64,000 nt of DNA, from positions 27,038 to 91,037 of the forward strand of contig JAQCIU010000001.1 in the NCBI GenBank assembly GCA_027593235.1. The letters run 5' to 3'. Shown piece by piece: positions 1 through 64,000 of the stretch. The position numbers were made by a program, and so were the translations under genes. Within the stretch, counting starts at the first letter, position 1. The number at the start of each line of letters is the position of its first letter. Under the pieces are notes generated by a model. That model saw only the letters and a list, made by a program, of their open reading frames with translations, had not been told where the DNA came from and ran no database searches. This stretch comes from Chloroflexota bacterium. GTDB taxonomy: Bacteria > Chloroflexota > Dehalococcoidia > UBA2979.

Positions 1-2
1 GC

Positions 3-968
3 GAGTACGACGCGCTGCCGGGGATCGGGCACGCGTGTGGACATAACCTCATCGCCACCTCGGGCGTCGCGACCGGCCTCGCGCTGGCCGAGGTGCTGGG
101 CGAAGGGGACGGGACGATCGTCGTCCTCGGCACGCCCGCCGAGGAGCGCGACGGTGGCAAGGCCGACATGATTCGCAACGGCGCCTTCGAGGGCATCGAC
201 GCGGCGCTGATGATGCACCCCGGCGGGCAGTCGGCGCAGATGCCGCCGGGGTCGGTGCGGGTGCGAGCGAAGCCGAACGCGCTGCACGCGCTGACGGTCC
301 GCTACACCGGCAAGAACGCCCACGCCGCCGGCCGCCCCTGGGACGGACTGAATGCCCTCGACGCGATGATCCACGCCTACAACGGCATCTCGCTGCTCCG
401 CCAGCAGATGCGGCCCAGCGCCCGCGTCCACGGCATCATCACCGAGGGCGGCCAAGCCCCCAACATCATCCCCGACCACACGGCGGCCTACTTCTACGTC
501 CGTGAAGACACCGTCACCCACCTCGAGACCCTGAAGCCGCGCGTCGTCGCCTGCTTCGAAGCCGCCGCGCTCGCCACCGGCACCGAGCTGGACCTCACCT
601 GGGAGGGCAACCCGTACACCGACATGCAAAACAGCACCCCGCTCGCGGACACCTACGAGAAGCACGCGATCGCCCTCGGAATGGACGCCGTCGAGCCGGA
701 GACGGCGGGTGCCGGGTCCACCGACATGGGGAACGTGACCTACGCGGTCCCCGGCCTGCACCCCTCGTACGCCGTCGAATCAAAGGCGGGCAACCACAAC
801 GCGGGGTTCACAGAAGCGGCCGGCAGCGAGGAGGGGCATGCGCGGATGCTCACCGCCTCGAAAGCGCTCGCCCTCACCGTGATCGATCTCTTTGCGCAGC
901 CGGAGTTGCTCGCCGAGGCGAAGCGGGAGTTCGACGCGCGAGCTGCCGCTGCGCGGGGCGAGGGGTAG
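3..968 (+). CDS. M20-family amidohydrolase/peptidase (AbgB or hippurate-hydrolase-like). The 5' end is truncated by the window edge.
   Basis: The frame is open from base 3 (EYDALPGIGHACGHNLIAT...). The product has M20D-like metal-ligand motifs and the ORF covers 93..968 in the same frame. Confidence 0.7.
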   Translation, partial: EYDALPGIGHACGHNLIATSGVATGLALAEVLGEGDGTIVVLGTPAEERDGGKADMIRNGAFEGIDAALMMHPGGQSAQMPPGSVRVRAKPNALHALTVRYTGKNAHAAGRPWDGLNALDAMIHAYNGISLLRQQMRPSARVHGIITEGGQAPNIIPDHTAAYFYVREDTVTHLETLKPRVVACFEAAALATGTELDLTWEGNPYTDMQNSTPLADTYEKHAIALGMDAVEPETAGAGSTDMGNVTYAVPGLHPSYAVESKAGNHNAGFTEAAGSEEGHARMLTASKALALTVIDLFAQPELLAEAKREFDARAAAARGEG

Positions 969-987
969 CGGCTGACTGATGGCGTTG

Positions 988-1635
988 CTACCGCTCGATG
1001 AAAGCGGGCACGTCCGGCTCTGGCCGTGGCACGACCGCGGCCGATTCGTAGCCGTAATGCCAGAGAAGGATGTCGGCGTCGGCCGTCTCGATGAGAGTGC
1101 ACGGTTCGATGGGAGTTCCGAGGTCTTTCAACACCGCGGCCAGTCGTGCTCCGAGAGCGACGGCGACTGCGTCACGGTCTGCGTCTCTCGGTTCTGGCCC
1201 TGGAGTCCAGATGGTGCAGGCGCGTGTGGCGACCAGCGGATCTGACTCCACGTCGATGCCCGCGGCGAGCAGCAGCTCGCGCCCACCGATTTCCGTGAGG
1301 TCATCGGTCGTCAGCGGCCCTGCATAATGAAGGACAACTGAATCATCGATCCCTGCTGACTCGATCACCGCCTTTCCATTGACGAGATCGCCGAATGCCG
1401 CCGCGACGCGCTCGTCGGCGAAGATCCCCCGTGGGCGAAGCTTCCAGAACAGGTCGCCGGGCCGCGACGTGCCGATCGGTGGTGTCGCTGCTGCCGAGGA
1501 AGTAGCTGTCGCCGGGGAGGTAGCCGTTGCCGAGGAGTTCGATGTTGCCGAGGAGGTCGCCACGTCGTCGCCGCCGTCGGTGCACGCGAGGAGGAGCCCA
1601 ACCGCCAAGCCAATCAGAACGAGGGAGCGGATCAC
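988..1635 (-). CDS. Lipoprotein with a Ser/Thr-rich linker (hypothetical).
   Basis: N-terminal signal peptide with lipobox LLAC, followed by an S/T/A-rich low-complexity linker and then a globular domain. Confidence 0.55.
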   Translation of the reverse strand: MIRSLVLIGLAVGLLLACTDGGDDVATSSATSNSSATATSPATATSSAAATPPIGTSRPGDLFWKLRPRGIFADERVAAAFGDLVNGKAVIESAGIDDSVVLHYAGPLTTDDLTEIGGRELLLAAGIDVESDPLVATRACTIWTPGPEPRDADRDAVAVALGARLAAVLKDLGTPIEPCTLIETADADILLWHYGYESAAVVPRPEPDVPAFIER

Positions 1636-1850
1636 GGGCCACCTCTGTTTTGGCGAATCGATTGAGTCGCGCCTAGCTTACCGGTGCCTCACCGCCGTGT
1701 ACCGAAAGGCGCTACACGGAGGCGACGTCAGCCGCCGTCGACCGGGAGGAAGACGCCGTGATGGGGCCGGCTTCGTGCCGGTGAGCGTTTTGCGGCCGAG
1801 GGGGAAGCTGGTGTGTCGGGAGGCGATGACTTTGTTGCTAGTGGCGCCGC

Positions 1851-2246
1851 CTACTCGATTCGCTGGATCGCGCTCACCACGTCGAAGCCGCGGTCGTAGC
1901 TCCAGATCGTCGTGCAGCGGAGTCGGTGCATCGCGGCGATGTGCAGGCAATCGCGCGAGGAGAGTTCGGGGTAGCGGCCCGACATGGCGCGAGCCTCGTC
2001 GACGTCCTCCTTCGTGATGTCGACGGTCTGGGAGACCATCGTCTCGAGGGCTTCGTAGGCCGCGCTCAGATGTTCGCGATCACCGAGCCCTCGGTAGCGA
2101 TGGAGGATCTCCTGGAAGGTCTCCGCGCTCGTGACGAGCTGTTCGCGGGCGGTGAGGAGCTGGGGCACCAGTTCGATCACTCGCTGCTTATTTGGGTGGT
2201 CCGCCCCAACGAGGTACATCGGGACGTTCGAGTCGACGTAGATCAT
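1851..2246 (-). CDS. vapC: PIN-domain ribonuclease toxin VapC.
   Basis: A 131-aa protein with PIN-domain acidic residues (MIYVDSNV...). It overlaps the upstream antitoxin gene by 4 nt. Confidence 0.8.
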   Translation of the reverse strand: MIYVDSNVPMYLVGADHPNKQRVIELVPQLLTAREQLVTSAETFQEILHRYRGLGDREHLSAAYEALETMVSQTVDITKEDVDEARAMSGRYPELSSRDCLHIAAMHRLRCTTIWSYDRGFDVVSAIQRIE

Positions 2247-2491
2247 TCCTGGGCGCGGCCGCGCTCGATCTCCTCGAGCATCTGCTCAATGTCGCCGGTG
2301 GGCCCTGAGAAGCGGGCGAAGCGGAGTACGGCGGCGATGCGCTCGGCCGGCTCGATCTCAGGCTCCTCGGCGACCGTGCGTCGCAGGCTATCGCGGACGA
2401 TCCGTGCGATCGGCTTGCCCTGGCGTTTGGCCGCGTCCTGGATGGCGCGGTACTCGTCGTCGGGAAGCACGACCTGAAGTCGTTTACTCAT
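2243..2491 (-). CDS. vapB: Ribbon-helix-helix antitoxin VapB (CopG family).
   Basis: An 82-aa protein, MSKRLQVVLPDDEYRAIQDAAKRQGKPIARIVRDSL, with an RHH fold signature. It shows the classic 4-nt overlap with vapC. Confidence 0.75.
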   Translation of the reverse strand: MSKRLQVVLPDDEYRAIQDAAKRQGKPIARIVRDSLRRTVAEEPEIEPAERIAAVLRFARFSGPTGDIEQMLEEIERGRAQE

Positions 2492-2574
2492 TCTTTGAGC
2501 ATGAAACGACTCACTTAAGGAGTCAAGTAGGGTTCCCTCGGCCGTTCCAGTGCTCCTGGGAGGCAGCGCGACGC

Positions 2575-3378
2575 CTAGTTCGGGGCGACGGCACGTCCGC
2601 CATCGACGGGGAGTGACACGCCGGTGATGAACTTGGCTTCGTCGCTGTGCAGGAACAACGAGGCGTAGGCGATGTCCCAGCCGCTGCCCATCTTCCGCCC
2701 CAGCGGCACGCTCGCATCTCTCGAGGCGATGACTTGCTCCCGAGGCGTGCCGGCCGCCACCCGCGCTTCGACGGCCATTGGCGTGTTCATCAGGCCGGGG
2801 AGGATGACGTTGGCGCGGATGCCGTATTCCGCGTTGTAGCCGGCGAGGTTCTCCGTCAGCGCGACCACCGCCGCCTTCGTCGTTTTGTAGCCGACATACG
2901 CGTACGCCGAGCGCACCGCCATCGAGGAGATGTTGACGATGGATCCGGAGCCCTGCTCCCGCATCGAGGGCAGCACGTGCTTGCAGGCGAGCCACATGCC
3001 TCGGAGGTTGACCTGGTAGAGGCGGTCGAAGGCCTCCACCTCGAGGTCGGTCGCGACGGCGTCGCCGAGGGCGAGGCTGGCGCCGACGTTGTTGTGCAGC
3101 AGATCGATGCGGTCGTAGGTCGAGAGGCATGCCTGGACGGCGGACCGCACGTCTTCCTCGGCGGTGACGTCGGCGGCGAAGGCGGTCGCCTCTCCACCTG
3201 CGGCGCGGATCGTCTCGGCGGTCGCTTCGGCCGCGAGCAGCTCGCGGTCGACAATGAGGACGCGCGCGCCCTCGCGAGCGAGTAGCTCCGCGGTCGCACG
3301 GCCGTTGCCGATCGTCTCGCCCGGCGTTTGCCCGCCACCGAAGATCAGCAGCACTTTGCCCTCGACTCGTCCGGCCAT
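2575..3378 (-). CDS. Short-chain dehydrogenase/reductase (SDR).
   Basis: GxxxGxG Rossmann motif at the N-terminus (VLLIFGGGQTPGE). The SDR catalytic region is YVGYKTTK. The start was chosen at the ATG encoding MAGRVEGK, and the longer upstream extension is low-complexity. Confidence 0.8.
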   Translation of the reverse strand: MAGRVEGKVLLIFGGGQTPGETIGNGRATAELLAREGARVLIVDRELLAAEATAETIRAAGGEATAFAADVTAEEDVRSAVQACLSTYDRIDLLHNNVGASLALGDAVATDLEVEAFDRLYQVNLRGMWLACKHVLPSMREQGSGSIVNISSMAVRSAYAYVGYKTTKAAVVALTENLAGYNAEYGIRANVILPGLMNTPMAVEARVAAGTPREQVIASRDASVPLGRKMGSGWDIAYASLFLHSDEAKFITGVSLPVDGGRAVAPN

Positions 3379-3547
3379 TGGTCGCTCCTCGGCTGTCACG
3401 CGTGCGGTGTGGGGTCGTCTGTGTGGGCGGATTCTAGGCGCGGGCGCCTCCCAAGGACGTGCGCGGTTCGGATCCCAACTCCGCGTGCGATTTCGGTTAG
3501 TATTCACGGACGTCATAGTTAGACATAAAGCGCGCGGGAGAACGCAG

Positions 3548-4261
3548 ATGGCAAAACGAACCGGTCGCTCGAGTCAGGCGGTCCCTGGTCGGTTGAGAGT
3601 CGCGCTCGACGTGAACTACGCCTTTGCCGCACGTATGGCTCAGGCCCAACTTCAGGTCGAGGCGTACATCATCACAATCGTCCTCGCCTTGGTCGCCGCA
3701 TTACTTGCGGTCGATGCTCCTTGGGCAGCGCTTGTCGCCCTGGGCTTGCTTGGGCTGATGCTCGTGGGCGTCGCCCTGTTCCTCGACATGGGCTACTGGA
3801 TGGAGGAGGCCGCCGCCAAACGGAGAATCAACGCTGTCATGACCGATCGGTCATTTCCTCCGGAGTCGAGGGGGGCGCCTGTTCGAGTGCTGCCGCGGTT
3901 CAGCAACTACGCGAGCACGACTCTCTCTCGTGGCAGGGCTCGCTTCTTCGCCGGCATGCGCATTCCGTTCTATGTGGCCCTCGTCGTGCTGCTGGTAGCG
4001 ACGGCCGGAATCCGTGTGTACGGCGCAGTCAGCGGCCCTGCTGCGTCCGATGGCTTGCTCGCCGATCGCCTCGAGTTGTACGCGTTCTCGCCTCACCCCC
4101 ATCGCGATTCAAACGGGATGGCCGAGGCGGTTCGGGCCGTCTGCGCCGAGAAGCTCGGCACCTCGGTGAGCGACGAGTTTGTCCTTGCCTGCGCCGCATT
4201 CAGCACGAACCGGCTGCCCTCGCATGCGCGCGCGGCGCGCTTGCATAACATGCTTCGATAG
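3548..4261 (+). CDS. Hypothetical integral membrane protein.
   Basis: The ATG at 3548 opens a protein with several hydrophobic helices. The upstream part of the 3164..4261 ORF overlaps the SDR gene antisense and was discarded. Confidence 0.5.
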   Translation: MAKRTGRSSQAVPGRLRVALDVNYAFAARMAQAQLQVEAYIITIVLALVAALLAVDAPWAALVALGLLGLMLVGVALFLDMGYWMEEAAAKRRINAVMTDRSFPPESRGAPVRVLPRFSNYASTTLSRGRARFFAGMRIPFYVALVVLLVATAGIRVYGAVSGPAASDGLLADRLELYAFSPHPHRDSNGMAEAVRAVCAEKLGTSVSDEFVLACAAFSTNRLPSHARAARLHNMLR

Positions 4262-4295
4262 GCCGAGCCGGTTGACGGTGACAGGGGAGAGCGCG

Positions 4296-4333
4296 TAATT
4301 TACCGATAGGTGTAATAAACCGATTGGTGAAAT
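4296..4333 (+). promoter_or_regulatory. Putative ArsR-family operator.
   Basis: Tandem near-palindromic half-sites ACCGATAGGT and ACCGATTGGT in an AT-rich stretch, ending 3 nt before the regulator's ATG. Confidence 0.35.
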
Positions 4334-4335
4334 AG

Positions 4336-4707
4336 ATGCCCACCGAAGCACCATCCCGCGACCCCCTCAGCGCCACCCTCGCCGCGCTCGCCGATCCCAC
4401 GAGGCGTGCGATCATCGCGCGCCTCGCCGAGGGCGAAGCCGCCGTGACCGAGCTGGCCGCGCCGTTCGCGATGACGCTACCCGCCGTCTCCAAGCACCTG
4501 AAGGTGCTGGAGCGCGCCCACCTCATCGAGCGCAGCCGCCACGCGCAGTGGCGGCCCTGCCGCCTCGCCCCGGCGCCGCTGAAAGAGGTGGCCACCTGGG
4601 TCGAGGAATACCGCCGCCTCTGGGAGGACAGCTTCGATCGCCTCGATGCCTACCTCGGGGAGTTGCAGGGGCAGCCCGCTGCCGATCGCTCGGCTACCAG
4701 TGAATAG
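4336..4707 (+). CDS. ArsR/SmtB-family HTH transcriptional regulator.
   Basis: A 123-aa protein with a winged-helix HTH (LADPTRRAIIARLAEGEAAVTELAAPF..LPAVSKHLKVL). Confidence 0.85.
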   Translation: MPTEAPSRDPLSATLAALADPTRRAIIARLAEGEAAVTELAAPFAMTLPAVSKHLKVLERAHLIERSRHAQWRPCRLAPAPLKEVATWVEEYRRLWEDSFDRLDAYLGELQGQPAADRSATSE

Positions 4708-4749
4708 CGACACGGAAGCATCGCCGATTCGGCGCGAAGGAGTACTGCG

Positions 4750-5241
4750 ATGACGACAGGCAATGACGCGCAGGTGACCGACGACGGGGTGCTGGTCGAA
4801 CGCGTCTTCGACGCGCCTCGGGAGCTGGTCTGGCAGGCGTGGACCAACCCCGAGCACTTCAAGCGCTGGTACGGCCCGAACGGCTTCACGCTGCCGGTCT
4901 GTGAGATCGATCTCCAGGTCGGCGGCCGCCACCTCTGGGGCATGCGCTCGCCAGACGGGATGGAGATGTTCAGCACCGGCGTCTACAGCGAGGTCGTGCC
5001 GAACGAGCGCTTCGTCTGCACCGATGCTTTTGCCGACAAGGATGGCAACCCCGTTTCGATGGGCGACGACCACCACCCGGTGGAGACGATCCTCACGCTG
5101 ACGCTCGAGGACCTCGGTGACGGCAAAACGAAGGCGACGCTGCGTCAGGCGGGCTGGACGGACCCCGGCATGGCGGCTGGCGCCGGCGGTGGCTGGAACC
5201 AGGCGTTCGACAAGCTCGAGGCGGTGCTCGCCGCGAACTAG
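4750..5241 (+). CDS. SRPBCC-superfamily protein (AHSA1/Aha1-like).
   Basis: A 163-aa protein (ERVFDAPRELVWQAWTNPEHFKRWYGP). It is the typical partner gene downstream of an ArsR-family regulator. Confidence 0.8.
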   Translation: MTTGNDAQVTDDGVLVERVFDAPRELVWQAWTNPEHFKRWYGPNGFTLPVCEIDLQVGGRHLWGMRSPDGMEMFSTGVYSEVVPNERFVCTDAFADKDGNPVSMGDDHHPVETILTLTLEDLGDGKTKATLRQAGWTDPGMAAGAGGGWNQAFDKLEAVLAAN

Positions 5242-5313
5242 CGACCACTCTCGGCGGGTCGGGACGTCCGAGGGCGCCTCGACTCGCCGCTTCGCTCGGT
5301 CCCCGCTGGGTCG

Positions 5314-6225
5314 CTAGCGGGCGTGGTCCGCGAGGGTGGCGCCCAGCATCGTTCGCGCCAGCGAGACCATCGCCGCGTTCGTGTCGATGTAGTACGGCAG
5401 CGCCACGATCGCCATCGAGAGCGCCCAGCCACGTCCGCGAGCCCAGGTCGCGTCGTCGACGTCCATCGCACGGCGGAACGTCTCGCGGCTCTCGCCGTCG
5501 AAAAGGTTCCACGCCGGGAGCAGGTCGACGGCGGGATCGCCGATCCCGAGGGCGCCCCAATCGATCACCGCGCTTAGCCTGCCGTCTTGAACGAGCAGGT
5601 TGGCGGGCTGCAGGTCGCCGTGGATCCAGACCGGCGCGCCCTCGTAGCTGGGCGCGGCGAGGTCGGCTTCCCAGGCGGCGGTCACCGCCTCGATGTCAAC
5701 GAGGCCCTCGGAGCGGGCGATCGCGTCGCGGGTGTGAGCGTCGCGCGTGGCGAGTGGAACGCCGCGCCCGTAGTTGTGTGCGCCGGGGACCGGGGCGCCG
5801 GTGGTGTCGATCGACTGCAGCGCGCGGAGGAACACGGCGAGGGAACGGGCCGCCTCGTCGAGGTCGGTGAGGCGATCGGGGAAGGCGAGATCGCCCTGGA
5901 GCCAGGGCATGACCGACCAGACGACCGGGTATCCGCTGTCGTTGGGGTCGCCAGGGGCGGGTTCGCCCTGGGCGAGCGGGACCGGCAACGCGAGCGGCAG
6001 CTGCGGCGCAAGCCGCGGAAGCCACTCGCGCTCCTTCTCGATCTGCGAGGCGCCGGCTTCGCGGAGCGGTAGCCGCACCGCCAGTTCGTCACCGAGCCGG
6101 TAGATCGCGTTGACCGTGCCGCCCGAGGCCACGCGTTCGATCGGCAGATCCGCCCACTGCGGGAACTGCGCCGCCAGCAGCTGCCGTACGAGGTCGGCGT
6201 CGGTCGCGATCTCGTCTGCGTGCAT
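5314..6225 (-). CDS. Aminoglycoside/antibiotic phosphotransferase (APH-family kinase).
   Basis: Kinase-like fold with a Brenner motif (VWIHGDLQPANLLV) and a DWG motif (VIDWGALGIGD). The start was set at the ATG encoding MHADEIA. The 528-aa ORF upstream of this is low-complexity and overlaps the GNAT gene in another frame. Confidence 0.8.
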   Translation of the reverse strand: MHADEIATDADLVRQLLAAQFPQWADLPIERVASGGTVNAIYRLGDELAVRLPLREAGASQIEKEREWLPRLAPQLPLALPVPLAQGEPAPGDPNDSGYPVVWSVMPWLQGDLAFPDRLTDLDEAARSLAVFLRALQSIDTTGAPVPGAHNYGRGVPLATRDAHTRDAIARSEGLVDIEAVTAAWEADLAAPSYEGAPVWIHGDLQPANLLVQDGRLSAVIDWGALGIGDPAVDLLPAWNLFDGESRETFRRAMDVDDATWARGRGWALSMAIVALPYYIDTNAAMVSLARTMLGATLADHAR

Positions 6226-6239
6226 CGGTCCGGCCAACG

Positions 6240-6821
6240 TTAGCCCTCGGCGATCGTGGGGGCGTACTGACGCAGCGGGTCGATCGAGTGCCACACGTAG
6301 CGCAGCACGGTCACCCCTCCGCCATCGGGCGTCACCATCTCCGTAGGACCCTCGTTGGTGGCGCCGATGTACTCGTAGAACGGCCGCGCGCGGGCATTGC
6401 CATCCAGCACCCAGAGAAAGAACCCCGCGTCCGGATACGCGCGTTCCGACCACAGCGCAGAGGCGGCGACAAGCTGCCGCCCAATCCCACGTCCTTCCGC
6501 CGCCCCCGATACGTGCAGGTTGTCCAGCAACGTTCCCCACTTCGGGTCGTCCGCCCCGAACGAGCACGCGAACCCCAGCAGCGACTCGTCGTCGTCGATG
6601 GCGAGCAATGTGTACATTCTCGCGCGCCGCTCCGCCCCGCCCGGGGGCTGCTGGCCTGCCGCCGCGTAGCGCTCCCGCCACACCTCGCGTCGATCGTCGT
6701 GCACCGGCCCATCGAGGTACGCGTCGCTGTACGCCCCCCGATAGGCGCGACGCCAGCTTTCCGCATGCAACGCCGCGATCACATCGGCATCCTCGGCGGT
6801 CGCTTCTCGAAAGCGCATCAA
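6240..6821 (-). CDS. GNAT-family N-acetyltransferase.
   Basis: A 193-aa protein with the acetyl-CoA-binding motif RGIGRQLV. Confidence 0.8.
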   Translation of the reverse strand: MMRFREATAEDADVIAALHAESWRRAYRGAYSDAYLDGPVHDDRREVWRERYAAAGQQPPGGAERRARMYTLLAIDDDESLLGFACSFGADDPKWGTLLDNLHVSGAAEGRGIGRQLVAASALWSERAYPDAGFFLWVLDGNARARPFYEYIGATNEGPTEMVTPDGGGVTVLRYVWHSIDPLRQYAPTIAEG

Positions 6822-6971
6822 CGGTCCTTGCTACTTCCCGATTGGTCGTTGGAATTGTGAGCGTCCATCCGAGACTAGCCGCCCCAGATTCGAGGGTCAT
6901 CAGACCCGCGGGCTAGCAACTCGACGAAGGAACACACCGAGGCCCGAAGGGTCATCAACCCCCGAAGGGGG

Positions 6972-8114
6972 CTAGTCCAGCGCGGCGATTACGCGGTTCA
7001 CCAGCTCGCTGCGGTCGCCCGCCCAGCGGGTGACGACTACGAGGTCGTGCTCGGGGTCGACGAAGACGATGTTCCCGCCGGCGCCCTGCGCCGCGAACGC
7101 CGAGGCGGGCGCGCCGCTGTAGAGCTGCTGTCCCGTGTTGAGCCACCAGAGGTACCCGTAGCGATCGCTCACCTCGGACGGGGTCAGCGACTCCTCGATC
7201 CAGGCCTCGGAGAGGAGGCGGCGGCCGTTCCACTCGCCTCGGTTCAGCATCAGCAGGCCAAAGCGCGCGTGGTCGAGCGCGCTGATGAACAGCCCGCCAC
7301 CCCAGTGCCCGCCGCCCGGTACCGAGGGCATCGAGACGCCCTCGACGTCGACCCAGGAGTTCTCGTAGGGGTGCCACGTCCACTCCGAGGACGCTCCGAT
7401 CGGGTCCATCACCTCGCGACGGAGCACCTCGGGAAGCGGCTCTTTCCAGATACGGAGCGCGCTGAGCGCGAGCCGGTTCACGCGGACGTCGTTGTATTCC
7501 CAGAAGGAACCGGGCGCCCGTAGTTCGCGCGTCGAGCCCTTCTCTGCCGCAAGTTGTTCGGATCCGCCTACGGCGGTGGCACTGTCCGCTTCGCCTGTCG
7601 AGACCGACGTCCCCTGCACGTCGCGGTGATAGTCCACGCTGTCCGGCCGGTCGAAGAGCGTGCCCTGCCACTCGCTCGTCATCTGGAGCATGTGCTTCCA
7701 GGTGATGCGCGCGTTGTGCTCCGAGTCGAACCCACCGTCGGCGATCCGCTCGCGCATCGGCTCGTCCATCGACCCGAGCATCCCGCGGTCGCGTGCCAGG
7801 CCCACCGTCACCGACAGGTAGCTTTTCGTCGCACTGAAGGTCATGTCGACGCGGCCGGGGTCGCCCCACTCAGCCACGAGGTAGCCATCGCGGATCACGA
7901 GGCCGGCGGCCGGACCTCGATCCTGCGCCGGCCCGAGGATTTCGTCGTAGGGCGGCGGGTCGTTGCGACCGACCATCCTCGAGACATCGATCGGCCAGTC
8001 GATCTCGCTCTCGACGGCGTAACGCACGGCAGCCTCGAGGCGGGCGGGGTCGAAGCCGGCTTCGACCGGATCTTGCCGCGCCCACTCACCGGCCGGGGGA
8101 AAGTACTTGCTCAT
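6972..8114 (-). CDS. Beta-lactamase-family serine hydrolase (class C beta-lactamase or esterase-like).
   Basis: A 380-aa protein with the SxxK active-site motif (FSATKSY) and the overall serine-hydrolase (transpeptidase) fold pattern. Confidence 0.75.
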   Translation of the reverse strand: MSKYFPPAGEWARQDPVEAGFDPARLEAAVRYAVESEIDWPIDVSRMVGRNDPPPYDEILGPAQDRGPAAGLVIRDGYLVAEWGDPGRVDMTFSATKSYLSVTVGLARDRGMLGSMDEPMRERIADGGFDSEHNARITWKHMLQMTSEWQGTLFDRPDSVDYHRDVQGTSVSTGEADSATAVGGSEQLAAEKGSTRELRAPGSFWEYNDVRVNRLALSALRIWKEPLPEVLRREVMDPIGASSEWTWHPYENSWVDVEGVSMPSVPGGGHWGGGLFISALDHARFGLLMLNRGEWNGRRLLSEAWIEESLTPSEVSDRYGYLWWLNTGQQLYSGAPASAFAAQGAGGNIVFVDPEHDLVVVTRWAGDRSELVNRVIAALD

Positions 8115-8161
8115 CGGCGGAGTCTAGCCGAGCGAGCGCCACCCCGAGGGCGCGCCGTCGC

Positions 8162-8608
8162 TCAGCTCGGATCGCGGTACTTGATGAACGGCGTGAGCCG
8201 CCCCACCCGGTCGTACAACTTCCGCGCCGTCTCGTTGAACTCTTGCGTGAGCCAGTAGGTCTGGCCAGCCCCTCGCTCGCGAGCGGCGCTGTAGACCGCC
8301 TCGATCAACGCGCGCCCCGCTCCACCCAGACGCACCTCGGGGCTCACGAACAGGTCTTGCAGGTAGCAGACCTCGCTCGTGCTCCATGTCGAACTGTGGA
8401 ACAGGTAGTGCACGATCCCGATCGGCACATCCGACTCGTCGACGGCGCAAAACCCGTTCGGATCGATGCCTTCAGTGAGCAGTCGCTGCCACGTCGCCTC
8501 GGTTACCTCCGCCGGCAATCGCGATTCATAGAAGGTCAGATAGCCTTGCCAGAGCGGCTCCCACGCAATCCGGTCATCCGCCCTCAGTGGCCGAATCGTC
8601 CAGCTCAT
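8162..8608 (-). CDS. GNAT-family N-acetyltransferase.
   Basis: The start was set at MSWTIRPLRADD. The upstream part of the 213-aa ORF is low-complexity. Confidence 0.7.
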   Translation of the reverse strand: MSWTIRPLRADDRIAWEPLWQGYLTFYESRLPAEVTEATWQRLLTEGIDPNGFCAVDESDVPIGIVHYLFHSSTWSTSEVCYLQDLFVSPEVRLGGAGRALIEAVYSAARERGAGQTYWLTQEFNETARKLYDRVGRLTPFIKYRDPS

Positions 8609-8889
8609 CTGCGTTCCCGCCCCTCCGCGCCCACACCAATCCGAGGAGTCTAGCGGCGGAGTGGCCGACCAGGCGGGGGCGTGGCGCGGTTGAGCACGAC
8701 GGTGCACCCGCGGCCGGCGAGGGCGAGCCGGGTCACTTCCCGGACCGCACGGAAACTGCCGATGCTGGCTGCAACCCCGATTCGTCGCCGCTATCGCCAT
8801 CACGCCCGTAGCGATCCGGCGCGCGTATCCCTAGGCTGCACGCGTCCCCAACCTGTAGGCGGACAAGCGGCATTCGAGGAGGCGGGACG

Positions 8890-9954
8890 ATGACACTCAA
8901 GACACGCGCGGCGATCAAGGCAAAATTTGGCGAGCCGCTGCTCGTCGATGAGATCGAACTCGCGGACCCGGGCGACGAGGAAGTGCTGGTCAAGCTCTTC
9001 GCGACCGGCATCTGCCACTCGCAGCTCCACCAGATTCACAACCCGGACGGTCCCGTGCCGACGCTGCTCGGCCACGAGGGCACCGGCATCGTCCTCAAGG
9101 CGGGCTCGAAGGTCACCCACGTCAAAGAGGGCGAGCGGGTGATGATCCAGTTCGTCCCGCGCGACCTGCCCGAGGGTATGACCACCGCCAACCGCACCAA
9201 GTACACCTGGCAGGGCAACGAGTACGAGGCCGGCGTCTACACCTGGGCCGAGCACGCGCTGCTGAACGAGCAGATGGTCGTGCCGCTCCCGAACGACGTG
9301 CCGACGGATGTGACGGCGATCATCGGATGCGCCGTCATCACCGGCGCGGGAGCCGCCCTCTACACGGCGGGCGTGCAGCCGGGCCAGTCGGTCGCCGTCT
9401 TCGGCGTCGGCGGGGTCGGGTCGAACGTGGTTGCGGGGGCGAAGATCGCGGGCGCCTACCCGATCATCGCGGTCGACCTCGAGGAGGGGAAGCTCGGCTA
9501 CGCGAAGGAGCTGGGCGCGACCCACACGGTGAACGGCTCTGACGTGCACGCGCCCGACGCGGTGAAGGAGCTGACCGGTGGCGGCGTCGACTTCGCGTTT
9601 GACGCGATCGGCGTACAGGCGGCCTTCCTCCAGTCGGTGGAGAGCGTGAAGTCGGGGGTCCTGGGCGTCAGCCGCGGAGGTGCGGCGGTGATCGTCGGCA
9701 TCGGTCAGGGCGACGTGCCCCTGCCGCGGCTCTTCCCGTTCGGCGAGCGAACGATCATGGGCTCGATGGGCGGCTCGGAGCGCCCGGCAATCGCGATGCC
9801 GAAGTACATCGAGTGGTACAAGGAGGGCAAACTCCCCCTGGAGAAGCTCGTCTCCAAGAAGTACGACAACCTCGACGAGATCAACGAGGGCGTGCGCGCC
9901 CTCGAAAACGGCGAAATCGAGGGCCGTTCGATCATCGTGTACGCCACCCCATAG
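8890..9954 (+). CDS. Zinc-dependent alcohol dehydrogenase (MDR family, class III-like).
   Basis: The Zn-binding region GHEGTGIV, the GICHSQLH motif and the Rossmann motif GVGGVGS are present. A strong RBS, GAGGAGG, lies 7 nt upstream. Confidence 0.9.
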   Translation: MTLKTRAAIKAKFGEPLLVDEIELADPGDEEVLVKLFATGICHSQLHQIHNPDGPVPTLLGHEGTGIVLKAGSKVTHVKEGERVMIQFVPRDLPEGMTTANRTKYTWQGNEYEAGVYTWAEHALLNEQMVVPLPNDVPTDVTAIIGCAVITGAGAALYTAGVQPGQSVAVFGVGGVGSNVVAGAKIAGAYPIIAVDLEEGKLGYAKELGATHTVNGSDVHAPDAVKELTGGGVDFAFDAIGVQAAFLQSVESVKSGVLGVSRGGAAVIVGIGQGDVPLPRLFPFGERTIMGSMGGSERPAIAMPKYIEWYKEGKLPLEKLVSKKYDNLDEINEGVRALENGEIEGRSIIVYATP

Positions 9955-10081
9955 GGGGTCTTCGACCCCCTTCTAGACGCTTCGCGCCTGTTTGCGCAGG
10001 TGCGGAGCGCGGGAGACTTGGGCGGTCGGTGGAGTGGGTTGAGCTAGCGAATTCGCGCGGCCCGGTGCGTATCCTCACTGG

Positions 10082-11479
10082 ATGCTGTTGACCATCTCAA
10101 CGACGCACCGGCCAGCCGACGACCTCGGCTACCTGTTGCACAAGCATCCGCAGCGCGTGCACGAGTTCGCGCTGCCCTACGGCACGGCGCACGTCTTCTA
10201 TCCCGAAGCCACCGAGGACCGTTGCACCGCCGCGCTGCTCCTCGAAATTGACCCGCTGCACATCGCGAGGCGGGGCTTTGGCGTTGCCGATGCGGCGCCG
10301 CTGGGCGCCTATGTGAACGACCGGCCGTATGTGGCGTCGTCTTACCTCAGCGTCGCGCTAGCGAAAGTCGTCGGCTCGGCGATGGGGGGACGCAGCAAGG
10401 AGCGCCCCGAACTCGCCGGCACCCCGATCCCGCTGATCGCGACGCTCGAGGTGGTGCCGTCACGCGACGCGGGCGTTCCGCGCCGGCTGTTCGAGCCGCT
10501 GGGCTACCGCGTCGAGACCTCGAGGTTGGCGAACGACCTCCTCGATAGCCCCGGCGCCGCGGAGCCGGCGCTGAGCCCGTACGTGACGCTACGCCTCGAG
10601 GGGACCGTGACGGTTGCCGAGCTGCTGACGCACCTCTATGTCCTGATGCCCGTGCTGGACGACGCGAAGCACTACTTCATCGGCGACGACGAGGTCGAGA
10701 AGCTGCTGAGCCGTGCTGGCACGTGGTTGTCCTCCCATCCCGAGCGCGAGTTCATCGCCACGCGCTACCTCAAGCACCAGCGGTGGTTCGCGGACGCCGC
10801 CCTCGCGCGCCTGTCCGAGGGTGCTCCGCCGCTCGAGGAGGAGGTCGACGCCCCGGACGTTGAGCCGGCAGTCCCGGCGACGCCGCTGAACCAGCAGCGC
10901 ATCGATGCCATCGTCGCGGCGCTCCACGGTGTCGGCGCGCATACGGTCATTGACCTCGGATGCGGCGAGGGCCGTCTCCTCGGCGCGCTCTACGAGGATC
11001 GTGACTTCACACGCATCGTTGGGATGGACGTCTCGCCCTGGTCGCTGCGCGCAGCCGGGCGACGGTTGCACCTCGACAACCTGCCGGAGCGGCAGCGGGA
11101 CCGGTTGCAGGTGATGCAGGGGTCGCTGCTCTACCGCGACGCGCGGCTCAGCGGCTTCGACGCCGGTGTCCTCTCCGAGGTGATCGAGCATATTGAGCCG
11201 GACCAGTTACCACGCCTCGAGCGGGTCGTGTTTGGCGAGGCGCATCCGAACGCCGTGATCGTCACGACCCCGAACCGTGACTTCAACGCGCGTATCCCGG
11301 CGCTCGCTGCCGACGAGCGCCGTCATCGCGATCACCGCTTCGAATGGTCGCGGGCGGAGTTCGGCGACTGGGCGACCTCGGTTGCCGAGCGGTTCGGGTA
11401 CAGCGCCGAGGTCGGCGGGATTGGCGAGGCCGATCCGGCGCTGGGGTCGCCGACGCAGGTGGCGGTGTTCCGCGCATGA
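10082..11479 (+). CDS. hen1: Bacterial Hen1, the RNA 3'-terminal ribose 2'-O-methyltransferase of the Pnkp-Hen1 RNA-repair system.
   Basis: A 465-aa protein with a C-terminal SAM-dependent methyltransferase domain (VIDLGCGEGRLL...GMDVS). It has the length and architecture of bacterial Hen1. The stop overlaps the pnkp start by ATGA. Confidence 0.75.
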   Translation: MLLTISTTHRPADDLGYLLHKHPQRVHEFALPYGTAHVFYPEATEDRCTAALLLEIDPLHIARRGFGVADAAPLGAYVNDRPYVASSYLSVALAKVVGSAMGGRSKERPELAGTPIPLIATLEVVPSRDAGVPRRLFEPLGYRVETSRLANDLLDSPGAAEPALSPYVTLRLEGTVTVAELLTHLYVLMPVLDDAKHYFIGDDEVEKLLSRAGTWLSSHPEREFIATRYLKHQRWFADAALARLSEGAPPLEEEVDAPDVEPAVPATPLNQQRIDAIVAALHGVGAHTVIDLGCGEGRLLGALYEDRDFTRIVGMDVSPWSLRAAGRRLHLDNLPERQRDRLQVMQGSLLYRDARLSGFDAGVLSEVIEHIEPDQLPRLERVVFGEAHPNAVIVTTPNRDFNARIPALAADERRHRDHRFEWSRAEFGDWATSVAERFGYSAEVGGIGEADPALGSPTQVAVFRA

Positions 11480-13824
11480 ACCTCACCGTTCCGAAGCTCA
11501 GCCTCGTCGTGCTGGTCGGCGTCTCCGGTTCGGGAAAGTCGACGTTCGCGCGGACCGCGTTCGAACCGTCCGAGGTGCTGTCGTCCGACCACTTCCGCAC
11601 GCTGGTCGCGAACAACGTCGAGGACCAGTCCGCCACCCCGGACGCATTCGAGGCGCTCCAGTTCGTGGCGGGCAAGCGGCTCGCGCGCGGGTTGCTCACG
11701 GTGATCGACGCGACCAACGTGCAGCCGCAGGCGCGGAAGCCACTCCTCGATCTCGCGCGTGCGCACGACGTGTTCGCGGTCGCGATCGTCCTCGATGTTC
11801 CGCTTGCGGACGCGCTGGCACGCAACGAGGCGCGCGCCGACCGGGTGACGCCGCCACCGGCGATCCGCCGGCAGCACGACCAGCTACGGCGTTCGATTCG
11901 CCGGCTCCGCAAGGAGGGCTTCCGCTTCGTCCATGTCCTCGATGGCTCCGAGGACCCTGCGTCGATCACGATTGAGCGAGAGCGGTCGTGGAACGACCGC
12001 CGCTACGAGACCGGCCCGTTCGACATCATCGGCGACGTGCACGGCTGCTTCGACGAACTGCGGGCGCTGCTCGACCGCCTCGGCTACAACGTCCGGGAGA
12101 TTCCCGAAGCAGGGCTGCCGCACAGCTTCGAGGTGACCCCGCCGGCGGGACGGCGCGCGATCTTCCTCGGTGACCTCGTCGACCGAGGGCCGGACACGCC
12201 TCGGGTGCTCGGGCTGGCGATGAGCATGGTCCGAGGCGGCTCCGCGCTGGCGGTCACCGGGAACCACGACGACAAGCTGTTGCGGGCGCTGCGCGGCAGG
12301 CGGGTGCAAACGACGCACGGCCTCGCCGAGTCGCTGGAGCAGCTCGCACGCGAGCCGGAGGGCTTCCGGGCGGAGGTGGTCGAGTTCCTCGATGGGTTGA
12401 TCGCGCACTACGTCCTCGATGGCGGTCAGCTCGTGGTCGCGCACGCGGGGCTCAAGGAGCCGTACCAGGGCCGCGCCTCCGGACGCGTCCGCAGCTTCGC
12501 GCTGTACGGCGAGACCACCGGCGAGACCGACGAGTTCGGGCTGCCGGTCCGCTACCCGTGGGCGCAGGTGTATCGAGGCGCCGCGACGGTGGTGTATGGC
12601 CACACGCCGGTGCTCGAGGCGGAGTGGGTGAACCGCACGATCTGCGTCGATACGGGGTGTGTGTTCGGCGGCAGGTTGACCGCGCTCCGCTATCCGGAGA
12701 ACGAGCTGGTCTCAGTACCGGCTGTCCAGATCTACTACGAGCCGATTCGCCCGCTTGCGGGCGCCGAGCCCGATGAGCGCGAGCGGGATCTCCTCGACAT
12801 CAACGACGTGACAGGCAAGCGGATCGTCTCGACCGGGCTCGCCGGCAACGTCACGATCCTCGAGGAGCAGTCCGCGGCCGCGCTGGAGGTGATGAGCCGC
12901 TGGTCGATGGATCCTCGGTGGCTGCTCTACCTGCCGCCGACGATGTCGCCGCCCGAGACGAGCACGGATCCGGGGCTCCTCGAGCACCCGGCCGAGGCGT
13001 TCGCGTATTTCCGCAAGCAGGGTGTCGCCGAGGTCGTGTGCGAGGAGAAGCACATGGGCTCGCGGGCGATCGTCGTCGTCTGTCGCGACCCCGAGGTGGC
13101 CGCCCGCTCGTTCGCACCGGCCGAGGCCGGCGGCGTCATCTACACCCGCACCGGCCGGCGCTTCTTCGAGGATCCCGAGCTGGAGCGGGCGCTCCTTGAT
13201 CGCGTGCGGGCGGCGCTGACCAGCACCGGCCTATGGGACGAGCTCGACACCGACTGGCTGGCGATCGACGGCGAGATCATGCCGTGGTCCTACAAGGCCC
13301 ACGAGCTTCTGGAGCGGCAGTACCTCCCCGTCGGCGTCGCCGCGACGGCGTCGCTTTCGAGGGCGGTCGAGCTGTTGCGCGCCACGGAGGCACGAGGCGT
13401 CGACGTCTCGGCGCTTCGCTCCCGCATCGAGGAACGGGTACCGCTCGCCGATCGCTACCGGGAGGCGCTGCGCCCGTACTCCTGGGCGGTTGGCTCGGCG
13501 GACGACATCCGCTTCGCTCCGTTCCAGTTGCTGGCCAGCGCGCCCGAGGTCCTCGCGAGGCGTGACCACCGCTGGCACATCGAGCTGTGCCAGCGTCTCG
13601 CCGACGCGGACGGGCAGGTGATCGTGACTACGCCTTCGCGCGTGGTGGAGATCGCCGACGCCGCCGCGCAGAGCGAGGCCACCGAGTGGTGGCTAGGGCG
13701 GACGCGGACCGGCGGCGAAGGCATGGTCGTGAAGCCTCTCGGCGAACGGGCGCTCGACCGGCGGGTGCAGCCCGGCGTGAAGGTCCGCGGCCGCGAGTAC
13801 CTCCGCATCATCTACGGGCCGTAG
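11476..13824 (+). CDS. pnkp: Polynucleotide kinase-phosphatase Pnkp, ending at an in-frame TAG.
   Basis: Three domains are present: a P-loop kinase (GVSGSGKST), a calcineurin-like phosphatase (GDVHG, GNHD) and a C-terminal adenylyltransferase/ligase domain (EEKHMGSRAIVV). The start was set at ATG 11476 (MNLTVPKL). The same frame stays open and protein-like for 65 more codons beyond the TAG, up to TAA 14017-14019. Confidence 0.8.
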   Translation: MNLTVPKLSLVVLVGVSGSGKSTFARTAFEPSEVLSSDHFRTLVANNVEDQSATPDAFEALQFVAGKRLARGLLTVIDATNVQPQARKPLLDLARAHDVFAVAIVLDVPLADALARNEARADRVTPPPAIRRQHDQLRRSIRRLRKEGFRFVHVLDGSEDPASITIERERSWNDRRYETGPFDIIGDVHGCFDELRALLDRLGYNVREIPEAGLPHSFEVTPPAGRRAIFLGDLVDRGPDTPRVLGLAMSMVRGGSALAVTGNHDDKLLRALRGRRVQTTHGLAESLEQLAREPEGFRAEVVEFLDGLIAHYVLDGGQLVVAHAGLKEPYQGRASGRVRSFALYGETTGETDEFGLPVRYPWAQVYRGAATVVYGHTPVLEAEWVNRTICVDTGCVFGGRLTALRYPENELVSVPAVQIYYEPIRPLAGAEPDERERDLLDINDVTGKRIVSTGLAGNVTILEEQSAAALEVMSRWSMDPRWLLYLPPTMSPPETSTDPGLLEHPAEAFAYFRKQGVAEVVCEEKHMGSRAIVVVCRDPEVAARSFAPAEAGGVIYTRTGRRFFEDPELERALLDRVRAALTSTGLWDELDTDWLAIDGEIMPWSYKAHELLERQYLPVGVAATASLSRAVELLRATEARGVDVSALRSRIEERVPLADRYREALRPYSWAVGSADDIRFAPFQLLASAPEVLARRDHRWHIELCQRLADADGQVIVTTPSRVVEIADAAAQSEATEWWLGRTRTGGEGMVVKPLGERALDRRVQPGVKVRGREYLRIIYGP

Positions 13825-14245
13825 TACACCCTCGACGGCCAGCTCTCGCGGCTGCGGAACCGCAGCGTCGGGCGGAAGCGATCGCTCGCCACGCGCGAGC
13901 ACGCGCTGGGTCTCGAAGCCCTCGATCGATTCGTCGCGGGCGAGCCGTTGTGGCGCGTCCACGAGTGCGTCTTCGGCGTGCTCGCCCTCGAAAGTGACCC
14001 GGTCGACCCGCGGCTGTAACGTCCGGACGCCCGGGTCGCGGTGGCCGCACCCGCCCGTGCCGTCTTCGTGCTGTCGCTCCTCGGCGCCGCCGGCTACGCG
14101 ATGGCCGCGCTCCTCACGCCGAGGACACCACCCACCGCGCCGCTCGAGCGGTAGCACCCGGAACGCCGCTGGCGAGACCGCGAATGAACGCCACCAACCG
14201 AGGGCGCTGGACACCACCGGTAGATCAGCGTCGTTCGCCAGGACC

Positions 14246-14725
14246 CTAGAGCGGGTGGGACTCCGCGAGGGGAGGGCCGGCGACCTCCATCCAGTTGCGC
14301 TCCGCGACTGCGCGGTACGCCTCCGGGTGCACGGTTCCCGGCAGCAGCTCCGCCAGCTCATCGAAGAACCGCTCCATGCCACCCGGCGCGAACATCACCA
14401 GCACCGTCGCTGCGGTGTCGCCGATGTTCTGGAAGCAGTGCCGCGTGCCGCGCGGTACGAAGACGAAGGAGCCCTGCGGGGCTTCGAGGATCTCGTCCTC
14501 GGCACGGAACCGGAGGTTGCCCTCGGTCACGTACCACATCTCGTCTTCGCGAGCGTGCACGTGTAGGGGCGGTCCCTGGAACGGCGGGATCACGTTCTCC
14601 AGCAGCGCGAAACTGCCGCCGGTATCGCGCGTTCGCGCCTTGATCGTCGTGGGGCCACCAACGGGGCCGGCAATCTGGTCACCTTCACCGGGACGAACGA
14701 CAAACGAGCGCATCGGCTCGGGCAA
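14246..14725 (-). CDS. Cupin-domain protein.
   Basis: A 159-aa protein with the two-His cupin motifs (HVHAREDEMWYV, HCFQN). A TTG start lies behind an AGGAGGA RBS. Confidence 0.65.
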   Translation of the reverse strand: MPEPMRSFVVRPGEGDQIAGPVGGPTTIKARTRDTGGSFALLENVIPPFQGPPLHVHAREDEMWYVTEGNLRFRAEDEILEAPQGSFVFVPRGTRHCFQNIGDTAATVLVMFAPGGMERFFDELAELLPGTVHPEAYRAVAERNWMEVAGPPLAESHPL

Positions 14726-14845
14726 AGGGGATTCCTCCTGGCGAACACATACCGTGGTCGACGGATTCTAGTCCTCGGATGCTGTGCGTTCGCGGTTGAT
14801 TGATGGGCTCGCCGGAGAGGTCAGTGGTGACGCGAATCCGCGTGG

Positions 14846-16477
14846 CTAGTCCGGCAACTCCACCCGCAGCGCGGTGATGCCCGTCTCGCGGTCAGAGAGG
14901 TAGACCACCCCATCCGCCAGGTGCACGCCCCAGTTGCCTTGGAGGATGTCGCGCTCGTCCTCGGGCGCGACGGTGTCGTAGTGCGCCACCTCACGAGGCG
15001 ACGTGGGGTCCTCGAGGTCAAAGACGCGCAGGCCGTCGATGTAGTACGAGACGTACGCGTAGCGCCCGTCGATCTCGATGTTGTGCACCGAGGTGCCGGG
15101 GCGCGTTTGCCACTCGGCCAGCAGTTCGGGGGCCTCGAGGTTGGTGGCGTCGTAGAGGCGAAGGTGTTGGTCCGCGCCCTCGTCTCCGTTGAGGTAAATC
15201 AGTCGGCCGTCCAGGTCGGTCACCCAGCCGGAGTGGCTGAACGCGTTGCCCTCCGGGATCGTTTGGCTCACCACCTCGATCGCCGCAGGGTCGGTCACGT
15301 CCAGCACATAGAACCCGTTCGCGAGCGAGTTGAGGAACGCGATCTGGCGTCCGCCCAGCGTCACGACGTGTACGTCGTGCGCGCCCTCGAGGGTGGAACG
15401 GGCCTCGCTGATCACGAACCGCCCCGCCTCGAACGGCCGCGCCGGATCGCTCACGTCGATCACCCGCAGATCGGTCTGCGGATGGGTGTCGTTGATCGCG
15501 AACACGAGATCGGCGACCGGGGACAGGTAGATGTTGTGCGCGTTGCCGAACAGGTCCACATTCGCGCCCACCGTCACGGCGTACTGAGAGAGGAAGGCCG
15601 GCGCGCTCGGGTCGCTCACGTCGTAGATCAGCAGCCCGCTGGCCGTCGTCGCCGCGTACAGCACGCCATCGCGCACCTTCACGTCCAGTACGGACGCCGC
15701 CGCGTTGATTCGCCCGAGCGGCTCGCCCGAGGTCGCGTCGAGCAACTCGATCGTCCCGCCGAAGTGCGGCGCGAAGACCACCCCGCCGTCCACCCAGAGG
15801 TCCGTGTACGACCCGCTCGCGTCTGTCGCCTCGTGGTGCCAGAGCATGGTCACGTTGTCGCTCGCCTGCGGCTCGTCGCGGTCCCAGAGCGGTCGCAGCA
15901 CCGTCTCGATCGAGCGCTCGCCGAAGCTCGTCGGCTCGTTGAACGTCACCGTCATCTCTTGCGTCGCCAGGTCGACCGTTGCGGCGAACACCCGCCCACA
16001 CCCTCCGAGGGCGATCCCGTCGCCGCTCGCGGTCTGCGTCGCGCTCGGCGTGCACGTGAACCGCGTCACCGCGATCACGCCCATCTCGAACTGCCACGGA
16101 TCGACCAGCGGATCGGCGCCCACCGTCACCCGCATCGAGGTCCATGGAATCCCCGGATTCGCTACGTGCCCTGACCACAGGTACGACGCGCCGCCGGTGA
16201 CCGCGTTCGGCCGCAGCGCCGGGATCGGCGTTGCCGTCGGCTCCGGCGTCGGGCTCGGCGTCGGCGTCGCCGTCGGCGGCGCGGTCGCTGCGGCCGTGGC
16301 GGTCGCGGTCGCGGTCATCGAGGGCGTTGCGGTCGCCGTTCGATCGCCCTCGGAGTCGCCGGTGCAGGCAGCCGCGACCAACGCAGCCCCGAGGACGATC
16401 GCGAGGCCAAGGCGTAGCGGGTGGATCACGCGGAACGGGCGGAACGGGCGGGTGCGTCGTCGCGCGGGGAGGTGCAT
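14846..16477 (-). CDS. LVIVD-repeat beta-propeller lipoprotein.
   Basis: Signal peptide with a lipobox (LVAAAC) and a Thr/Ala/Pro-rich linker, followed by repeated LRVIDVSDP / LDVTDP / LYD-type LVIVD repeats. The start was set at the internal Met encoding MHLPARRR. Confidence 0.65.
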   Translation of the reverse strand: MHLPARRRTRPFRPFRVIHPLRLGLAIVLGAALVAAACTGDSEGDRTATATPSMTATATATAAATAPPTATPTPSPTPEPTATPIPALRPNAVTGGASYLWSGHVANPGIPWTSMRVTVGADPLVDPWQFEMGVIAVTRFTCTPSATQTASGDGIALGGCGRVFAATVDLATQEMTVTFNEPTSFGERSIETVLRPLWDRDEPQASDNVTMLWHHEATDASGSYTDLWVDGGVVFAPHFGGTIELLDATSGEPLGRINAAASVLDVKVRDGVLYAATTASGLLIYDVSDPSAPAFLSQYAVTVGANVDLFGNAHNIYLSPVADLVFAINDTHPQTDLRVIDVSDPARPFEAGRFVISEARSTLEGAHDVHVVTLGGRQIAFLNSLANGFYVLDVTDPAAIEVVSQTIPEGNAFSHSGWVTDLDGRLIYLNGDEGADQHLRLYDATNLEAPELLAEWQTRPGTSVHNIEIDGRYAYVSYYIDGLRVFDLEDPTSPREVAHYDTVAPEDERDILQGNWGVHLADGVVYLSDRETGITALRVELPD

Positions 16478-16550
16478 CCAACGATCGCACGTCGTTCGCG
16501 CCGCCTCGGCGTCCGACCCGCGTAAGCGCCGTTGACGATCGCGGGGACGC

Positions 16551-16772
16551 TCAGCGATCACGCCGCCGATAGCTCCACACGACGACGGCGGCCGTCACCG
16601 CCAGGAGGAACAGCCCGACCGGGCTCACCAGCCAGCGGGCGAAGTTGTCCGGCCGTACCCCGAACATGAACAACACCAGCACCACGGTGCCGAGGCCAAG
16701 CGCGTATTGCACGCCCACGATGGCGATCGCCCACACCTCGCGTAGTCGCGATCCTTGAGGTGTGCTGGTCAT
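16551..16772 (-). CDS. Small hypothetical membrane protein (two TM helices).
   Basis: A 73-aa hydrophobic protein (WAIAIVGVQYALGLGTVVLVLFMF...LFLLAVTAAVVVW) located directly downstream of the permease gene. Confidence 0.4.
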   Translation of the reverse strand: MTSTPQGSRLREVWAIAIVGVQYALGLGTVVLVLFMFGVRPDNFARWLVSPVGLFLLAVTAAVVVWSYRRRDR

Positions 16773-16788
16773 CGGTGGAGTGTGGCGG

Positions 16789-17664
16789 TCAGGACTTCGT
16801 CCGCGGATCGAGCAGATCGCGGATGCCGTCCCCAATGAAGTTCGCGCCCAGGACCACGGTCAGGATCGCGATCCCGGGGCCCAGCGCGATCCAGTAGTCG
16901 TAAAAACGGCGCGAGCCCTCGCTGATCATCGAGCCCCACTCCGGGAACGGCGGCACCGCACCCAGCCCGATGAAGCTCAACGAGGCCGCCAGCAGCACCA
17001 CCCCGCCGAAGTCCATCGTCGAGACCACCAGCAGCGGCGTGAACGCGATCGGCAGGATGTGTTTCGTCATCAACCGGAACTGGCTCGCGCCCAACGACTC
17101 CGCCGCGATCACGTGGTCGTAACTCTTCACCGCCATGAACTGGCCGCGCAGGAGCCGCGCGTAGCCCGGCCACCACACCAGCGTCATCGCGATCGCCGCG
17201 TTGCGGATGCCGACCCCCAGCGTCGCCGCGATCACCATCGCCAGCAGGATCGGCGGGAACGCCATCACCATGTCCGTCAGCCGCATCAGGAACGAGTCGA
17301 CCCAACCGCCGAAGAACCCGGCGACCGCGCCGACCACACCGCCCAGCAGCAGTGCCGACACAATCACCCCGGCCGCAACCGGCATCGAGGCGCGCGCGCC
17401 GTACAGCGTCCGCGACAGCACGTCGCGTCCCAGCGCGTCCGTACCCAGCGGGTGATCCCACGAGGGCCCCAGCAACCGCGTATCCACGATCGAGATCGGA
17501 TCATGCGGTGCCCACCATTGCACCGTCAGCGCGGTGAGCACCCAGAACAGGATCACCGCGCCGCCCAGCACCACCGGCAGCGTCATCCACTTCGGCTTGC
17601 GTATCCGCGCCTGTGGCGAGCGCGTCGTCAACGCTCCCATCGTCGCGGTCTCGGAGCTGCTCAC
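16789..17664 (-). CDS. ABC transporter permease (OppC/DppC family).
   Basis: Six TM helices and the EAA-like permease signature. It overlaps the upstream permease gene by 4 nt. Confidence 0.85.
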   Translation of the reverse strand: MSSSETATMGALTTRSPQARIRKPKWMTLPVVLGGAVILFWVLTALTVQWWAPHDPISIVDTRLLGPSWDHPLGTDALGRDVLSRTLYGARASMPVAAGVIVSALLLGGVVGAVAGFFGGWVDSFLMRLTDMVMAFPPILLAMVIAATLGVGIRNAAIAMTLVWWPGYARLLRGQFMAVKSYDHVIAAESLGASQFRLMTKHILPIAFTPLLVVSTMDFGGVVLLAASLSFIGLGAVPPFPEWGSMISEGSRRFYDYWIALGPGIAILTVVLGANFIGDGIRDLLDPRTKS

Positions 17665-18674
17665 GACACCCGGATTCGGGGATCGATGATCCCGTAGGAG
17701 ATGTCGATCGCCAGGTTCGCGATCACGAACATCGCGCCGCCGAAGATCGCCACCCCCATCACCGCGGGCAGATCCAGCCCGCGTGTCGACTCAACCGCGT
17801 ACGAACCCAGCCCGGGCCAGGCGAAGACCGTCTCCGTCAGCACCGCGCCCGTCAGCAGGGCGGCGAGCGACAGTCCGAGGATCGTCACCGTCGGGATCAG
17901 CGCGTTCCGCAGCGCGTGCGTGAAGATCACCTGCCGCCCGGTCAGCCCCTTCGCCCGCGCCGTCCGGATGTAATCCTGGTTGAGCACCTCCAGCATCGAC
18001 GCGCGCACCATCCGCGCGATGATGCCCAGCACCGCCCAGCCCAGCACAAACGCCGGCAGCATCAGGTGGCGCAGCGCGTCCCATGCCTGGCCGAAGTCTC
18101 CGGCCAACACCGCATCGACGGTGTACAACCCGGTCACGCCGTTCGGCGGCGTCGCCCGGAGGTCGATCCGTCCGGGGCCCGGCGCGATCCCCAGTTGCGT
18201 GAAGAAGATGTAGAGCAGGATCAGACCGGTCCAGAACACCGGCAGCGACGATCCCACGAGGGCGAACAGCCGCACCGTATGGTCGATCCATGTATCCCGT
18301 TTGATCGCCGCTGCGATGCCGGCCGGAATCCCGATCACTATCGCGACCGCCAGCGCCGCCAGCGTCAGTTCGAGCGTCGCCGGCAGCTTGTCCGCGATGT
18401 CCGACCCGACCGGCTGCTTGGTGCGGAACGACGTGCCCATGTCGCCCTGTGCCAGGTTCTTGATGTACAGCGCGTATTGCTCGGGAGCCGACTTGTCGAG
18501 GCCCCAGCGCGCCCGTGCCGCGCTCACAATCTCCTCGTTGCCGAGCAGTCGCTCCGGGACGATCGAGGCGATCGGGTCCACCGAGGCCGTTCGCGAGACC
18601 ACGAACACCACTGTTACCACGCCCAGTAGCAGCAACGGCATCAATGCCAATCGTCGTGCGATATAGGTGCCCAC
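17661..18674 (-). CDS. ABC transporter permease (OppB/DppB family).
   Basis: A 337-aa polytopic membrane protein with the BPD_transp_1 signature. Confidence 0.85.
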   Translation of the reverse strand: MGTYIARRLALMPLLLLGVVTVVFVVSRTASVDPIASIVPERLLGNEEIVSAARARWGLDKSAPEQYALYIKNLAQGDMGTSFRTKQPVGSDIADKLPATLELTLAALAVAIVIGIPAGIAAAIKRDTWIDHTVRLFALVGSSLPVFWTGLILLYIFFTQLGIAPGPGRIDLRATPPNGVTGLYTVDAVLAGDFGQAWDALRHLMLPAFVLGWAVLGIIARMVRASMLEVLNQDYIRTARAKGLTGRQVIFTHALRNALIPTVTILGLSLAALLTGAVLTETVFAWPGLGSYAVESTRGLDLPAVMGVAIFGGAMFVIANLAIDISYGIIDPRIRVS

Positions 18675-18796
18675 GAGCCGGCGCCCGCCTCTCGCGTCCC
18701 GCGAACGCTCACCGTCGCGGGTGCCGTGCCTGGCGGTGATCGGTCCCTCTGGGGCCGATCACCGCCGATGCTACGGGTTCAATTGCTACGGATGCG

Positions 18797-20479
18797 TTAC
18801 TCGCTGGTGCGGTAGAGCTCCGCGACCTCAAGGTTGCAGCAGCCGCTGTAGTGCATCCCCTTCAGATCCGAGCGGTAGGCCAGGATCAGGTTTGGGTTCG
18901 CCAGCGGGAGCAGGTATGCATCCGCGATCATCAGCCGGCCCAGCTCGTCATAGAGCTTGGCGCGCTCTTCCGTGTCAGCCGTCAACAGAGCCCGGTTGTA
19001 CAGGTCCTGCTGATCTGCGCTGACGATCGGACCCTGCGTGCCACCGGCCCGAGCGGACCAGCGCGAGCCCTCGATCATTGCGAAGTACTGCGGGTACTGC
19101 ACCGTGTCCGGGTGGTCCGGTGCGTAGTAAATCGCCGTGAACGGCACCTTGTTCGCCGACAGGTCCGGGAAGATCACCGCGGCTTCCAGCGGCTGCAGGT
19201 TCAGCTTCACGTTGATTTCAGCCAGGTCCGCCTGGACCTTCTGCATCATCAGGTTGAAGTCGACGCCGTAGACGTTCGTGTTCCAGTACGGGGCGTCCAG
19301 CTCAAAGCCGTCCGGGTACCCGCCGTCCGCCAGCAGCTTGCGGGCCTTTTCCAGGTCCCGTACCGGCAGCGGCAGGTCCGCCGTGCCAAGGAATCCGTTC
19401 GGGATCGCCGTCGCCTGCTTGCGGCCGTTGCCGCCCAGCAGCACGTCCAGCATCCCGTCGTAGTCGATCGCCGCCTGGATCGCCTGGCGGACGTTCTGGT
19501 TGAGGTCCAGCTCCGACCCCTTCGCGCCCTCGGTGCCGACCACGAAGCCGACGTACACGAAGTTGAACGAAGGAACCGACTCGGCGACTACCGTGTCGCC
19601 GGACATGCCGCTCGCGGTGTCCGGGTCGATCTGCATCGCGATGTCAACGTCGCCCGCTTCCAGGAGCTGCCGCTGCGTCACCGCGTCGGCCACTTCTTGG
19701 ATGATCACCGTCTTGATCGCCGGCGTCGTGCCCGGTCCCCAGTAGTTCTCGTTCCGCACGAGGCGGATCGAGTCTCCCTCGGTGTAGGACTCCAGTACGT
19801 ACGGGCCGCTGCCCGCCGAGTTCGCCAGGAACCACTGCTGCGCCGCGTCAGCGGTCTCGGCGTCATCGCCACCCGCGGCGCCGTTCGCCTCGGCCATCGC
19901 CTTATTCACGATCGCCGTGTAGGGCGCGTTCATCTTCGCCGGGAACGAGGCGTCACCAGACGCCATGTGCACGACGATCGTGTGCTCGTCCGGCGTGTCG
20001 ATTGCCTCGACGCCGTCCATGAAGAAGCTCGGTGAACCCTTCAGGTTCGCCAGCCGCTCCAACGACCACTTCACGTCCGCCGAGGTCAGCGCGCTGCCAT
20101 CGGCGAACACTGCCTTGTCGTTCAGCTTGAACGTCCACTCCGTCAGATCCTCGTTCGCCGACCACTCGGTGGCGACGCGCGGGATCAGGGTGGTGTTGTC
20201 GGTGTGGTCGAGCCCCACGAGCGTCTGGTAGACCGCCGAGATGTAGATCTGGCAGGTGTCGCAGAATGCTCGGTGCGGGTCGCCATCCGAGAAGTCCATC
20301 GCACGTGCGAGGACCAGTGGCTTCTCATCGTTGTCGATGCGGTTGCCGGCGTCGGCCGCCGTGGCGGTACCGCCGTCGCCGCCATCTCCGCCGTCGTCGC
20401 TGTCATCGCTACACGCGACCAGCGTGAGCGCGATCGCGGCGAACAGCACCAGGATCAGATACCCGAACCGTCTACTCAT
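18797..20479 (-). CDS. ABC transporter substrate-binding lipoprotein, family 5 (peptide/nickel/opine type).
   Basis: Lipobox LVACSDD. The product is about 560 aa with the SBP_bac_5 fold. The start was set at MSRRFGYL. Confidence 0.8.
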   Translation of the reverse strand: MSRRFGYLILVLFAAIALTLVACSDDSDDGGDGGDGGTATAADAGNRIDNDEKPLVLARAMDFSDGDPHRAFCDTCQIYISAVYQTLVGLDHTDNTTLIPRVATEWSANEDLTEWTFKLNDKAVFADGSALTSADVKWSLERLANLKGSPSFFMDGVEAIDTPDEHTIVVHMASGDASFPAKMNAPYTAIVNKAMAEANGAAGGDDAETADAAQQWFLANSAGSGPYVLESYTEGDSIRLVRNENYWGPGTTPAIKTVIIQEVADAVTQRQLLEAGDVDIAMQIDPDTASGMSGDTVVAESVPSFNFVYVGFVVGTEGAKGSELDLNQNVRQAIQAAIDYDGMLDVLLGGNGRKQATAIPNGFLGTADLPLPVRDLEKARKLLADGGYPDGFELDAPYWNTNVYGVDFNLMMQKVQADLAEINVKLNLQPLEAAVIFPDLSANKVPFTAIYYAPDHPDTVQYPQYFAMIEGSRWSARAGGTQGPIVSADQQDLYNRALLTADTEERAKLYDELGRLMIADAYLLPLANPNLILAYRSDLKGMHYSGCCNLEVAELYRTSE

Positions 20480-20822
20480 CTTGCAGTTCCCTCCAAGGAA
20501 GCGGAGCGGCATTCGCCGCTGGACTCACCGAGCCGGTGCGTCCGGATGCTCTGGGATCGGCCTTCGACAGCTCCGACGTGTCGAACGGTCGCGCTCGACG
20601 GGCGGGCGTCCGGGTGGTGGACCAGCACAGGACAAAGGTCGCGTCTCGAGATGACGCATGGCTCTGGCCCGCTGGCGAGCCGTGTAACGATATCAGTATT
20701 CGCTGTTGGAAAATGCACCCACTTCTGGCGGGCACCGCCCCGCCCGAAATGGACATCGATTGCCTGTTGGTTCGTCGATCGATAGCGGCCCGGGATGTCG
20801 CTGGACGACCGCCTCGGACCGC

Positions 20823-22367
20823 CTACGGACGCATCGATCGCGTCTTCGGGCCCAGCTCCGTGCGGAGCTGCACCTGGGCGTGGTGGATGAACTGCACCGC
20901 CAGCGGGCGCGTGTCCCGAGGGTCGATCAGGTCGTTGATGCCGAAGGCCTCGGCGCGGAAGAACGGCGAGCGGTCCTTCTCGTGCGCCTCCTCCAGCTCG
21001 AGGCGGCGCGCCTCGGGGTCGGGTGAGGCCTCGATCTCTCGCCGGTAGGCGGCCCAGACGCCGCCCTCGACGGGGATCGATCCCCACTCGCCCGAGGGCC
21101 AGGCGTAGACGGGGCCGTTGCCGTTGTGGTGCGCGCCGGCCGCGACGCCGTAGGCGCGCCGGACCATGAACTTCAGCCACGGGACCGTCGACTGGTTCAC
21201 TGCCGCGAGCACCCGCGCGCCCTTGCGCAGCGTGCCGGCGCGTTCGGCGTCGACGCCGACCATGAAGCCGGGTTCGTCCTCGAAGGACATCAGCGGGATG
21301 TGGAAGGTGTCGCAGATGTCGATGAAGCGGGCCAGCTTCTCCGCCGAGTCGGCGGTCATCGCGCCGCCGTTGAAGTTCGGGTTGTTGGCGGTCACGCCGA
21401 CGGCGTACCCATCGAGGCGTGCGAAGCCGGTGGTGACCGCGCGTCCGAAGTGGGTCGTCATCTCGAAGAACGAACCTTCGTCGACGACGTGGGCGATCAG
21501 CTTCTTGGGGTTGAAGGCGCGGCGTCGCTCCCGAGGGATGAAGGAGAGCAGCTCCTCGTCGCGGCGGGTCGGGTCGTCCGAGGGGTCAACGCGCGGGGCC
21601 TGCTCCCAGACGTTGGTCGGGAGGTAGGAGAGGAACTGTCGTACGTGATCGAGGCAGCCCGCCTCGTCCTCGGCGACGTTGTCGACGAGTCCGCTGTAAA
21701 GTTGCATCTGCCAGCCGCCCAGCTCCTCCTTGGTGACGGGGCGTCCGAGGGCGCGCTCCACGACCGGCGGGCCGCCGGCGAAGAGGAAGGCCGTCGTCTT
21801 CGACATCACGGAGAAGTGGGTCTCGGCGATCCGCGCGGCGACGATGCCGGCGCAGGCACCCATTGCCGCGCCGACGACCGGCACCGTGCCGAGCAGGTCG
21901 GCCTTCGGGGAGACCGGCTCACCTCGGAGTGGTGTCTCGGAGTGCCTCGAGCGGTTCGTGCGCACGCTGCCGCCGGCGCCCTCGTGGAGTCGCACCAGCG
22001 GCAGCTTCATACGCCGCGCGAGGTGCTCGACGTAGTAGCCCTTGGCGCTGCCGCCACCGTCCGAGGCGCCACCGCGGATGGTTCCATCCTCGCCGCCGAT
22101 GACGATCGGCCGTTCGTTGACCCGTGCCGTACCGACGAGTGCGTTCGACGGCGTCACCTTCCCGGCGACGCCGTCTTCGTCGTAGTCGACGCTACCGGTG
22201 ATACGCCCCATCTCGAGGAAGGAGCCGGCGTCGACGAGGCCGTCGATTCGCTCGCGGATGGTGAGCAGCCCTCGGTCGTGGTGGCGCTGCACGGCCTCGG
22301 GGCCGCCCATGCCCTCGACGGCGGTGCGGCGTCGGTTGATCTCGTCGACTTCGGGCTGCCAGGTCAT
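20823..22367 (-). CDS. Acyl-CoA carboxylase carboxyltransferase subunit (propionyl-CoA carboxylase beta / methylmalonyl-CoA decarboxylase alpha family).
   Basis: A 514-aa protein with a two-lobed carboxyl_trans domain (GGSAKGYY..., FIDICDTFHIPL..., MSFEDEPGFM). Confidence 0.8.
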   Translation of the reverse strand: MTWQPEVDEINRRRTAVEGMGGPEAVQRHHDRGLLTIRERIDGLVDAGSFLEMGRITGSVDYDEDGVAGKVTPSNALVGTARVNERPIVIGGEDGTIRGGASDGGGSAKGYYVEHLARRMKLPLVRLHEGAGGSVRTNRSRHSETPLRGEPVSPKADLLGTVPVVGAAMGACAGIVAARIAETHFSVMSKTTAFLFAGGPPVVERALGRPVTKEELGGWQMQLYSGLVDNVAEDEAGCLDHVRQFLSYLPTNVWEQAPRVDPSDDPTRRDEELLSFIPRERRRAFNPKKLIAHVVDEGSFFEMTTHFGRAVTTGFARLDGYAVGVTANNPNFNGGAMTADSAEKLARFIDICDTFHIPLMSFEDEPGFMVGVDAERAGTLRKGARVLAAVNQSTVPWLKFMVRRAYGVAAGAHHNGNGPVYAWPSGEWGSIPVEGGVWAAYRREIEASPDPEARRLELEEAHEKDRSPFFRAEAFGINDLIDPRDTRPLAVQFIHHAQVQLRTELGPKTRSMRP

Positions 22368-22408
22368 CGAGGGCTCCTCTTTCGTTGGTTACTCGTTCGG
22401 TCGGGTTG

Positions 22409-23644
22409 TCAGTCGAGCGCTCCGCGCGCGGCGAGATCGGCGATCGCGTCAGGGTCCATCTGCAGGACGTCGGTCAGCACCTCGAAGGTGTGCTCGCCGA
22501 TCAGCGGGGCGCGGCGGACGTCGGCCTCGTAGGCGTGCATCTGGAGCGGGTTGCCGTGGACGAGGAACTCGCGCCCGGACGGATGGTCGATGGTCTTGTA
22601 GTAGCGGTCGCCCATTGAAGGGTCGCGATGCACGAGGTCGGGCACCTTCTGGTATGGCCCGGCCGGCACCCCTCGCGCCTGCAGCGCCTCGGCGAGCTCC
22701 AGCGCGTCCCAGCCCGTGGTCCACCGATCGAGGATCGCGTCGATCGCCGCCTCGTCGGCCCGCCGACCGTCCGAGGTCTGCCACCGGGCGTCGCGCAGTT
22801 CCTCGATGTTGGCGAGGTCGACGAGGGCGGCCCACTGGGCGTCCTCGAAGATGGCGATCGCGCACCAGGCGTCGCGCGTGCCGTCGTCCGAGCAGGGATA
22901 GAAGTTGTGCGGGACCGCCTCGGCGTCGCGGTTGCCGATCTGGCGGGGCACCTCGTCAGCGAGTTGGGCCTCGAGCAGCGTCGGGCCGAGCATCGCGACG
23001 GTGGACTCGTACTGGCCGATCTCGATGAACTGGCCCTCGCCAGTGCGGTCGCGGTGCAGCAGCGCGGCCATGATGGCGACCGCGCCGTGGAACGGGTTCG
23101 AGGAGAAGTCGGCGTACTGGTGGCCGAAGGGGAGCGGGCCGTCCTCGGGGTTGCCGGAGATCGACTTGAGGCCGGAGATGCCGACGAACATGTCGCCGAA
23201 GCCGCGCCAATTGGAGCGCGGGCCGGCGCTCTCCATCGTCGGCATGTTGACCATGATGATGCCGGGGTTGAGCGCTCGCATGTCCTCGTAGCCGATGCCC
23301 CAGCGCTCGTACTGGTCGCCGCTGAGGTTGCAGATCGTCACGTCGCTGACGCGGACGAGATCGCGGAGGAGGGCGCGGCCTTCCTCGGTGGCGAGGTTGA
23401 GCGTGCAGGACCGCTTACTGGCGTTGGCGTCGTGGAAGTAGCCGCCGGTGTCGGGGTTCGTGTTGGCGTCGCCGGGCAGATCGCCGAACAGTGGGATGCG
23501 GTTCGCGCGGCCCGTGTCCATGCGGTTGCGCGACTCCACCTTGATCACGTCCGCGCCGTAGTCGCCCAGCAGCCGCGCCGCCAGCGGCCCGGCGATGATC
23601 CACGACAGGTCGAGGACCCGGATGCCTTCGAGCGGGCCGGTCAC
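22409..23644 (-). CDS. Family III CoA-transferase (CaiB/BaiF family).
   Basis: N-terminus VTGPLEGIRVLDLSWIIAGP..YGADVIKVE. The GTG start overlaps the stop of the upstream paralog (GTGA). Confidence 0.8.
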   Translation of the reverse strand: MTGPLEGIRVLDLSWIIAGPLAARLLGDYGADVIKVESRNRMDTGRANRIPLFGDLPGDANTNPDTGGYFHDANASKRSCTLNLATEEGRALLRDLVRVSDVTICNLSGDQYERWGIGYEDMRALNPGIIMVNMPTMESAGPRSNWRGFGDMFVGISGLKSISGNPEDGPLPFGHQYADFSSNPFHGAVAIMAALLHRDRTGEGQFIEIGQYESTVAMLGPTLLEAQLADEVPRQIGNRDAEAVPHNFYPCSDDGTRDAWCAIAIFEDAQWAALVDLANIEELRDARWQTSDGRRADEAAIDAILDRWTTGWDALELAEALQARGVPAGPYQKVPDLVHRDPSMGDRYYKTIDHPSGREFLVHGNPLQMHAYEADVRRAPLIGEHTFEVLTDVLQMDPDAIADLAARGALD

Positions 23645-24831
23645 GCGGCACCACCCTTCGAGGGCAGGCCCAGCTCCGCGAGCACCTCGGCGGTGTGCTC
23701 GCCGAGAAGCGGGGGGCGGGAGGACGCCTGGTAGGGAGTGCCGCTCAGCCGCACCGGCCCGCCCGCGTCTAGGAGCGGAGCGGGGAGGCCCGGCGCCTCG
23801 ATCTCCACGAAGCTGGCGCGACGTTCGAGGAACGGGTCGGCGAGCACCTGGCTCGCGTCCTGCACCGGGAGGCCCATCAGGCCTCGGGACTGGAGCAGCT
23901 CCACCAGCTCGGCGTTGGTGAAGCGCGCGGCGAATGCGCGTGCGGCGGCCATCGCGCGGTCGTCCGTCATGAACGCCGAGATGCCCAGCTCCGCCTCCAG
24001 CTCGCGCAGGCCCTCGCCGAGCCCGTGCTCCTCGAGGATGGCGAGCGTCTCCGGGACCTTGCGCCACGTCGACCACGTGAAGAATCCGTCCTTTGTCTCG
24101 TGGAGGTCGGGCGGAGGACCGGGCGCGCGTTCGCGGCGGTGCCGCACGAAGCCGAACTGGTGGTAGAGCGACGGGTTCGCCATCTGGAAGCTGACGAGGG
24201 CGGTGACGCGCTGAGCGGCAATGTCGACGACGCTCCCTGTTCCGCCGTGCCGCGCGCCGTAGACCGCGATCAGACCACCGAGGGCGGCGGCGAGGCCGCT
24301 CATCTCCGAGGCCGCTTCCTGGCCGAAGCGGGCGGGCCGCTCACCTCGATAGCCGAAGTAGCTGAGCATCCCGCTAATCGACTGGCAGACGAGGTCGCTG
24401 CCGAGCCAGTGACTCCGAGGCCCATCCAGCCCGAACGGAGTGATCGAAACGATCGCGCGGCCACTCCCGGCGCTCGCGAGCGCATCGAGGTCGAAGCCGA
24501 GCCGGGCGAGGTGGCCGTTGTCGAGGACGATGTCCGAGGCCTCGATGAGGCGTTCGAGGGTGGGACGGGCCTCGGTGCTTTCGATGTCGAGGGCGACGCT
24601 GCGCATGCCGGAGCAGTAGTGCAGGAAGTAGAGCGACGCGGCCTCGTCACCCTCGACGAAGATCGCCTCAGCGACATAACGCGAAGGACGGCCTCGGTAG
24701 ACGGCACCCCTCGGTGGCTCGACCAGCACAACGTCGGCGCCGAGACCACGCAGCAGGCGGGCGCCGTAGGCGCCGAGGCCGTCGAGCAGGTTGAGGACAC
24801 GAACGCCTTCGAGCGCTCCGTGAGCGAGCAT
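23641..24831 (-). CDS. Family III CoA-transferase (CaiB/BaiF family), paralog.
   Basis: N-terminus MLAHGALEGVRVLNLLDGLGAYGARLLRGLGADVV. The start was set at the Met encoding MLAHG. Confidence 0.75.
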   Translation of the reverse strand: MLAHGALEGVRVLNLLDGLGAYGARLLRGLGADVVLVEPPRGAVYRGRPSRYVAEAIFVEGDEAASLYFLHYCSGMRSVALDIESTEARPTLERLIEASDIVLDNGHLARLGFDLDALASAGSGRAIVSITPFGLDGPRSHWLGSDLVCQSISGMLSYFGYRGERPARFGQEAASEMSGLAAALGGLIAVYGARHGGTGSVVDIAAQRVTALVSFQMANPSLYHQFGFVRHRRERAPGPPPDLHETKDGFFTWSTWRKVPETLAILEEHGLGEGLRELEAELGISAFMTDDRAMAAARAFAARFTNAELVELLQSRGLMGLPVQDASQVLADPFLERRASFVEIEAPGLPAPLLDAGGPVRLSGTPYQASSRPPLLGEHTAEVLAELGLPSKGGAA

Positions 24832-24980
24832 CGAGATCCCTCGGTAGTGGCGAGTCAGCGGACGAGGCGCATCGTACAAGGGCCGCCCGTACAGACTGCA
24901 TGCCGGAGCGGCCCGTGCGACGCGCCGATCGGTGAGGCGTTATCTTCCCGACGAAGCTTGGGAGAGGCAGAGGTGACTGG

Positions 24981-25487
24981 ATGAAGGCTCAAGAGTTGAT
25001 GCGCGTGCAGTACGCGCAGGCGCACCAAATGCTGGAAAGTGCGATCAAGGACTGCGACGCCGAGGCACTGACGAAGGTGGTCGGCGGCAACATCGGGACG
25101 GTCGGGGCGATCTACGCGCACGCCGTGTTCGACGAAGACGGATGGGTCGCCGGCGTGACTGGGAACCCGACGCTCTGGGCGTCCGGTGGCTGGGCAGCCA
25201 AGACCGGCCTGCAGGAGATCAGCGGGCGGCAGAGCCAGGACTGGGCACAGTCGGTGACGTACGACCTCGCGACGTTCCGCGAGTACGCGCAGGCGGTGTA
25301 CGCGCAGATGGACGGCTACCTCGAGGGTCTGTCCGACGAGGACGTGGATCGGGAGATCGAGGCCTTCGGCAGCACGACCACGATCGGGAAGCACTTCGGG
25401 TCGATGGGGTTGTGGCACATGATGTCGCACCAGGGCGAGCTGTCTGCCGTGAAGGGTGCGCAGGGCCTGAAGGGGTTGCCCTTCTAG
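24981..25487 (+). CDS. DinB/YfiT-like (DinB_2 superfamily) protein.
   Basis: A 168-aa four-helix-bundle-type protein containing the HMMSHQGEL motif. Confidence 0.6.
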   Translation: MKAQELMRVQYAQAHQMLESAIKDCDAEALTKVVGGNIGTVGAIYAHAVFDEDGWVAGVTGNPTLWASGGWAAKTGLQEISGRQSQDWAQSVTYDLATFREYAQAVYAQMDGYLEGLSDEDVDREIEAFGSTTTIGKHFGSMGLWHMMSHQGELSAVKGAQGLKGLPF

Positions 25488-25633
25488 GCTGGCATCAACC
25501 GGGTGGTCAATTGAGCGGGACAACCGGGTCGTCGTAGCGCTTGCTGTCCGGGATCGGCGCGCGACTACCAGTCGACTGAAGCCGCCACGAGGACAGCGTC
25601 GCGGGCGCGCGTGCCCGCGACGCGTGTGACGGG

Positions 25634-26554
25634 TCAGGCCAGCGGCACGTAGAGGTCGGTTCGTACCTCATCGGGCGGGACCGTCATAGGGTCGCTGACG
25701 TACACCTCGTAGGTCACGCCGTCGCCGACGCGCTCGCCGCTGGCCGGCAACCATTCGCCCATGAACCGGGCCCAGGTATCGGGCAGTCCCTCGTACGGTC
25801 CGATATGGGTGGTGGATGCATACCGGCCGGCCGCGACCCGCTGCTCGACGACACCGTCCGGCAGCTTGAGGGATTCCGAAACGACCATCGCGGCATCGGA
25901 GCGCAGTTCGGCCTCGGGTGTTGTTTCCTGATCGTCGCGGTAGATCGCCATCATGCTCGGCCCGGGTTGATCGAGTGGGAGCTGACCAGCCTCGATGTAG
26001 CTGGCCAACTTCATCAGGGCCTCGGCGATCCGGTGGTATGCACCGATGTGCCTGACGGTGGCGACCCTGAGTTCCGGCCGCTCTTCGATTTTGACATCCA
26101 TACCTGGTGCTCCTTTCGCGAAGCGCACGTATCCCGGCCCGGGACGTTCCGGCCCGTAGTGGATGGCTGAAGGGGTTGGGAGCTTCGTCGGGGTGAAGAG
26201 CAAGATCGGCACGGGTGCTTGCGTCTTGAACTCGGACGGGGACCGACCGTAGTGGGCACGAAACGCTCGGGTGAAGGCCTCGTGGGTGTCGTAGCCCGCC
26301 GCGAACGCGGTGGTCGTCACCTCTTCTTCGGTGTGCGTGAGCTGCCAGGCCGCGCGCTCGAGCCGCAGCCGGCGATGGAGTTGGAGCGGGGTCTCGCCGA
26401 GCATCCCGCGGAAGACCCGATGGAAATGGAACGGGGACAATGCGGCTCCCTGGGTGAGCTGGTCGAGGTCGAGTGCGTGGTCGAGTGAGCCCGCGATGAT
26501 CTCGACCGCGCTCTGCACCGCTCGTTCGTAGAACGACTGCGTTTCAGCTTTCAT
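25634..26554 (-). CDS. AraC-family transcriptional regulator with a C-terminal GyrI-like effector domain.
   Basis: N-terminal AraC HTH (FHFHRVFRGMLGETP...TTTAFAAGYDTHEAFTRAFRAHYGRSPSEF). The C-terminal GyrI-like domain carries the EVYVS motif. The start was set at MKAETQSF. Confidence 0.8.
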   Translation of the reverse strand: MKAETQSFYERAVQSAVEIIAGSLDHALDLDQLTQGAALSPFHFHRVFRGMLGETPLQLHRRLRLERAAWQLTHTEEEVTTTAFAAGYDTHEAFTRAFRAHYGRSPSEFKTQAPVPILLFTPTKLPTPSAIHYGPERPGPGYVRFAKGAPGMDVKIEERPELRVATVRHIGAYHRIAEALMKLASYIEAGQLPLDQPGPSMMAIYRDDQETTPEAELRSDAAMVVSESLKLPDGVVEQRVAAGRYASTTHIGPYEGLPDTWARFMGEWLPASGERVGDGVTYEVYVSDPMTVPPDEVRTDLYVPLA

Positions 26555-26765
26555 ACCGGCCAAGCTAGAGGGCGGAGCGCCGGCGTACTTGATTTGCGTT
26601 GCGGTTTGTCGTGGTGCTCGTGGTTCACGCCGATCGGCCGACCGACGGAGATGAATGCGCCGCGCTGCTGTTCTCGGCGTGCAGCCCCCCCCGCAGCGCA
26701 GACCTTCCGAGGGCGCCCGCATACACTGAGGCTCAACGTCCGGTTTGGTCCGTGGGAGGCGCGTG

Positions 26766-29429
<2,664 letters not shown>

Positions 29430-29441
<12 letters not shown>

Positions 29442-29469
29442 TTCTCCCTCGGGAGGCTTGCGGGGCGGG
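29430..29469. repeat. 40-bp direct repeat, copy 1. It overlaps the last codons and stop of acnA.
   Basis: CTCGAGAGCTAGttctCCCTCGGGAGGCTTGCGGGGCGGG. It is 90% identical to copy 2 at 29964-30003. Confidence 0.85.
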
Positions 29470-29470
29470 T

Positions 29471-29917
29471 ATGGAGCGGTTCATCGATCTTGCTGGTCGC
29501 GAGGGTGAGCCAGCAGTACACGCACTGCTGGAGCAGGCTCAGATCCATCGGGCGCCTGAGGATGTCGTTGGGCGGGGGGCTGCCATCGCGGCCGAATACG
29601 CCGAGTCCCCTGGGTTCTCGCTCTGGGGCCTGGAGCGGGATGGCGAGCTTCTAGCGGTGGCCGGCGTCGAACTGCGAGACGACCTGCTCTGGCTCTTCGA
29701 TCTTGCCGTGCAAGTCGATCAGCGTCGGCGTGGAATCGGCGCGAGGCTGATCGACGCGCTCCGCAATCAGTATCCGGCCACCGCCATCAGCGGGCACACA
29801 CTTCAGGTCGCCGCTTCGTTCTACGAGGCATTGGGTTTCGAAGTCACCACGGAGGGTGAAATGCCCGACGGTCGGAGCCAGCTGCGATTCACGTGGACTC
29901 CACCAGTCGGCAGCTAA
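29471..29917 (+). CDS. GNAT-family N-acetyltransferase, encoded on a small cassette between direct repeats.
   Basis: A 148-aa protein with the acetyl-CoA motif (QRRRGIGARLIDAL). GC content and codon usage are lower than in the neighbouring genes. Confidence 0.7.
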   Translation: MERFIDLAGREGEPAVHALLEQAQIHRAPEDVVGRGAAIAAEYAESPGFSLWGLERDGELLAVAGVELRDDLLWLFDLAVQVDQRRRGIGARLIDALRNQYPATAISGHTLQVAASFYEALGFEVTTEGEMPDGRSQLRFTWTPPVGS

Positions 29918-29963
29918 CGCTGTCTACTCCGCTTCGCTGAGCTCGAGTCCTCGCCCCACCTAC

Positions 29964-30003
29964 TCGAGAGCTAGCTAGCCCTCGGGAGGCTTGCGGGGCG
30001 GGC
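29964..30003. repeat. 40-bp direct repeat, copy 2.
   Basis: CTCGAGAGCTAGctagCCCTCGGGAGGCTTGCGGGGCGGG. Confidence 0.85.
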
Positions 30004-30029
30004 GCCTCGGGAGTTGCGCCGAACACGAA

Positions 30030-30062
30030 AGAGCCGGGGCATTCACCCCGGCTCTTCTGTTG
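30030..30062. terminator. Bidirectional intrinsic terminator.
   Basis: A 10-bp GC-rich stem, AGAGCCGGGG/CCCCGGCTCT, with loop CATTCA, followed by TCTGTT. It lies between the convergent acnA-GNAT unit and the inositol-phosphate synthase gene. Confidence 0.7.
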
Positions 30063-30088
30063 CGTGCGTGCAGGCGCGGGCGCTAGCC

Positions 30089-31606
<1,518 letters not shown>

Positions 31607-31642
31607 GAGGCATAGATAACCAATAATTTTGGTAACTGTCAA
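31607..31642 (-). promoter_or_regulatory. Putative promoter with an operator palindrome in the spacer, upstream of the HTH-MIPS gene.
   Basis: On the minus strand the sequence reads TTGACA-N17-TTATCT. The spacer contains the inverted repeat ACCAA-N5-TTGGT. Only a few nucleotides separate this from the ATG, suggesting a short or absent leader. Confidence 0.4.
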
Positions 31643-31734
31643 AGTTCGGGCGGGGGGCGTCCCGGGCTTGCTCGCGATCGTGGCCGTTCGGCCCTGCAGC
31701 GGTGCGGGTTCGTGCCTCGGAGCGGGGTGGGGCG

Positions 31735-32439
31735 CTAGGCCTCCGAGGCGGCGCGTTGCTCCGCTTCGCTGAGCCGTTCGAGGCCCTCGAGAATCAGGTC
31801 GAGCGCAAACACGAACTCGAAATCGCTGTCGCAGCCATCGCCGAGGATGTCGTCGCCGTGATCGATGACGGCCGCCATCTTCGACATGTTCGGGTACTGG
31901 GCCATGAGCTGCTGGATCATCAGCGCCGCGATCTCCGGGTTCTCGTCGATCGATCCGGACTCGTCGTACAGCTCCTGGGTGAAGCCGAGGATGCGGCTGC
32001 CGAGGACGTGCAACCCGTGGTGGGTCAGATCCGGTGACAGGCCACCATCAAGCAGGATGCCGATCACGCGGTCGTAGTACTCCATCATCGCGGGGCTGAC
32101 GTCTGGCCGGCTCTCGATCACGCGGGGCGCCCACTGGTGCTGGATCAGCACGGCGCGGGCGGCGAGTGCCTGGTTGCGCAGCGTCGTCTTCCAGTCGGGG
32201 TCGGTCGGTGTCTGCTCGATTTCGCTGACCATCAGGTCGACCACGCCGTTGAGCAGGTCTTCCTTGTTGGAGACGTGGTTGTAGAGCGACATCGCCTCGA
32301 CGCCGAGCGCCTGACCGAGGCCGCGCATGCTGACGGCGTCGATGCCCTTGCGGTCGGCGAGGGCGATCGCGGCGCGCAGGATCCGCTCCCGGCTGAGCGG
32401 GGTGCGGGCCTCGGTTGTCGCTTCTTCGGAGGTGACCAT
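31735..32439 (-). CDS. TetR/AcrR-family transcriptional regulator.
   Basis: N-terminal HTH (RERILRAAIALADRKGIDAVSMRGLGQALGVEAMSLYNHV) and a C-terminal TetR ligand-binding domain. Confidence 0.85.
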   Translation of the reverse strand: MVTSEEATTEARTPLSRERILRAAIALADRKGIDAVSMRGLGQALGVEAMSLYNHVSNKEDLLNGVVDLMVSEIEQTPTDPDWKTTLRNQALAARAVLIQHQWAPRVIESRPDVSPAMMEYYDRVIGILLDGGLSPDLTHHGLHVLGSRILGFTQELYDESGSIDENPEIAALMIQQLMAQYPNMSKMAAVIDHGDDILGDGCDSDFEFVFALDLILEGLERLSEAEQRAASEA

Positions 32440-32534
32440 AAGGAATCCTCTGTCGTTGTCGCTCCTACAGGGTAAGTCTGCCGCGACCTGGGCACCTGTG
32501 GCTATTGCATTCGTGTTCGCCGGCCCGCCGAGGT

Positions 32535-32620
32535 CCGGTCGAAAGACCGGTTGACAGACTTACGGTGTAGCCATACCTTACACCGTACATTTACATTGTA
32601 TGTTTACGACGTAAGCAGAT
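32535..32620. promoter_or_regulatory. AT-rich divergent promoter/operator region between the TetR gene and the MMPL remnant.
   Basis: It contains a perfect hairpin/palindrome CCGGTC-GAAA-GACCGG, a TTGACA hexamer, the inverted repeat ACGGTGTA-N9-TACACCGT, and the inverted CTTACG/CGTAAG pair. This is by far the most AT-rich stretch in the neighbourhood. Confidence 0.45.
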
Positions 32621-32705
32621 TACGACAGAGACACGCATCGGGGCCGACCCTCGGTCCACGACCCCGGCCTCACCGCCGTCGCGCAACTGAAAAGGAAATC
32701 CGCAG

Positions 32706-33011
32706 ATGCTTGCTTCACTTGGCCGCTGGTCATTCAAGAACCCCTGGCTCGTACTCGCGAGCTGGGTCGTCGTGCTGGTCGCCGTCTTCGGCTCCGTCGC
32801 GACCTTCGGCACTGCCTTCAGCAGCGCCTTCGAAATCCCGGACTCCGAGAGCCGCCGCGGCTTCGACGTCCTCGACAGCAACTTTGGCGGGTTTGGCAGC
32901 GGCCAGACCGGTTCGATCGTCTTCCGTACCGACCCGGACCTCGAGGGCGGCGTCGCCAATCCCGAGGTCCGGGCGGCGATGGAGCGGCTCTTCGCTGACG
33001 CCGCCGCCTGA
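32706..33011 (+). pseudogene. N-terminal fragment (101 codons) of an MMPL-family (RND superfamily) transporter gene.
   Basis: MLASLGRWSFKNPWLVLASWVVVLVAVFGS... is the canonical MMPL N-terminus: TM1 followed by the start of periplasmic domain 1. A TGA stop occurs after 101 aa, and the next gene's ATG follows immediately. Intact MMPL proteins are 700-1000 aa. Confidence 0.5.
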
Positions 33012-34367
33012 ATGACCACGCAGGGGAGTAGCAGCATGGCCCGGCCTTCCATCCGTGGCGTCGCGCTCGTCGCGGGTGCCGCGCTGACCGTTTCCACCCT
33101 CGCGCTCGGCTGCACCGCCGACCGCGATCGCGGCACGCCGACGCCCGTCCAATCGCCTACCTCCACCGCTCCCGCGCGCGCGGCGATCCCCACCTCCAGC
33201 GCCACACCCGGCTCGCGCACCGCGAGCCCGAGTCCATCCCCGCGCTCCACCCCTGAGCTGCCCCACCGCGTCACCTTCGCCGCCGGTGCAACCATCGATG
33301 TCGCGAACGCCGTTGTCTTCGCCAACCTCGACACCCTCGAGGCCGAGGCGTGGGTCATCCCCGGAGTTGGCGGAGAGGTTGTCGTCTCTCCAGCCGGCAG
33401 CTACGTGATCTACGCCACCACGGATGGATTCCGCTTGCTACGCACCGATACCGGGACCGTTCGCAACCTCGCGATCGGCGAGTCGCCCGCGGCACTCGGC
33501 CCCGGTGACACGGGTTTCATCGCCCGCGGACGCGATCGCTTCGTCGGTTCCCTCTTCGACGGCCAGGGTCGCTCCCGCCGCGACCTCTGGCTGAGCGACC
33601 CCGATGCACCGTTTGTCGCCTCGTGGGCCCCCGACGGCGAGGCGATCGCGATCGCTCAGATCGGTGGCCAGCTGACAACCGTCGCCGTGACGATCTGGCC
33701 CGAGCTGATGGGCGAACAGAGCGTTTCGTTCCGTCGCCCGGCCGTCGACGCCGAACCGCCATCCCTCGAATGGTCCCCCGACAGCCAGCGTCTCGCCGTG
33801 GTCACCGCGGATGCGGTCACTATGCTCGACCGCGATCGGAGCTGGCTCTGGACCATCGAAGGCGAGTTCTCAGGCAACCCTCGCTGGTCGCCGGAGGGCC
33901 GGTACCTGTCGGTGTTTGCGAAGCCCTCGGTGGTGGCCCGCGACGGCGGTGAGGCCGGCACGGTGTTCGCCACGTACGTCTTCACCAGCGACGGCGACGA
34001 CGTACTCCGCTTTCCGGCCGGCGGCGCCTGCGAAGGCAACCCCTGGTTCGACGCCACCTCCTTCGCCGCCTTCTCCCACCGCGTCTACCTCGACGGCCGC
34101 GTCACCACCTACGAGGGCCCGTCGGCCGACCGTTGGGAGCGTCTCGAGGACCTGGGATTCGAGGTCGGTCCGGACGTCGGTTACCACTGGGCGCACATCG
34201 CCGCTCGCGATGCCTCGCACCGCCTCGAGGACGGCCGGCTCGTCTTCACGACCGTGAACGCGGGCCACGGCGGGTGCGGAGAGGGCAGCCCTCCGACCGA
34301 ATGGCCCGCCGCCGAGGTCGATCGCCCGCCCTACGGCCCCGTCCGCGCCGCTCCCGCTGACCGATAG
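33012..34367 (+). CDS. Secreted beta-propeller lipoprotein (TolB-like WSPDG repeats), hypothetical.
   Basis: Signal peptide with lipobox LALGCTAD and a Pro/Ser/Thr linker. Repeated WAPDGEAIA / WSPDSQRLA / WSPEGRYLS motifs follow. Confidence 0.6.
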   Translation: MTTQGSSSMARPSIRGVALVAGAALTVSTLALGCTADRDRGTPTPVQSPTSTAPARAAIPTSSATPGSRTASPSPSPRSTPELPHRVTFAAGATIDVANAVVFANLDTLEAEAWVIPGVGGEVVVSPAGSYVIYATTDGFRLLRTDTGTVRNLAIGESPAALGPGDTGFIARGRDRFVGSLFDGQGRSRRDLWLSDPDAPFVASWAPDGEAIAIAQIGGQLTTVAVTIWPELMGEQSVSFRRPAVDAEPPSLEWSPDSQRLAVVTADAVTMLDRDRSWLWTIEGEFSGNPRWSPEGRYLSVFAKPSVVARDGGEAGTVFATYVFTSDGDDVLRFPAGGACEGNPWFDATSFAAFSHRVYLDGRVTTYEGPSADRWERLEDLGFEVGPDVGYHWAHIAARDASHRLEDGRLVFTTVNAGHGGCGEGSPPTEWPAAEVDRPPYGPVRAAPADR

Positions 34368-34480
34368 CGAACGTCAGTGATCGATGGTCGTGGACGGCCG
34401 AGACGTGTCGCGAGGGCTGCGATCGGTCAACGGATCAATTACAGGTGTGGTACTGTCGCGGGCGAAGCAGGAGGAAGACG

Positions 34481-34717
34481 ATGGGAGTCCTATCCCGCGT
34501 TCGCAGCATGTTCGGTTCCGGGAAGAGCGCCGCGCCCGCAATTCCCGACGATCACGAGTGTCTGCACGGCACGCTCATGGGCCGGTGGGAACGCCCCGCC
34601 GACATGGGCGACGACAGCAAAGCCACCGCCTTTATCTGCAGCGCCTGCAACGAGAGCTTCTCGCCTCAAGAGGCCACCGAGGTCCGGCGCCGCGCCGTCG
34701 AGCGTCTCCGCCTCTAG
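34481..34717 (+). CDS. Small zinc-ribbon-like hypothetical protein.
   Basis: A 78-aa protein with HECLHG...CSACNE Cys/His pairs. A strong RBS, GGAGGA, lies 5 nt before the ATG. Confidence 0.45.
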   Translation: MGVLSRVRSMFGSGKSAAPAIPDDHECLHGTLMGRWERPADMGDDSKATAFICSACNESFSPQEATEVRRRAVERLRL

Positions 34718-34746
34718 CCGTCTCTTTAGGCTGAGCGACCGGGACG

Positions 34747-36069
34747 CTACGCGCCGCCACCGGCGGCGGTCGCTGCTGCACGCGCCTCGGTGTCCCGCGG
34801 CTCCTCGATCGCCACGTCGCCGGGAGGCGCGGGCGGCGTCGCGAGGATGAAGAAGATCGACCCGAGCCCGGCCATCACCGCCAGGATCGTGAACCCCACC
34901 TCGTAGTTCCCGAAGTGGTCGCGGAGCACGCCGGCCAGCAGCGGTCCGGAGATCATTCCCAGCATCACAATCATCGATGAGAAGCCCATGATCGTGCCGA
35001 AGTTGGTCGGGCCGAAGTAGTCCGCGCGTAGCGACTGCATCAGCGGACCTCGGGCGCCCCAGGCGAGGCCGTGGAAGGGGACGAACGCCCAGATCATCAG
35101 CGTGTTGACCTGGTAGGTCAGCAGCAACAGGCCGATCATGTGACCGGCCATGCAGAGCGTGACGATCGCTCGCTTGTTGAGCTGGTCGCCATAAAACCCA
35201 CCCGCGAGCTGCCCGACGAGCTGCATCACCGGCAGCGCGCCGACGATGAAGCTCGCCCGCTGCAGGCTCATCCCGACAGCGTCGCTGGTTAGGTAGAGCG
35301 AGAGGTGCAGCATCAACGCACCAACTACCAGCAACGCGGAGGCGTGGCCGAGGCTGATCATCCAGAACGCCCGCGTGCGGAGTGCCTGCTTCGCGGTGAA
35401 GTCGACGCGGGTCAGGCCCTCGGGGGCTTCGTAGCCGTCGCCGATCTGGGTCTCGGGGTCGATCCCGTCGGGGAACTCGCCAGAGTCGCGGGGCCGATGC
35501 CGGATGACGAAGGTCAGCGGCATGCCGACGCCGATCACGATCAGCCCGGAGACGAAGGCGGTTGCGCGCCAGCCCTCGCTCTCGAGGAAGAAGACCAGCA
35601 GCGGCGTCATCGCTCCGCCGATCGCGAAGCCAGTTTGTGAAACGGCGAGCGCGCGGCTGCGGAACCGCTGGAACCAGTTGACGAGGGCGGTCGTGACGGA
35701 AAGGAAGCCACCGAGGCTCGCGCCGAGTGACATCAGGAAATAGAAGCCAAAGAACTCGACGAGGCTGTCGAGGGTGGCGAACAGCATGAAGCCGCCGCCC
35801 ATCATCAGGATTCCGATCTGCATGATGCGGCGCGGGCCGAAGCGGTCGATCATCCAACCCTGGAGCGGGCCGAGCATGCCGCTTTCGGCGCGGGTCATGG
35901 CAAAGGCGATCGAGAGGGTGGTGGTGGACCAGCCGAACTGATCGCGGAGCAGGACGGAGTAGGAGCCGAAGGCCTGCATGAAGAGGCCACTCTGCATGGC
36001 CTGGATGGCGGCGCCGGCGCCGACGATGCGCCAGCCGTAGAACTTGAGGCGGGTACGCACGGAGTTCAT
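34747..36069 (-). CDS. MFS transporter.
   Basis: A 440-aa protein with 12 predicted TM helices. The start was set at MNSVRTRL. The upstream 100 codons of the listed ORF are low-complexity. Confidence 0.8.
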   Translation of the reverse strand: MNSVRTRLKFYGWRIVGAGAAIQAMQSGLFMQAFGSYSVLLRDQFGWSTTTLSIAFAMTRAESGMLGPLQGWMIDRFGPRRIMQIGILMMGGGFMLFATLDSLVEFFGFYFLMSLGASLGGFLSVTTALVNWFQRFRSRALAVSQTGFAIGGAMTPLLVFFLESEGWRATAFVSGLIVIGVGMPLTFVIRHRPRDSGEFPDGIDPETQIGDGYEAPEGLTRVDFTAKQALRTRAFWMISLGHASALLVVGALMLHLSLYLTSDAVGMSLQRASFIVGALPVMQLVGQLAGGFYGDQLNKRAIVTLCMAGHMIGLLLLTYQVNTLMIWAFVPFHGLAWGARGPLMQSLRADYFGPTNFGTIMGFSSMIVMLGMISGPLLAGVLRDHFGNYEVGFTILAVMAGLGSIFFILATPPAPPGDVAIEEPRDTEARAAATAAGGGA

Positions 36070-36196
36070 CGGTGGGCGAGCTTTCTTCGCCCGCGCCTGA
36101 CGTGAGGAACCGTCGCCCTTGGAGCGGTGCAACTCGCTGGCGACGCGGCGGGGGATGTCCGCGGTTCGCGGCGAGCGAGGCGAGGGCGGGGTCCGT

Positions 36197-38761
36197 TCAC
36201 TCAGCTCCGCTCGCTGCGAAGGCGCGGCACTTGATGGCGCGTTCGAGGTCGTCGTTCGCCTCGCGGAGCTTGCGCTGGAGTAGCGGGAGCCGATCGCCGA
36301 GGGAGTCGAGCAGCGCCTGCGAGCGTTCGAGGATTGCCGGGTCGACCGCGGACGGGAAGAGGCGTCCAAAGAAGAGCGAGGCCGGCTCGTTCTCGGAGGT
36401 CTCGAAGACGTTGGTGATCACCTCGAAGAAGCGTTCGACGTACGGCTCGAGCAGGTCGCGCTGCACCCACCACTGGAAGCCGCCCATGGCGGCGCCGGTG
36501 AGGTGGAGCGAGCCGTAGCCGTCGCCGAGGAACTTGTCCCAGGCGGCAGCCTTGACCGCGGCGTCGGGGACGGAGACCTCCGCGAGGAGCATCTGGCGCT
36601 GGCCGCGGTCGGAAGGATCGCGGGCCCGTTCCCCGTCGAGGCGGGACTGAGCGCCGGGGAGGCCATAAGCGACATAACGTTCGGCAATCGACCAGCGCAT
36701 GTCCTGGTCGACGTTGAGGCCGGGGACGGAGATGGCGCCGTCGGCGAGACGGCCGCACTGCTCGATGTCCGCCGGGCTCAACGCGAGGCCGAAGAGCGCG
36801 CGGGCCCAGATGATCTGCAGATCGGGCTCGGTGGCGTCGCTCAGTACATGCCAGGCGAGTTCGAAGGCGTCGTGGGCCGCCGCGGCCTTCTGGTCCTCGG
36901 GGACGTAGCGGGCGACGGTGGCGTTCATCGTGGCGATCGTGGAGTCGACCAGTTCCTGGTCGGTCTCGGTGGCGATCTTGGCGCCGGCGAGGCTGAGGTA
37001 GTCAGGCGCCCGGAGCTGCTGGTCGCGGACCATGTTCCACAGCGACTGCCAGATGAGCTGGCGGAGCAGCGGGTCGTCGATGTCCTCAAGGCGTGCACGC
37101 ACGAAGTCGAGCGACGCATCGTCGAGCGCGGTCTTGGCGAAGCCGTGGTCGTTGTAGTTCGGGAAGACGAAGTCAGGCGTGGCCATGCCGACGGCGTCGG
37201 GGACGTCGGCGGTAGCGGCCTCGATGACTGCGGGCAGTGCCTCGATGACGATTGCGCCGCCTTCATCGCGAGCGAGCGCGACCTCGACGGTGTGCGGGCG
37301 CAGCGTCGGGTAGTCGGCGGGCGCGGACTGTTCGAGGGTCATGGCGCTGATGCGCTCGCCGTCGGTCTCCCAGGTGGTGGCGATGGTGTTGAGCGAGGCC
37401 GTCTCGAGCCAGAGCTGGGCCCAGGCGTGGAGATCGCGTTCGTCGCCAACCGAGCGTGCGCCGGCCTCGAGGGCGTCGAGGAACTGGACCAGCGTGGTGT
37501 TGCCGTAGGCGTGGCGCTGGAAGTAGGTGCGCATGCCGTTGCGGAAGCCCTCGAGGCCGATTGTGGCGACGAGCTGCTTGATGACGGCGGCGCCCTTGCC
37601 GTAGGTGATGCCGTCGAAGTTCAGGAAGGTCTGGTCCGTATCGGCGACTTCGCCGGCGATCGGGTGCGTCGTGATGAGCTGGTCCTGGCGGTAGGCCCAG
37701 TTCTTCATGCCGGCGTTGAAGGTCTGCCACGCGCTGTCGAAGCGGGTGGCGCTGACCAGCGCGAGGTACGACATGTAGGTGGCGAAGCTCTCGTTCAGCC
37801 ACAGATCGTTCCACCAGCGCATGGTGACGAGGTCGCCGAACCACATGTGCGCCATTTCGTGGAGGATCACCTCGGCGCGGTTGAGGCGCTGGTTCTCGGT
37901 CGGCGGGTCGCGGAAGACGAAGACCTCCGCGAAGGTCACGGCGCCGACGTTCTCCATCGCGCCGGCGTTGAACTCCGGGACGAAGATCTGGTCGTACTTG
38001 CCGAAGGGGTAGGGGTAGTCGAAGAACTCGGCGAAGAAGTCGAGGCCCTGCTTCGTGACGTCGAACAATTCGGCTTCGTCGATATGCGGGACGAGCGACT
38101 TGCGGGCGAAGAATCCGAGGTCGATGTCGCCGTGGGTGTCGCGGAAGGCGTGGTACGGACCGCAGATGAGGGCGAAGAGGTAGGTCGCGAACTGCTGGGT
38201 GCGCGCGAAGTCGTGGCGGATACGGCCGTCGGGAAGAGTCTGGCGAGTGGCCTCGGCGCTGTTGGCGACGACTTCCCATTCGGCGGGAGCGGTGACGCTG
38301 ACCTGGTAGCTGGCCTTGATGTCCGGCTGATCGAAGCCGGGGAAGAGCCGGTGCGCGCTGTACGGCTCGCAGTTGGTGTAGAGGTACTCCTCGCCGTCCT
38401 CGGGGTCCTTGAACTGGTGGAAGCCGTCGCCGGTGTGGTCGTACTCGTTCTCGTAAACGACGTGGACGACGTTGTCGGCGGCGAGCAGTTCCGCAGCGAG
38501 GGTGAGGCGGTGCCCGTTCCAGTCCGGGGCGGCGATTGTCTGGCCGTTGACCTGGAGGCTGACGATTTCGTCGCCGGTGTGATCGAGGAAGGTGGCGCCG
38601 TTGCCGCTGCGGGCGAAGCGGATGGTGCATTCGCCGCGATAGCGGGGGGCGTTGCGGGTGAGATCGAGCGAGAGGTCGTAGGCGACGCCGGAGATGGTGG
38701 CGGCGCGCGCCTCCGCATCGATCTGCGTCAGGACGTCGCGGGTGGCCGGCTCCGTGGTCAT
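36197..38761 (-). CDS. pepN: Aminopeptidase N (M1 family).
   Basis: HEMAHMWFGDLVTMRWWNDLWLNESFATY contains the zincin HExxH-x18-E motif, and the GAMEN motif is present as GAMEN. The product is about 855 aa. RBS GAAGGA lies before the ATG encoding MTTEP. Confidence 0.9.
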   Translation of the reverse strand: MTTEPATRDVLTQIDAEARAATISGVAYDLSLDLTRNAPRYRGECTIRFARSGNGATFLDHTGDEIVSLQVNGQTIAAPDWNGHRLTLAAELLAADNVVHVVYENEYDHTGDGFHQFKDPEDGEEYLYTNCEPYSAHRLFPGFDQPDIKASYQVSVTAPAEWEVVANSAEATRQTLPDGRIRHDFARTQQFATYLFALICGPYHAFRDTHGDIDLGFFARKSLVPHIDEAELFDVTKQGLDFFAEFFDYPYPFGKYDQIFVPEFNAGAMENVGAVTFAEVFVFRDPPTENQRLNRAEVILHEMAHMWFGDLVTMRWWNDLWLNESFATYMSYLALVSATRFDSAWQTFNAGMKNWAYRQDQLITTHPIAGEVADTDQTFLNFDGITYGKGAAVIKQLVATIGLEGFRNGMRTYFQRHAYGNTTLVQFLDALEAGARSVGDERDLHAWAQLWLETASLNTIATTWETDGERISAMTLEQSAPADYPTLRPHTVEVALARDEGGAIVIEALPAVIEAATADVPDAVGMATPDFVFPNYNDHGFAKTALDDASLDFVRARLEDIDDPLLRQLIWQSLWNMVRDQQLRAPDYLSLAGAKIATETDQELVDSTIATMNATVARYVPEDQKAAAAHDAFELAWHVLSDATEPDLQIIWARALFGLALSPADIEQCGRLADGAISVPGLNVDQDMRWSIAERYVAYGLPGAQSRLDGERARDPSDRGQRQMLLAEVSVPDAAVKAAAWDKFLGDGYGSLHLTGAAMGGFQWWVQRDLLEPYVERFFEVITNVFETSENEPASLFFGRLFPSAVDPAILERSQALLDSLGDRLPLLQRKLREANDDLERAIKCRAFAASGAE

Positions 38762-38988
38762 GGCGGTTCCTTCGATCACTCCCGTGCACGTCAGCGTGAA
38801 CTACGCATGGTAGTACCGCGTCGCGGTTGCGAGCACGGCGCGTGGAAATGACGAGGCCGCGCCGACGCGAGAAGGGCGCGATTGCCGCCGGATCGGGCTC
38901 GCGTGGGCGCCGCGCGCGGCACGAGGGTCTCGTCAGTCCTGTAGATTACGGGCGATATCAACTAATCCCGCACATGCGAGGGGGAGCG

Positions 38989-39402
38989 ATGGCTTCAGCA
39001 GACGAGATCCGTGGGCGCATTGACGCGGGGCGCGCGGCGCTCAAGGCGGCGCTGGAGGCGGCCGACGCCTCGAAGTGGGAACAGGTCGGCGCCGGAAACG
39101 ACGAATGGACACCGCGAAAGATCGCTGAGCACGCGATTGGCGCGGAACGCGGCATCGCGGGCGGTGTCGCGGGCGCGATGATGGGCAAAGCACCGGAACG
39201 CCTGGAGCTGGCGCTGACGACGCCGGCCGAGGCGATGGCGGCGCTGGAAGCCGCCGTGGCCGACGTGAACAAGGTGATCCGCTACGTGGAGGACCGCGAC
39301 CTGGAGAAGAAGGTGGGGGAGAGCTCCACGATCCAGGGGATGATGGAGATCCTGGCGTCTCACGCGGCCGATCACGCGAACGAGATCACGGCTTCGGCCT
39401 AA
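38989..39402 (+). CDS. DinB_2-family (mycothiol-dependent enzyme-like) protein.
   Basis: A 137-aa helical-bundle protein. RBS GGGGGAG. The upstream extension of the listed ORF is low-complexity. Confidence 0.5.
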   Translation: MASADEIRGRIDAGRAALKAALEAADASKWEQVGAGNDEWTPRKIAEHAIGAERGIAGGVAGAMMGKAPERLELALTTPAEAMAALEAAVADVNKVIRYVEDRDLEKKVGESSTIQGMMEILASHAADHANEITASA

Positions 39403-39666
39403 CAACCCGCCGCGTCCGGTAGCGCTGCGTGCCGCCTCGTGGGGGGTGGTGCGCGGCTGCTGCGGTCCGTGGCGCGCATCGCGTCTTGCCGGCCACGTTT
39501 CGAGGAGCCGCCTTGAGACGCTCGGCTGCGGGCATCCAGGACATCATCGTCCGAGCGGGTGCTCCAACCCCGGGCTCCCCGCGAGCTGTGGGGGTCCACG
39601 GCACCTGCCATCGGTCTCTGCTCTCGGGCGCGCAGTCCGTTGCAGGGTCATGCGTGCGGTGCGTGG

Positions 39667-40416
39667 CTACTCGTCGGTCGAGGGGGGCGCGGACGGGCGT
39701 GTCCCCGCGCGGGGAGGTGTGCCCCGCTGCGGGCGGAAGCGGATGCCGGCGACCGCGATCAGCGCGGCGGCAAGGCCGAACCATGTGAGCGCGTATTCCA
39801 TGTGCGGGGTCGTGTTGGCGAAAGCGGCGTAGCGCTGGACCGGGAGGATCCCGTCCGGCGTGGCGTCCCAGGCGGTCCGTTGGCCCTCGATCACGATCCA
39901 GGGGAGGACGTCGTAGGGGAGGGTGACGCCCATCGCGATGGGGTCGATGCCGGTCCAGGTGCCGGCGGCGGTCTGATGCGCGGATCGGGTGTGCACGCTG
40001 ATCAAGCCGTCGATGATGGCCGGCCGCGCGGCGAGCGCGGCTTCGGCGGCGGCACGTTGGCCGTCCGGGTACCAGCCGCGATTGACGAGGATGGCGGGGC
40101 CGCCGGGGGCGATCAGCAGCGGGACCACCAGCTCCTCGCCCTTCGTATCGAAGCGCGCGCGGTTCGCGAGGACGAAGGATCGATCGGTGTCCCAGGCGGC
40201 GGCGTCGCCGAGGCGGCGGTAGTCGAGCTGGTCGAGGTCGAGGGCGCGCGCGTCCTCGATGGAGAGCGCGGCGTCGTCGGTGCGGGCGTTGCGTTCGGCG
40301 ACGAGGCCCTGCTTCCAGTCGTTGCGCTGGAGTTGCCATACGCCAAGGCCGAGCAGCAAGACGATGACGGCGCCGATCAAGGCGAGCAATACGGGCGCGG
40401 GCAGGCGCAGCGTCAT
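39667..40416 (-). CDS. SURF1-family cytochrome oxidase assembly protein.
   Basis: N-terminal TM helix followed by GVWQLQRNDWKQGL (the SURF1 signature), plus a C-terminal TM helix. Confidence 0.75.
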   Translation of the reverse strand: MTLRLPAPVLLALIGAVIVLLLGLGVWQLQRNDWKQGLVAERNARTDDAALSIEDARALDLDQLDYRRLGDAAAWDTDRSFVLANRARFDTKGEELVVPLLIAPGGPAILVNRGWYPDGQRAAAEAALAARPAIIDGLISVHTRSAHQTAAGTWTGIDPIAMGVTLPYDVLPWIVIEGQRTAWDATPDGILPVQRYAAFANTTPHMEYALTWFGLAAALIAVAGIRFRPQRGTPPRAGTRPSAPPSTDE

Positions 40417-40589
40417 CGGTGTCTGGACCTCACTCGCGGCGGTAGTGTCTCAGTCTGGTGTTCGCGCGGGGCGGCAGCAAGCGAGGATGCGAGCGGGGAG
40501 CAAGCGGGCCGGTCGAGACCGTCCGCATCGGCACAACCAGACGGGGTTGGTAGGGTGCGGGGGTAGGCCGGAACCTGTCGCGTGGCGTC

Positions 40590-40620
40590 GGATCCGTGAA
40601 ACACTGCTGAAACGATCGCA
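40590..40620 (+). promoter_or_regulatory. Candidate GlnR/OmpR-type direct-repeat binding site in the glnII leader.
   Basis: GTGAAAC-actgct-GAAAC: two GAAAC half-sites with 6-nt spacing. This resembles the actinobacterial GlnR b-sites. It lies about 170 nt upstream of the glnII ATG. Confidence 0.3.
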
Positions 40621-40768
40621 CCATACGCTCGCGCCTGCCGATATCTTCGCGGGCAGCGAAGCGGCGGTTGTTCCGGGATGCTCGGGACAACCCTCGATGG
40701 ATCGGATCGTGATCGAGTCAGGTTGATCGCCGCGCTCCGGCGCGGTTCGTTTCGAGTTCGCAGGAGGG

Positions 40769-41797
40769 GTGCGCATGCCATACCGGGCTGAATACATCTG
40801 GATCGACGGGACCGTGCCGACGGTTGAATCGGGCTTCGTCGGACCGCTCGTTCGGTCAAAGACGAAGGTGCTGGCAGACGGCGAGGAGCCGGGTATCTGG
40901 GGCTTTGATGGTTCAAGCACGAACCAGGCACCAGGTGCGAACTCCGACTGCGTGCTGAACCCCGTGTACGCCTGCCCGGATCCAGTCCGCGGCGGAGACG
41001 ACGTGCTGGTGCTGTGCGAGGTGCTGCTGCCAGACATGACGCCACACCCGACGAACACGCGTCGCGGTTGCGTGGCGGTGGCGGAGAAGTACGCCCACCA
41101 CGAGTCGTGGTTCGGCATCGAACAGGAATACACCTTCTTTAAGGACGGCCGACCGCTTGGCTGGCCGGCCGCCGGCTACCCCGGTCCGCAGGGTCCGTAC
41201 TACTGCGGCGTGGGCGCAGACGAGATCTGGGGTCGCGACGTTGTCGAGGCGCACACGACCGCTTGCATGGAGGCCGGGATTCAGATCGCCGGCACCAACG
41301 CCGAGGTGATGATGGGGCAGTGGGAGTTCCAGATTGGGCCAGTCGGCCCGGTCGAGGTCTCCGATCAGCTCTGGGTCGCCCGCTGGCTGCTGTACCGCGT
41401 CGCCGAAGAGTTCGACATTGTCGCGACGCTGAACCCAAAGCCGATCCCAGGCGACTGGAACGGCGCAGGCGCGCACACGAACTTCTCGACGAAGTCGATG
41501 CGCGAGTCGTACGAGCCGATCGTGATCGGCGCGGAAGCGCTGGGTAAGAAGCACGATCTGCACATCACGAACTACGGCGCTGGTATCGATCAGCGGCTGA
41601 CCGGTATGCACGAGACCGCTCCGTGGACGGAGTACAGCTACGGCGTCTCCGACCGCGGCGCCTCGGTCCGCATCCCGTGGCAGACGGCTCGCGATAAGAA
41701 GGGCTACCTCGAGGATCGTCGCCCGAACGCGAACATGGATCCGTACACGGTCACCCGACTGGTCACGGACACGATCTGCGAAGCCCTCGACGCCTAA
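40769..41797 (+). CDS. glnII: Glutamine synthetase type II (eukaryote-like GSII).
   Basis: A 342-aa protein containing AEYIWIDG, the GS signatures (GPYYCGVGAD, NPKPIPGDWNGAGAHTNFS) and the ATP-binding region. Confidence 0.9.
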   Translation: MRMPYRAEYIWIDGTVPTVESGFVGPLVRSKTKVLADGEEPGIWGFDGSSTNQAPGANSDCVLNPVYACPDPVRGGDDVLVLCEVLLPDMTPHPTNTRRGCVAVAEKYAHHESWFGIEQEYTFFKDGRPLGWPAAGYPGPQGPYYCGVGADEIWGRDVVEAHTTACMEAGIQIAGTNAEVMMGQWEFQIGPVGPVEVSDQLWVARWLLYRVAEEFDIVATLNPKPIPGDWNGAGAHTNFSTKSMRESYEPIVIGAEALGKKHDLHITNYGAGIDQRLTGMHETAPWTEYSYGVSDRGASVRIPWQTARDKKGYLEDRRPNANMDPYTVTRLVTDTICEALDA

Positions 41798-41840
41798 CCC
41801 CCTTCGGGGGGTGACGACGCTTCGCGCCTCGTTGGCGTGG
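41798..41840 (+). repeat. Stop-adjacent UUCG-hairpin element, copy A (plus orientation).
   Basis: It follows the glnII TAA directly: CCCCCTTCGGGGGG TGACGACGCTTCGCGCCTCGTTGGCG. Confidence 0.7.
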
Positions 41841-41860
41841 GGTTGCGGTAGGAACACTGA

Positions 41861-41891
41861 GGCGGGGCCGCAAGGCCCCGCCTTTCTTTTC
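41861..41891 (+). terminator. Canonical rho-independent terminator downstream of glnII.
   Basis: A 9-bp GC-rich stem, GGCGGGGCC/GGCCCCGCC, with a GNRA loop GCAA, followed by TTTCTTTTC. Confidence 0.8.
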
Positions 41892-42237
41892 GCCCTTCGC
41901 GGGATCGGTGTTCAGCCGCTGGAGCGGAGGCACGGCTGTGGGGCGGGCACCCGCCCTCTGTCCGCTCCAGCCCCCAGCCCCCAGCCGCGCTTCGCGGTCG
42001 CGTTCTGAGCGACGCCTAGGCCACGTTCCGTTCTTTTCGGCCCTGCCTCCCGCCGCCGCGACGGGTGTCGTAGTCGCGCCAGTTGCGGCGCAGAGCAGTC
42101 GCGCCCTGCGTCGCAGCGCACAGCGTGGCAGCGCCCACTGAGCGGGTGAGTGGCAGCGCCCACTGTGCGGGTGCGCGGCCCTCGAGGGGTGGGCCGCGGC
42201 GACCGAGGGCGTCCCGATCCGGACACCCTCGGTCGTT

Positions 42238-42282
42238 GGTTCAACGGCAACGGGCGCGAAGCGTCGTCGAGCCCCGAAGGGG
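42238..42282 (-). repeat. Stop-adjacent UUCG-hairpin element, copy B (minus orientation, inverted relative to copy A).
   Basis: Read on the minus strand from the ech TAG: CCCCTTCGGGGC TCGACGACGCTTCGCGCCCGTTGCCG. It is about 90% identical to copy A. Confidence 0.7.
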
Positions 42283-43215
42283 CTAGTACTCCTTGCGGTT
42301 GGGTTCGGTGGTGGGGGCTTCGGTGCCGGCGACGGCGCGGTCCTTGGGGGCCGAGTCGTAGGCGCCTCGGAAGTCGCGGAAGGGGCCGTCCCGCCATTCG
42401 AGGGCGCCTTTGAGGCCGTCTTCCTGGACGCGGCGTCCCCACTCGGCGGCGGCGGGGCGGAGCGCGCTGAGCGCCTGGATCTCCGTGCCGGAGGCGATCC
42501 CGTGGCGGATGCCCATGCTTTCGTACTGCCGGTTCACGGCGCGCTTGGAGTACATCAGCATATCGTTGTCGATGTGCGCCATGCGTCGGGCGAACTGCTC
42601 CGTGAATTCGTCCAGTTGGTCGCGCGGGACTGCGTAGTTGGCCCAGCCGAGGCGTGCCATCTCGGTACCGGAGACCGAATCTCCGACATAGGCGAACTCT
42701 CGAGCCTTGGCCGGGGGGAGGTGCCAGGGCGCCCACATCATGTCCATGGTGGTCATGGCGCGGACGGGCGGGTACCCGATCAGGGCGTCGTCCGCGACGA
42801 TGCGGAAATCACAGATCGTGGCGAGTTCGGTACCGCCAGCCAGGCAGTGGCCGTGAACCTGGGCGACGACCGGCTTCGCGAGTTCCCAGATGGTCCAGTT
42901 GGTCATGACCACGTGACGCGACCAGGTCTGGGGGCCGGGGTGGGTAGTGCCGGTTTCGGGCAGGTGCGATCGCGGGTTGACCATGTCGTTCTCGCCGGCG
43001 GCGCGGGATGGGGAGAGGTCGTAGCCGGCGGAGAAGGATCGACCGGCGGCTTTGAGGACGATGACGCCGACATCGGGGTCGTGCTCTGCTTCGCGCATCG
43101 CGTCCATGACTTCGCCGCGGAGGTTATTGCTCAGGGCGTTCAGTTTTTCGGGGCGGTTCAGCGTGATGAAGGCGAGGCGGCCATCGGTTTCGTAGATGAT
43201 GTCGCGGTAGTCGGG
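42283..43215 (-). CDS. Enoyl-CoA hydratase/isomerase (crotonase family).
   Basis: LAFITLNRPEKLNAL...AAGRSFSAGYDL...AQVHGHCLAGGTELA carries the crotonase signature. The start was set at MPDYRD. Confidence 0.85.
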   Translation of the reverse strand, partial: PDYRDIIYETDGRLAFITLNRPEKLNALSNNLRGEVMDAMREAEHDPDVGVIVLKAAGRSFSAGYDLSPSRAAGENDMVNPRSHLPETGTTHPGPQTWSRHVVMTNWTIWELAKPVVAQVHGHCLAGGTELATICDFRIVADDALIGYPPVRAMTTMDMMWAPWHLPPAKAREFAYVGDSVSGTEMARLGWANYAVPRDQLDEFTEQFARRMAHIDNDMLMYSKRAVNRQYESMGIRHGIASGTEIQALSALRPAAAEWGRRVQEDGLKGALEWRDGPFRDFRGAYDSAPKDRAVAGTEAPTTEPNRKEY

Positions 43216-43469
43216 CATCTCAGAATCTCCTCGGTGCTGTGCGCGCAGTCGGTGGGCGGGCACTCGGCAGATATATAACACTCGCGTGGTTGGCGTCCGA
43301 CCGCGGCCCGCCCGTATCCCTGACGAGCAGGCGGCCCCCGCACTCCCCGCTCGATGGTTCCTGTCCTGAGGCGCGCTCCCCGAGCGACGGCAGTTCGGCC
43401 TCGGGCGGTTCGACGGGCCTCGGAGGATTGGCTAACTGAGGCGAAGCACCATCAAGCCCCGAAGGGGCA

Positions 43470-44714
43470 CTAGCCGATCACCAGGGGAACGGTCATTTCG
43501 CGGTGGGAGAGACCGGAGTGGTGGGATCGCTGCTCCATGAAGTGCTCGCCATCGGCGCCGCCAGTGTAGCGCATCACGGAGTCATCGAGGGCGAGCGAGG
43601 TGAGGTCGCCGACGCGGCGCCGGGTTTCGTCGGCGAGTGGGTCCGGGCCAAGCAGCCGGAGATCCTCGAGATCCTGCGTGGAGATGAGAGCGAAGTGATC
43701 GCCGAAGCGCGACTCGAAGGCGCGGATGAAGGCGTCGTGCGCACCTTCGCGGAGGTGGTAGAAGCCGAGGCGCATGTCGCCGGAGGGCGGCGTGGTCAGG
43801 AAATCGATGAGCGGATCGTCGCCGGCGATCGGGAAGCGGGCGCCGGCGTCGCGGTGGCCGTGATCGGCGGTGAGGACGATGCGGGCATTGAGGCCGGAGA
43901 GGGTGGTCGCGAGTTCCGCGAGGCTTTCATCGATGTCGGCGAGGGCGTCGCGGGCCTCGTCCGATTCGGCGCCGTGCTCATGCGATTCGTGATCGAAGGC
44001 GGAGGTGTACCAGTAGGTGAAGGTGGGGCGGGAGGCGCCACCGATGCGTTCGGCGATGAGGTCGGCTGCCTGACGGTGGGTGCGGTACGCGAGGGTGGCG
44101 GCGCCGGCGCCGAACCAGGTGGAATAGGCGGAGTTGATGATCGCCCGTGGCTGGGAGACGGCGGCATCGGCGGTCATCCGACCGATCAGCGGCGTGCCGC
44201 GAAAGACCTCGGTGGGATCGACGCCGCAGTCGAGGAGCGCCGCGCCGTCTCCGAGGCGGATGAATGGGAGCACGCACGCGGTCTCGCGGAGTTGTGGCAG
44301 GTAGGTCCACCAGCCGACGGCGCCGTGTTCGGCCGGCCAGAGGCCGGTCGCCATCGAGGTGATGGCGGCGGCGGTGGTGGAGGGAAAGACGCTCTGGAGG
44401 TCACAGGCGAACTGGCGGCGCAGCCAGGAGTGGCGCGGCAGGTCGTCGAAAGCGTGGGTGCCGAGGCCGTCGACGAGGACGAAGACGATGTGCGAGGGCT
44501 GGCCGATCTGGTTGCTGATCGCCTTTGCGTTCGGCGAGAGATCGAGATCCGGGACGCCGCTGAGGGCCCCGACGGCGCGCACGAGATCGATGACGTTGGG
44601 TTGGGATGCGTCAGGGCGGCAGAGTGCATCAGCCTCGAATGCCGCGAGTAACCGGTCAACGTCGCCCATCGCGTCCGCCCTCGTTGGCGCCGACCGTAAC
44701 CGATTGGTGGGCAT
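43470..44714 (-). CDS. Alkaline-phosphatase-superfamily metalloenzyme (type I phosphodiesterase / nucleotide pyrophosphatase or phosphonoacetate-hydrolase-like).
   Basis: VFVLVDGLGTHAF and LTADHGH are metal-ligand motifs of the AP superfamily. Confidence 0.6.
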   Translation of the reverse strand: MPTNRLRSAPTRADAMGDVDRLLAAFEADALCRPDASQPNVIDLVRAVGALSGVPDLDLSPNAKAISNQIGQPSHIVFVLVDGLGTHAFDDLPRHSWLRRQFACDLQSVFPSTTAAAITSMATGLWPAEHGAVGWWTYLPQLRETACVLPFIRLGDGAALLDCGVDPTEVFRGTPLIGRMTADAAVSQPRAIINSAYSTWFGAGAATLAYRTHRQAADLIAERIGGASRPTFTYWYTSAFDHESHEHGAESDEARDALADIDESLAELATTLSGLNARIVLTADHGHRDAGARFPIAGDDPLIDFLTTPPSGDMRLGFYHLREGAHDAFIRAFESRFGDHFALISTQDLEDLRLLGPDPLADETRRRVGDLTSLALDDSVMRYTGGADGEHFMEQRSHHSGLSHREMTVPLVIG

Positions 44715-44792
44715 GGTCACCACTGCGGCGGCGGGCGGTGTGCTCCGCGAGGGGTGCCGAGCGGGCGAGCGCTGGGACCGAGCTGGCGCGTG

Positions 44793-46940
<2,148 letters not shown>

Positions 46941-46985
46941 GCGCGCAGTCCTCGGGGTGTTCGGATTCGCCTCGGGATCACCGTA

Positions 46986-47639
46986 TCACTGTGGGGGGCG
47001 TCGCTTGCCGGTGCGCCGCTGGTGGCGGCGGGTCCCGGAGCGGCTTGGGCCTCGATCGGAGGTCTCGGCAACGGGCGGACCGGAGCCGTGAACGATAGTG
47101 CGGTGGGTGCGGAAACGGCGATCGTCACCGGGTGCGTCGCGTCCAATGACCGTGAAGTTACCCCAGCGGTCGAGGAGGATGTCTTCGGTAGGTGCTTCGC
47201 GGATCGCGGGGTCGATGGCGATTCGCATCTCCGCGAGATCTACCGTGAGCCAGCCGGTTACCCCGTCGAGCGGGAGGAGTGCATCGAAGTCAAGATCCTC
47301 GCGATAGCCGGCGCGTGGCTGTGTCGAGAGGTCGACGGAGAACTGGTACGGGCCCCAGTGGCGCGACGGCTGACGGTCACCGAGAAACCAAATCACGCCC
47401 TCGAGGCGCGTTGGGTCCGTGTCGAACAGGTAGGCGGACAGGCCGATGCCGTCCTCGGATAAGCCGACTAGCTCGTCGCGACCGGAGTGCGCGACCTCCA
47501 CACTGATGCGCCGTCCGAGTCCGAAGCAGAAGCGCTCTTCATCCACGCCTTGGAGGGTAGCGTCTGGGGTGAGGAACTGGTGAGGTGGCCGCGCCACGCC
47601 GAGTTGAAACCCCAGCGGTCGCCCGGTTCCAGTGAGCAC
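46986..47639 (-). CDS. Hypothetical protein.
   Basis: A 217-aa ORF upstream of, and co-directional with, the YyaL-like gene. The globular part is protein-like and the C-terminal tail is basic and low-complexity. Confidence 0.4.
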   Translation of the reverse strand: MLTGTGRPLGFQLGVARPPHQFLTPDATLQGVDEERFCFGLGRRISVEVAHSGRDELVGLSEDGIGLSAYLFDTDPTRLEGVIWFLGDRQPSRHWGPYQFSVDLSTQPRAGYREDLDFDALLPLDGVTGWLTVDLAEMRIAIDPAIREAPTEDILLDRWGNFTVIGRDAPGDDRRFRTHRTIVHGSGPPVAETSDRGPSRSGTRRHQRRTGKRRPPQ

Positions 47640-47751
47640 CTCGAGGCTGCCGGGACGGGGGCTGCGGCAATCCTCGACCCGATGCCTCTAGCCAGAAGCC
47701 AAATACTTGTCGACAGTCTATCGTTAGATAAACGATCGATTGGAGACAGTA

Positions 47752-47889
47752 ATGAGTGTGTTACCGCCGGGCCTCGTCGTGGCCCTCGTCGCTCTGGTGG
47801 TCGCCTGGATCTGCGTTCCCATTGGCTGGCACGACCGCGATCTCGACGAGATGTCTGAACGACTCGCCGGGGAACTGTTCGACGATTAG
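47752..47889 (+). CDS. Small hydrophobic protein (45 aa), hypothetical.
   Basis: MSVLPPGLVVALVALVVAWICVPIGWHDRDLDEMSERLAGELFDD. RBS GGAGA lies 6 nt upstream. An AT-rich palindrome-containing promoter region sits immediately upstream. The ORF is below the length cutoff of the supplied ORF track. Confidence 0.35.
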   Translation: MSVLPPGLVVALVALVVAWICVPIGWHDRDLDEMSERLAGELFDD

Positions 47890-48207
47890 GCCACAGTGGT
47901 CCCGGTAACGCCGGAGATCTTCTTCGGCTAGGGAACCCAGGCCCACGATGCACCCCGCCAGGCGAGTGTTGCCGTCGCCAGCAGAACAGGCGCAGTCGCC
48001 GTCGAGGATCGCAGCGTTCCCGGAGCACGCGGCTGCCTGTGGCGTTGTCGGCCATCCCGAGGACTCATACCCGACCGGTTCACTGAATACCGCCACGCCC
48101 TTGAGTCCGTCAGGATCGTTGCCGACGACCCGACCGTCGGTGGCGCGGCTGTTGAGTACGGTTGAGGCGGCGTTTGGCGCGGTGCGGATCGAGCGATGGG
48201 TGGCTAG

Positions 48208-48729
48208 GTGATCGGGACGGGCGACGGAACGGATCGGGTTCGACTACGACCACCGACGGATGCCGATGGCGAGGTGTTGCGGCGCCTCCGCTCCGAAGCG
48301 GAAGCGTCGCCGTTTAACTGGTTTGGCGCTCCGTTCAGTGGTGACGATGCGGCGTCCGAGGGGCGGCGCATCGTGGCGGAGTTCACGGACGAGCAGGGTC
48401 ACGCAGTGCCGGTTGGGGATCTGACCTGGCACGAGGTGCGGTACGGGCCGAATCCGGAGAGTGCGGCGTGCAACCTGGGTATCACGCTGCTGGCCGAGTA
48501 CCGAGGGCGGGGGATTGGGAGTGAGGCGCAGCGGTTGCTCGCGGAGCATCTGTTCGCGACGACGACGACGAACCGCGTGGAGGCGTCGACGGAAGTGACG
48601 AATGTGGCGGAGCAACGGTCGCTGGAGCGAGCCGGGTTCACGCGCGAGGGGACGGCGCGCGGGGCGCAGTTCCGAGACGGCGAGTATCGCGACATGGTGA
48701 CGTACAGCCGGCTTCGCTCGGACTCGTAG
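48208..48729 (+). CDS. GNAT-family N-acetyltransferase (RimL/RimJ-like).
   Basis: A 173-aa protein with the acetyl-CoA motif (RGRGIGSEAQRLL). Confidence 0.75.
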   Translation: MIGTGDGTDRVRLRPPTDADGEVLRRLRSEAEASPFNWFGAPFSGDDAASEGRRIVAEFTDEQGHAVPVGDLTWHEVRYGPNPESAACNLGITLLAEYRGRGIGSEAQRLLAEHLFATTTTNRVEASTEVTNVAEQRSLERAGFTREGTARGAQFRDGEYRDMVTYSRLRSDS

Positions 48730-48764
48730 CGCGCGCGACACGGGCGGCGACGGAGGTCGATTCG

Positions 48765-49130
48765 ATGGTCTCGAGGGCGTTCGAGTCGCCGGGGCGTGGC
48801 ACCCGCGTGGCGATCGTGGCGATCAAGGCGTTTCACTCGGCGATCTTTTTCGTGAATTCGGCGGCGATTCTCTACCTGTTCCAGGCAGGCGTTCGAGGGC
48901 GATCGGGGCGGTGGACTCGGCCTGCCCTCGGGGCTGTGGGGGTGGAGTTGGTGGCGCTGGCGCTCAGCGGTGGGGCTTGTCCGCTGACTCGGTTGGTTGA
49001 GCGAATGGGGGCCGAGGATGGGCGGGTCTCCGACATCTTCTTGCCGATGTGGTTTGCGGATCGGATTCCGTGGTTGTGTACGCCGCCGTTGGTTGTGGGT
49101 GTGGTGGGTCTGTTGCTGCGGAGGCGGTAG
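48765..49130 (+). CDS. Hypothetical integral membrane protein (about 3 TM helices).
   Basis: A 121-aa hydrophobic protein. The competing minus-strand ORFs here are PR-rich low-complexity. Confidence 0.5.
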   Translation: MVSRAFESPGRGTRVAIVAIKAFHSAIFFVNSAAILYLFQAGVRGRSGRWTRPALGAVGVELVALALSGGACPLTRLVERMGAEDGRVSDIFLPMWFADRIPWLCTPPLVVGVVGLLLRRR

Positions 49131-49238
49131 CCGCTGTCGAGGAGTGCTGTCGCGCTTGCGGCGGAAGCCGTACGCGCGGTCTCTGCGTGGGGCGGCGAGC
49201 GGCGTGCTCCGCACCCGCCTGTCGAGGGAATGGCGGCG

Positions 49239-50537
49239 CTACTTCGGGTTGAGGAGGCGGGCCTGGGTGCTGCGGGCGTAGTGGCCGAGGTGGTCGAAGT
49301 GGCTGACTTCGACCAGGCCGACGCCGTTGGCGTGGGTGGATCGGTCGGCGCGGAGGGCCAGCCATTCGCCTTCGGGTGGGCGGAGCAGGTGGACAGAGAT
49401 GTCCGTGTTGATGAAGGAAGCGTTGGCGCGCTGGTCGGGGTCTTGCCAGTCGGCGGCGTAGTTGGCGAGCGCGTTGCCGAAGTCGGAGACCGCGGCGAGG
49501 CGCTGGAAGGGGGTGGGTTCTTCGCCGGCGACGATGGGGAAGGGGACCCGGATCCAGGCGAGCGATCCGCGTGGGGCGTCGGGTAATTCGGGCCAGCGGG
49601 TTTCGACGAGGGTGTGGAAGCCGCCGCTTCGACCGGGCGGCAGCGGGGCGCCGCGGCTGAGGCCGAGCGCGGTTTCGAGGCCTTCGGGGCCCGGTGGCGG
49701 CGCAATCGGGTTCGTCTCGGGGCCTTCCGATCGGCGGAGGAAGAGGACCTGCGCTCGGGTGACTTCGAGGTTCCCGGCGAGTACGGAGACGCGCGCAACC
49801 ACGACGCGACGGCCCTCTCGGATCAGTTCGACCTGGGTGTGTAGCGCCGTACGGGGGACGGCGCGGAAGAGGTCGATGGTGATTCTGGCGGGGAGCAGGT
49901 CGGAGCCGGAACCGGTGCCCTCGGCGGCCCGGCTTGTTGCGACAGCACGCTCGGCGGCGCGGGCAACCAGGGCGGCGATCGGGCCGCCGTGGAGAACGTC
50001 GGTGCCCCATGCGCTGGCGGCGTAGGGGGTGGGCAGCAGCGCGTCGCCGTAGGGGACGAACGCGGCGGCTTCGCCGGGAATGGCTTTGGCGGCTTCGGCG
50101 AAGGTGATGCTCGTGACGAGTAGCTCGGCATCGCCTTCCGCCGTCGATCCGTCCTCGGTGCTAGCGGTGTCCTCGGAGGTGATGTCGGCCGCGTCGGCGC
50201 TGGGTTCGGCTGCCTCCGGGGTGTCGGATTCGACTGCGGCCGAGGCTTCGGCTTCGGCCGGGGGCGGATCGTCGGATTCAATTGCGAGCACTGCGGCGCT
50301 CTCAGGTGTGGGCGGCGCGCTGGGCTCGGCGGCCGCGCTGGTGCTGAGTTCGTCGGCAGGCGGGGTGCTGGCTTCGGGCGCGGGGGTGTCTTCGCTCAGG
50401 GTGTCCGGCGCCGGAGGGGCGGGTTGTTCGGTCGGTCGCGCGGCATCGAGGTCAGCCGTCGCGGAGGCGGACAGGGGATCGGCGGTGTCGGATTGGGCAG
50501 CAAGGGGCGGCTGCTCGGAGAGGTTGGCGTCGCTCAC
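49239..50537 (-). CDS. Thioesterase-like (hotdog-fold) protein with a ~170-aa acidic low-complexity N-terminal region.
   Basis: The C-terminal ~260 aa are globular (..GGPIAALVARAAE...FINTDISVHLLRPPEGEWLAL..). The N-terminus is a disordered-looking stretch rich in D, E, A, P, S and T. Confidence 0.45.
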   Translation of the reverse strand: MSDANLSEQPPLAAQSDTADPLSASATADLDAARPTEQPAPPAPDTLSEDTPAPEASTPPADELSTSAAAEPSAPPTPESAAVLAIESDDPPPAEAEASAAVESDTPEAAEPSADAADITSEDTASTEDGSTAEGDAELLVTSITFAEAAKAIPGEAAAFVPYGDALLPTPYAASAWGTDVLHGGPIAALVARAAERAVATSRAAEGTGSGSDLLPARITIDLFRAVPRTALHTQVELIREGRRVVVARVSVLAGNLEVTRAQVLFLRRSEGPETNPIAPPPGPEGLETALGLSRGAPLPPGRSGGFHTLVETRWPELPDAPRGSLAWIRVPFPIVAGEEPTPFQRLAAVSDFGNALANYAADWQDPDQRANASFINTDISVHLLRPPEGEWLALRADRSTHANGVGLVEVSHFDHLGHYARSTQARLLNPK

Positions 50538-50570
50538 GAGGTGGCGATCAGGGCGTGTGAAGAGGCGATG

Positions 50571-50759
50571 TTACTTCGCAGCCTGGTCGGAGGTTGGGGC
50601 GGCGGCAGCGGTCCAGCGGCGCATCTCGTCGATGTGATCGGCGGGGTTGATGTCGGGCTTGCGGCCGGGGAGGACAGAGCGGAGCTTGTGGCGCGCCACG
50701 GTGGCGGCCGGCGCGACGGCGGCCATCATTGGGACCCAGATGTGGACGGGGCAGCCCAT
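50571..50759 (-). CDS. Small hypothetical protein (62 aa).
   Basis: MGCPVHIWVPMMAAVAPAATVARHKLRSVLPGRKPDINPADHIDEMRRWTAAAAPTSDQAAK. RBS GAGGAG lies 6 nt upstream. It sits between the GNAT and thioesterase-like genes on the same strand. Confidence 0.4.
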   Translation of the reverse strand: MGCPVHIWVPMMAAVAPAATVARHKLRSVLPGRKPDINPADHIDEMRRWTAAAAPTSDQAAK

Positions 50760-50901
50760 GCGTTGCTCCTCGATCCGCTCGTTAGAGCGTGAGCGTAGCA
50801 ACGAGGCCGCAGGCGGGCTACCGGGCTGTCGCTTGATGAACAGCAGCAGGCGCGGCCGTTGTTGTCCCGGCGGCGCTACGCGCTCGGGCTGTCGGGTCGC
50901 G

Positions 50902-51489
50902 CTACACGCTCGGGGCGGCTGGCCAGTCCTCGCGCGCGATCGCGTATTCGAGGTCGTCGCCGTCCCACGAGGTGAGGTCCGGGCGGTGCGCCGTGTCCGA
51001 GGTGGCAAGCTGCTCCGGCGTTGGGCGGAAGCGGCGGCGCAGCGTCAGGCCGAGGCGGTCCATGACGCGCTGAGAGGCGAGGTTGTCCTCGTAGGTGTTC
51101 GCGATGACGCGGTCCGTTGCGCCGCCGGCGAACGCGCGGGCGACGAGGGCGCGCGCGGCCTCGGTGGCGTAACCGTGGCCCCAGGCGTCGCGCCCGAACC
51201 GGTAGCCGAGTTCGGCTTCGCGCGGATCGGCGGCGGTTGGTCGGAGCGAGACCCAGCCGAGGAAGGCGCTGCTCTCCAGTGCGCAGACGGCGAAGCACCC
51301 GAAGTGCGGCCGAGCGGGATCGTGGCGCATGAGGTTGGGGAGCAGGGTCGTCTCGATGACCTCGAGCGGGGTGGGGACGCCGCCGTTGATGTAGCGCATC
51401 ACCTCGGGATCGTTGTCGAGTGCGTGGATGGCGGGCGCGTCATCGGCGGTGAGGCGGCGGAGCAGGAGGCGGTCGGTCTCGATTGGCAT
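50902..51489 (-). CDS. GNAT-family N-acetyltransferase (RimJ/RimL-like).
   Basis: The start was set at MPIETDRLLLRRLTADD. The GNAT core is present (..GWVSL...GYRFGRDAWGHGYATEAARAL..). Confidence 0.75.
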   Translation of the reverse strand: MPIETDRLLLRRLTADDAPAIHALDNDPEVMRYINGGVPTPLEVIETTLLPNLMRHDPARPHFGCFAVCALESSAFLGWVSLRPTAADPREAELGYRFGRDAWGHGYATEAARALVARAFAGGATDRVIANTYEDNLASQRVMDRLGLTLRRRFRPTPEQLATSDTAHRPDLTSWDGDDLEYAIAREDWPAAPSV

Positions 51490-51511
51490 CGGGGCTTGGC
51501 GGTCGCGGCCG

Positions 51512-52495
51512 CTAGCCGCCCGCGGCGGCGAGCTGTTCGGCGTAGGCCGCGATGACCGTCTCGCTGCCGGTGCCGGGCGCGTCACCGCGGCGGGCGGCGT
51601 CGTTCGAGAGGATCTGGACGGCGCGGTTGTAGGGGGTGGGGACGCCGTGAAGGGCGCCGAGGAGCGCGATCTCGCCGTTGAGGTAGTCGGCCTCGATGCC
51701 GCGCCCGCGCGCGAGACTCTGCCACGCCGAGGTGCCGCGCCGCTCGTAGCCGGGGACATCGCCCTGCGACATGACGGCGCGGTGGCGCGTGCCAAGTTCC
51801 TCGGGGGTGGCGACATCGATACCCGCCGCTGCGAAGGCGGCGTCGGCTTCCTCGATCATCCGCGCGACGACGGGGCCGCCGCGGCTCTCGTTGCCGATCA
51901 GGGCGTCCATGGCGTTGTTGAGGTTGCTGCGGAGTTTGGCGTACTTGATGCGCATGGGCAGCGGATCGAGTTTGGCGATCATGCCACTGGTGCTGATGTC
52001 CGCGCAGACCTGTTCGATCAGCGGATCGAGGCCGTGTGGGTAGCGGCCGGCATCGAGCCAGGCGCTGATCGGCGTGCCGTGGAGGACCACCTCGCCAGGA
52101 TCGAGGAACGTCGAGGGCATCATCACGAGCATGGCGTAGACGCGGGTGAACCGGCGCGCCGCTTCGCGCTCGTTGTTGACGCCGTTCTGGGCGCAGATGA
52201 CGGGGATGCCGGGACCGGCGATTGCGCGCAGCGTATCGAGGGCGGCGATGCTGTCCTGCGATTTAGTGGTGAGCAGGACGACGTCGTCCTCGCGGAACTC
52301 GATCTCGGCGGGGTGATCGACGGCGGTGACAGGCTCGGTAAATGTCCCATGCGGGGTGCGAGCGGTCAGCCCGTCGGTGAGCATCCTCGCGAGGTGGGCG
52401 CCACGGGCGATCAGCACGACCTCGTGACCGTGCCGCTGGAGCAGGACGCCGATGCCGCCGCCGATCGCTCCGGCACCGTAGATGATGTAACGCAC
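51512..52495 (-). CDS. 2-dehydropantoate 2-reductase (ketopantoate reductase, ApbA/PanE family).
   Basis: N-terminal Rossmann motif (YIIYGAGAIGGGIG) and the C-terminal ApbA_C domain. Confidence 0.8.
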   Translation of the reverse strand: MRYIIYGAGAIGGGIGVLLQRHGHEVVLIARGAHLARMLTDGLTARTPHGTFTEPVTAVDHPAEIEFREDDVVLLTTKSQDSIAALDTLRAIAGPGIPVICAQNGVNNEREAARRFTRVYAMLVMMPSTFLDPGEVVLHGTPISAWLDAGRYPHGLDPLIEQVCADISTSGMIAKLDPLPMRIKYAKLRSNLNNAMDALIGNESRGGPVVARMIEEADAAFAAAGIDVATPEELGTRHRAVMSQGDVPGYERRGTSAWQSLARGRGIEADYLNGEIALLGALHGVPTPYNRAVQILSNDAARRGDAPGTGSETVIAAYAEQLAAAGG

Positions 52496-52552
52496 CGTGC
52501 CGCCGTTCGCTGCGAGCGCGGGCGGTTCCCGCGCATGCCATGATGACCCCAG

Positions 52553-53650
52553 ATGGTTGACCGCACGTTACCGAACTCTTCCAGCGACGCGGATCGTTCC
52601 GGTTGGAGCGATGGCACGCGTCCGTTTCGCGCGGCGCGCTGGTTGCCGGGTGGACACCTGCAGACGGTCGGGCCGGCGCTGTTTTCGCTGCCGCCCGAGC
52701 CGCTCTCGCGGCGCATCGTCGTCGAGGTCGAAGCGGCCTCCGAGGCCGCTCCCGGCGGCGGCGCGGGCGGTGCGCGCGGGGCGTCCTCGGTGGAGGTGCT
52801 GATCTCGGAGAACGTGCGGCGTCCGGCACGCGGGACGATCGTGACGGTGCACGGCCTCGGTGGATCGGCGCGCACGGGGGATTCGCGACGGACGGCGACG
52901 CAGGCGTTGGCCGCTGGCTGGGACGTCGCGCGGGTGAACCTGCGGAACTGCGGGGGGACGGAAGCGCTGTCCTCGACGCTCTACAACGCGACCCAGAGCG
53001 GCGACATCGGGCAAGTCCTCGGGGCGCTCGAGCGCGAGGGGCTGCCGCGGCCATACGCCGTGGTGTCGTTCTCGCTGGGGGCGAACCAGGTGCTGTTGCA
53101 CGCCGCGGAGGCCGGAGCCGGATGCGGGGCGGACGCGATCGTGGCGGTGAATCCGCCAATCGATCTGGCGGCGGCGAACCGGGCGATCCGTCGACCGGAG
53201 AACGCGCTCTATCACCTGCGGTACACACAGTCGCTCTGCGCACTCCTGGATCGGGTGCGCACGGACCGACCGGTGGCGGGGCCGCCGGCGCGCTGGTGGC
53301 AACTGCGCAGCGTGCGTCGGTTCGATCAGCAGTACACGGTGCCGGACGCGGGCCAGCCAGACGTGGAGACCTATTACGCGGTGGCGAGCGCCGGGCCGCG
53401 CCTGGGCGCAATCACGGTACCGACGCTGGTGCTGTCCGCCGTGGACGATCCGATCGTGCGGCTCGAGTCCTTCGAGGCGTATCGCACCCCTCGAGATCAC
53501 GCGGTGCGCTTCGAGCATCCGGCGTCGGGCGGGCACTGCGGATACTGGCAGCGCGGGCAGCCGCGACCGTGGGCGCCGCGGCGGGCGCTGGCGTTCCTCG
53601 ATGAGGTGCTCGGTGACGCGGGAGATCGGGCACGGGGCGGCAGTTCATAG
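52553..53650 (+). CDS. Alpha/beta-fold hydrolase (YheT/abhydrolase-type).
   Basis: TVHGLGGSARTGD and VSFSLGANQV carry the nucleophile-elbow GxSxG motif. The product is 365 aa. Confidence 0.7.
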   Translation: MVDRTLPNSSSDADRSGWSDGTRPFRAARWLPGGHLQTVGPALFSLPPEPLSRRIVVEVEAASEAAPGGGAGGARGASSVEVLISENVRRPARGTIVTVHGLGGSARTGDSRRTATQALAAGWDVARVNLRNCGGTEALSSTLYNATQSGDIGQVLGALEREGLPRPYAVVSFSLGANQVLLHAAEAGAGCGADAIVAVNPPIDLAAANRAIRRPENALYHLRYTQSLCALLDRVRTDRPVAGPPARWWQLRSVRRFDQQYTVPDAGQPDVETYYAVASAGPRLGAITVPTLVLSAVDDPIVRLESFEAYRTPRDHAVRFEHPASGGHCGYWQRGQPRPWAPRRALAFLDEVLGDAGDRARGGSS

Positions 53651-53707
53651 GCGGTGCAGTCGTTAGGATTTCCTCCCTGGGTCGTAGGCGCCCGAGAGGG
53701 GATCTGG

Positions 53708-54163
53708 ATGAAGCGGATTGGTGTGCTGGGTTTGAGCGTCCTGGCGGTGATGGTGCTAGGCGCGTGTTACGACGCCGGAGCGCAGCGCGAAGATCGGTTC
53801 GAGGCGCAGCGCGAGGTGTTCGAGGGGCGCGTTCCGGAAGGCGGGGTTTCAACGCCCGCGCCGACGCCGGTGGATCCGGACGCGACGGTCGATCCGAACG
53901 ATCCGTCCTCAGCGATTGTTCAGGAGCTCCCGGTCGGCGAGTACTTTGCCTCGCTGTGCGCTGGCTGCCACGGGCTGGATCGCAGTGGCGGCGTTGGGCT
54001 GCCGTTGTTGCGTGAGGGGCTGACGGAGCCGGACGATTTCTACACGCAGACGATTATGAACGGGCGCGCCGGCACGGCGATGGCGGCGTATGGCGGCGGC
54101 GCGGTGCTGACCGACGCCGAGGTGTCGGCGATCGTGACCTGGCTGAAGAACACCGACCCGTAG
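53708..54163 (+). CDS. c-type cytochrome (class I) lipoprotein.
   Basis: Signal peptide with a lipobox (VLGACYD) and the heme-binding motif CAGCHG. The start was set at MKRIGVLG. Confidence 0.8.
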   Translation: MKRIGVLGLSVLAVMVLGACYDAGAQREDRFEAQREVFEGRVPEGGVSTPAPTPVDPDATVDPNDPSSAIVQELPVGEYFASLCAGCHGLDRSGGVGLPLLREGLTEPDDFYTQTIMNGRAGTAMAAYGGGAVLTDAEVSAIVTWLKNTDP

Positions 54164-54261
54164 CCGAGACCGATCGACCTCGAGAGCTGAAACGGCCGTC
54201 GCGAGAGCGACGGCCGTTTCGTTGTCGCGTCCGCGCGTGCGCGCGGCCGTCGCGCGTGCGG

Positions 54262-55575
54262 CTAGGGGTGGGTCCTCGCGAGCTGCGGTGTCACCTCGGC
54301 GGCGTCGGCCGGTGCCTGGGCGTGGACGGAGGGGGAGCGAGGGACCGTGGTGACGACCGCGATGGCGGCGACGACGAGGCCGCAGGAGAGGGCGCCCCAG
54401 ACGACGGGGTAGCCGAAGGCGACCGTGCCGACGCCGACGGCGAGCGGGCCGGCGGCGGCGCCGATGCGAATCGCGAGGTAGATCTGGCCATAGATGGCGC
54501 CAAAGGTGCGTTCGCCGAACGCGGCGGCGACGGAGAGCGGCTGGAGGATGACGAGCACGCCCATGGTGAAGCCGAAGAGGATCGAACCGGCGACCTGCAT
54601 GGCGGGGGTCGGCGCGACAGCCAGCACCGCAAAGGCGACGGCCTGGATCAGGAAGACGATGCCGTTGGTGAGCGGGGGCGAGAGCAGGTCGCCGACGAAG
54701 ACGAAGAGGGCGCGACCAACGGTGGAGGCGACGGTGACGGCGGTGACAACGGCCGCCGCCTGGACGAGGGTGAACGATCCCGAGGTGAGGTAGCTGACCT
54801 GGTGAATCAGGAAGCTGCCCTGCGCGAACATGCCGAGCGGGAGCGTGAGCGCGAGCGCCCAGAAGGCGCGTTGGTGGGTCGCTTCGGCGAGGGTCCAGGC
54901 GCGCTCGGGGGCGGCGGCGTCCTCGTCACGGTCGGTGCTCGCCTCGGTAGCTGCGCCGTTGGCGCCGTCGGGCCGGAGCCCGAGCGCGGCGGGGTCGTTG
55001 CGGATGACGAAGGTCGCGACGGGCCAGACCACGGCGATGGCGAAGACGGCGAGGAGCAGGCCGGCAGTGGGCGCGCCCCAGGTCCCGAGGACGTTCGCAT
55101 TGATCGGGGCGAGGATCATGCCGCCGATCGAGGCGCCAAAGGTGGCGATCGTCATGGCGCGTGTGCGTGAGCGGACGAACCAGCGGGCGATCGTCTTACC
55201 GAGCGTGACGGTGTGGAGGCAGGCGAAGCCGGCACCGAGGATGGTGAAGGCGACGTAGGTGTGCCAGACGGTGGTGGCGAAGCCGAGCGAGGCGATCCCG
55301 ATCGCGACGACGGTGCCGCCGACGAGGAAGACGGAACGCGGGCCGCGTCGATCGACGGTGCGGCCAACGAGGATGCCGACAAGCCCCGCGGTGATCTGGA
55401 AGAGCGTGTGACCGACGGAAAGCGAAGCGCGGGACCAGCCGCGTTCGTCGACGAAGTAGGCGATGAAGATGCCGTTGATGAAGATGGCGACGCCCCAGGT
55501 GACGAGGGCGATCGCGTTACAACCGGCGACGATGTACCAGCCGTAGAAGACGCGGCCGCGCGGTGGGTCAGGCAT
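54262..55575 (-). CDS. MFS transporter.
   Basis: A 437-aa protein with 12 TM helices. The start was set at MPDPPRGRVFYGWYIVAG. Confidence 0.8.
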   Translation of the reverse strand: MPDPPRGRVFYGWYIVAGCNAIALVTWGVAIFINGIFIAYFVDERGWSRASLSVGHTLFQITAGLVGILVGRTVDRRGPRSVFLVGGTVVAIGIASLGFATTVWHTYVAFTILGAGFACLHTVTLGKTIARWFVRSRTRAMTIATFGASIGGMILAPINANVLGTWGAPTAGLLLAVFAIAVVWPVATFVIRNDPAALGLRPDGANGAATEASTDRDEDAAAPERAWTLAEATHQRAFWALALTLPLGMFAQGSFLIHQVSYLTSGSFTLVQAAAVVTAVTVASTVGRALFVFVGDLLSPPLTNGIVFLIQAVAFAVLAVAPTPAMQVAGSILFGFTMGVLVILQPLSVAAAFGERTFGAIYGQIYLAIRIGAAAGPLAVGVGTVAFGYPVVWGALSCGLVVAAIAVVTTVPRSPSVHAQAPADAAEVTPQLARTHP

Positions 55576-55795
55576 CGGATGCGGTCCTCGGCGGGTGCAC
55601 GCGGGGGGCTCGGCGCGGCGGGTTGGGTGTCGCCGTGGGACAGGATCGAGTGCGCCAGGGCATGCGTCCAATGCATAGTTCGATGGTGATCGATGTGCAC
55701 TGATCATGGGCGGTTGCGGGCGTGATCCTCGACACTGGATCGCTCCGCCGGCCCGGCAGCGGTGGCGTGAACAGGTAGCGAGCAGGGAGAGCCAG

Positions 55796-56647
55796 ATGTC
55801 ACGGATCGTCTACGTCAATGGCGAGTACGTGCCGGAGGAGCAGGCAAAGGTCTCGGTCTTCGACCGCGGATTCCTGTTCGCGGACGGGGTCTACGAGGTG
55901 TCGGCGGTCCTCGATGGGCGGCTGGTGGACAACGCGGCGCACCTGGCGCGGCTGGAGCGGTCGCTGGCGGAGCTGAAGCTGACGCCGCCGGTGCCGCTGT
56001 CGGAGATCCCGACGATCCAGCAGGAGGTGGTGACGCGGAACGGGGTGGGGCAGGGGCTGGTTTACCTGCAGATCACGCGCGGCGCTGCCGATCGCGACTT
56101 TGCGTTCCCGACCGATGCCGTTCCGTCGCTGGTGATGTTTTCGCAGACGCGGAACCTGCTGGAGGATCCGGTGGCGGCGCGCGGGATCTCGGTGGTGACG
56201 ATGCCTGATCTGCGCTGGGCGCGGCGCGACATCAAGACGGTGCAGTTGGTGGCGGCCTCGATGGCGAAGCAGGCGGCGCGGGATGCTGGCGCGGACGACG
56301 CGTGGCTGGTCGAGGACGGCGTGATCACCGAGGCCACCTCGAGCAACGCGTACATCGTGACGGCCGACGGGACGATCGTGACGCGTGCGTTGTCGCACGC
56401 GATCTTGCACGGGATCACGCGACGCGCGGTCTTGCGACTGGCCTCGGAGAACGGACTGGACGTCGAGGAGCTTGGCTTCTCCGTCAAGGAAGCGCAGGCC
56501 GCGCGCGAAGCGTTCGTAACGAGCGCAACGGGGCTGGTGATGCCAGTGGTGCGGATCGACGGGCAGGAGATCGGCGACGGGACGCCGGGGCCGATCGCGA
56601 AGCGGCTGCGCGAGCTGTACCTGGAGATGGCGCGCGCCGAGGCGTGA
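55796..56647 (+). CDS. Class IV (fold-type IV) PLP aminotransferase, D-amino-acid / branched-chain type.
   Basis: SVFDRGFLFADGVYEV is the class-IV N-terminal signature. The product is 283 aa. RBS GGAGAG. Confidence 0.85.
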   Translation: MSRIVYVNGEYVPEEQAKVSVFDRGFLFADGVYEVSAVLDGRLVDNAAHLARLERSLAELKLTPPVPLSEIPTIQQEVVTRNGVGQGLVYLQITRGAADRDFAFPTDAVPSLVMFSQTRNLLEDPVAARGISVVTMPDLRWARRDIKTVQLVAASMAKQAARDAGADDAWLVEDGVITEATSSNAYIVTADGTIVTRALSHAILHGITRRAVLRLASENGLDVEELGFSVKEAQAAREAFVTSATGLVMPVVRIDGQEIGDGTPGPIAKRLRELYLEMARAEA

Positions 56648-56650
56648 CGC

Positions 56651-56690
56651 CGCCCCTTGCCGCCCCTTGCCGCCCCTCGCCGCCCCTCGC
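56651..56690. repeat. Four tandem decamers, CGCCCCT(T/C)GC.
   Basis: cgccccttgc cgccccttgc cgcccctcgc cgcccctcgc, immediately after the aminotransferase TGA and within the 62-bp convergent intergenic gap. Confidence 0.8.
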
Positions 56691-56709
56691 TGCGCGCCGG
56701 TGCTCGGAC

Positions 56710-58098
56710 TCAGGCGGGGAGCAACTCCGTGAGCTTCGCCATGGCGGGTTGTACCTGGGCGAGGTAGCGCCCGATCTGTTGGGCGGCCTCGGGGTTGGCT
56801 CGCAGGCGATCACCGGACAGCTTCAGCGGGTTGAGCCGCGAGGTGTCGAGCCACTCGTTGAGCTTTGGGTGCTGACGCCACACCTGCCTGGCCGCGACGT
56901 CCAACTGGAACATGCGCAGCCAGTCCTCCGGCACCTCGGGTGGGGAGATCGGCACGCAGAGGGCGTTCTTCTCCACTTCATCGTCGAAGGCCGATTCGAC
57001 GTAGGCGATGAACGCGGCACTGAGGGTGGGCTGACAGGTCCGCACCCACTGCAAGGTGATCCGGTCGCCGTCGAAGATGGCGGTTGATGGCTTCGCCGGG
57101 ATGCCGGCGGCGGAACAGTCGACGTAGAGGCAGTTGGCGGGAGCGGGGACGTTCCCCCGTTCGAGGTGGATCTCTCGGGCGTCGATGCTGGTCACCCGTC
57201 CGAGCCGGATGATGTCGCTGATGCCCCGCAACTGCGCGAGTTCGGCGTCGCTGAGCGTGGCGCAGTGGTAGGCGGTCGGCGTCACGGCGGGGTCGATCCG
57301 GGCGAGTTCACCCGTCGATTCGAGGTGCGCGAAGACGTCATCGATCGATTGCGCGGTCGCGATCGCTTCCATCTGATCGGCGAGGCTGCGGCAGAACCGC
57401 GTGAGGAACTGATCGCCGGTCTGGAAGTTGGCGCGATTCAGCACCCAGGAATCGCGGGGCATGACCCAGTGGATGCGGTCGGGGCTGACCCCGTACTCCA
57501 GCAACCACATGCAGGCGTCCATGCCGGTCTTTCCAGCTCCGATCACGACGTAGTCGTGGAAGTCGGGCGCCAGTCGCGGCAGATTGTTGAGCGGGACGCA
57601 GGTGAGCTCGGCGGCCACCTCGTATGCGGGCGGGGTGGTGGCGGGGATCCGCATCTGCGACCACGTGGCGTCGACGGTCCGCGACGCACTCACCTCGATC
57701 CGTTCGCCGGAGAGGCGAGAGACGATCGCGCCGTCATCTTCGACCTCGCTCATCGGGAAGAACTGGACGCGACCGGAGGGCAGCAGGCGCTGTCGCATGG
57801 TCTGGTCGAAGTGATTGACGACCTCGTGCCCCGAGGCGAGTTCCCGCAGTCCGGCGTTCGACCCGGACTGGTCGATCGCCCCGGTGCCGAGCTCCAGCGA
57901 GTTCACGCCGTAGAAGCTGGAGGGCTGATGCAGGCGAACGAACGGGTAGGCGTCGTTCCAGTGGCCGCCGGCACGGTCACGCCGGTCGACGATTGCCATC
58001 GTGGCGTCGGATTCGGAGAGCAGCGTATCGGCGAACGCGATGCCGACGGCGCCGGCTCCGATGATCAGGTAGTCCACGTCGAGTTGGTTCGAGGGCAT
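56710..58098 (-). CDS. FAD/NAD(P)-binding oxidoreductase (flavin-monooxygenase-like, with two dinucleotide-binding motifs).
   Basis: DYLIIGAGAVG near the N-terminus and DYVVIGAGKTGMD about 170 aa later. The start was set at MPSNQLDV. The 90 upstream codons of the listed ORF are low-complexity. Confidence 0.7.
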   Translation of the reverse strand: MPSNQLDVDYLIIGAGAVGIAFADTLLSESDATMAIVDRRDRAGGHWNDAYPFVRLHQPSSFYGVNSLELGTGAIDQSGSNAGLRELASGHEVVNHFDQTMRQRLLPSGRVQFFPMSEVEDDGAIVSRLSGERIEVSASRTVDATWSQMRIPATTPPAYEVAAELTCVPLNNLPRLAPDFHDYVVIGAGKTGMDACMWLLEYGVSPDRIHWVMPRDSWVLNRANFQTGDQFLTRFCRSLADQMEAIATAQSIDDVFAHLESTGELARIDPAVTPTAYHCATLSDAELAQLRGISDIIRLGRVTSIDAREIHLERGNVPAPANCLYVDCSAAGIPAKPSTAIFDGDRITLQWVRTCQPTLSAAFIAYVESAFDDEVEKNALCVPISPPEVPEDWLRMFQLDVAARQVWRQHPKLNEWLDTSRLNPLKLSGDRLRANPEAAQQIGRYLAQVQPAMAKLTELLPA

Positions 58099-58279
58099 GC
58101 TGCTACTCTGATGATTGCGCTCGCCGCGCGGGATGGGCCTGTGCACGGTACCGGCGGGAACGCCGATCGACCCGTCGAGTAGCGCCCCGTCGCCAACAGA
58201 TTCCGCACGGTTGTCGCCGTGCAACGGTACCTGAGCGGCGCGGGATCGCCGAGGATCGCCATCGACGGGGGTGCGGCAG

Positions 58280-58966
58280 CTACGAGTGCTGCGCGAGGCT
58301 CTCTTCGCGGAGCTCGATGTGGGTGAGCAGGAAGTCGCGGGCGAGGGCGACGAGGTGGCCCGTGGCATCGGCGAGGGCGATCACGCGCGGCTCGCTGAGG
58401 ACGATCGTGAACTCCTGACGCTCGCCGCCGCGGTCGTGGCCGACGAGGCGCAGGAGCGGCGGGTCGCCGGGTTCGAGAAGGGCGATCGGCGGGCCGCCTT
58501 CGTGGACGCGGATGATGTCGGCGTGGCGGGCGAGGTCCGTGACGGAGGCGAGTTCGGCGGCGCTGTCGATCGCCGTTTCGTCGAGGCCCATGGCACGCGC
58601 GAGGTCGCCGGGATGCGCCTCGAAGACGGCTTCGGCGAAGGTGCGCCAGTCCTCGGAGGTGGGGAGTGGCTTCAGCAGCGCGCGGCCGACCGGGATCGAG
58701 CGATCGCGGAGCGCGTTACAGACGGCGACCAGTCGCTGCGCCGCCTCGGCGAGTTCCGTGAGGAGCTGCGCGGCGAGCACGGCGCGGTGGCGGTCCTCGG
58801 TGCGAAAGATGCGTTCGAGGATCGCGTCGGAGACGGTCTCAATGCGGCGCAGCGTGGCGTCGTCGTAGGCGCGGAGGAACGCCAGTTCGCTGCCGATGGG
58901 GTAGTCGTTGGTCACGGCGCTGCTCCCGGTAGGTGGTGGGGACGCCTCGGAGGAGGTGCTTCGCAT
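58280..58966 (-). CDS. Hypothetical protein.
   Basis: A 228-aa globular-looking protein with no family I can name. The start was set at MRSTSSEAS. Confidence 0.45.
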   Translation of the reverse strand: MRSTSSEASPPPTGSSAVTNDYPIGSELAFLRAYDDATLRRIETVSDAILERIFRTEDRHRAVLAAQLLTELAEAAQRLVAVCNALRDRSIPVGRALLKPLPTSEDWRTFAEAVFEAHPGDLARAMGLDETAIDSAAELASVTDLARHADIIRVHEGGPPIALLEPGDPPLLRLVGHDRGGERQEFTIVLSEPRVIALADATGHLVALARDFLLTHIELREESLAQHS

Positions 58967-59020
58967 GCTACCGAGCGGCCGTGCGGCGACCAACAGTGAC
59001 GCGGTCCTCGTTCCGGCGCG

Positions 59021-59150
59021 GCCAGCCTGGATACGCAACAACGGCGTCCGGGAGGGGGCGCCGCCAGCCCTGGACACGCAACAACGGCGCCCGGGAGGGG
59101 GTGCCGCCAGCCTGGACACGCAACAACGGCGCCCGCGAGGGGGCGCCGTT
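59021..59150. repeat. Three tandem copies of a ~41-bp unit, each containing a hairpin.
   Basis: The unit is CCAGCCTGGAyACGCAACAACGGCGyCCGGGAGGGGGyGCCG. Each unit contains the stem CGGCGCCC/GGGCGCCG. The array is intergenic between two co-directional minus-strand genes. Confidence 0.8.
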
Positions 59151-59194
59151 GCCGTCAGCGCTTGCGCGCGGCGAAGAGCGGGGCGTGCCGCGCG

Positions 59195-60301
59195 CTAGCT
59201 ACCGATCTGGAACGCGTCCAGGAAGCTTGAGTCCGAGACCGCGGTGACCTCGCTGGCGGGGGGAGCGACGATGCTGATGTCGCCGCCGATGTTGAAGAAC
59301 TCGTAGGTCATGACCATCGAGCCGATCAGTTCCTCCGCGGTGAGGCCGGCCTGACCGAAGCCGGAGAAGTCGATCGCCATGGTGTAGCGGCGTACGACGT
59401 TGTCGTCGTCGATCCAGACATCGACGGGGAACTCACCGAAGACGTCCGAGATCGAAGCGCCGTTCAGATCGGCTTCGAGTTCCGCGATGTCGCTCGGGCT
59501 GATGGTCGACATCGCCTCGGCGACGTCGATGACGCCGCGGTAGTGGGTGGTGTCGACACCGCGCACGCTTTCGCGCCCGACATCTTCGAGGCCCCAGACG
59601 GAGGCGAGGAACGCGGTGGCATCGAGCGGGTTGGTGAGGCCGCCGGCGCCGCTGGTGGGAAGTGCGCCGAAGGCGTCGGCGCCGGTGGGATCGGTGAAGG
59701 CGATCCACGGGGTTTCAGCGCCGAGGAGGAGGCCGAAGATGGGCCAGTTCATGTAGGTGGTGCCATCGACGTAGCGAAGTTGCAACGGCGCATCGCCGAA
59801 GAACGCTTCGATCATCGCGAGTTCCTCGGTGCTGGCGTCCTCGCTGGAAGCGATCGCGTTGAGCATCTCCGTGAAATCGATGGTCATAGCGAAGCGCTCG
59901 TTGGTGGGATCGATCGCACCGGCGCCGCCGAAGGAGATGCCACCTGGCAGGTCCGGGATCGAGGGCATGGTCATCGACCACTCGAACTCGTAGGCGTCGA
60001 GGGACTCGATGACCTCGAGGGCCTGGACGAGACGCTGGCGTTCCGGGGTGTCGAGCTTGAGCTGCGAGGCGCGCTGGGCGACGGCAACGCCGCCGGTTGC
60101 GCCGGTGGTGGGCCGCGTGTCGGTGGCCGCCCCGGATTGTCCGGATGCGGCGACGATATCGGCGATGCTGCGGGCTGGCGTGGCGGAGGCGGTTGGGGAC
60201 GTATCGCCAGCCTCGGTGGTGGCGGCGGGTTGCGCCCCACTCGAGCAGGCGGCCGCAACGAGGGCGACGAGCGCGATCAGCGCGGTAGTGACAATTCGCA
60301 T
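59195..60301 (-). CDS. Hypothetical lipoprotein.
   Basis: MRIVTTALIALVALVAAACSSG contains a lipobox, followed by a T/A/S-rich linker and a globular domain. Confidence 0.6.
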   Translation of the reverse strand: MRIVTTALIALVALVAAACSSGAQPAATTEAGDTSPTASATPARSIADIVAASGQSGAATDTRPTTGATGGVAVAQRASQLKLDTPERQRLVQALEVIESLDAYEFEWSMTMPSIPDLPGGISFGGAGAIDPTNERFAMTIDFTEMLNAIASSEDASTEELAMIEAFFGDAPLQLRYVDGTTYMNWPIFGLLLGAETPWIAFTDPTGADAFGALPTSGAGGLTNPLDATAFLASVWGLEDVGRESVRGVDTTHYRGVIDVAEAMSTISPSDIAELEADLNGASISDVFGEFPVDVWIDDDNVVRRYTMAIDFSGFGQAGLTAEELIGSMVMTYEFFNIGGDISIVAPPASEVTAVSDSSFLDAFQIGS

Positions 60302-60431
60302 CGGGACCTCCAGCGCACCACGTCCGGTTCGAGGCGCGTCGAAGCGCGGGCCGGTTGGCGCCGCGCTACCTCGATCATCGGAACGTTCTGGCGGCGACTG
60401 GAGTTCCCGCGGCAAACGGCCGCTGCTGCGC

Positions 60432-61232
60432 TTACAGGCACTTGGGATTGTGCCCGTTGGGGTTGCAGTTTTTTGGGGTCGGGATCGGTGGTGCCGTTGG
60501 GATCGGCACTGGCGTCAGCGTCGGAATCGGCGTCAGCGTCGGCAGTGGGGTCAGCGTCGGCAGTGGCGTCGGCGTTGGTGTCGGCGTTGGTGTCGGCGTT
60601 GGCGTTGGCGTTGGCGTCGGTGTCGGCGTTGGTGTCGGCGTTGGCGTTGGCGTTGGCGTCGGTGTCGGCGTCGCGCCGGGGGTGGCGGTCACCGACCCCG
60701 CCGGTGCCGGCGAGCCGGGTGTCGAGGGCGCGTCGTTGCCGGTGGCGAAGTCGGAGGGTGACGGGATGCCGTCCTCGTATCCCGGGTCGTTCGACAGAGG
60801 CTGGTCGTTCGGGTGGGGCGTCCGGCTGGCGTTCGGTGTCGAGGGGATGCGAGGAGTACGGGTTGGCGCTGGGGTGCGCACGCCCGCGGCTCCCGGACCT
60901 TGAGTGGGGCTGGTCGCGAGTTCGCTCCCCGCGTCGGCGGCGTCCGCCGTGGGCGCGGGAATCGCGAGGGCGCGCGAGTCCTCGGCGGCGGCGGCGATCA
61001 CCGCCGGGCTGAGTGGCTGAAGGCGATGCGTTGTGGTGTCGCGGGCGTAGTCCGCGACGAGCCGCGAGGTGAGTTCGCCAACGACGCGGGCGTCTGGTGG
61101 CCGCGCGGAGCCGGCCGACGCGCCGAGGGTGGTGGTGCCGAAGGCGGCGAGCGTGACGAGGATCGCCATCAACGCGGTGACCGCCGCGGCGCGGAGACTA
61201 CGCCGCATGATGCGTGTGCCTCTCCGGACCAT
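60432..61232 (-). CDS. Secreted protein with a long Thr-Pro repeat linker and a C-terminal Cys-bracketed motif.
   Basis: Signal peptide, then (TP)x17 plus PLPTLTP repeats, ending KNCNPNGHNPKCL. The DNA shows GGYGTY hexamer periodicity between 60540 and 60690. Confidence 0.55.
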   Translation of the reverse strand: MVRRGTRIMRRSLRAAAVTALMAILVTLAAFGTTTLGASAGSARPPDARVVGELTSRLVADYARDTTTHRLQPLSPAVIAAAAEDSRALAIPAPTADAADAGSELATSPTQGPGAAGVRTPAPTRTPRIPSTPNASRTPHPNDQPLSNDPGYEDGIPSPSDFATGNDAPSTPGSPAPAGSVTATPGATPTPTPTPTPTPTPTPTPTPTPTPTPTPTPTPTPTPLPTLTPLPTLTPIPTLTPVPIPTAPPIPTPKNCNPNGHNPKCL

Positions 61233-61368
61233 GCGGATGGGGCCGGTCCGACCCGGCGCCGTTGAGGATGTGCAGGCGAGCCGTCGAGTCGAGCCCCTTG
61301 AGCGCCGGATCGTCGTGGATGCGCTGCTCCCACAGCTCCGCGACGCGGGCCATGGTGGCGACGACGTC

Positions 61369-62985
61369 CTAATCCAGCAGCCCGCTTTCCGCTTCGCGGA
61401 AGAGAATCTTCAGCGCGGCGTTGATGGAGAGGCCGGCCCGATACGGGCGGTCCGTGGTGAGGGCGTCGTAGACATCGGCGACGGCGGCGATCCGAGGGAA
61501 GACAGTCAGCTCATCGGCGGAGAGGGCGAAGGGGTAGCCGGTGCCGTTAAGTCGTTCGTGGTGCTGTCCGACGACGGCGAGGACTTCTGGCGGGAGGAAG
61601 ACCGACTCGAGGATCTCGAGGCCGACGCGGGGGTGCTCCTCGATGACGCGTCGTTCCTCGGGGGTGAGCGCGCCGGGCTTGAGGAGGACGGCGTCGCGAA
61701 CGCCGATCTTGCCGATGTCGTGAAGGTAGCCGCCGACCTGAAGGTGCTGGAGCTGACCTTCGGACAACCCGAAGCCGTCGCCGAGCTCGACCGAGAGGTG
61801 GCCGACACGGACGGAGTGTCCCCGCGTGTAGGGATCGCGGGCGTCGACGGCGGAGACGAGGGCGCGGATGGTCCCAAGGTGCTGGCTCTGCAGGCGTTCG
61901 GTCATCGCATCAAAGGTGGTGGCGAGGGCGCCGATTTCGTCTCCGCTTCTGACACCGCTGCGGACGGTGAGATCGCCGGCGGAGACGGCGTCCGCCGCGC
62001 GGACGAGGCGGCCGAGCGGGGCGGTGATGACACGGGCGAGGAAGAGCCCGATCACGAGGACGATCAGCGTCGCGATGCCGAACAACGTCGCCATCTGGGT
62101 GCGCGTGGTCTCCCCGGCGCTGGTGACGAAGGAGGTGGGGAGGGCGACGGAGAGCGTCCCGATCGGATTGCCGCGCACGTACATCGGCACGTACATGAAC
62201 TGGTAGTCGCGACCAGAGAGGAGCTGGGTGTCGCGGAGTCCACTGCCTGCCACGGTAGCGGCGACGGCGGGAGAGTCCTGCACCTGGTTGTCGGCATCGA
62301 GGACGAAGGTGGAGAGCAGGAGGCCGCCGTAGCTGTCGTAGAAGGTCACGTCAGCGAACGACTGCTGCTTGATCGAGGTGAGTAGCGCGCGGAGTGGGCT
62401 GGTGACCACCACGACGCCGGCGACCGTCGTCCCGTCGTAGATCGGCCCGGCGGTCACCAGCAGCGGCCCGCCGCTGGTCTGAACGACCGAGGCGAACTTG
62501 TCGCCGCGGCCGTCGCCCTGGCCGGTGAGCGCGGTTGCGGAGACCGCTGCAGTGGCCTGGGTGGCCACGTCTTCCGGGATCGCTTCGTAGGTGAGCAGGT
62601 CGGGATCGACGAGGCGTGCGGCATAGAGCACGGCACCCGACCGATCGAGGATGTAGACCGCGTCCGTGGCGCTGTTCGCGGCGATCGGCAGGACGATTCG
62701 CTCCGTGGCGGCGGGGTCGTGGCGAGCGACAGCGCGCTCAATGCCCTCGGTGAAGGAGACCGCGCGGATCACCTCGAGGTGATCGCGTTCGCGGCGAACG
62801 ACGTTGTCGCCGGCGGTGCGCGCCGATTCCGCGAGCTGGTTCGCGAAGCGGACCTCGAGCGATCCGGCAACGACGCGGGTGACGAGGTAAGTGGAGAGGC
62901 CGGCGAGGGCGAGCGCCAGCACGAGGTACGGCCCCAGGATCTTCCAGCGGATCCGCGCTCTGATTTGTGGCCGCAGACGTCCCAT
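61369..62985 (-). CDS. HD-GYP-domain phosphodiesterase with an N-terminal membrane-anchored sensor domain and a HAMP domain.
   Basis: The HD motif (YLHDIGKIGV) and the GYP region (HHERLNGTGYPF) are present, with two TM helices flanking a ~250-aa extracytoplasmic domain. Confidence 0.8.
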   Translation of the reverse strand: MGRLRPQIRARIRWKILGPYLVLALALAGLSTYLVTRVVAGSLEVRFANQLAESARTAGDNVVRRERDHLEVIRAVSFTEGIERAVARHDPAATERIVLPIAANSATDAVYILDRSGAVLYAARLVDPDLLTYEAIPEDVATQATAAVSATALTGQGDGRGDKFASVVQTSGGPLLVTAGPIYDGTTVAGVVVVTSPLRALLTSIKQQSFADVTFYDSYGGLLLSTFVLDADNQVQDSPAVAATVAGSGLRDTQLLSGRDYQFMYVPMYVRGNPIGTLSVALPTSFVTSAGETTRTQMATLFGIATLIVLVIGLFLARVITAPLGRLVRAADAVSAGDLTVRSGVRSGDEIGALATTFDAMTERLQSQHLGTIRALVSAVDARDPYTRGHSVRVGHLSVELGDGFGLSEGQLQHLQVGGYLHDIGKIGVRDAVLLKPGALTPEERRVIEEHPRVGLEILESVFLPPEVLAVVGQHHERLNGTGYPFALSADELTVFPRIAAVADVYDALTTDRPYRAGLSINAALKILFREAESGLLD

Positions 62986-63265
62986 CGAGGCTTCCCGACC
63001 TGGCCAATCCCCGTGGATGTGGCCATCTCGGTGAGATGTTCGACAGACGCCGTTGTGGAGGAACTCGGGTGAATGCTGACTGCGGTGAGTGGCGGTTCAG
63101 ATTGTCAGTATTGAGTGCGTATGAGAATCGTGATCGGGAATCGAATGACAGTGTGTTGTGTGAAACCGGGACTGCGCGCCAGGTTGAGTGACCGAGCGGT
63201 GCGCAATCGCGGAGCCGCGGGCGAACTGCGGAAGAGCCACGTGCGATGCCGACGTCGACCGATCG

Positions 63266-64000
63266 CTACGCCTTGAGGAGGGTGCGGTTCGCCTGGATCG
63301 CGGAGCGCGCGAAGGTCTCGACGGCTTGTTGCTGCGCACTCGCATCGCCGGCCGCGACGATCTCGGCGGCCGGCAGCACGGCGCCGGTGAAGCCCTCGAT
63401 GTGCCAGGCGCCGAGAGCGAGCCCGGGGAACGCGTCCGGGTTGGGGGCGGGCGCGGGGCTGCTGTAGAAGTAGGGCTCCGGGTAGTAGCCGTCGCCCGGC
63501 TCCATCCCGAGGTTCACCGAGCGCGAGCGGGCGCCGCGTTCGTTCGGGTCGATCGGCATCGTGAACGCGATGTCCATGTGGTGCGGCCAGACGTAGAGCG
63601 GTGCGGCGTGCGGCTGTTGCGCTCGGATCGCCTCGAAGACGAGTGATGCGTTGTCGTAGTACCGGCTGAGCTCGGCGAGGGCAGGGCGGTTGCCGAGATC
63701 GAACTCTTGGCCGGCGACGCAGGGGACCGGCAGCCCTCGTTCAGCGTCCGTGAGCGGGCGCGGCAGCGCGGAGGCGGTGAGATTCGACGATCTGGCGGGT
63801 GAGCCAGCGGAAGAGGGTCTCGATCGCCATACCGTCCGCGGACTGAGTGGCGATCTCGTTGCCGCTGGTGTCCAGCAGGAAGACGGTGGCGTCCGCGGGA
63901 CGGATGCCGACGTGGAAGCGGACATCGGAGGGGACCTCCGCGCTGACGATGGCGTGGCGCTGGCGATCCCAGGTGAACGCGGAGTGGGTGTAGCTGCCGT
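63266..64000 (-). pseudogene. Gene of unknown function with an apparent frameshift near 63720-63790. The 5' end lies beyond the window.
   Basis: One minus-strand frame reads protein-like from the window edge (..VFLLDTSGNEIATQSADGMAIETLFRWLTRQIVES) and then hits TGA. The +1 frame becomes protein-like exactly there (..ALPRPLTDAERGLPVPCVAGQEFDLGNRPALAELSRYYDNASLVFEAIRAQ...) and runs to 63266. Confidence 0.4.

Follow-up and report, generated by a model that had tools for sequence, protein, structure and literature searches.

The pnkp gene in a 64,000-nucleotide stretch of Chloroflexota DNA (the whole of which we call the window) is cut short by an in-frame TAG at codon 783. Based on comparisons with related sequences, we consider this TAG to be most probably (at a probability of roughly 0.8) a genuine nonsense allele of very recent origin within an uncultured, near-clonal Chloroflexota population. 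The amber allele lies a single base from an intact one: a C/T transition at position 13822 separates the window's TAG from the CAG (Gln) found at codon 783 of a nearly identical locus from an independent sequencing run (L005).

The interrupted gene and its operon

The relevant features, all on the forward strand and with the pnkp motifs located directly in the sequence, are as follows.

10082..11479, +, hen1, encoding a 465-aa 3'-terminal RNA ribose 2'-O-methyltransferase that is also a ligase activator; intact
11476..13824, +, pnkp reading frame, 782 codons and the amber stop
11518-11544, +, pnkp kinase P-loop GVSGSGKST
12022-12045, +, pnkp phosphatase motif DIIGDVHG
12169-12189, +, pnkp phosphatase motif GDLVDRG
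12259-12270, +, pnkp phosphatase motif GNHD
13048-13062, +, pnkp ligase motif I, KHMGS
13717-13737, +, pnkp EGMVVKP
13780-13791, +, pnkp KVRG
13822..13824, +, amber TAG, pnkp codon 783, with the polymorphic base at 13822 (T here, C in L005)
13825..14019, +, orphaned pnkp tail (YTLDGQ...DPVDPRL), 64 sense codons and TAA at 14017-14019
13990-14016, +, ESDPVDPRL, the invariant C-terminal end of Pnkp, encoded in the orphaned tail

Residues 2-464 of the window Hen1 match positions 1-461 of 462 in the TIGR04074 model bacter_Hen1, scoring 621.6 bits against a cut-off of 340, and the protein contains the Hen1_L and methyltransferase domains of Pfam. The hen1 stop codon (TGA) and the pnkp start codon (ATG at 11476) overlap within the sequence ATGA (11476-11479). 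With a co-oriented hen1 adjoining pnkp, the locus thus has the arrangement that marks a Hen1-Pnkp system. The exact Hen1 protein is present on 6 public contigs, and the exact 782-aa Pnkp product has been called on 4.

The initial annotation had reported that a TAG follows ...EYLRIIYGP, in frame from ATG 11476, and that the same frame stays open to a TAA; both are confirmed from the sequence. Its count of 65 downstream codons corresponds to 64 sense codons plus the TAA, and its estimate of about 848 aa for the uninterrupted protein becomes exactly 847 (782 + 1 + 64) if the TAG is read as an amino acid. This is indeed the usual size of the family. With X at the TAG, the protein matches the TIGR04075 model bacter_Pnkp end to end at 1317.6 bits (cut-off 750; residues 1-847, model positions 1-851). 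Pfam assigns AAA_33 to residues 10-143, Metallophos to 181-379, and PNKP_ligase to 468-782 (model positions 1-317 of 377), and all three catalytic modules carry their signature motifs (P-loop kinase, DxH/GDxxDR/GNH(D/E) metallophosphoesterase, and ligase KxxG). Judged by its sequence, the window gene is a disrupted member of the Pnkp family.

Conservation of the orphaned C terminus

On its own, the tail downstream of the TAG matches positions 319-377 of 377 of Pfam PNKP_ligase (E 2e-25), and it is therefore the true C terminus of Pnkp rather than a frame left open by chance. It shares 48 of its 64 residues (75%) with the corresponding segment of C. thermocellum Pnkp, and when the TAG is read as X the window protein aligns through the final residue of the C. 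thermocellum ligase domain (4drf, E 2.6e-141). The check proposed in the initial annotation, alignment of the tail to a conserved Pnkp C terminus, is thus borne out by Pfam, TIGR04075, and 4drf alike. A codon-usage log-likelihood scan also shows the coding signal continuing across the stop: the 40 codons upstream of the TAG score 22.9 bits and the next 40 score 16.8, against a 95th percentile of 11 bits for non-coding frames. In an AlphaFold model of a homolog (P0002), residues 787-794, 799-820, and 825-839 form helices; according to this model, the tail corresponds to the final three helices of the ligase's C-terminal alpha-helical module.

The tail is the most conserved segment of Pnkp. At least 95% conservation is seen at 38 of its 64 positions across 118 homologs, and its dN/dS relative to L003 is 0.06. 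Its length also varies little: the 118 proteins in which the motif could be located have 62-64 aa (median 64) after the position of codon 783, and of the 80 GTDB loci, 78 have exactly 64 aa and 76 end in DPRL. None of the homologs examined (approximately 200; 80 GTDB loci) ends at the position of the TAG. Homologs therefore continue past this point and the tail is related to Pnkp, the two matters on which the initial annotation had made its interpretation depend. One gene caller placed an antisense 154-aa open reading frame over the orphaned tail, which is probably spurious.

Across 119 aligned homologs, position 783 is Glu in 114 and Asp in 4, and one or the other is found in 79 of the 80 GTDB loci. 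Among the roughly 200 homologs, which carry E or D here, the sole Gln is that of P0241, the intact allele from this same organism, and in no ortholog is an amber codon conserved at this site. The initial annotation was right that the TAG stands in place of a sense codon. However, its suggestion of a GAG-to-TAG change holds only in that Glu is a reasonable expectation for the family, because the immediate sense neighbor is the CAG of L005. GAG may describe an earlier step in the history of codon 783.

The intact sister allele and competing explanations

L005 (run SRR19040531) is 99.95% identical to window positions 9973-14208 (4,236 bp). Compared base by base, the two differ at 2 positions in these 4,236 bp: the T/C at 13822 and a Q/H difference in Hen1. 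The latter, at codon 24 (CAG in the window and CAC in L005), is the only difference in hen1 and falls at a site that is variable among homologs. The uninterrupted reading frame through the C-terminal helical module to ...DPRL, which is absent from the window, is present in L005, where it encodes the 847-aa Pnkp with Q783 (P0241); this intact protein is known only from the Logan contig of SRR19040531. A near-clonal relative with a sense codon one base from the stop has therefore been seen. The TAG is present in both assemblies of the source run, an ENA scaffold and a Logan contig, and was read directly in contigs of that one run (SRR2027816 / ERZ23495043).

Of the three possibilities raised in the initial annotation (nonsense mutation, sequencing error, recoded stop), a recent nonsense mutation is favored, and the others are less likely. 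An artefact of sequencing, consensus building, or assembly, or a minority variant promoted to the consensus, would leave the true codon CAG and pnkp intact. Such an error might be suspected from L005, which has C at 13822 and almost no other difference, and from the derivation of the TAG contigs we read from one read set. However, two different assemblers (ENA/SPIRE-style scaffolding and Logan) give T on long contigs (93 kb and 10 kb), four contigs have the 782-aa product on record, and random Illumina substitution errors stay out of the consensus at ordinary coverage. In addition, the intact 847-aa protein is missing from the organism's NCBI records although its Hen1 neighbor appears to be there, which would fit a pseudogene call in those records too. 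We therefore regard an artefact as improbable.

A further possibility is that the stop is read through, either because termination is leaky or because a suppressor tRNA (anticodon CUA) inserts Gln at amber codons, such that full-length protein is still made. Attention is drawn to this by a second amber in a gene for an HD-GYP sensor (61369-61371, minus strand, 47 kb from the pnkp TAG), which is also a CAG-to-TAG change, is identical in three independent runs, and is CAG in its nearest sense-codon relative (L006). These are the two internal TAGs in approximately 78 kb; both are CAG in the nearest sense-codon relative, and both downstream frames are intact and conserved. Under suppression, full-length HD-GYP protein would be made as well as Pnkp, and CAG-to-TAG changes at Gln codons would be phenotypically mild even though TAG is the main terminator. 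This role of TAG argues to the contrary: of the 37 segments of the window that are confidently coding, 27 end in TAG and lose their coding signal at that point, and efficient suppression would extend most proteins. The pnkp TAG also lacks conservation in orthologs, and the 64-kb window contains no tRNA and no match to an Rfam family. No unusually stable RNA of the kind expected for a PYLIS-like cis element was found beside the pnkp TAG (fold z -0.21 and -1.44) or the HD-GYP amber (fold z -0.30 and -0.23). Since CAG to TAG is the nonsense path expected most often, the coincidence of two ambers at two Gln codons is weak evidence, having a chance of approximately 0.03-0.06 under uniform or moderately transition-biased spectra and a higher one if GC-to-AT transitions dominate; in near-clonal populations, moreover, intact downstream sequence is explicable without selection. 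Suppression or read-through consequently seems very improbable to us. We give practically no weight to a naturally split gene, in which the 64-residue C terminus is made separately and reassembles with the 782-aa protein. The open tail frame is its sole basis and is not specific to it, whereas the only in-frame starts within the tail, TTG at codon 825 and GTG at codon 835, would yield at most 22 residues, none of the roughly 200 homologs is split at this point, and the sister strain L005 is continuous. A separate tail protein is effectively refuted by this want of a usable start codon.

If the TAG is a real nonsense allele, as we favor, its direction can still be debated. We favor CAG to TAG over a pseudo-reversion from TAG to CAG. 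Under transition bias, CAG to TAG is the likeliest single nonsense path (16-24% of one-step nonsense changes), and TAG accounts for 61-64% of all one-step nonsense outcomes given the codon usage of the window. The reverse polarity would have an ancestral GAG (Glu) become TAG by a G-to-T change, with the CAG allele a later T-to-C pseudo-revertant. This is a variant of the nonsense-allele explanation, not an alternative to it, and within that scenario we grant it a minor, tentative share. The restriction of Gln to P0241 in a family with E or D at this position speaks for it, as do the expectation that Gln is the revertant produced from TAG by a transition, the commonest kind of change, and the lower (earlier) SRA accession number of the TAG-bearing run. 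However, a knocked-out allele would have to persist and then revert, while the path GAG to CAG to TAG takes an equal number of steps and ends in the commonest type of mutation. The closest diverged relative has GAC (Asp) at codon 783 and so leaves the ancestral codon of the lineage unsettled, and from two haplotypes with two differences no polarity can be inferred.

Relation to known systems and predicted consequences

The closest known counterpart is the Pnkp-Hen1 pair of C. thermocellum, for which there are structures of the ligase with the Hen1 N-terminal domain (4drf/4e6n), the ligase (3ty5/3ty8/3ty9), the phosphatase (4j6o), and the kinase (4gp6). There, the kinase (residues 1-170) and phosphatase (171-424) are autonomous modules, and the ligase is built from an adenylyltransferase core, a helical insert that binds Hen1, and a unique helical module at the C terminus (PMC3675462). 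RNA ligase families are defined by such appended modules, the family here being Rnl4 (PMC6379707). The window shares the gene layout, with hen1 upstream and co-oriented, and here the two genes overlap by ATGA; it also shares the order of kinase, binuclear metallophosphoesterase, and adenylyltransferase/ligase, with all catalytic motifs present and the solved domains aligning over their full length. It differs in that codon 783, equivalent to approximately Glu806 of C. thermocellum Pnkp as counted from the alignment, is a stop, so that the C-terminal helical module of the product falls 64 residues short of its end. Even the intact sister allele departs from the family, having Gln where Glu or Asp is the rule.

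In the Pnkp1-Rnl-Hen1 system (Capnocytophaga; 4xrp/4xru), the related ligase Rnl is likewise activated by the N-terminal part of Hen1, a loop of which touches the C-terminal part of the ligase (PMC4411300). By analogy, this contact suggests that the C-terminal region of the ligase matters for its partnership with Hen1. The resemblance is a distant one: Rnl is a separate polypeptide of approximately 20% identity, and the phosphatase of that system comes from another superfamily, whereas the window encodes a fused Pnkp whose match to 4xrp is weak and local (E 4.6e-5).

The window resembles UAG recoding (pyrrolysine, phage TAG-to-Gln, supE-type) in having an in-frame TAG at a relative's Gln codon with conserved sequence downstream. 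It differs in the unconserved TAG, in the dominance of TAG as a true terminator, in the window's having no tRNA, Pyl genes, or structured element, and, with regard to phage, in being chromosomal bacterial DNA. The closer likeness is to a classical amber nonsense pseudogene, which also shows a Gln codon altered by one transition, a sister strain with the intact allele, and downstream homology outside the reading frame with no further decay and no recoding signal. Nothing substantive separates the two; the use of TAG as the preferred terminator and the presence of a second amber are the only unusual points. The pnkp amber is accordingly most probably an ordinary strain-level knock-out allele of an already known kind, with no new coding mechanism, and a new mechanism would be implied only if suppression were real.

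Read as a stop, the TAG would yield a 782-residue Pnkp that retains the kinase, the phosphatase, and most of the nucleotidyltransferase core of the ligase, including the Hen1-binding insert, but stops short of the final three helices of the C-terminal module and of the invariant peptide at the C terminus. Because these three helices and ESDPVDPRL are the most conserved part of the protein, the ligase domain is likely inactive or unstable and its function lost. With such a ligase, the pathway could still heal RNA ends by 5' phosphorylation and removal of 2',3'-phosphate, and perhaps methylate them, but would be unable to seal them. In effect, the hen1-pnkp operon may be undergoing pseudogenization in this strain. 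In this metagenome-assembled genome, the annotation of pnkp should show a gene disrupted by an internal stop, not a 782-aa protein. The TAG/CAG allele pair provides a natural truncation for probing the role of the Rnl4 C-terminal helical module in adenylylation and Hen1-dependent sealing. The locus also offers a small example of a Hen1-Pnkp RNA repair cassette that would be dispensable and lost at the strain level. The route to loss would be a nonsense change here and an insertion in another relative (L004), where an IS481-family element cuts the 80%-identical pnkp copy at the site corresponding to window position 13754.

A premature TAG ahead of the Pnkp C-terminus

The stop codon under study lies in the second of two adjacent genes, which overlap in an ATGA shared by the ATG of pnkp (11476) and the TGA of the upstream gene, hen1:

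10082-11479, plus strand: hen1, complete; TIGR04074 at 621.6 bits (cut-off 340), with Pfam Hen1_L and methyltransferase domains
11476-14019, plus strand: pnkp, interrupted by a TAG; Pfam AAA_33 (kinase), Metallophos (phosphatase) and PNKP_ligase

Translation of the window from 11476 yields 782 residues ending in ...EYLRIIYGP, followed by TAG at 13822-13824 (codon 783), after which the same frame continues through 64 sense codons (YTLDGQLSRLRN...ESDPVDPRL) to a TAA at 14017-14019. The coordinates and the quoted sequence of this frame had been given correctly in the initial annotation. In the encoded protein, the TAG coincides exactly with the end of the Pfam PNKP_ligase match (model position 317 of 377), and the 64 residues beyond the stop match positions 319-377 of 377 when searched alone (E 2e-25). 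With X in place of the stop, the 847-residue protein matches TIGR04075 from end to end (1317.6 bits; cut-off 750). In the comparison with Pnkp homologs that had been suggested as a check, again with the TAG read as X, the protein aligns across the TAG and as far as the final residue of the solved ligase domain of C. thermocellum Pnkp (4drf, E 2.6e-141), and the Glu of RIIYGPEYT lies opposite the TAG. All of the catalytic motifs of Pnkp are present. These matches through the stop support the main inference of the initial annotation, namely that the tail is the true C-terminus of Pnkp and that a TAG took the place of a sense codon.

Sequence variation at codon 783

Four public contigs encode the exact 782-residue product. 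Two of them were compared with the window at the DNA level, the 93-kb ENA scaffold MEHR18-1_SAMN03444961 and a 10-kb Logan contig from run SRR2027816, and both show 100% identity, TAG included. A literature search turned up no paper with the run or sample accessions. The exact Hen1 protein is present on six contigs, the largest size class among them, and a neighbouring protein is recorded at NCBI on a 255-kb contig of a “Chloroflexi/Chloroflexota bacterium” MAG. The intact 847-residue Pnkp is absent from NCBI records, which would fit NCBI MAGs that also carry the stop and have pnkp annotated as a pseudogene. The one other member of the truncated protein's 90%-identity cluster is an intact Pnkp of 847 residues (P0241), encoded on a Logan contig of run SRR19040531 (L005). 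Over window positions 9973-14208, this contig differs from the window at 2 sites in 4,236 bp. At 13822 the window has T and L005 has C, so that codon 783 is TAG in one and CAG (Gln) in the other; at 10153, Hen1 codon 24 is CAG in the window and CAC in L005, and this Hen1 residue varies among homologs from the GTDB loci. With a near-identical strain only one transition away at a Gln codon, the stop appears to be a strain-level polymorphism of very recent origin, which would have left too little time for the tail to decay. Exact-pattern scans in which the polymorphic base was left free gave no match in GTDB genomes or JGI metagenomes, and hence no extra alleles. The most likely reading of the pnkp TAG is that of a genuine nonsense allele, of very recent date, by which the ligase module of Pnkp is cut short; both this type of event and the system it affects are known already.

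The initial annotation had guessed a GAG to TAG change; this was not the immediate step, as the near-identical L005 has CAG. Position 783 is Glu in 114 and Asp in 4 of 119 aligned homologs, and Glu in 68 and Asp in 11 of the 80 GTDB loci. Gln783 is found in P0241 only (window 13822-13824; L005:3850-3852), whereas some 200 other Pnkp proteins have an acidic residue, Glu or Asp, there. This makes the “intact” sister allele unusual in its own right, and it could have arisen from the amber by pseudo-reversion. An acidic residue in the homologs and Gln in P0241 alone suggest a two-step history from an acidic ancestor, which may have run from GAG through CAG to TAG, or from GAG to TAG and then, by pseudo-reversion, to CAG. 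Under the codon usage of the window, 61-64% of all single-base nonsense changes produce TAG, and CAG to TAG accounts for 10% of nonsense changes without transition bias and for 16-24% with it, making it the top path; for this genome, no nonsense event is more ordinary than an amber at a Gln codon. We favour CAG to TAG over TAG to CAG by a clear margin, while according the nonsense-first order a substantial minority share.

The closest diverged relative (P0002 on contig L003; 83% amino acid identity) has GAC at codon 783, and the gene of the next closest (P0003 on contig L004; 80%) is cut by an IS481-family element ahead of the site; nothing closer to the pnkp product was found in a collection of 5.8 billion proteins. 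Because the nearest GTDB pnkp is only about 61-63% identical, with Dehalococcoidia MAGs (species representatives) as the best matches, we regard the organism as a member of a poorly sampled Chloroflexota lineage. At about 63% identity the GTDB relatives are too distant to reveal the ancestral codon, and the GTDB loci served for base rates and Hen1 residue 24 only.

Among these 80 GTDB loci, 78 have an uninterrupted pnkp frame with the 64-residue tail. The two exceptions (L031 and L039) are both Dehalococcoidia MAG chromosomes; one has a 1061-aa ORF ending in HRFHDH and the other a 649-aa ORF with a TAG before the IIYGPEY motif, and these copies may be disrupted or frameshifted, or may be long-read assembly errors. 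In L004 (L004:2893-3839, equivalent to window position 13754; ENA ERZ24794642), pnkp homology breaks off some 22 codons ahead of the amber site, with an IS481-family transposase gene starting at the breakpoint; here the same C-terminal region of the ligase has been disrupted independently. Together, the two odd GTDB copies and the IS-cut copy show that the hen1-pnkp cassette is occasionally lost, as expected of an accessory stress/immunity system.

TAG as a stop codon and a second amber

TAG works as a stop codon in this organism. With sense and antisense frames told apart by their GC1 > GC2, high-GC3 signature, 37 confidently coding segments in the window terminate in TAG (27), TGA (7) or TAA (3), and the coding signal ends at those TAGs. 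TAG is thus the preferred terminator across the window, in a genome of 68% G+C. TGA dominates in small samples checked from other high-GC phyla (Actinomycetota, Myxococcota, Gemmatimonadota), and a lean towards TAG is also seen in close relatives and in a few Chloroflexota/Thermomicrobiales loci; a literature search on TAG-dominant stop usage in Chloroflexota returned nothing relevant.

Reassignment of TAG, or a widespread occurrence of in-frame TAGs, was rejected after listing every same-frame pair of coding-like segments split by one stop: four of the five TAG pairs are merely adjacent genes (ArsR and an SRPBCC protein; YyaL and a phosphodiesterase; a hydrolase and cytochrome c; a lipoprotein and an unrelated gene). 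A codon-usage likelihood scan covering every stop codon in the window and about 14 kb of flanking scaffold picked out just two internal stops flanked on either side by coding signal. One is the pnkp TAG; the other lies in the following gene:

61198 to about 62988, minus strand: dCache/HAMP/HD-GYP sensor gene; amber TAG at 61369-61371, with the frame open for 56 codons past it

The window contains no tRNA and no Rfam family, the RNA flanking each of the two ambers has no more folding stability than shuffled controls (z of -0.2 to -1.4), and a TAG at codon 783 is conserved in no ortholog. Considering also that TAG serves as a terminator here, programmed recoding at the pnkp TAG is therefore not supported.

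HD-GYP homologs are 575-610 aa long, and several align along the whole post-TAG extension, in which W, E, P, L and G residues are invariant in relatives; the closest homolog (P0122 on contig L006; 74%) has CAG (Gln) at the amber codon. The same amber is present in three runs (SRR2027816, SRR2027830 and SRR19040531), one of which has the intact pnkp; it is therefore older or fixed, unlike the pnkp amber. NCBI lists the truncated 538-aa form as an ordinary protein (MDA0350660.1, MDA1145423.1), and an ATG five codons past the TAG starts a 51-aa ORF annotated by gene callers. Ordinary decay in a near-clonal population could account for two CAG to TAG ambers within about 78 kb, and the same pair is the reason that we leave a very small residual probability for suppression of TAG by Gln in this lineage.

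Predicted consequences of the truncation

No stretch of Pnkp is more conserved than the tail (784-847): 38 of its 64 positions reach at least 95% conservation, versus 100 of the 315 others in the ligase domain, and its mean majority frequency is 0.86 (0.76 overall). Its dN/dS relative to L003 is 0.06 (0.12 upstream), and it shares 48 of its 64 residues with the Clostridium enzyme. The intact homolog P0002 has the same length and numbering. In its AlphaFold model, with a ligase-domain pLDDT mostly of 80-96, the stop sits just past strand 768-771 and helix 773-780, such that helices 787-794, 799-820 and 825-839 and the invariant ESDPVDPRL end would be lost. RNA ligase families are defined by their appended modules, the family here being Rnl4 (PMC6379707). 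The Pnkp ligase comprises an adenylyltransferase core, a Hen1-binding helical insert and a unique C-terminal helical module, while the kinase (1-170) and phosphatase (171-424) are autonomous modules (PMC3675462). Contact between a Hen1 loop and the C-terminal part of the ligase is seen in the related Pnkp1-Rnl-Hen1 complex (PMC4411300). Based on the conservation of the lost tail, the model and the published module layout, we infer that the 782-residue product would keep its end-healing modules, with a sealing module that is crippled or unstable. Production of the tail as a separate polypeptide from a split gene was rejected, the only in-frame starts being TTG at codon 825 and GTG at codon 835.

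An antisense 154-aa ORF in the ENA gene calls (13693-14157, minus strand), without a Pfam match, overlies the orphaned pnkp tail. Codon-usage scoring marks the plus-strand pnkp frame as coding in this stretch, so the antisense call is probably spurious and arose through the amber. Past the TAA, the pnkp frame stays open for 44 more codons (14020-14152, plus strand); their coding-like score of 13.1 is borderline, and they include a hydrophobic stretch, VFVLSLLGAAGYAMAALL. This segment, which is not conserved in the DNA of L003, could be a small membrane ORF or a chance occurrence. Elsewhere in the window, a by-eye likeness of a 101-aa ORF (32706-33011, plus strand) to an MMPL/RND transporter N-terminus is unsupported, as Pfam gives no match; the TGA of this ORF lies directly ahead of the ATG of the next gene.

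Follow-up and report, generated by a model that had tools for sequence, protein, structure and literature searches.

A two-hairpin, stop-codon-adjacent, REP/TRIT-like element from an uncultured marine Chloroflexi lineage

The locus described here lies in a window of 64 kb, the whole stretch of DNA that was analysed. It is formed by two convergent genes: glnII on the plus strand, which encodes a type II glutamine synthetase of 340 amino acids, and a gene of the enoyl-CoA hydratase/isomerase family (ECH, 311 amino acids) on the minus strand. The glnII protein has an exact match on record in metagenome contigs. The stop codons of the two genes, TAA at 41795–41797 and TAG at 42283–42285 (minus strand), each adjoin a copy of a short element, and the approximately 400 nt between these copies are non-coding and hairpin-dense. 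The features of the locus are listed below, together with three further copies of the element; bit scores are those of the covariance model R1.

6935–6971, minus strand: copy D, directly past the stop codon TAG (6972–6974) of a beta-lactamase-family gene (6972–8114; Pfam), 52.9 bits
9956–9994, plus strand: copy E, 1 nt past the stop codon TAG (9952–9954) of a zinc-dependent dehydrogenase gene (Pfam), 41.4 bits
40775–41797, plus strand: glnII (Pfam Gln-synt_N/C)
41798–41834, plus strand: copy A, directly 3' of the glnII stop codon TAA, 53.6 bits, E = 7e-10
41798–41810, plus strand: hairpin 1 of copy A, CCCCC-TTC-GGGGG
41811–41815, plus strand: linker of copy A
41816–41828, plus strand: hairpin 2 of copy A, GACGC-TTC-GCGCC, with the tail TCGTTG on its 3' side
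41835–42246, no strand assigned: palindrome-rich non-coding spacer, recognised from fold z-scores, the lack of a coding signal and the lack of an alignment in relatives
41859–41894, plus strand: intrinsic terminator of glnII with an 11-bp GC stem, a GCAA loop and a T-run, from terminator scans
42125–42174, no strand assigned: 25-nt tandem duplication in the spacer, two copies, 92–95% identical
42200–42235: palindrome in the spacer, where other hairpins are also visible
42247–42283, minus strand: copy B, behind the ECH stop codon TAG, 48.5 bits, an inverted repeat with copy A
42253–42265, minus strand: hairpin 2 of copy B
42271–42283, minus strand: hairpin 1 of copy B, GCCCC-TTC-GGGGC
42283–43218, minus strand: ECH gene (Pfam ECH_1/ECH_2)
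43432–43468, minus strand: copy C, 1 nt past the stop codon TAG (43470–43472) of a type I phosphodiesterase/nucleotide pyrophosphatase gene (Pfam), 50.0 bits

An earlier note on this DNA had described an inverted pair of near-identical elements of about 90% identity, each adjacent to a stop codon, and this description holds. The inverted arms, 41799–41828 and 42253–42282, are 90% complementary over 30 nt. BLASTN within the window aligns copies A and B over 40 nt at 87.5% identity (E = 4e-6), and the 16-mer GACGACGCTTCGCGCC occurs exactly twice in the 64 kb, once in each arm. The two copies point in opposite directions and are 424 nt apart; the first G of hairpin 1 in copy B (42283) is also the last base of the ECH stop codon.

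Counting copies, as the same note had proposed, proved to be the right test. The model R1 finds exactly five copies in the window, scoring 41–54 bits, with the next best match at 17 bits. The three that had gone unnoticed are copies C, D and E. All five start no more than 1 nt from a stop codon, each that of a different gene, and lie on the strand of that gene. Copy C occupies a 251-nt gap before the co-directional ECH gene. Copy E is located upstream of Hen1–Pnkp genes and carries a variant hairpin 1, GGGTC-TTC-GACCC. Copies A and B are thus independent members of a lineage-specific dispersed element rather than the ends of a transposon, and the pair is inverted because the two genes converge, and for no other reason.

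The element is about 37–40 nt long and consists of three parts: hairpin 1, a YYGAYGA linker, and hairpin 2 with a weak U/G-rich tail. In the alignment of copies hairpin 1 has a 5-bp stem that is 99.3% paired and an invariant CUUCG cap. Four of its five pairs display compensatory changes (CCCC/GGGG, GGGT/ACCC, GCCA/TGGC and CCAA/TTGG), the outer pair flips from G-C to C-G (15 versus 11), and there is not one G·U pair in 139 cells. Hairpin 2, GAC[G/C]-CUUCG-[C/G]GCC, contains a conserved A·C mismatch and exchanges G-C for C-G at one pair (21 versus 5 sequences). The two CUUCG-capped hairpins stand some 18 nt apart at a fixed spacing; the loop is invariant in both, the linker and the mismatch are conserved, and the stems vary. 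The covariation score for the whole structure is 0.32, compared with 0.09 for shuffled alignments, a value reached by none of 500 shuffles, and it collapses when the pairing partners are slid by one column or more.

Hairpin 2 is marginal as sense RNA, at about -1.5 kcal/mol, owing to the conserved A·C mismatch. On the antisense strand the mismatch position becomes a G·U pair and the value is -4.4 kcal/mol; the antisense strand is the better of the two in 17 of 28 copies. Minimum-free-energy folds of the second half of the element differ between copies, and hairpin 2 was recognised only from the alignment of copies, not from such folds of single copies. Neither hairpin is followed by a real U-tract, the tails after hairpin 2 reaching UGUUUG at most. 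A terminator scan of the region from copy A to copy B reports 41859–41894 and neither element. Rfam, which the earlier note had recommended, returned zero matches at gathering thresholds for the whole window and chance-level matches only (E of at least 3) for the copy A–B region.

The position of the element follows a rule. Nineteen of the 33 R1 matches in the window and related loci start no more than 2 nt past the stop codon of a long, high-GC3 open reading frame (ORF) on the same strand, and most of the others are the second or third units of tandem arrays. In 19 or more copies hairpin 1 is on the stop-codon side, so that orientation tracks the gene and not the chromosome. The bases preceding hairpin 1 are the gene's own stop, mostly CTAG or CTAA. 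No TAG or TAA precedes the copies that do not lie behind a gene, and the stop codon is accordingly a part of the gene and not of the element. For the same reason the stop codon as a part of the element, or TA/YTAR as an insertion target, is unsupported: gene-less copies lack TAR and the far end of single copies shows no consistent matching duplicate.

Two further ideas about the junction were set aside. Firstly, the element does not encode a read-through peptide; copies differ in frame relative to the stop codon (four or five C, or an extra TG) and share no common peptide. Secondly, an outer helix between the last codons and the tail, similar to R''/R' of attC, gave three suggestive cases and overall was no better than mismatched controls, the mean longest perfect run of complementarity between upstream and downstream flanks being 4.1 nt versus 3.8 nt.

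Head-to-tail tandem arrays are present in three loci (L011, L006 and L009), and no head-to-head dimers at short spacing were seen among the copies examined. Some copies have been absorbed into the ends of ORFs, for example in a LexA gene ending ...RPFGA-stop. The closest homologues of the dehydrogenase gene (82–91% amino-acid identity), which are in a different gene neighbourhood, carry no element; a supposed degenerate copy behind one of them, in locus L036, scored only 4 bits and was rejected. The arrays in L011 and L006 and the absence behind these homologues show gain, loss or duplication of copies as DNA.

Members of the family occur in independent assemblies of related marine Chloroflexi/Dehalococcoidia contigs of 66–72% GC and were not found in more distant relatives. 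The family is restricted to one clade, an uncultured marine Chloroflexi lineage. At the syntenic locus L012/L028, where the genes share about 83% nucleotide identity, the element follows the same three stop codons, and these are its only sites in approximately 17 kb of synteny. The orthologous copies at the glnII site differ by a structure-preserving change (CCCCC/GGGGG versus GCCAC/GTGGC), and the stop codons at orthologous sites alternate between TAA and TAG. Copy number looks modest, with six exact-pattern matches in more than 3 Mb of the closest metagenome-assembled genome, which argues against a general gene-end device. The element does not travel with the ECH gene, homologues of which (79–85% amino-acid identity) are found without it in other genomic contexts. 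A phage origin was discounted on zero matches in viral contigs.

We then come to the DNA between copies A and B. It had been described as an ORF-free, hairpin-dense segment with a GNRA-loop terminator, a duplicated 25-nt sequence and several more hairpins, and all of these are present where the note had placed them, the duplication at 42125–42173/4. The folding check that had been suggested was informative: the interior (41841–42237) is much more stably folded than its shuffled versions, whichever strand is taken (z = -4.2 and -4.4; 0 of 100 shuffles). Mechanical ORFs of 65–77 amino acids in the spacer have flat GC1/GC2/GC3 values of about 0.7/0.7/0.75, compared with 0.64/0.48/0.82 in the flanking genes, and a small protein was rejected on this ground. 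No promoter-like site was found in the copy A–B region. Neither the rest of the window nor any related locus contains the interior a second time. It cannot be aligned with loci L012 and L021, and the spacer measures about 190, 412 and 760 nt in three genomes.

The hairpin of the glnII terminator, 41859–41884, begins 25 nt past copy A and is followed by TCTTTTCG. Convincing canonical terminators are few in the window, about three for roughly 50 genes. For glnII, which possesses the element and, 25 nt beyond it, a strong terminator, an element of the 3' untranslated region (3' UTR) is a better fit than the terminator itself.

With a confidence little better than even, we favour the idea that the element is an RNA-level module of the 3' UTR, serving mRNA 3'-end protection or termination and coupled to the terminating ribosome. 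In this it would be analogous to stop-proximal REPs and to mycobacterial TRIT. It would be transcribed as the first nucleotides of the 3' UTR, where hairpin 1, with its very stable GC stem, and the shorter hairpin 2 would fold behind the stop codon. At the mRNA 3' end the hairpins could then serve as a barrier or mark, keeping 3'-to-5' exonucleases from reaching and degrading the stop codon; pausing or termination of RNA polymerase, to which the weak U/G-rich tail would contribute, may be a further effect. Hairpin 1 should fall inside the mRNA footprint, some 12–15 nt, of a ribosome on the stop codon. A terminating ribosome would therefore have to melt it, so that folding would be coupled to translation. 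Such coupling would correspond to the mechanism reported for E. coli REPs: according to the summary in PMC12306157 of Liang et al. (2015), ribosomes stall at REPs that lie no more than 15 nt from a stop codon.

A sequence-specific factor may read the element, as is suggested by its two identical loops and by the conservation of the linker and the A·C mismatch. Four observations count against an RNA-level module: the marginal hairpin 2 on the sense strand, the missing U-tract, the gain and loss of copies at the DNA level and the modest copy number. In addition, the lack of G·U pairs in hairpin 1 and the flips of its outer pair look more like maintenance of a DNA palindrome, or replacement by other copies, than stepwise drift at the RNA level.

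These last features are the starting point for a serious rival, on balance unlikely, in which a selfish hairpin repeat of the REP/REPIN type is propagated at the DNA level, copied by a single-strand-DNA enzyme such as a RAYT or an IS200/IS605-type HUH transposase, or by replication slippage and gene conversion. The stop-codon position and the orientation would be the residue of selection after random or targeted insertion, and any effect as RNA a by-product. Hairpin 1 is a perfect Watson–Crick palindrome altered by whole-pair flips, and hairpin 2, with its conserved mismatch, is better paired on the other strand; HUH enzymes typically read hairpins with asymmetric imperfections such as these. 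The linker, TTGAT or TTGAC, presumably resembles the short fixed sequences beside IS200/IS605 hairpins, a likeness that we treat as a lead only. Tandem arrays, differences in presence and absence, and the occasional absorption of copies into ORF ends agree with such an origin, and REPs, too, are found no more than 20 bp from ORF 3' ends. Set against this, orientation follows the gene and not the chromosome, as is evident from the opposed glnII and ECH copies, and selection acting as a filter would not by itself be expected to give a distance anywhere near as tight as 0–2 nt from the stop codon. Over about 17% nucleotide divergence three sites have survived, amid surrounding DNA that was scrambled. 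The GTAG/CGTC tag, target-site duplications and short-spaced head-to-head dimers are missing, and no transposase gene adjoins any of the copies examined.

A doubtful but more far-reaching proposal is that the element is a bipartite site, its two CUUCG hairpins at the stop codon read together by a dimeric RNA-binding protein or ribonuclease, and hence the cis mark of a new post-transcriptional system. CsrA/RsmE dimers bind two GGA-loop hairpins and supply the analogy. The invariance of the loop in both hairpins despite variable stems, the fixed spacing, the conserved linker and mismatch, the strict orientation, and the modest number of copies behind genes of diverse function would all suit a regulon marked at stop codons. 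Against it, these genes have no obvious function in common, the reader protein is purely putative, loop conservation could reflect recent common descent of the copies, and hairpin 2 alone is barely stable. Were the proposal correct, hairpin 1 would be exposed only when no terminating ribosome is present, and for a defined gene set translation termination would decide the fate of the message, be it decay, trimming of the 3' end or rescue of the ribosome.

The earlier note had gone on to interpret 41798–42282 as terminal inverted repeats around a structured core, either a MITE-like insertion or a small RNA locus. The repeated, stop-adjacent element is genuine; the mobile or small-RNA core that it was supposed to bound is not supported, and we regard both versions as highly improbable. 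The inverted repeat of 30–40 nt at both ends and the strongly structured interior invite such a reading, and the flanks CTAA and CTAG could pass for a YTAR target duplication. These flanks are, however, the stop codons of the genes, and they flip between TAA and TAG in orthologues. A MITE is further contradicted by an interior that is single-copy, by relatives in which the same end elements enclose unrelated interiors of about 190 and 760 nt, and by the supposed terminal repeat standing alone behind three other stop codons. As for a small RNA, the interior has no Rfam match, promoter-like site or conservation, and equal structure on both strands is expected of DNA palindromes and not of a stranded RNA. 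A point for annotation follows: inverted copies at convergent gene pairs can pass for the ends of mobile elements.

An ordinary long bidirectional terminator region whose ends are alike by chance, an idea prompted by convergent genes, a canonical terminator and the GC-rich hairpins common in DNA of 68% GC, has a negligible probability and is refuted by five copies at 41–54 bits over a background maximum of 17 bits, by recurrence of the family in related loci from independent assemblies and by the covariation of hairpin 1.

Returning to the element itself, we compared it with known systems. Integron attC sites differ in that the element has no R''/R' core complementarity above mismatched controls, and its genes are in conserved chromosomal synteny, in both orientations, instead of co-oriented cassette arrays. 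CsrA/RsmE targets likewise consist of two hairpins that share a short loop motif and stand a short, fixed distance apart. Their place is the 5' leader, over the ribosome-binding site, and their loops are GGA, whereas the element is at the 3' end and has CUUCG loops. MITEs and REPINs are similarly multi-copy and have an inverted pair of related ends; here only the 37-nt end repeats, the interior being single-copy and unconserved, a target-site duplication is lacking, and the arrangement of the genes dictates how far apart the pair stands. An intrinsic terminator would also place a GC hairpin just past the gene, and in some copies of the element a short U/G-rich UGUUUG follows. The stems of the element are only 5 bp, however, with no U-tract of 7–9 nt, and its sequence is conserved between unrelated genes, one of which, glnII, has a true terminator close by.

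Among the closest known systems are REPs (repetitive extragenic palindromic sequences). They are short GC-rich hairpin repeats of 20–40 nt scattered through intergenic DNA, for the most part immediately 3' of ORFs, often in convergent gaps and sometimes touching or entering the end of an ORF, as is the element. REPs lie near the 3' end of the ORF that precedes them, and for many of them an action as RNA, in mRNA stabilisation, is supposed (PMC3733652). There are clear differences. A REP has a GTAG/CGTC tag unpaired at one end of its palindrome (Di Nocera et al., 2013), which the element lacks, CGTC appearing only inside the antisense stem of hairpin 2. REPs are single palindromes of 8–13 bp, they occur in both orientations, typically as head-to-head dimers, and they sit within 20 nt of the stop codon, compared with two small hairpins with identical loops, a fixed orientation relative to the gene and a distance of 0–2 nt. 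Judged by the features that define REPs, hairpin 1 alone fits a single stem of 5–13 bp with a loop of 2–20 nt, and the conserved unit is two hairpins with a linker, at modest copy number. In place of short-spaced head-to-head or tail-to-tail dimers there are only head-to-tail arrays and a sole inverted pair, 424 nt apart. A RAYT gene flanked by the repeat was not seen beside the copies examined.

TRIT, the 'Tuberculosis Rho-independent terminator', is a conserved hairpin motif whose place with respect to stop codons varies very little; it has 147 copies and is reported only from Mycobacterium (Gardner et al., 2011; PMC3152330). TRITs overlap only 2–4% of mapped transcript ends (10.1101/2022.06.01.494293). 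Like TRIT, the element is lineage-restricted, multi-copy and conserved in sequence and structure, it keeps a very narrow position (19 copies no more than 2 nt from a stop codon), and it belongs to a high-GC genome poor in canonical terminators; in both a binding factor is suspected and the function is putative. TRIT differs in being one long, mostly bidirectional palindrome that overlaps the coding end at about position -8. The element is directional, with two hairpins, and begins past the stop codon. Its sequence is presumably unrelated to that of TRIT and its phylum is another one, so that the analogy is one of behaviour, drawn from the description of TRIT, and not of membership.

We see in this family a new gene-end element akin to REPs and TRIT. 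There are two earlier reports of short conserved hairpins tied to stop codons, the stop-proximal REPs of E. coli and mycobacterial TRIT, both of putative function. A third, presumably unrelated family from a different phylum now obeys the same positional rule, and its strict orientation and two identical loops should make it easier to test than either. Together the three cases suggest that high-GC bacteria without canonical terminators have repeatedly arrived at the same solution, a structure lying where the terminating ribosome covers the mRNA.

The two arms of the inverted repeat between the convergent genes for type II glutamine synthetase (glnII) and an enoyl-CoA hydratase family protein (ECH) are very probably members of a clade-restricted family of two-hairpin repeats that abut stop codons. 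The gap between these genes is 485 nt in a window of 68% GC, and both proteins have exact sequences recorded in metagenome assemblies. The features that the earlier note reported for the gap are confirmed. The inverted pair (arms 41799-41828 and 42253-42282) is 90% complementary over 30 nt, or 87.5% over 40 nt by BLASTN. Terminator scans place a strong canonical terminator (GCAA loop) at 41859-41894, and a 25-nt unit is doubled at 42125-42174. The interior, said to be structured and free of open reading frames, has no coding signature, and on either strand its fold is 4 standard deviations more stable than that of shuffled sequence.

Counting copies by comparing the segment with the rest of the window (BLASTN) revealed its end sequence again at 6935-6971 and 43434-43467 and, more weakly, near 9976-10005. 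These places share one arrangement: a stop codon, followed at once by a C-rich/G-rich hairpin centred on TTCG (hairpin 1), a short linker and ...GAC(G/C)CTTCG(C/G)GCC... (hairpin 2). Twenty-eight copies, drawn from the window and from related loci, were aligned, and a covariance model (R1) was built on the alignment. Scanned over the whole window with filters off, this model gave exactly five matches of 41-54 bits, the next best scoring 17 bits.

Copies of the element in the window and the two convergent genes
40775-41797, plus strand: type II glutamine synthetase gene (glnII; Pfam)
41798-41834, plus strand: copy A, after the glnII stop codon
42247-42283, minus strand: copy B, after the ECH stop codon
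42283-43218, minus strand: enoyl-CoA hydratase family gene (ECH; Pfam)
43432-43468, minus strand: copy C, after the type I phosphodiesterase stop codon
6935-6971, minus strand: copy D, after the stop codon of a beta-lactamase-family protein
9956-9994, plus strand: copy E, after the zinc-dependent dehydrogenase stop codon

All five copies are oriented as their gene, with hairpin 1 on the stop-codon side. Since the element lies behind each gene in that gene's orientation, the inverted pair reflects the chance convergence of two genes that carry it. An RNA-repair pair, Hen1 (10082-11479) and Pnkp (11344-13824), occupies 10082-13824 (plus strand) directly downstream of copy E; this adjacency is probably coincidence.

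The suggestion that 41798-42282 is a MITE-like insertion or a small-RNA locus is not supported by comparison with relatives. Two loci from one species (L012 and L028, 99.7% identical to each other) are syntenic with about 35.8-52.5 kb of the window at 76-85% nucleotide identity. In both, the element follows the stop codons of the phosphodiesterase, ECH and glnII genes, the same three as in the window, and occurs at no other place in the ~17 kb that they share with it. The DNA between their ECH and glnII elements is ~760 nt long and cannot be aligned with the 412 nt of the window. In a third relative (L021/L022, 86% identity in ECH) ~190 nt separate the two elements; an element faces that of ECH here too, although the gene opposite is a different one from glnII. 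Conserved ends around an unconserved core are the opposite of what would be expected of a MITE or a small-RNA gene. Orthologous copies differ by 25-30% with the structure kept; at the glnII site the hairpin 1 stem is CCCCC/GGGGG in the window and GCCAC/GTGGC in L012. None of the three homologues closest to the dehydrogenase gene (82-91% amino-acid identity) has the element behind it; their neighbourhoods differ from that of the window, which makes their orthology uncertain.

The spacers have peculiarities of their own. That of L012 contains a direct duplication of ~230-300 nt at 2811-3353 (11002-11545 in L028) with 86% identity, a 33-nt piece of which recurs elsewhere in the same loci; it may be a different small repeat. 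A hairpin in the window spacer (CCGCG-CTT-CGCGG, 41986-41998) shares a GCTTCGCG core with hairpin 2 and may be what is left of a decayed copy. The marine relative L021 has an orphan copy (830-866, plus strand) that faces the ECH copy with no recognisable upstream reading frame. Elsewhere in the window, 56648-56690 holds 4.3 repeats of a 10-nt unit (CGCCGCCCCT), in the 62-nt gap between convergent genes at 55706-56647 (plus) and 56710-58368 (minus). Two of the few canonical terminators of the window, 30030-30055 and 54192-54217, have perfect 11-bp GC stems and T-runs and lie just past gene ends. The former scored on both strands and appears bidirectional; the latter, within a convergent gap, scored on the plus strand only.

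Hairpin 1 has a 5-bp stem in which an invariant C...G pair closes UUC (pentamer CUUCG). Pairing in the alignment is 99.3%, with two-sided changes in four of the five pairs. Stem variants are CCCCC/GGGGG, GCCCC/GGGGC, GGGTC/GACCC, GCCAC/GTGGC and CCAAC/GTTGG, with AAACC/GGTTT and GCGC/GCGC as further ones among R1 matches that were not aligned. By eye, these variants are compatible only with the UUC triloop register and not with a C(UUCG)G tetraloop. Covariation over the whole structure is 0.32, compared with 0.09 for column shuffles (none of 500 as high), and collapses once partners are slid by at least one column. Among the intergenic hairpins of the window, a perfect 4-bp stem with a CTTCG loop occurs only in the five hairpin 1 copies. 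A linker of ~7 nt (consensus YYGAYGA) leads to hairpin 2, of the form G-A-C-S[CUUCG]S-G-C-C, in which one G-C pair is swapped to C-G (21 versus 5 sequences) and a conserved A-opposite-C mismatch is replaced by A-U in three copies. As sense RNA hairpin 2 is marginal, at about -1.5 kcal/mol; the antisense strand has G·U in place of the mismatch, and there the hairpin reaches -4.4 kcal/mol. The tail is weakly U/G-rich (UGUUUG in roughly one copy in four), and conservation stops ~12 nt beyond the hairpin 2 loop.

R1 detected many additional copies in the related loci, some of them arranged in tandem as arrays of two to four units (L011, L006 and L009). Nineteen of 33 matches start at most 2 nt from the same-strand stop codon of a long, high-GC3 reading frame and three more lie 0-3 nt after a stop codon by eye; the remainder are mostly downstream units of arrays. 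A few copies are orphans, one of which (L007) is antisense to both neighbours. Where a copy does not lie behind a gene, neither TAG nor TAA precedes it, and so the stop codon belongs to the gene and not to the repeat. TGA precedes only one of ~17 independent stop-adjacent sites, a small sample in which P is roughly 0.002-0.05 according to the background used; avoidance of TGA is suggestive. A crude GC3-based gene finder counted 35 TAG, 13 TGA and 5 TAA stops in the window, making TAG seemingly the commonest, and proper gene calls of a related genome gave a more even split (11 TAG, 14 TGA and 9 TAA). Two hairpin 1 copies have been absorbed into the ends of reading frames (L006 6373-6389; L011 2874-2890), a LexA gene ending ...RPFGA-stop and another ending ...WAPFGG-stop, each followed by a further copy.

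A scan of reference genomes, one per species, for the exact pattern gave 14 places, six of them in a single metagenome-assembled genome (MAG), Dehalococcoidia bacterium CBDFJZ01 (68-70% GC). The other eight (two in one gammaproteobacterial MAG of 36-39% GC, the rest single matches in unrelated genomes) all lack the tail and were taken as chance matches. Eight JGI metagenome contigs of 66-72% GC also match; the contig identifiers, together with an ENA record that bears the name seawater metagenome, point to marine samples. No match was found in viral contigs, nor in 21-kb samples of more distant relatives around dehydrogenase homologues (L035 and L036) and an ECH homologue (L033). An NCBI protein labelled 'MAG: Chloroflexi bacterium' matches the window dehydrogenase at 100% identity. 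A 21-kb stretch around a dehydrogenase homologue (87% amino-acid identity), also present in the CBDFJZ01 MAG, has no element; copies are thus patchy and we extrapolate no genome-wide number. The element is likewise absent from three unrelated genomes (L029-L032) whose ECH protein is 82-85% identical. These homologues lie in quite different contexts, including type IV pilus gene neighbourhoods, and some similar proteins carry the label Gammaproteobacteria at NCBI, a pattern that suggests horizontal transfer of the ECH gene.

Strict gene orientation, even for convergent neighbours 424 nt apart, a stop-codon distance of 0-2 nt, loops that stay invariant while the stems vary, and retention at orthologous sites amid scrambled flanks together argue for a function in the sense transcript. 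Our confidence in such an RNA-level role at the 3' end is little better than even. The 3' UTR would begin with the element (~40 nt), whose hairpins could halt 3' exonucleases shortly before they reach the stop codon; RNA polymerase pausing is also possible. Given the size of the ribosome footprint, hairpin 1 falls inside the mRNA that a ribosome covers when it stands on the stop codon. Every termination event would therefore melt it and so tie its state to translation; such coupling has been reported for REPs that lie no more than 15 nt from a stop codon (Liang et al., 2015, as summarised in PMC12306157). By the usual definition the element does not qualify as an intrinsic terminator and, as the canonical glnII terminator begins 25 nt after copy A, it does not seem to be the main terminator itself, which fits the model. 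Intercistronic REPs stabilise the upstream message, as in the malE-malF case. Some copies that lie within ~70 nt of the next co-directional gene (such as L020 6074 and window copy D; the downstream start is uncertain) resemble them in position, which would also fit the RNA model. The main rival is a selfish, REP-like repeat acting at the DNA level, upheld by observations that count against a purely RNA-level view: the weakness of hairpin 2 on the sense strand, the whole-pair flips and complete lack of G·U pairs in hairpin 1, and the tandem arrays. Under either reading the DNA copies must have spread through some copying process.

As a candidate cis-element the repeat is a clean case, showing covariation and a striking positional rule. 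It matches no Rfam family, a check proposed in the earlier note; no attC-like complementarity was seen in its flanks, and we found no earlier description of the family in the literature searched. It belongs with the short dispersed hairpin repeats of gene ends, a known class of phenomena, in which REPs and TRIT are its nearest analogues. It lacks the GTAG/CGTC tag and the dimer organisation that define REPs (PMC3733652). With TRIT it shares narrow locking to the stop codon and an unproven function (PMC3152330), but TRIT is a bidirectional palindrome, whereas the element is directional and bipartite.
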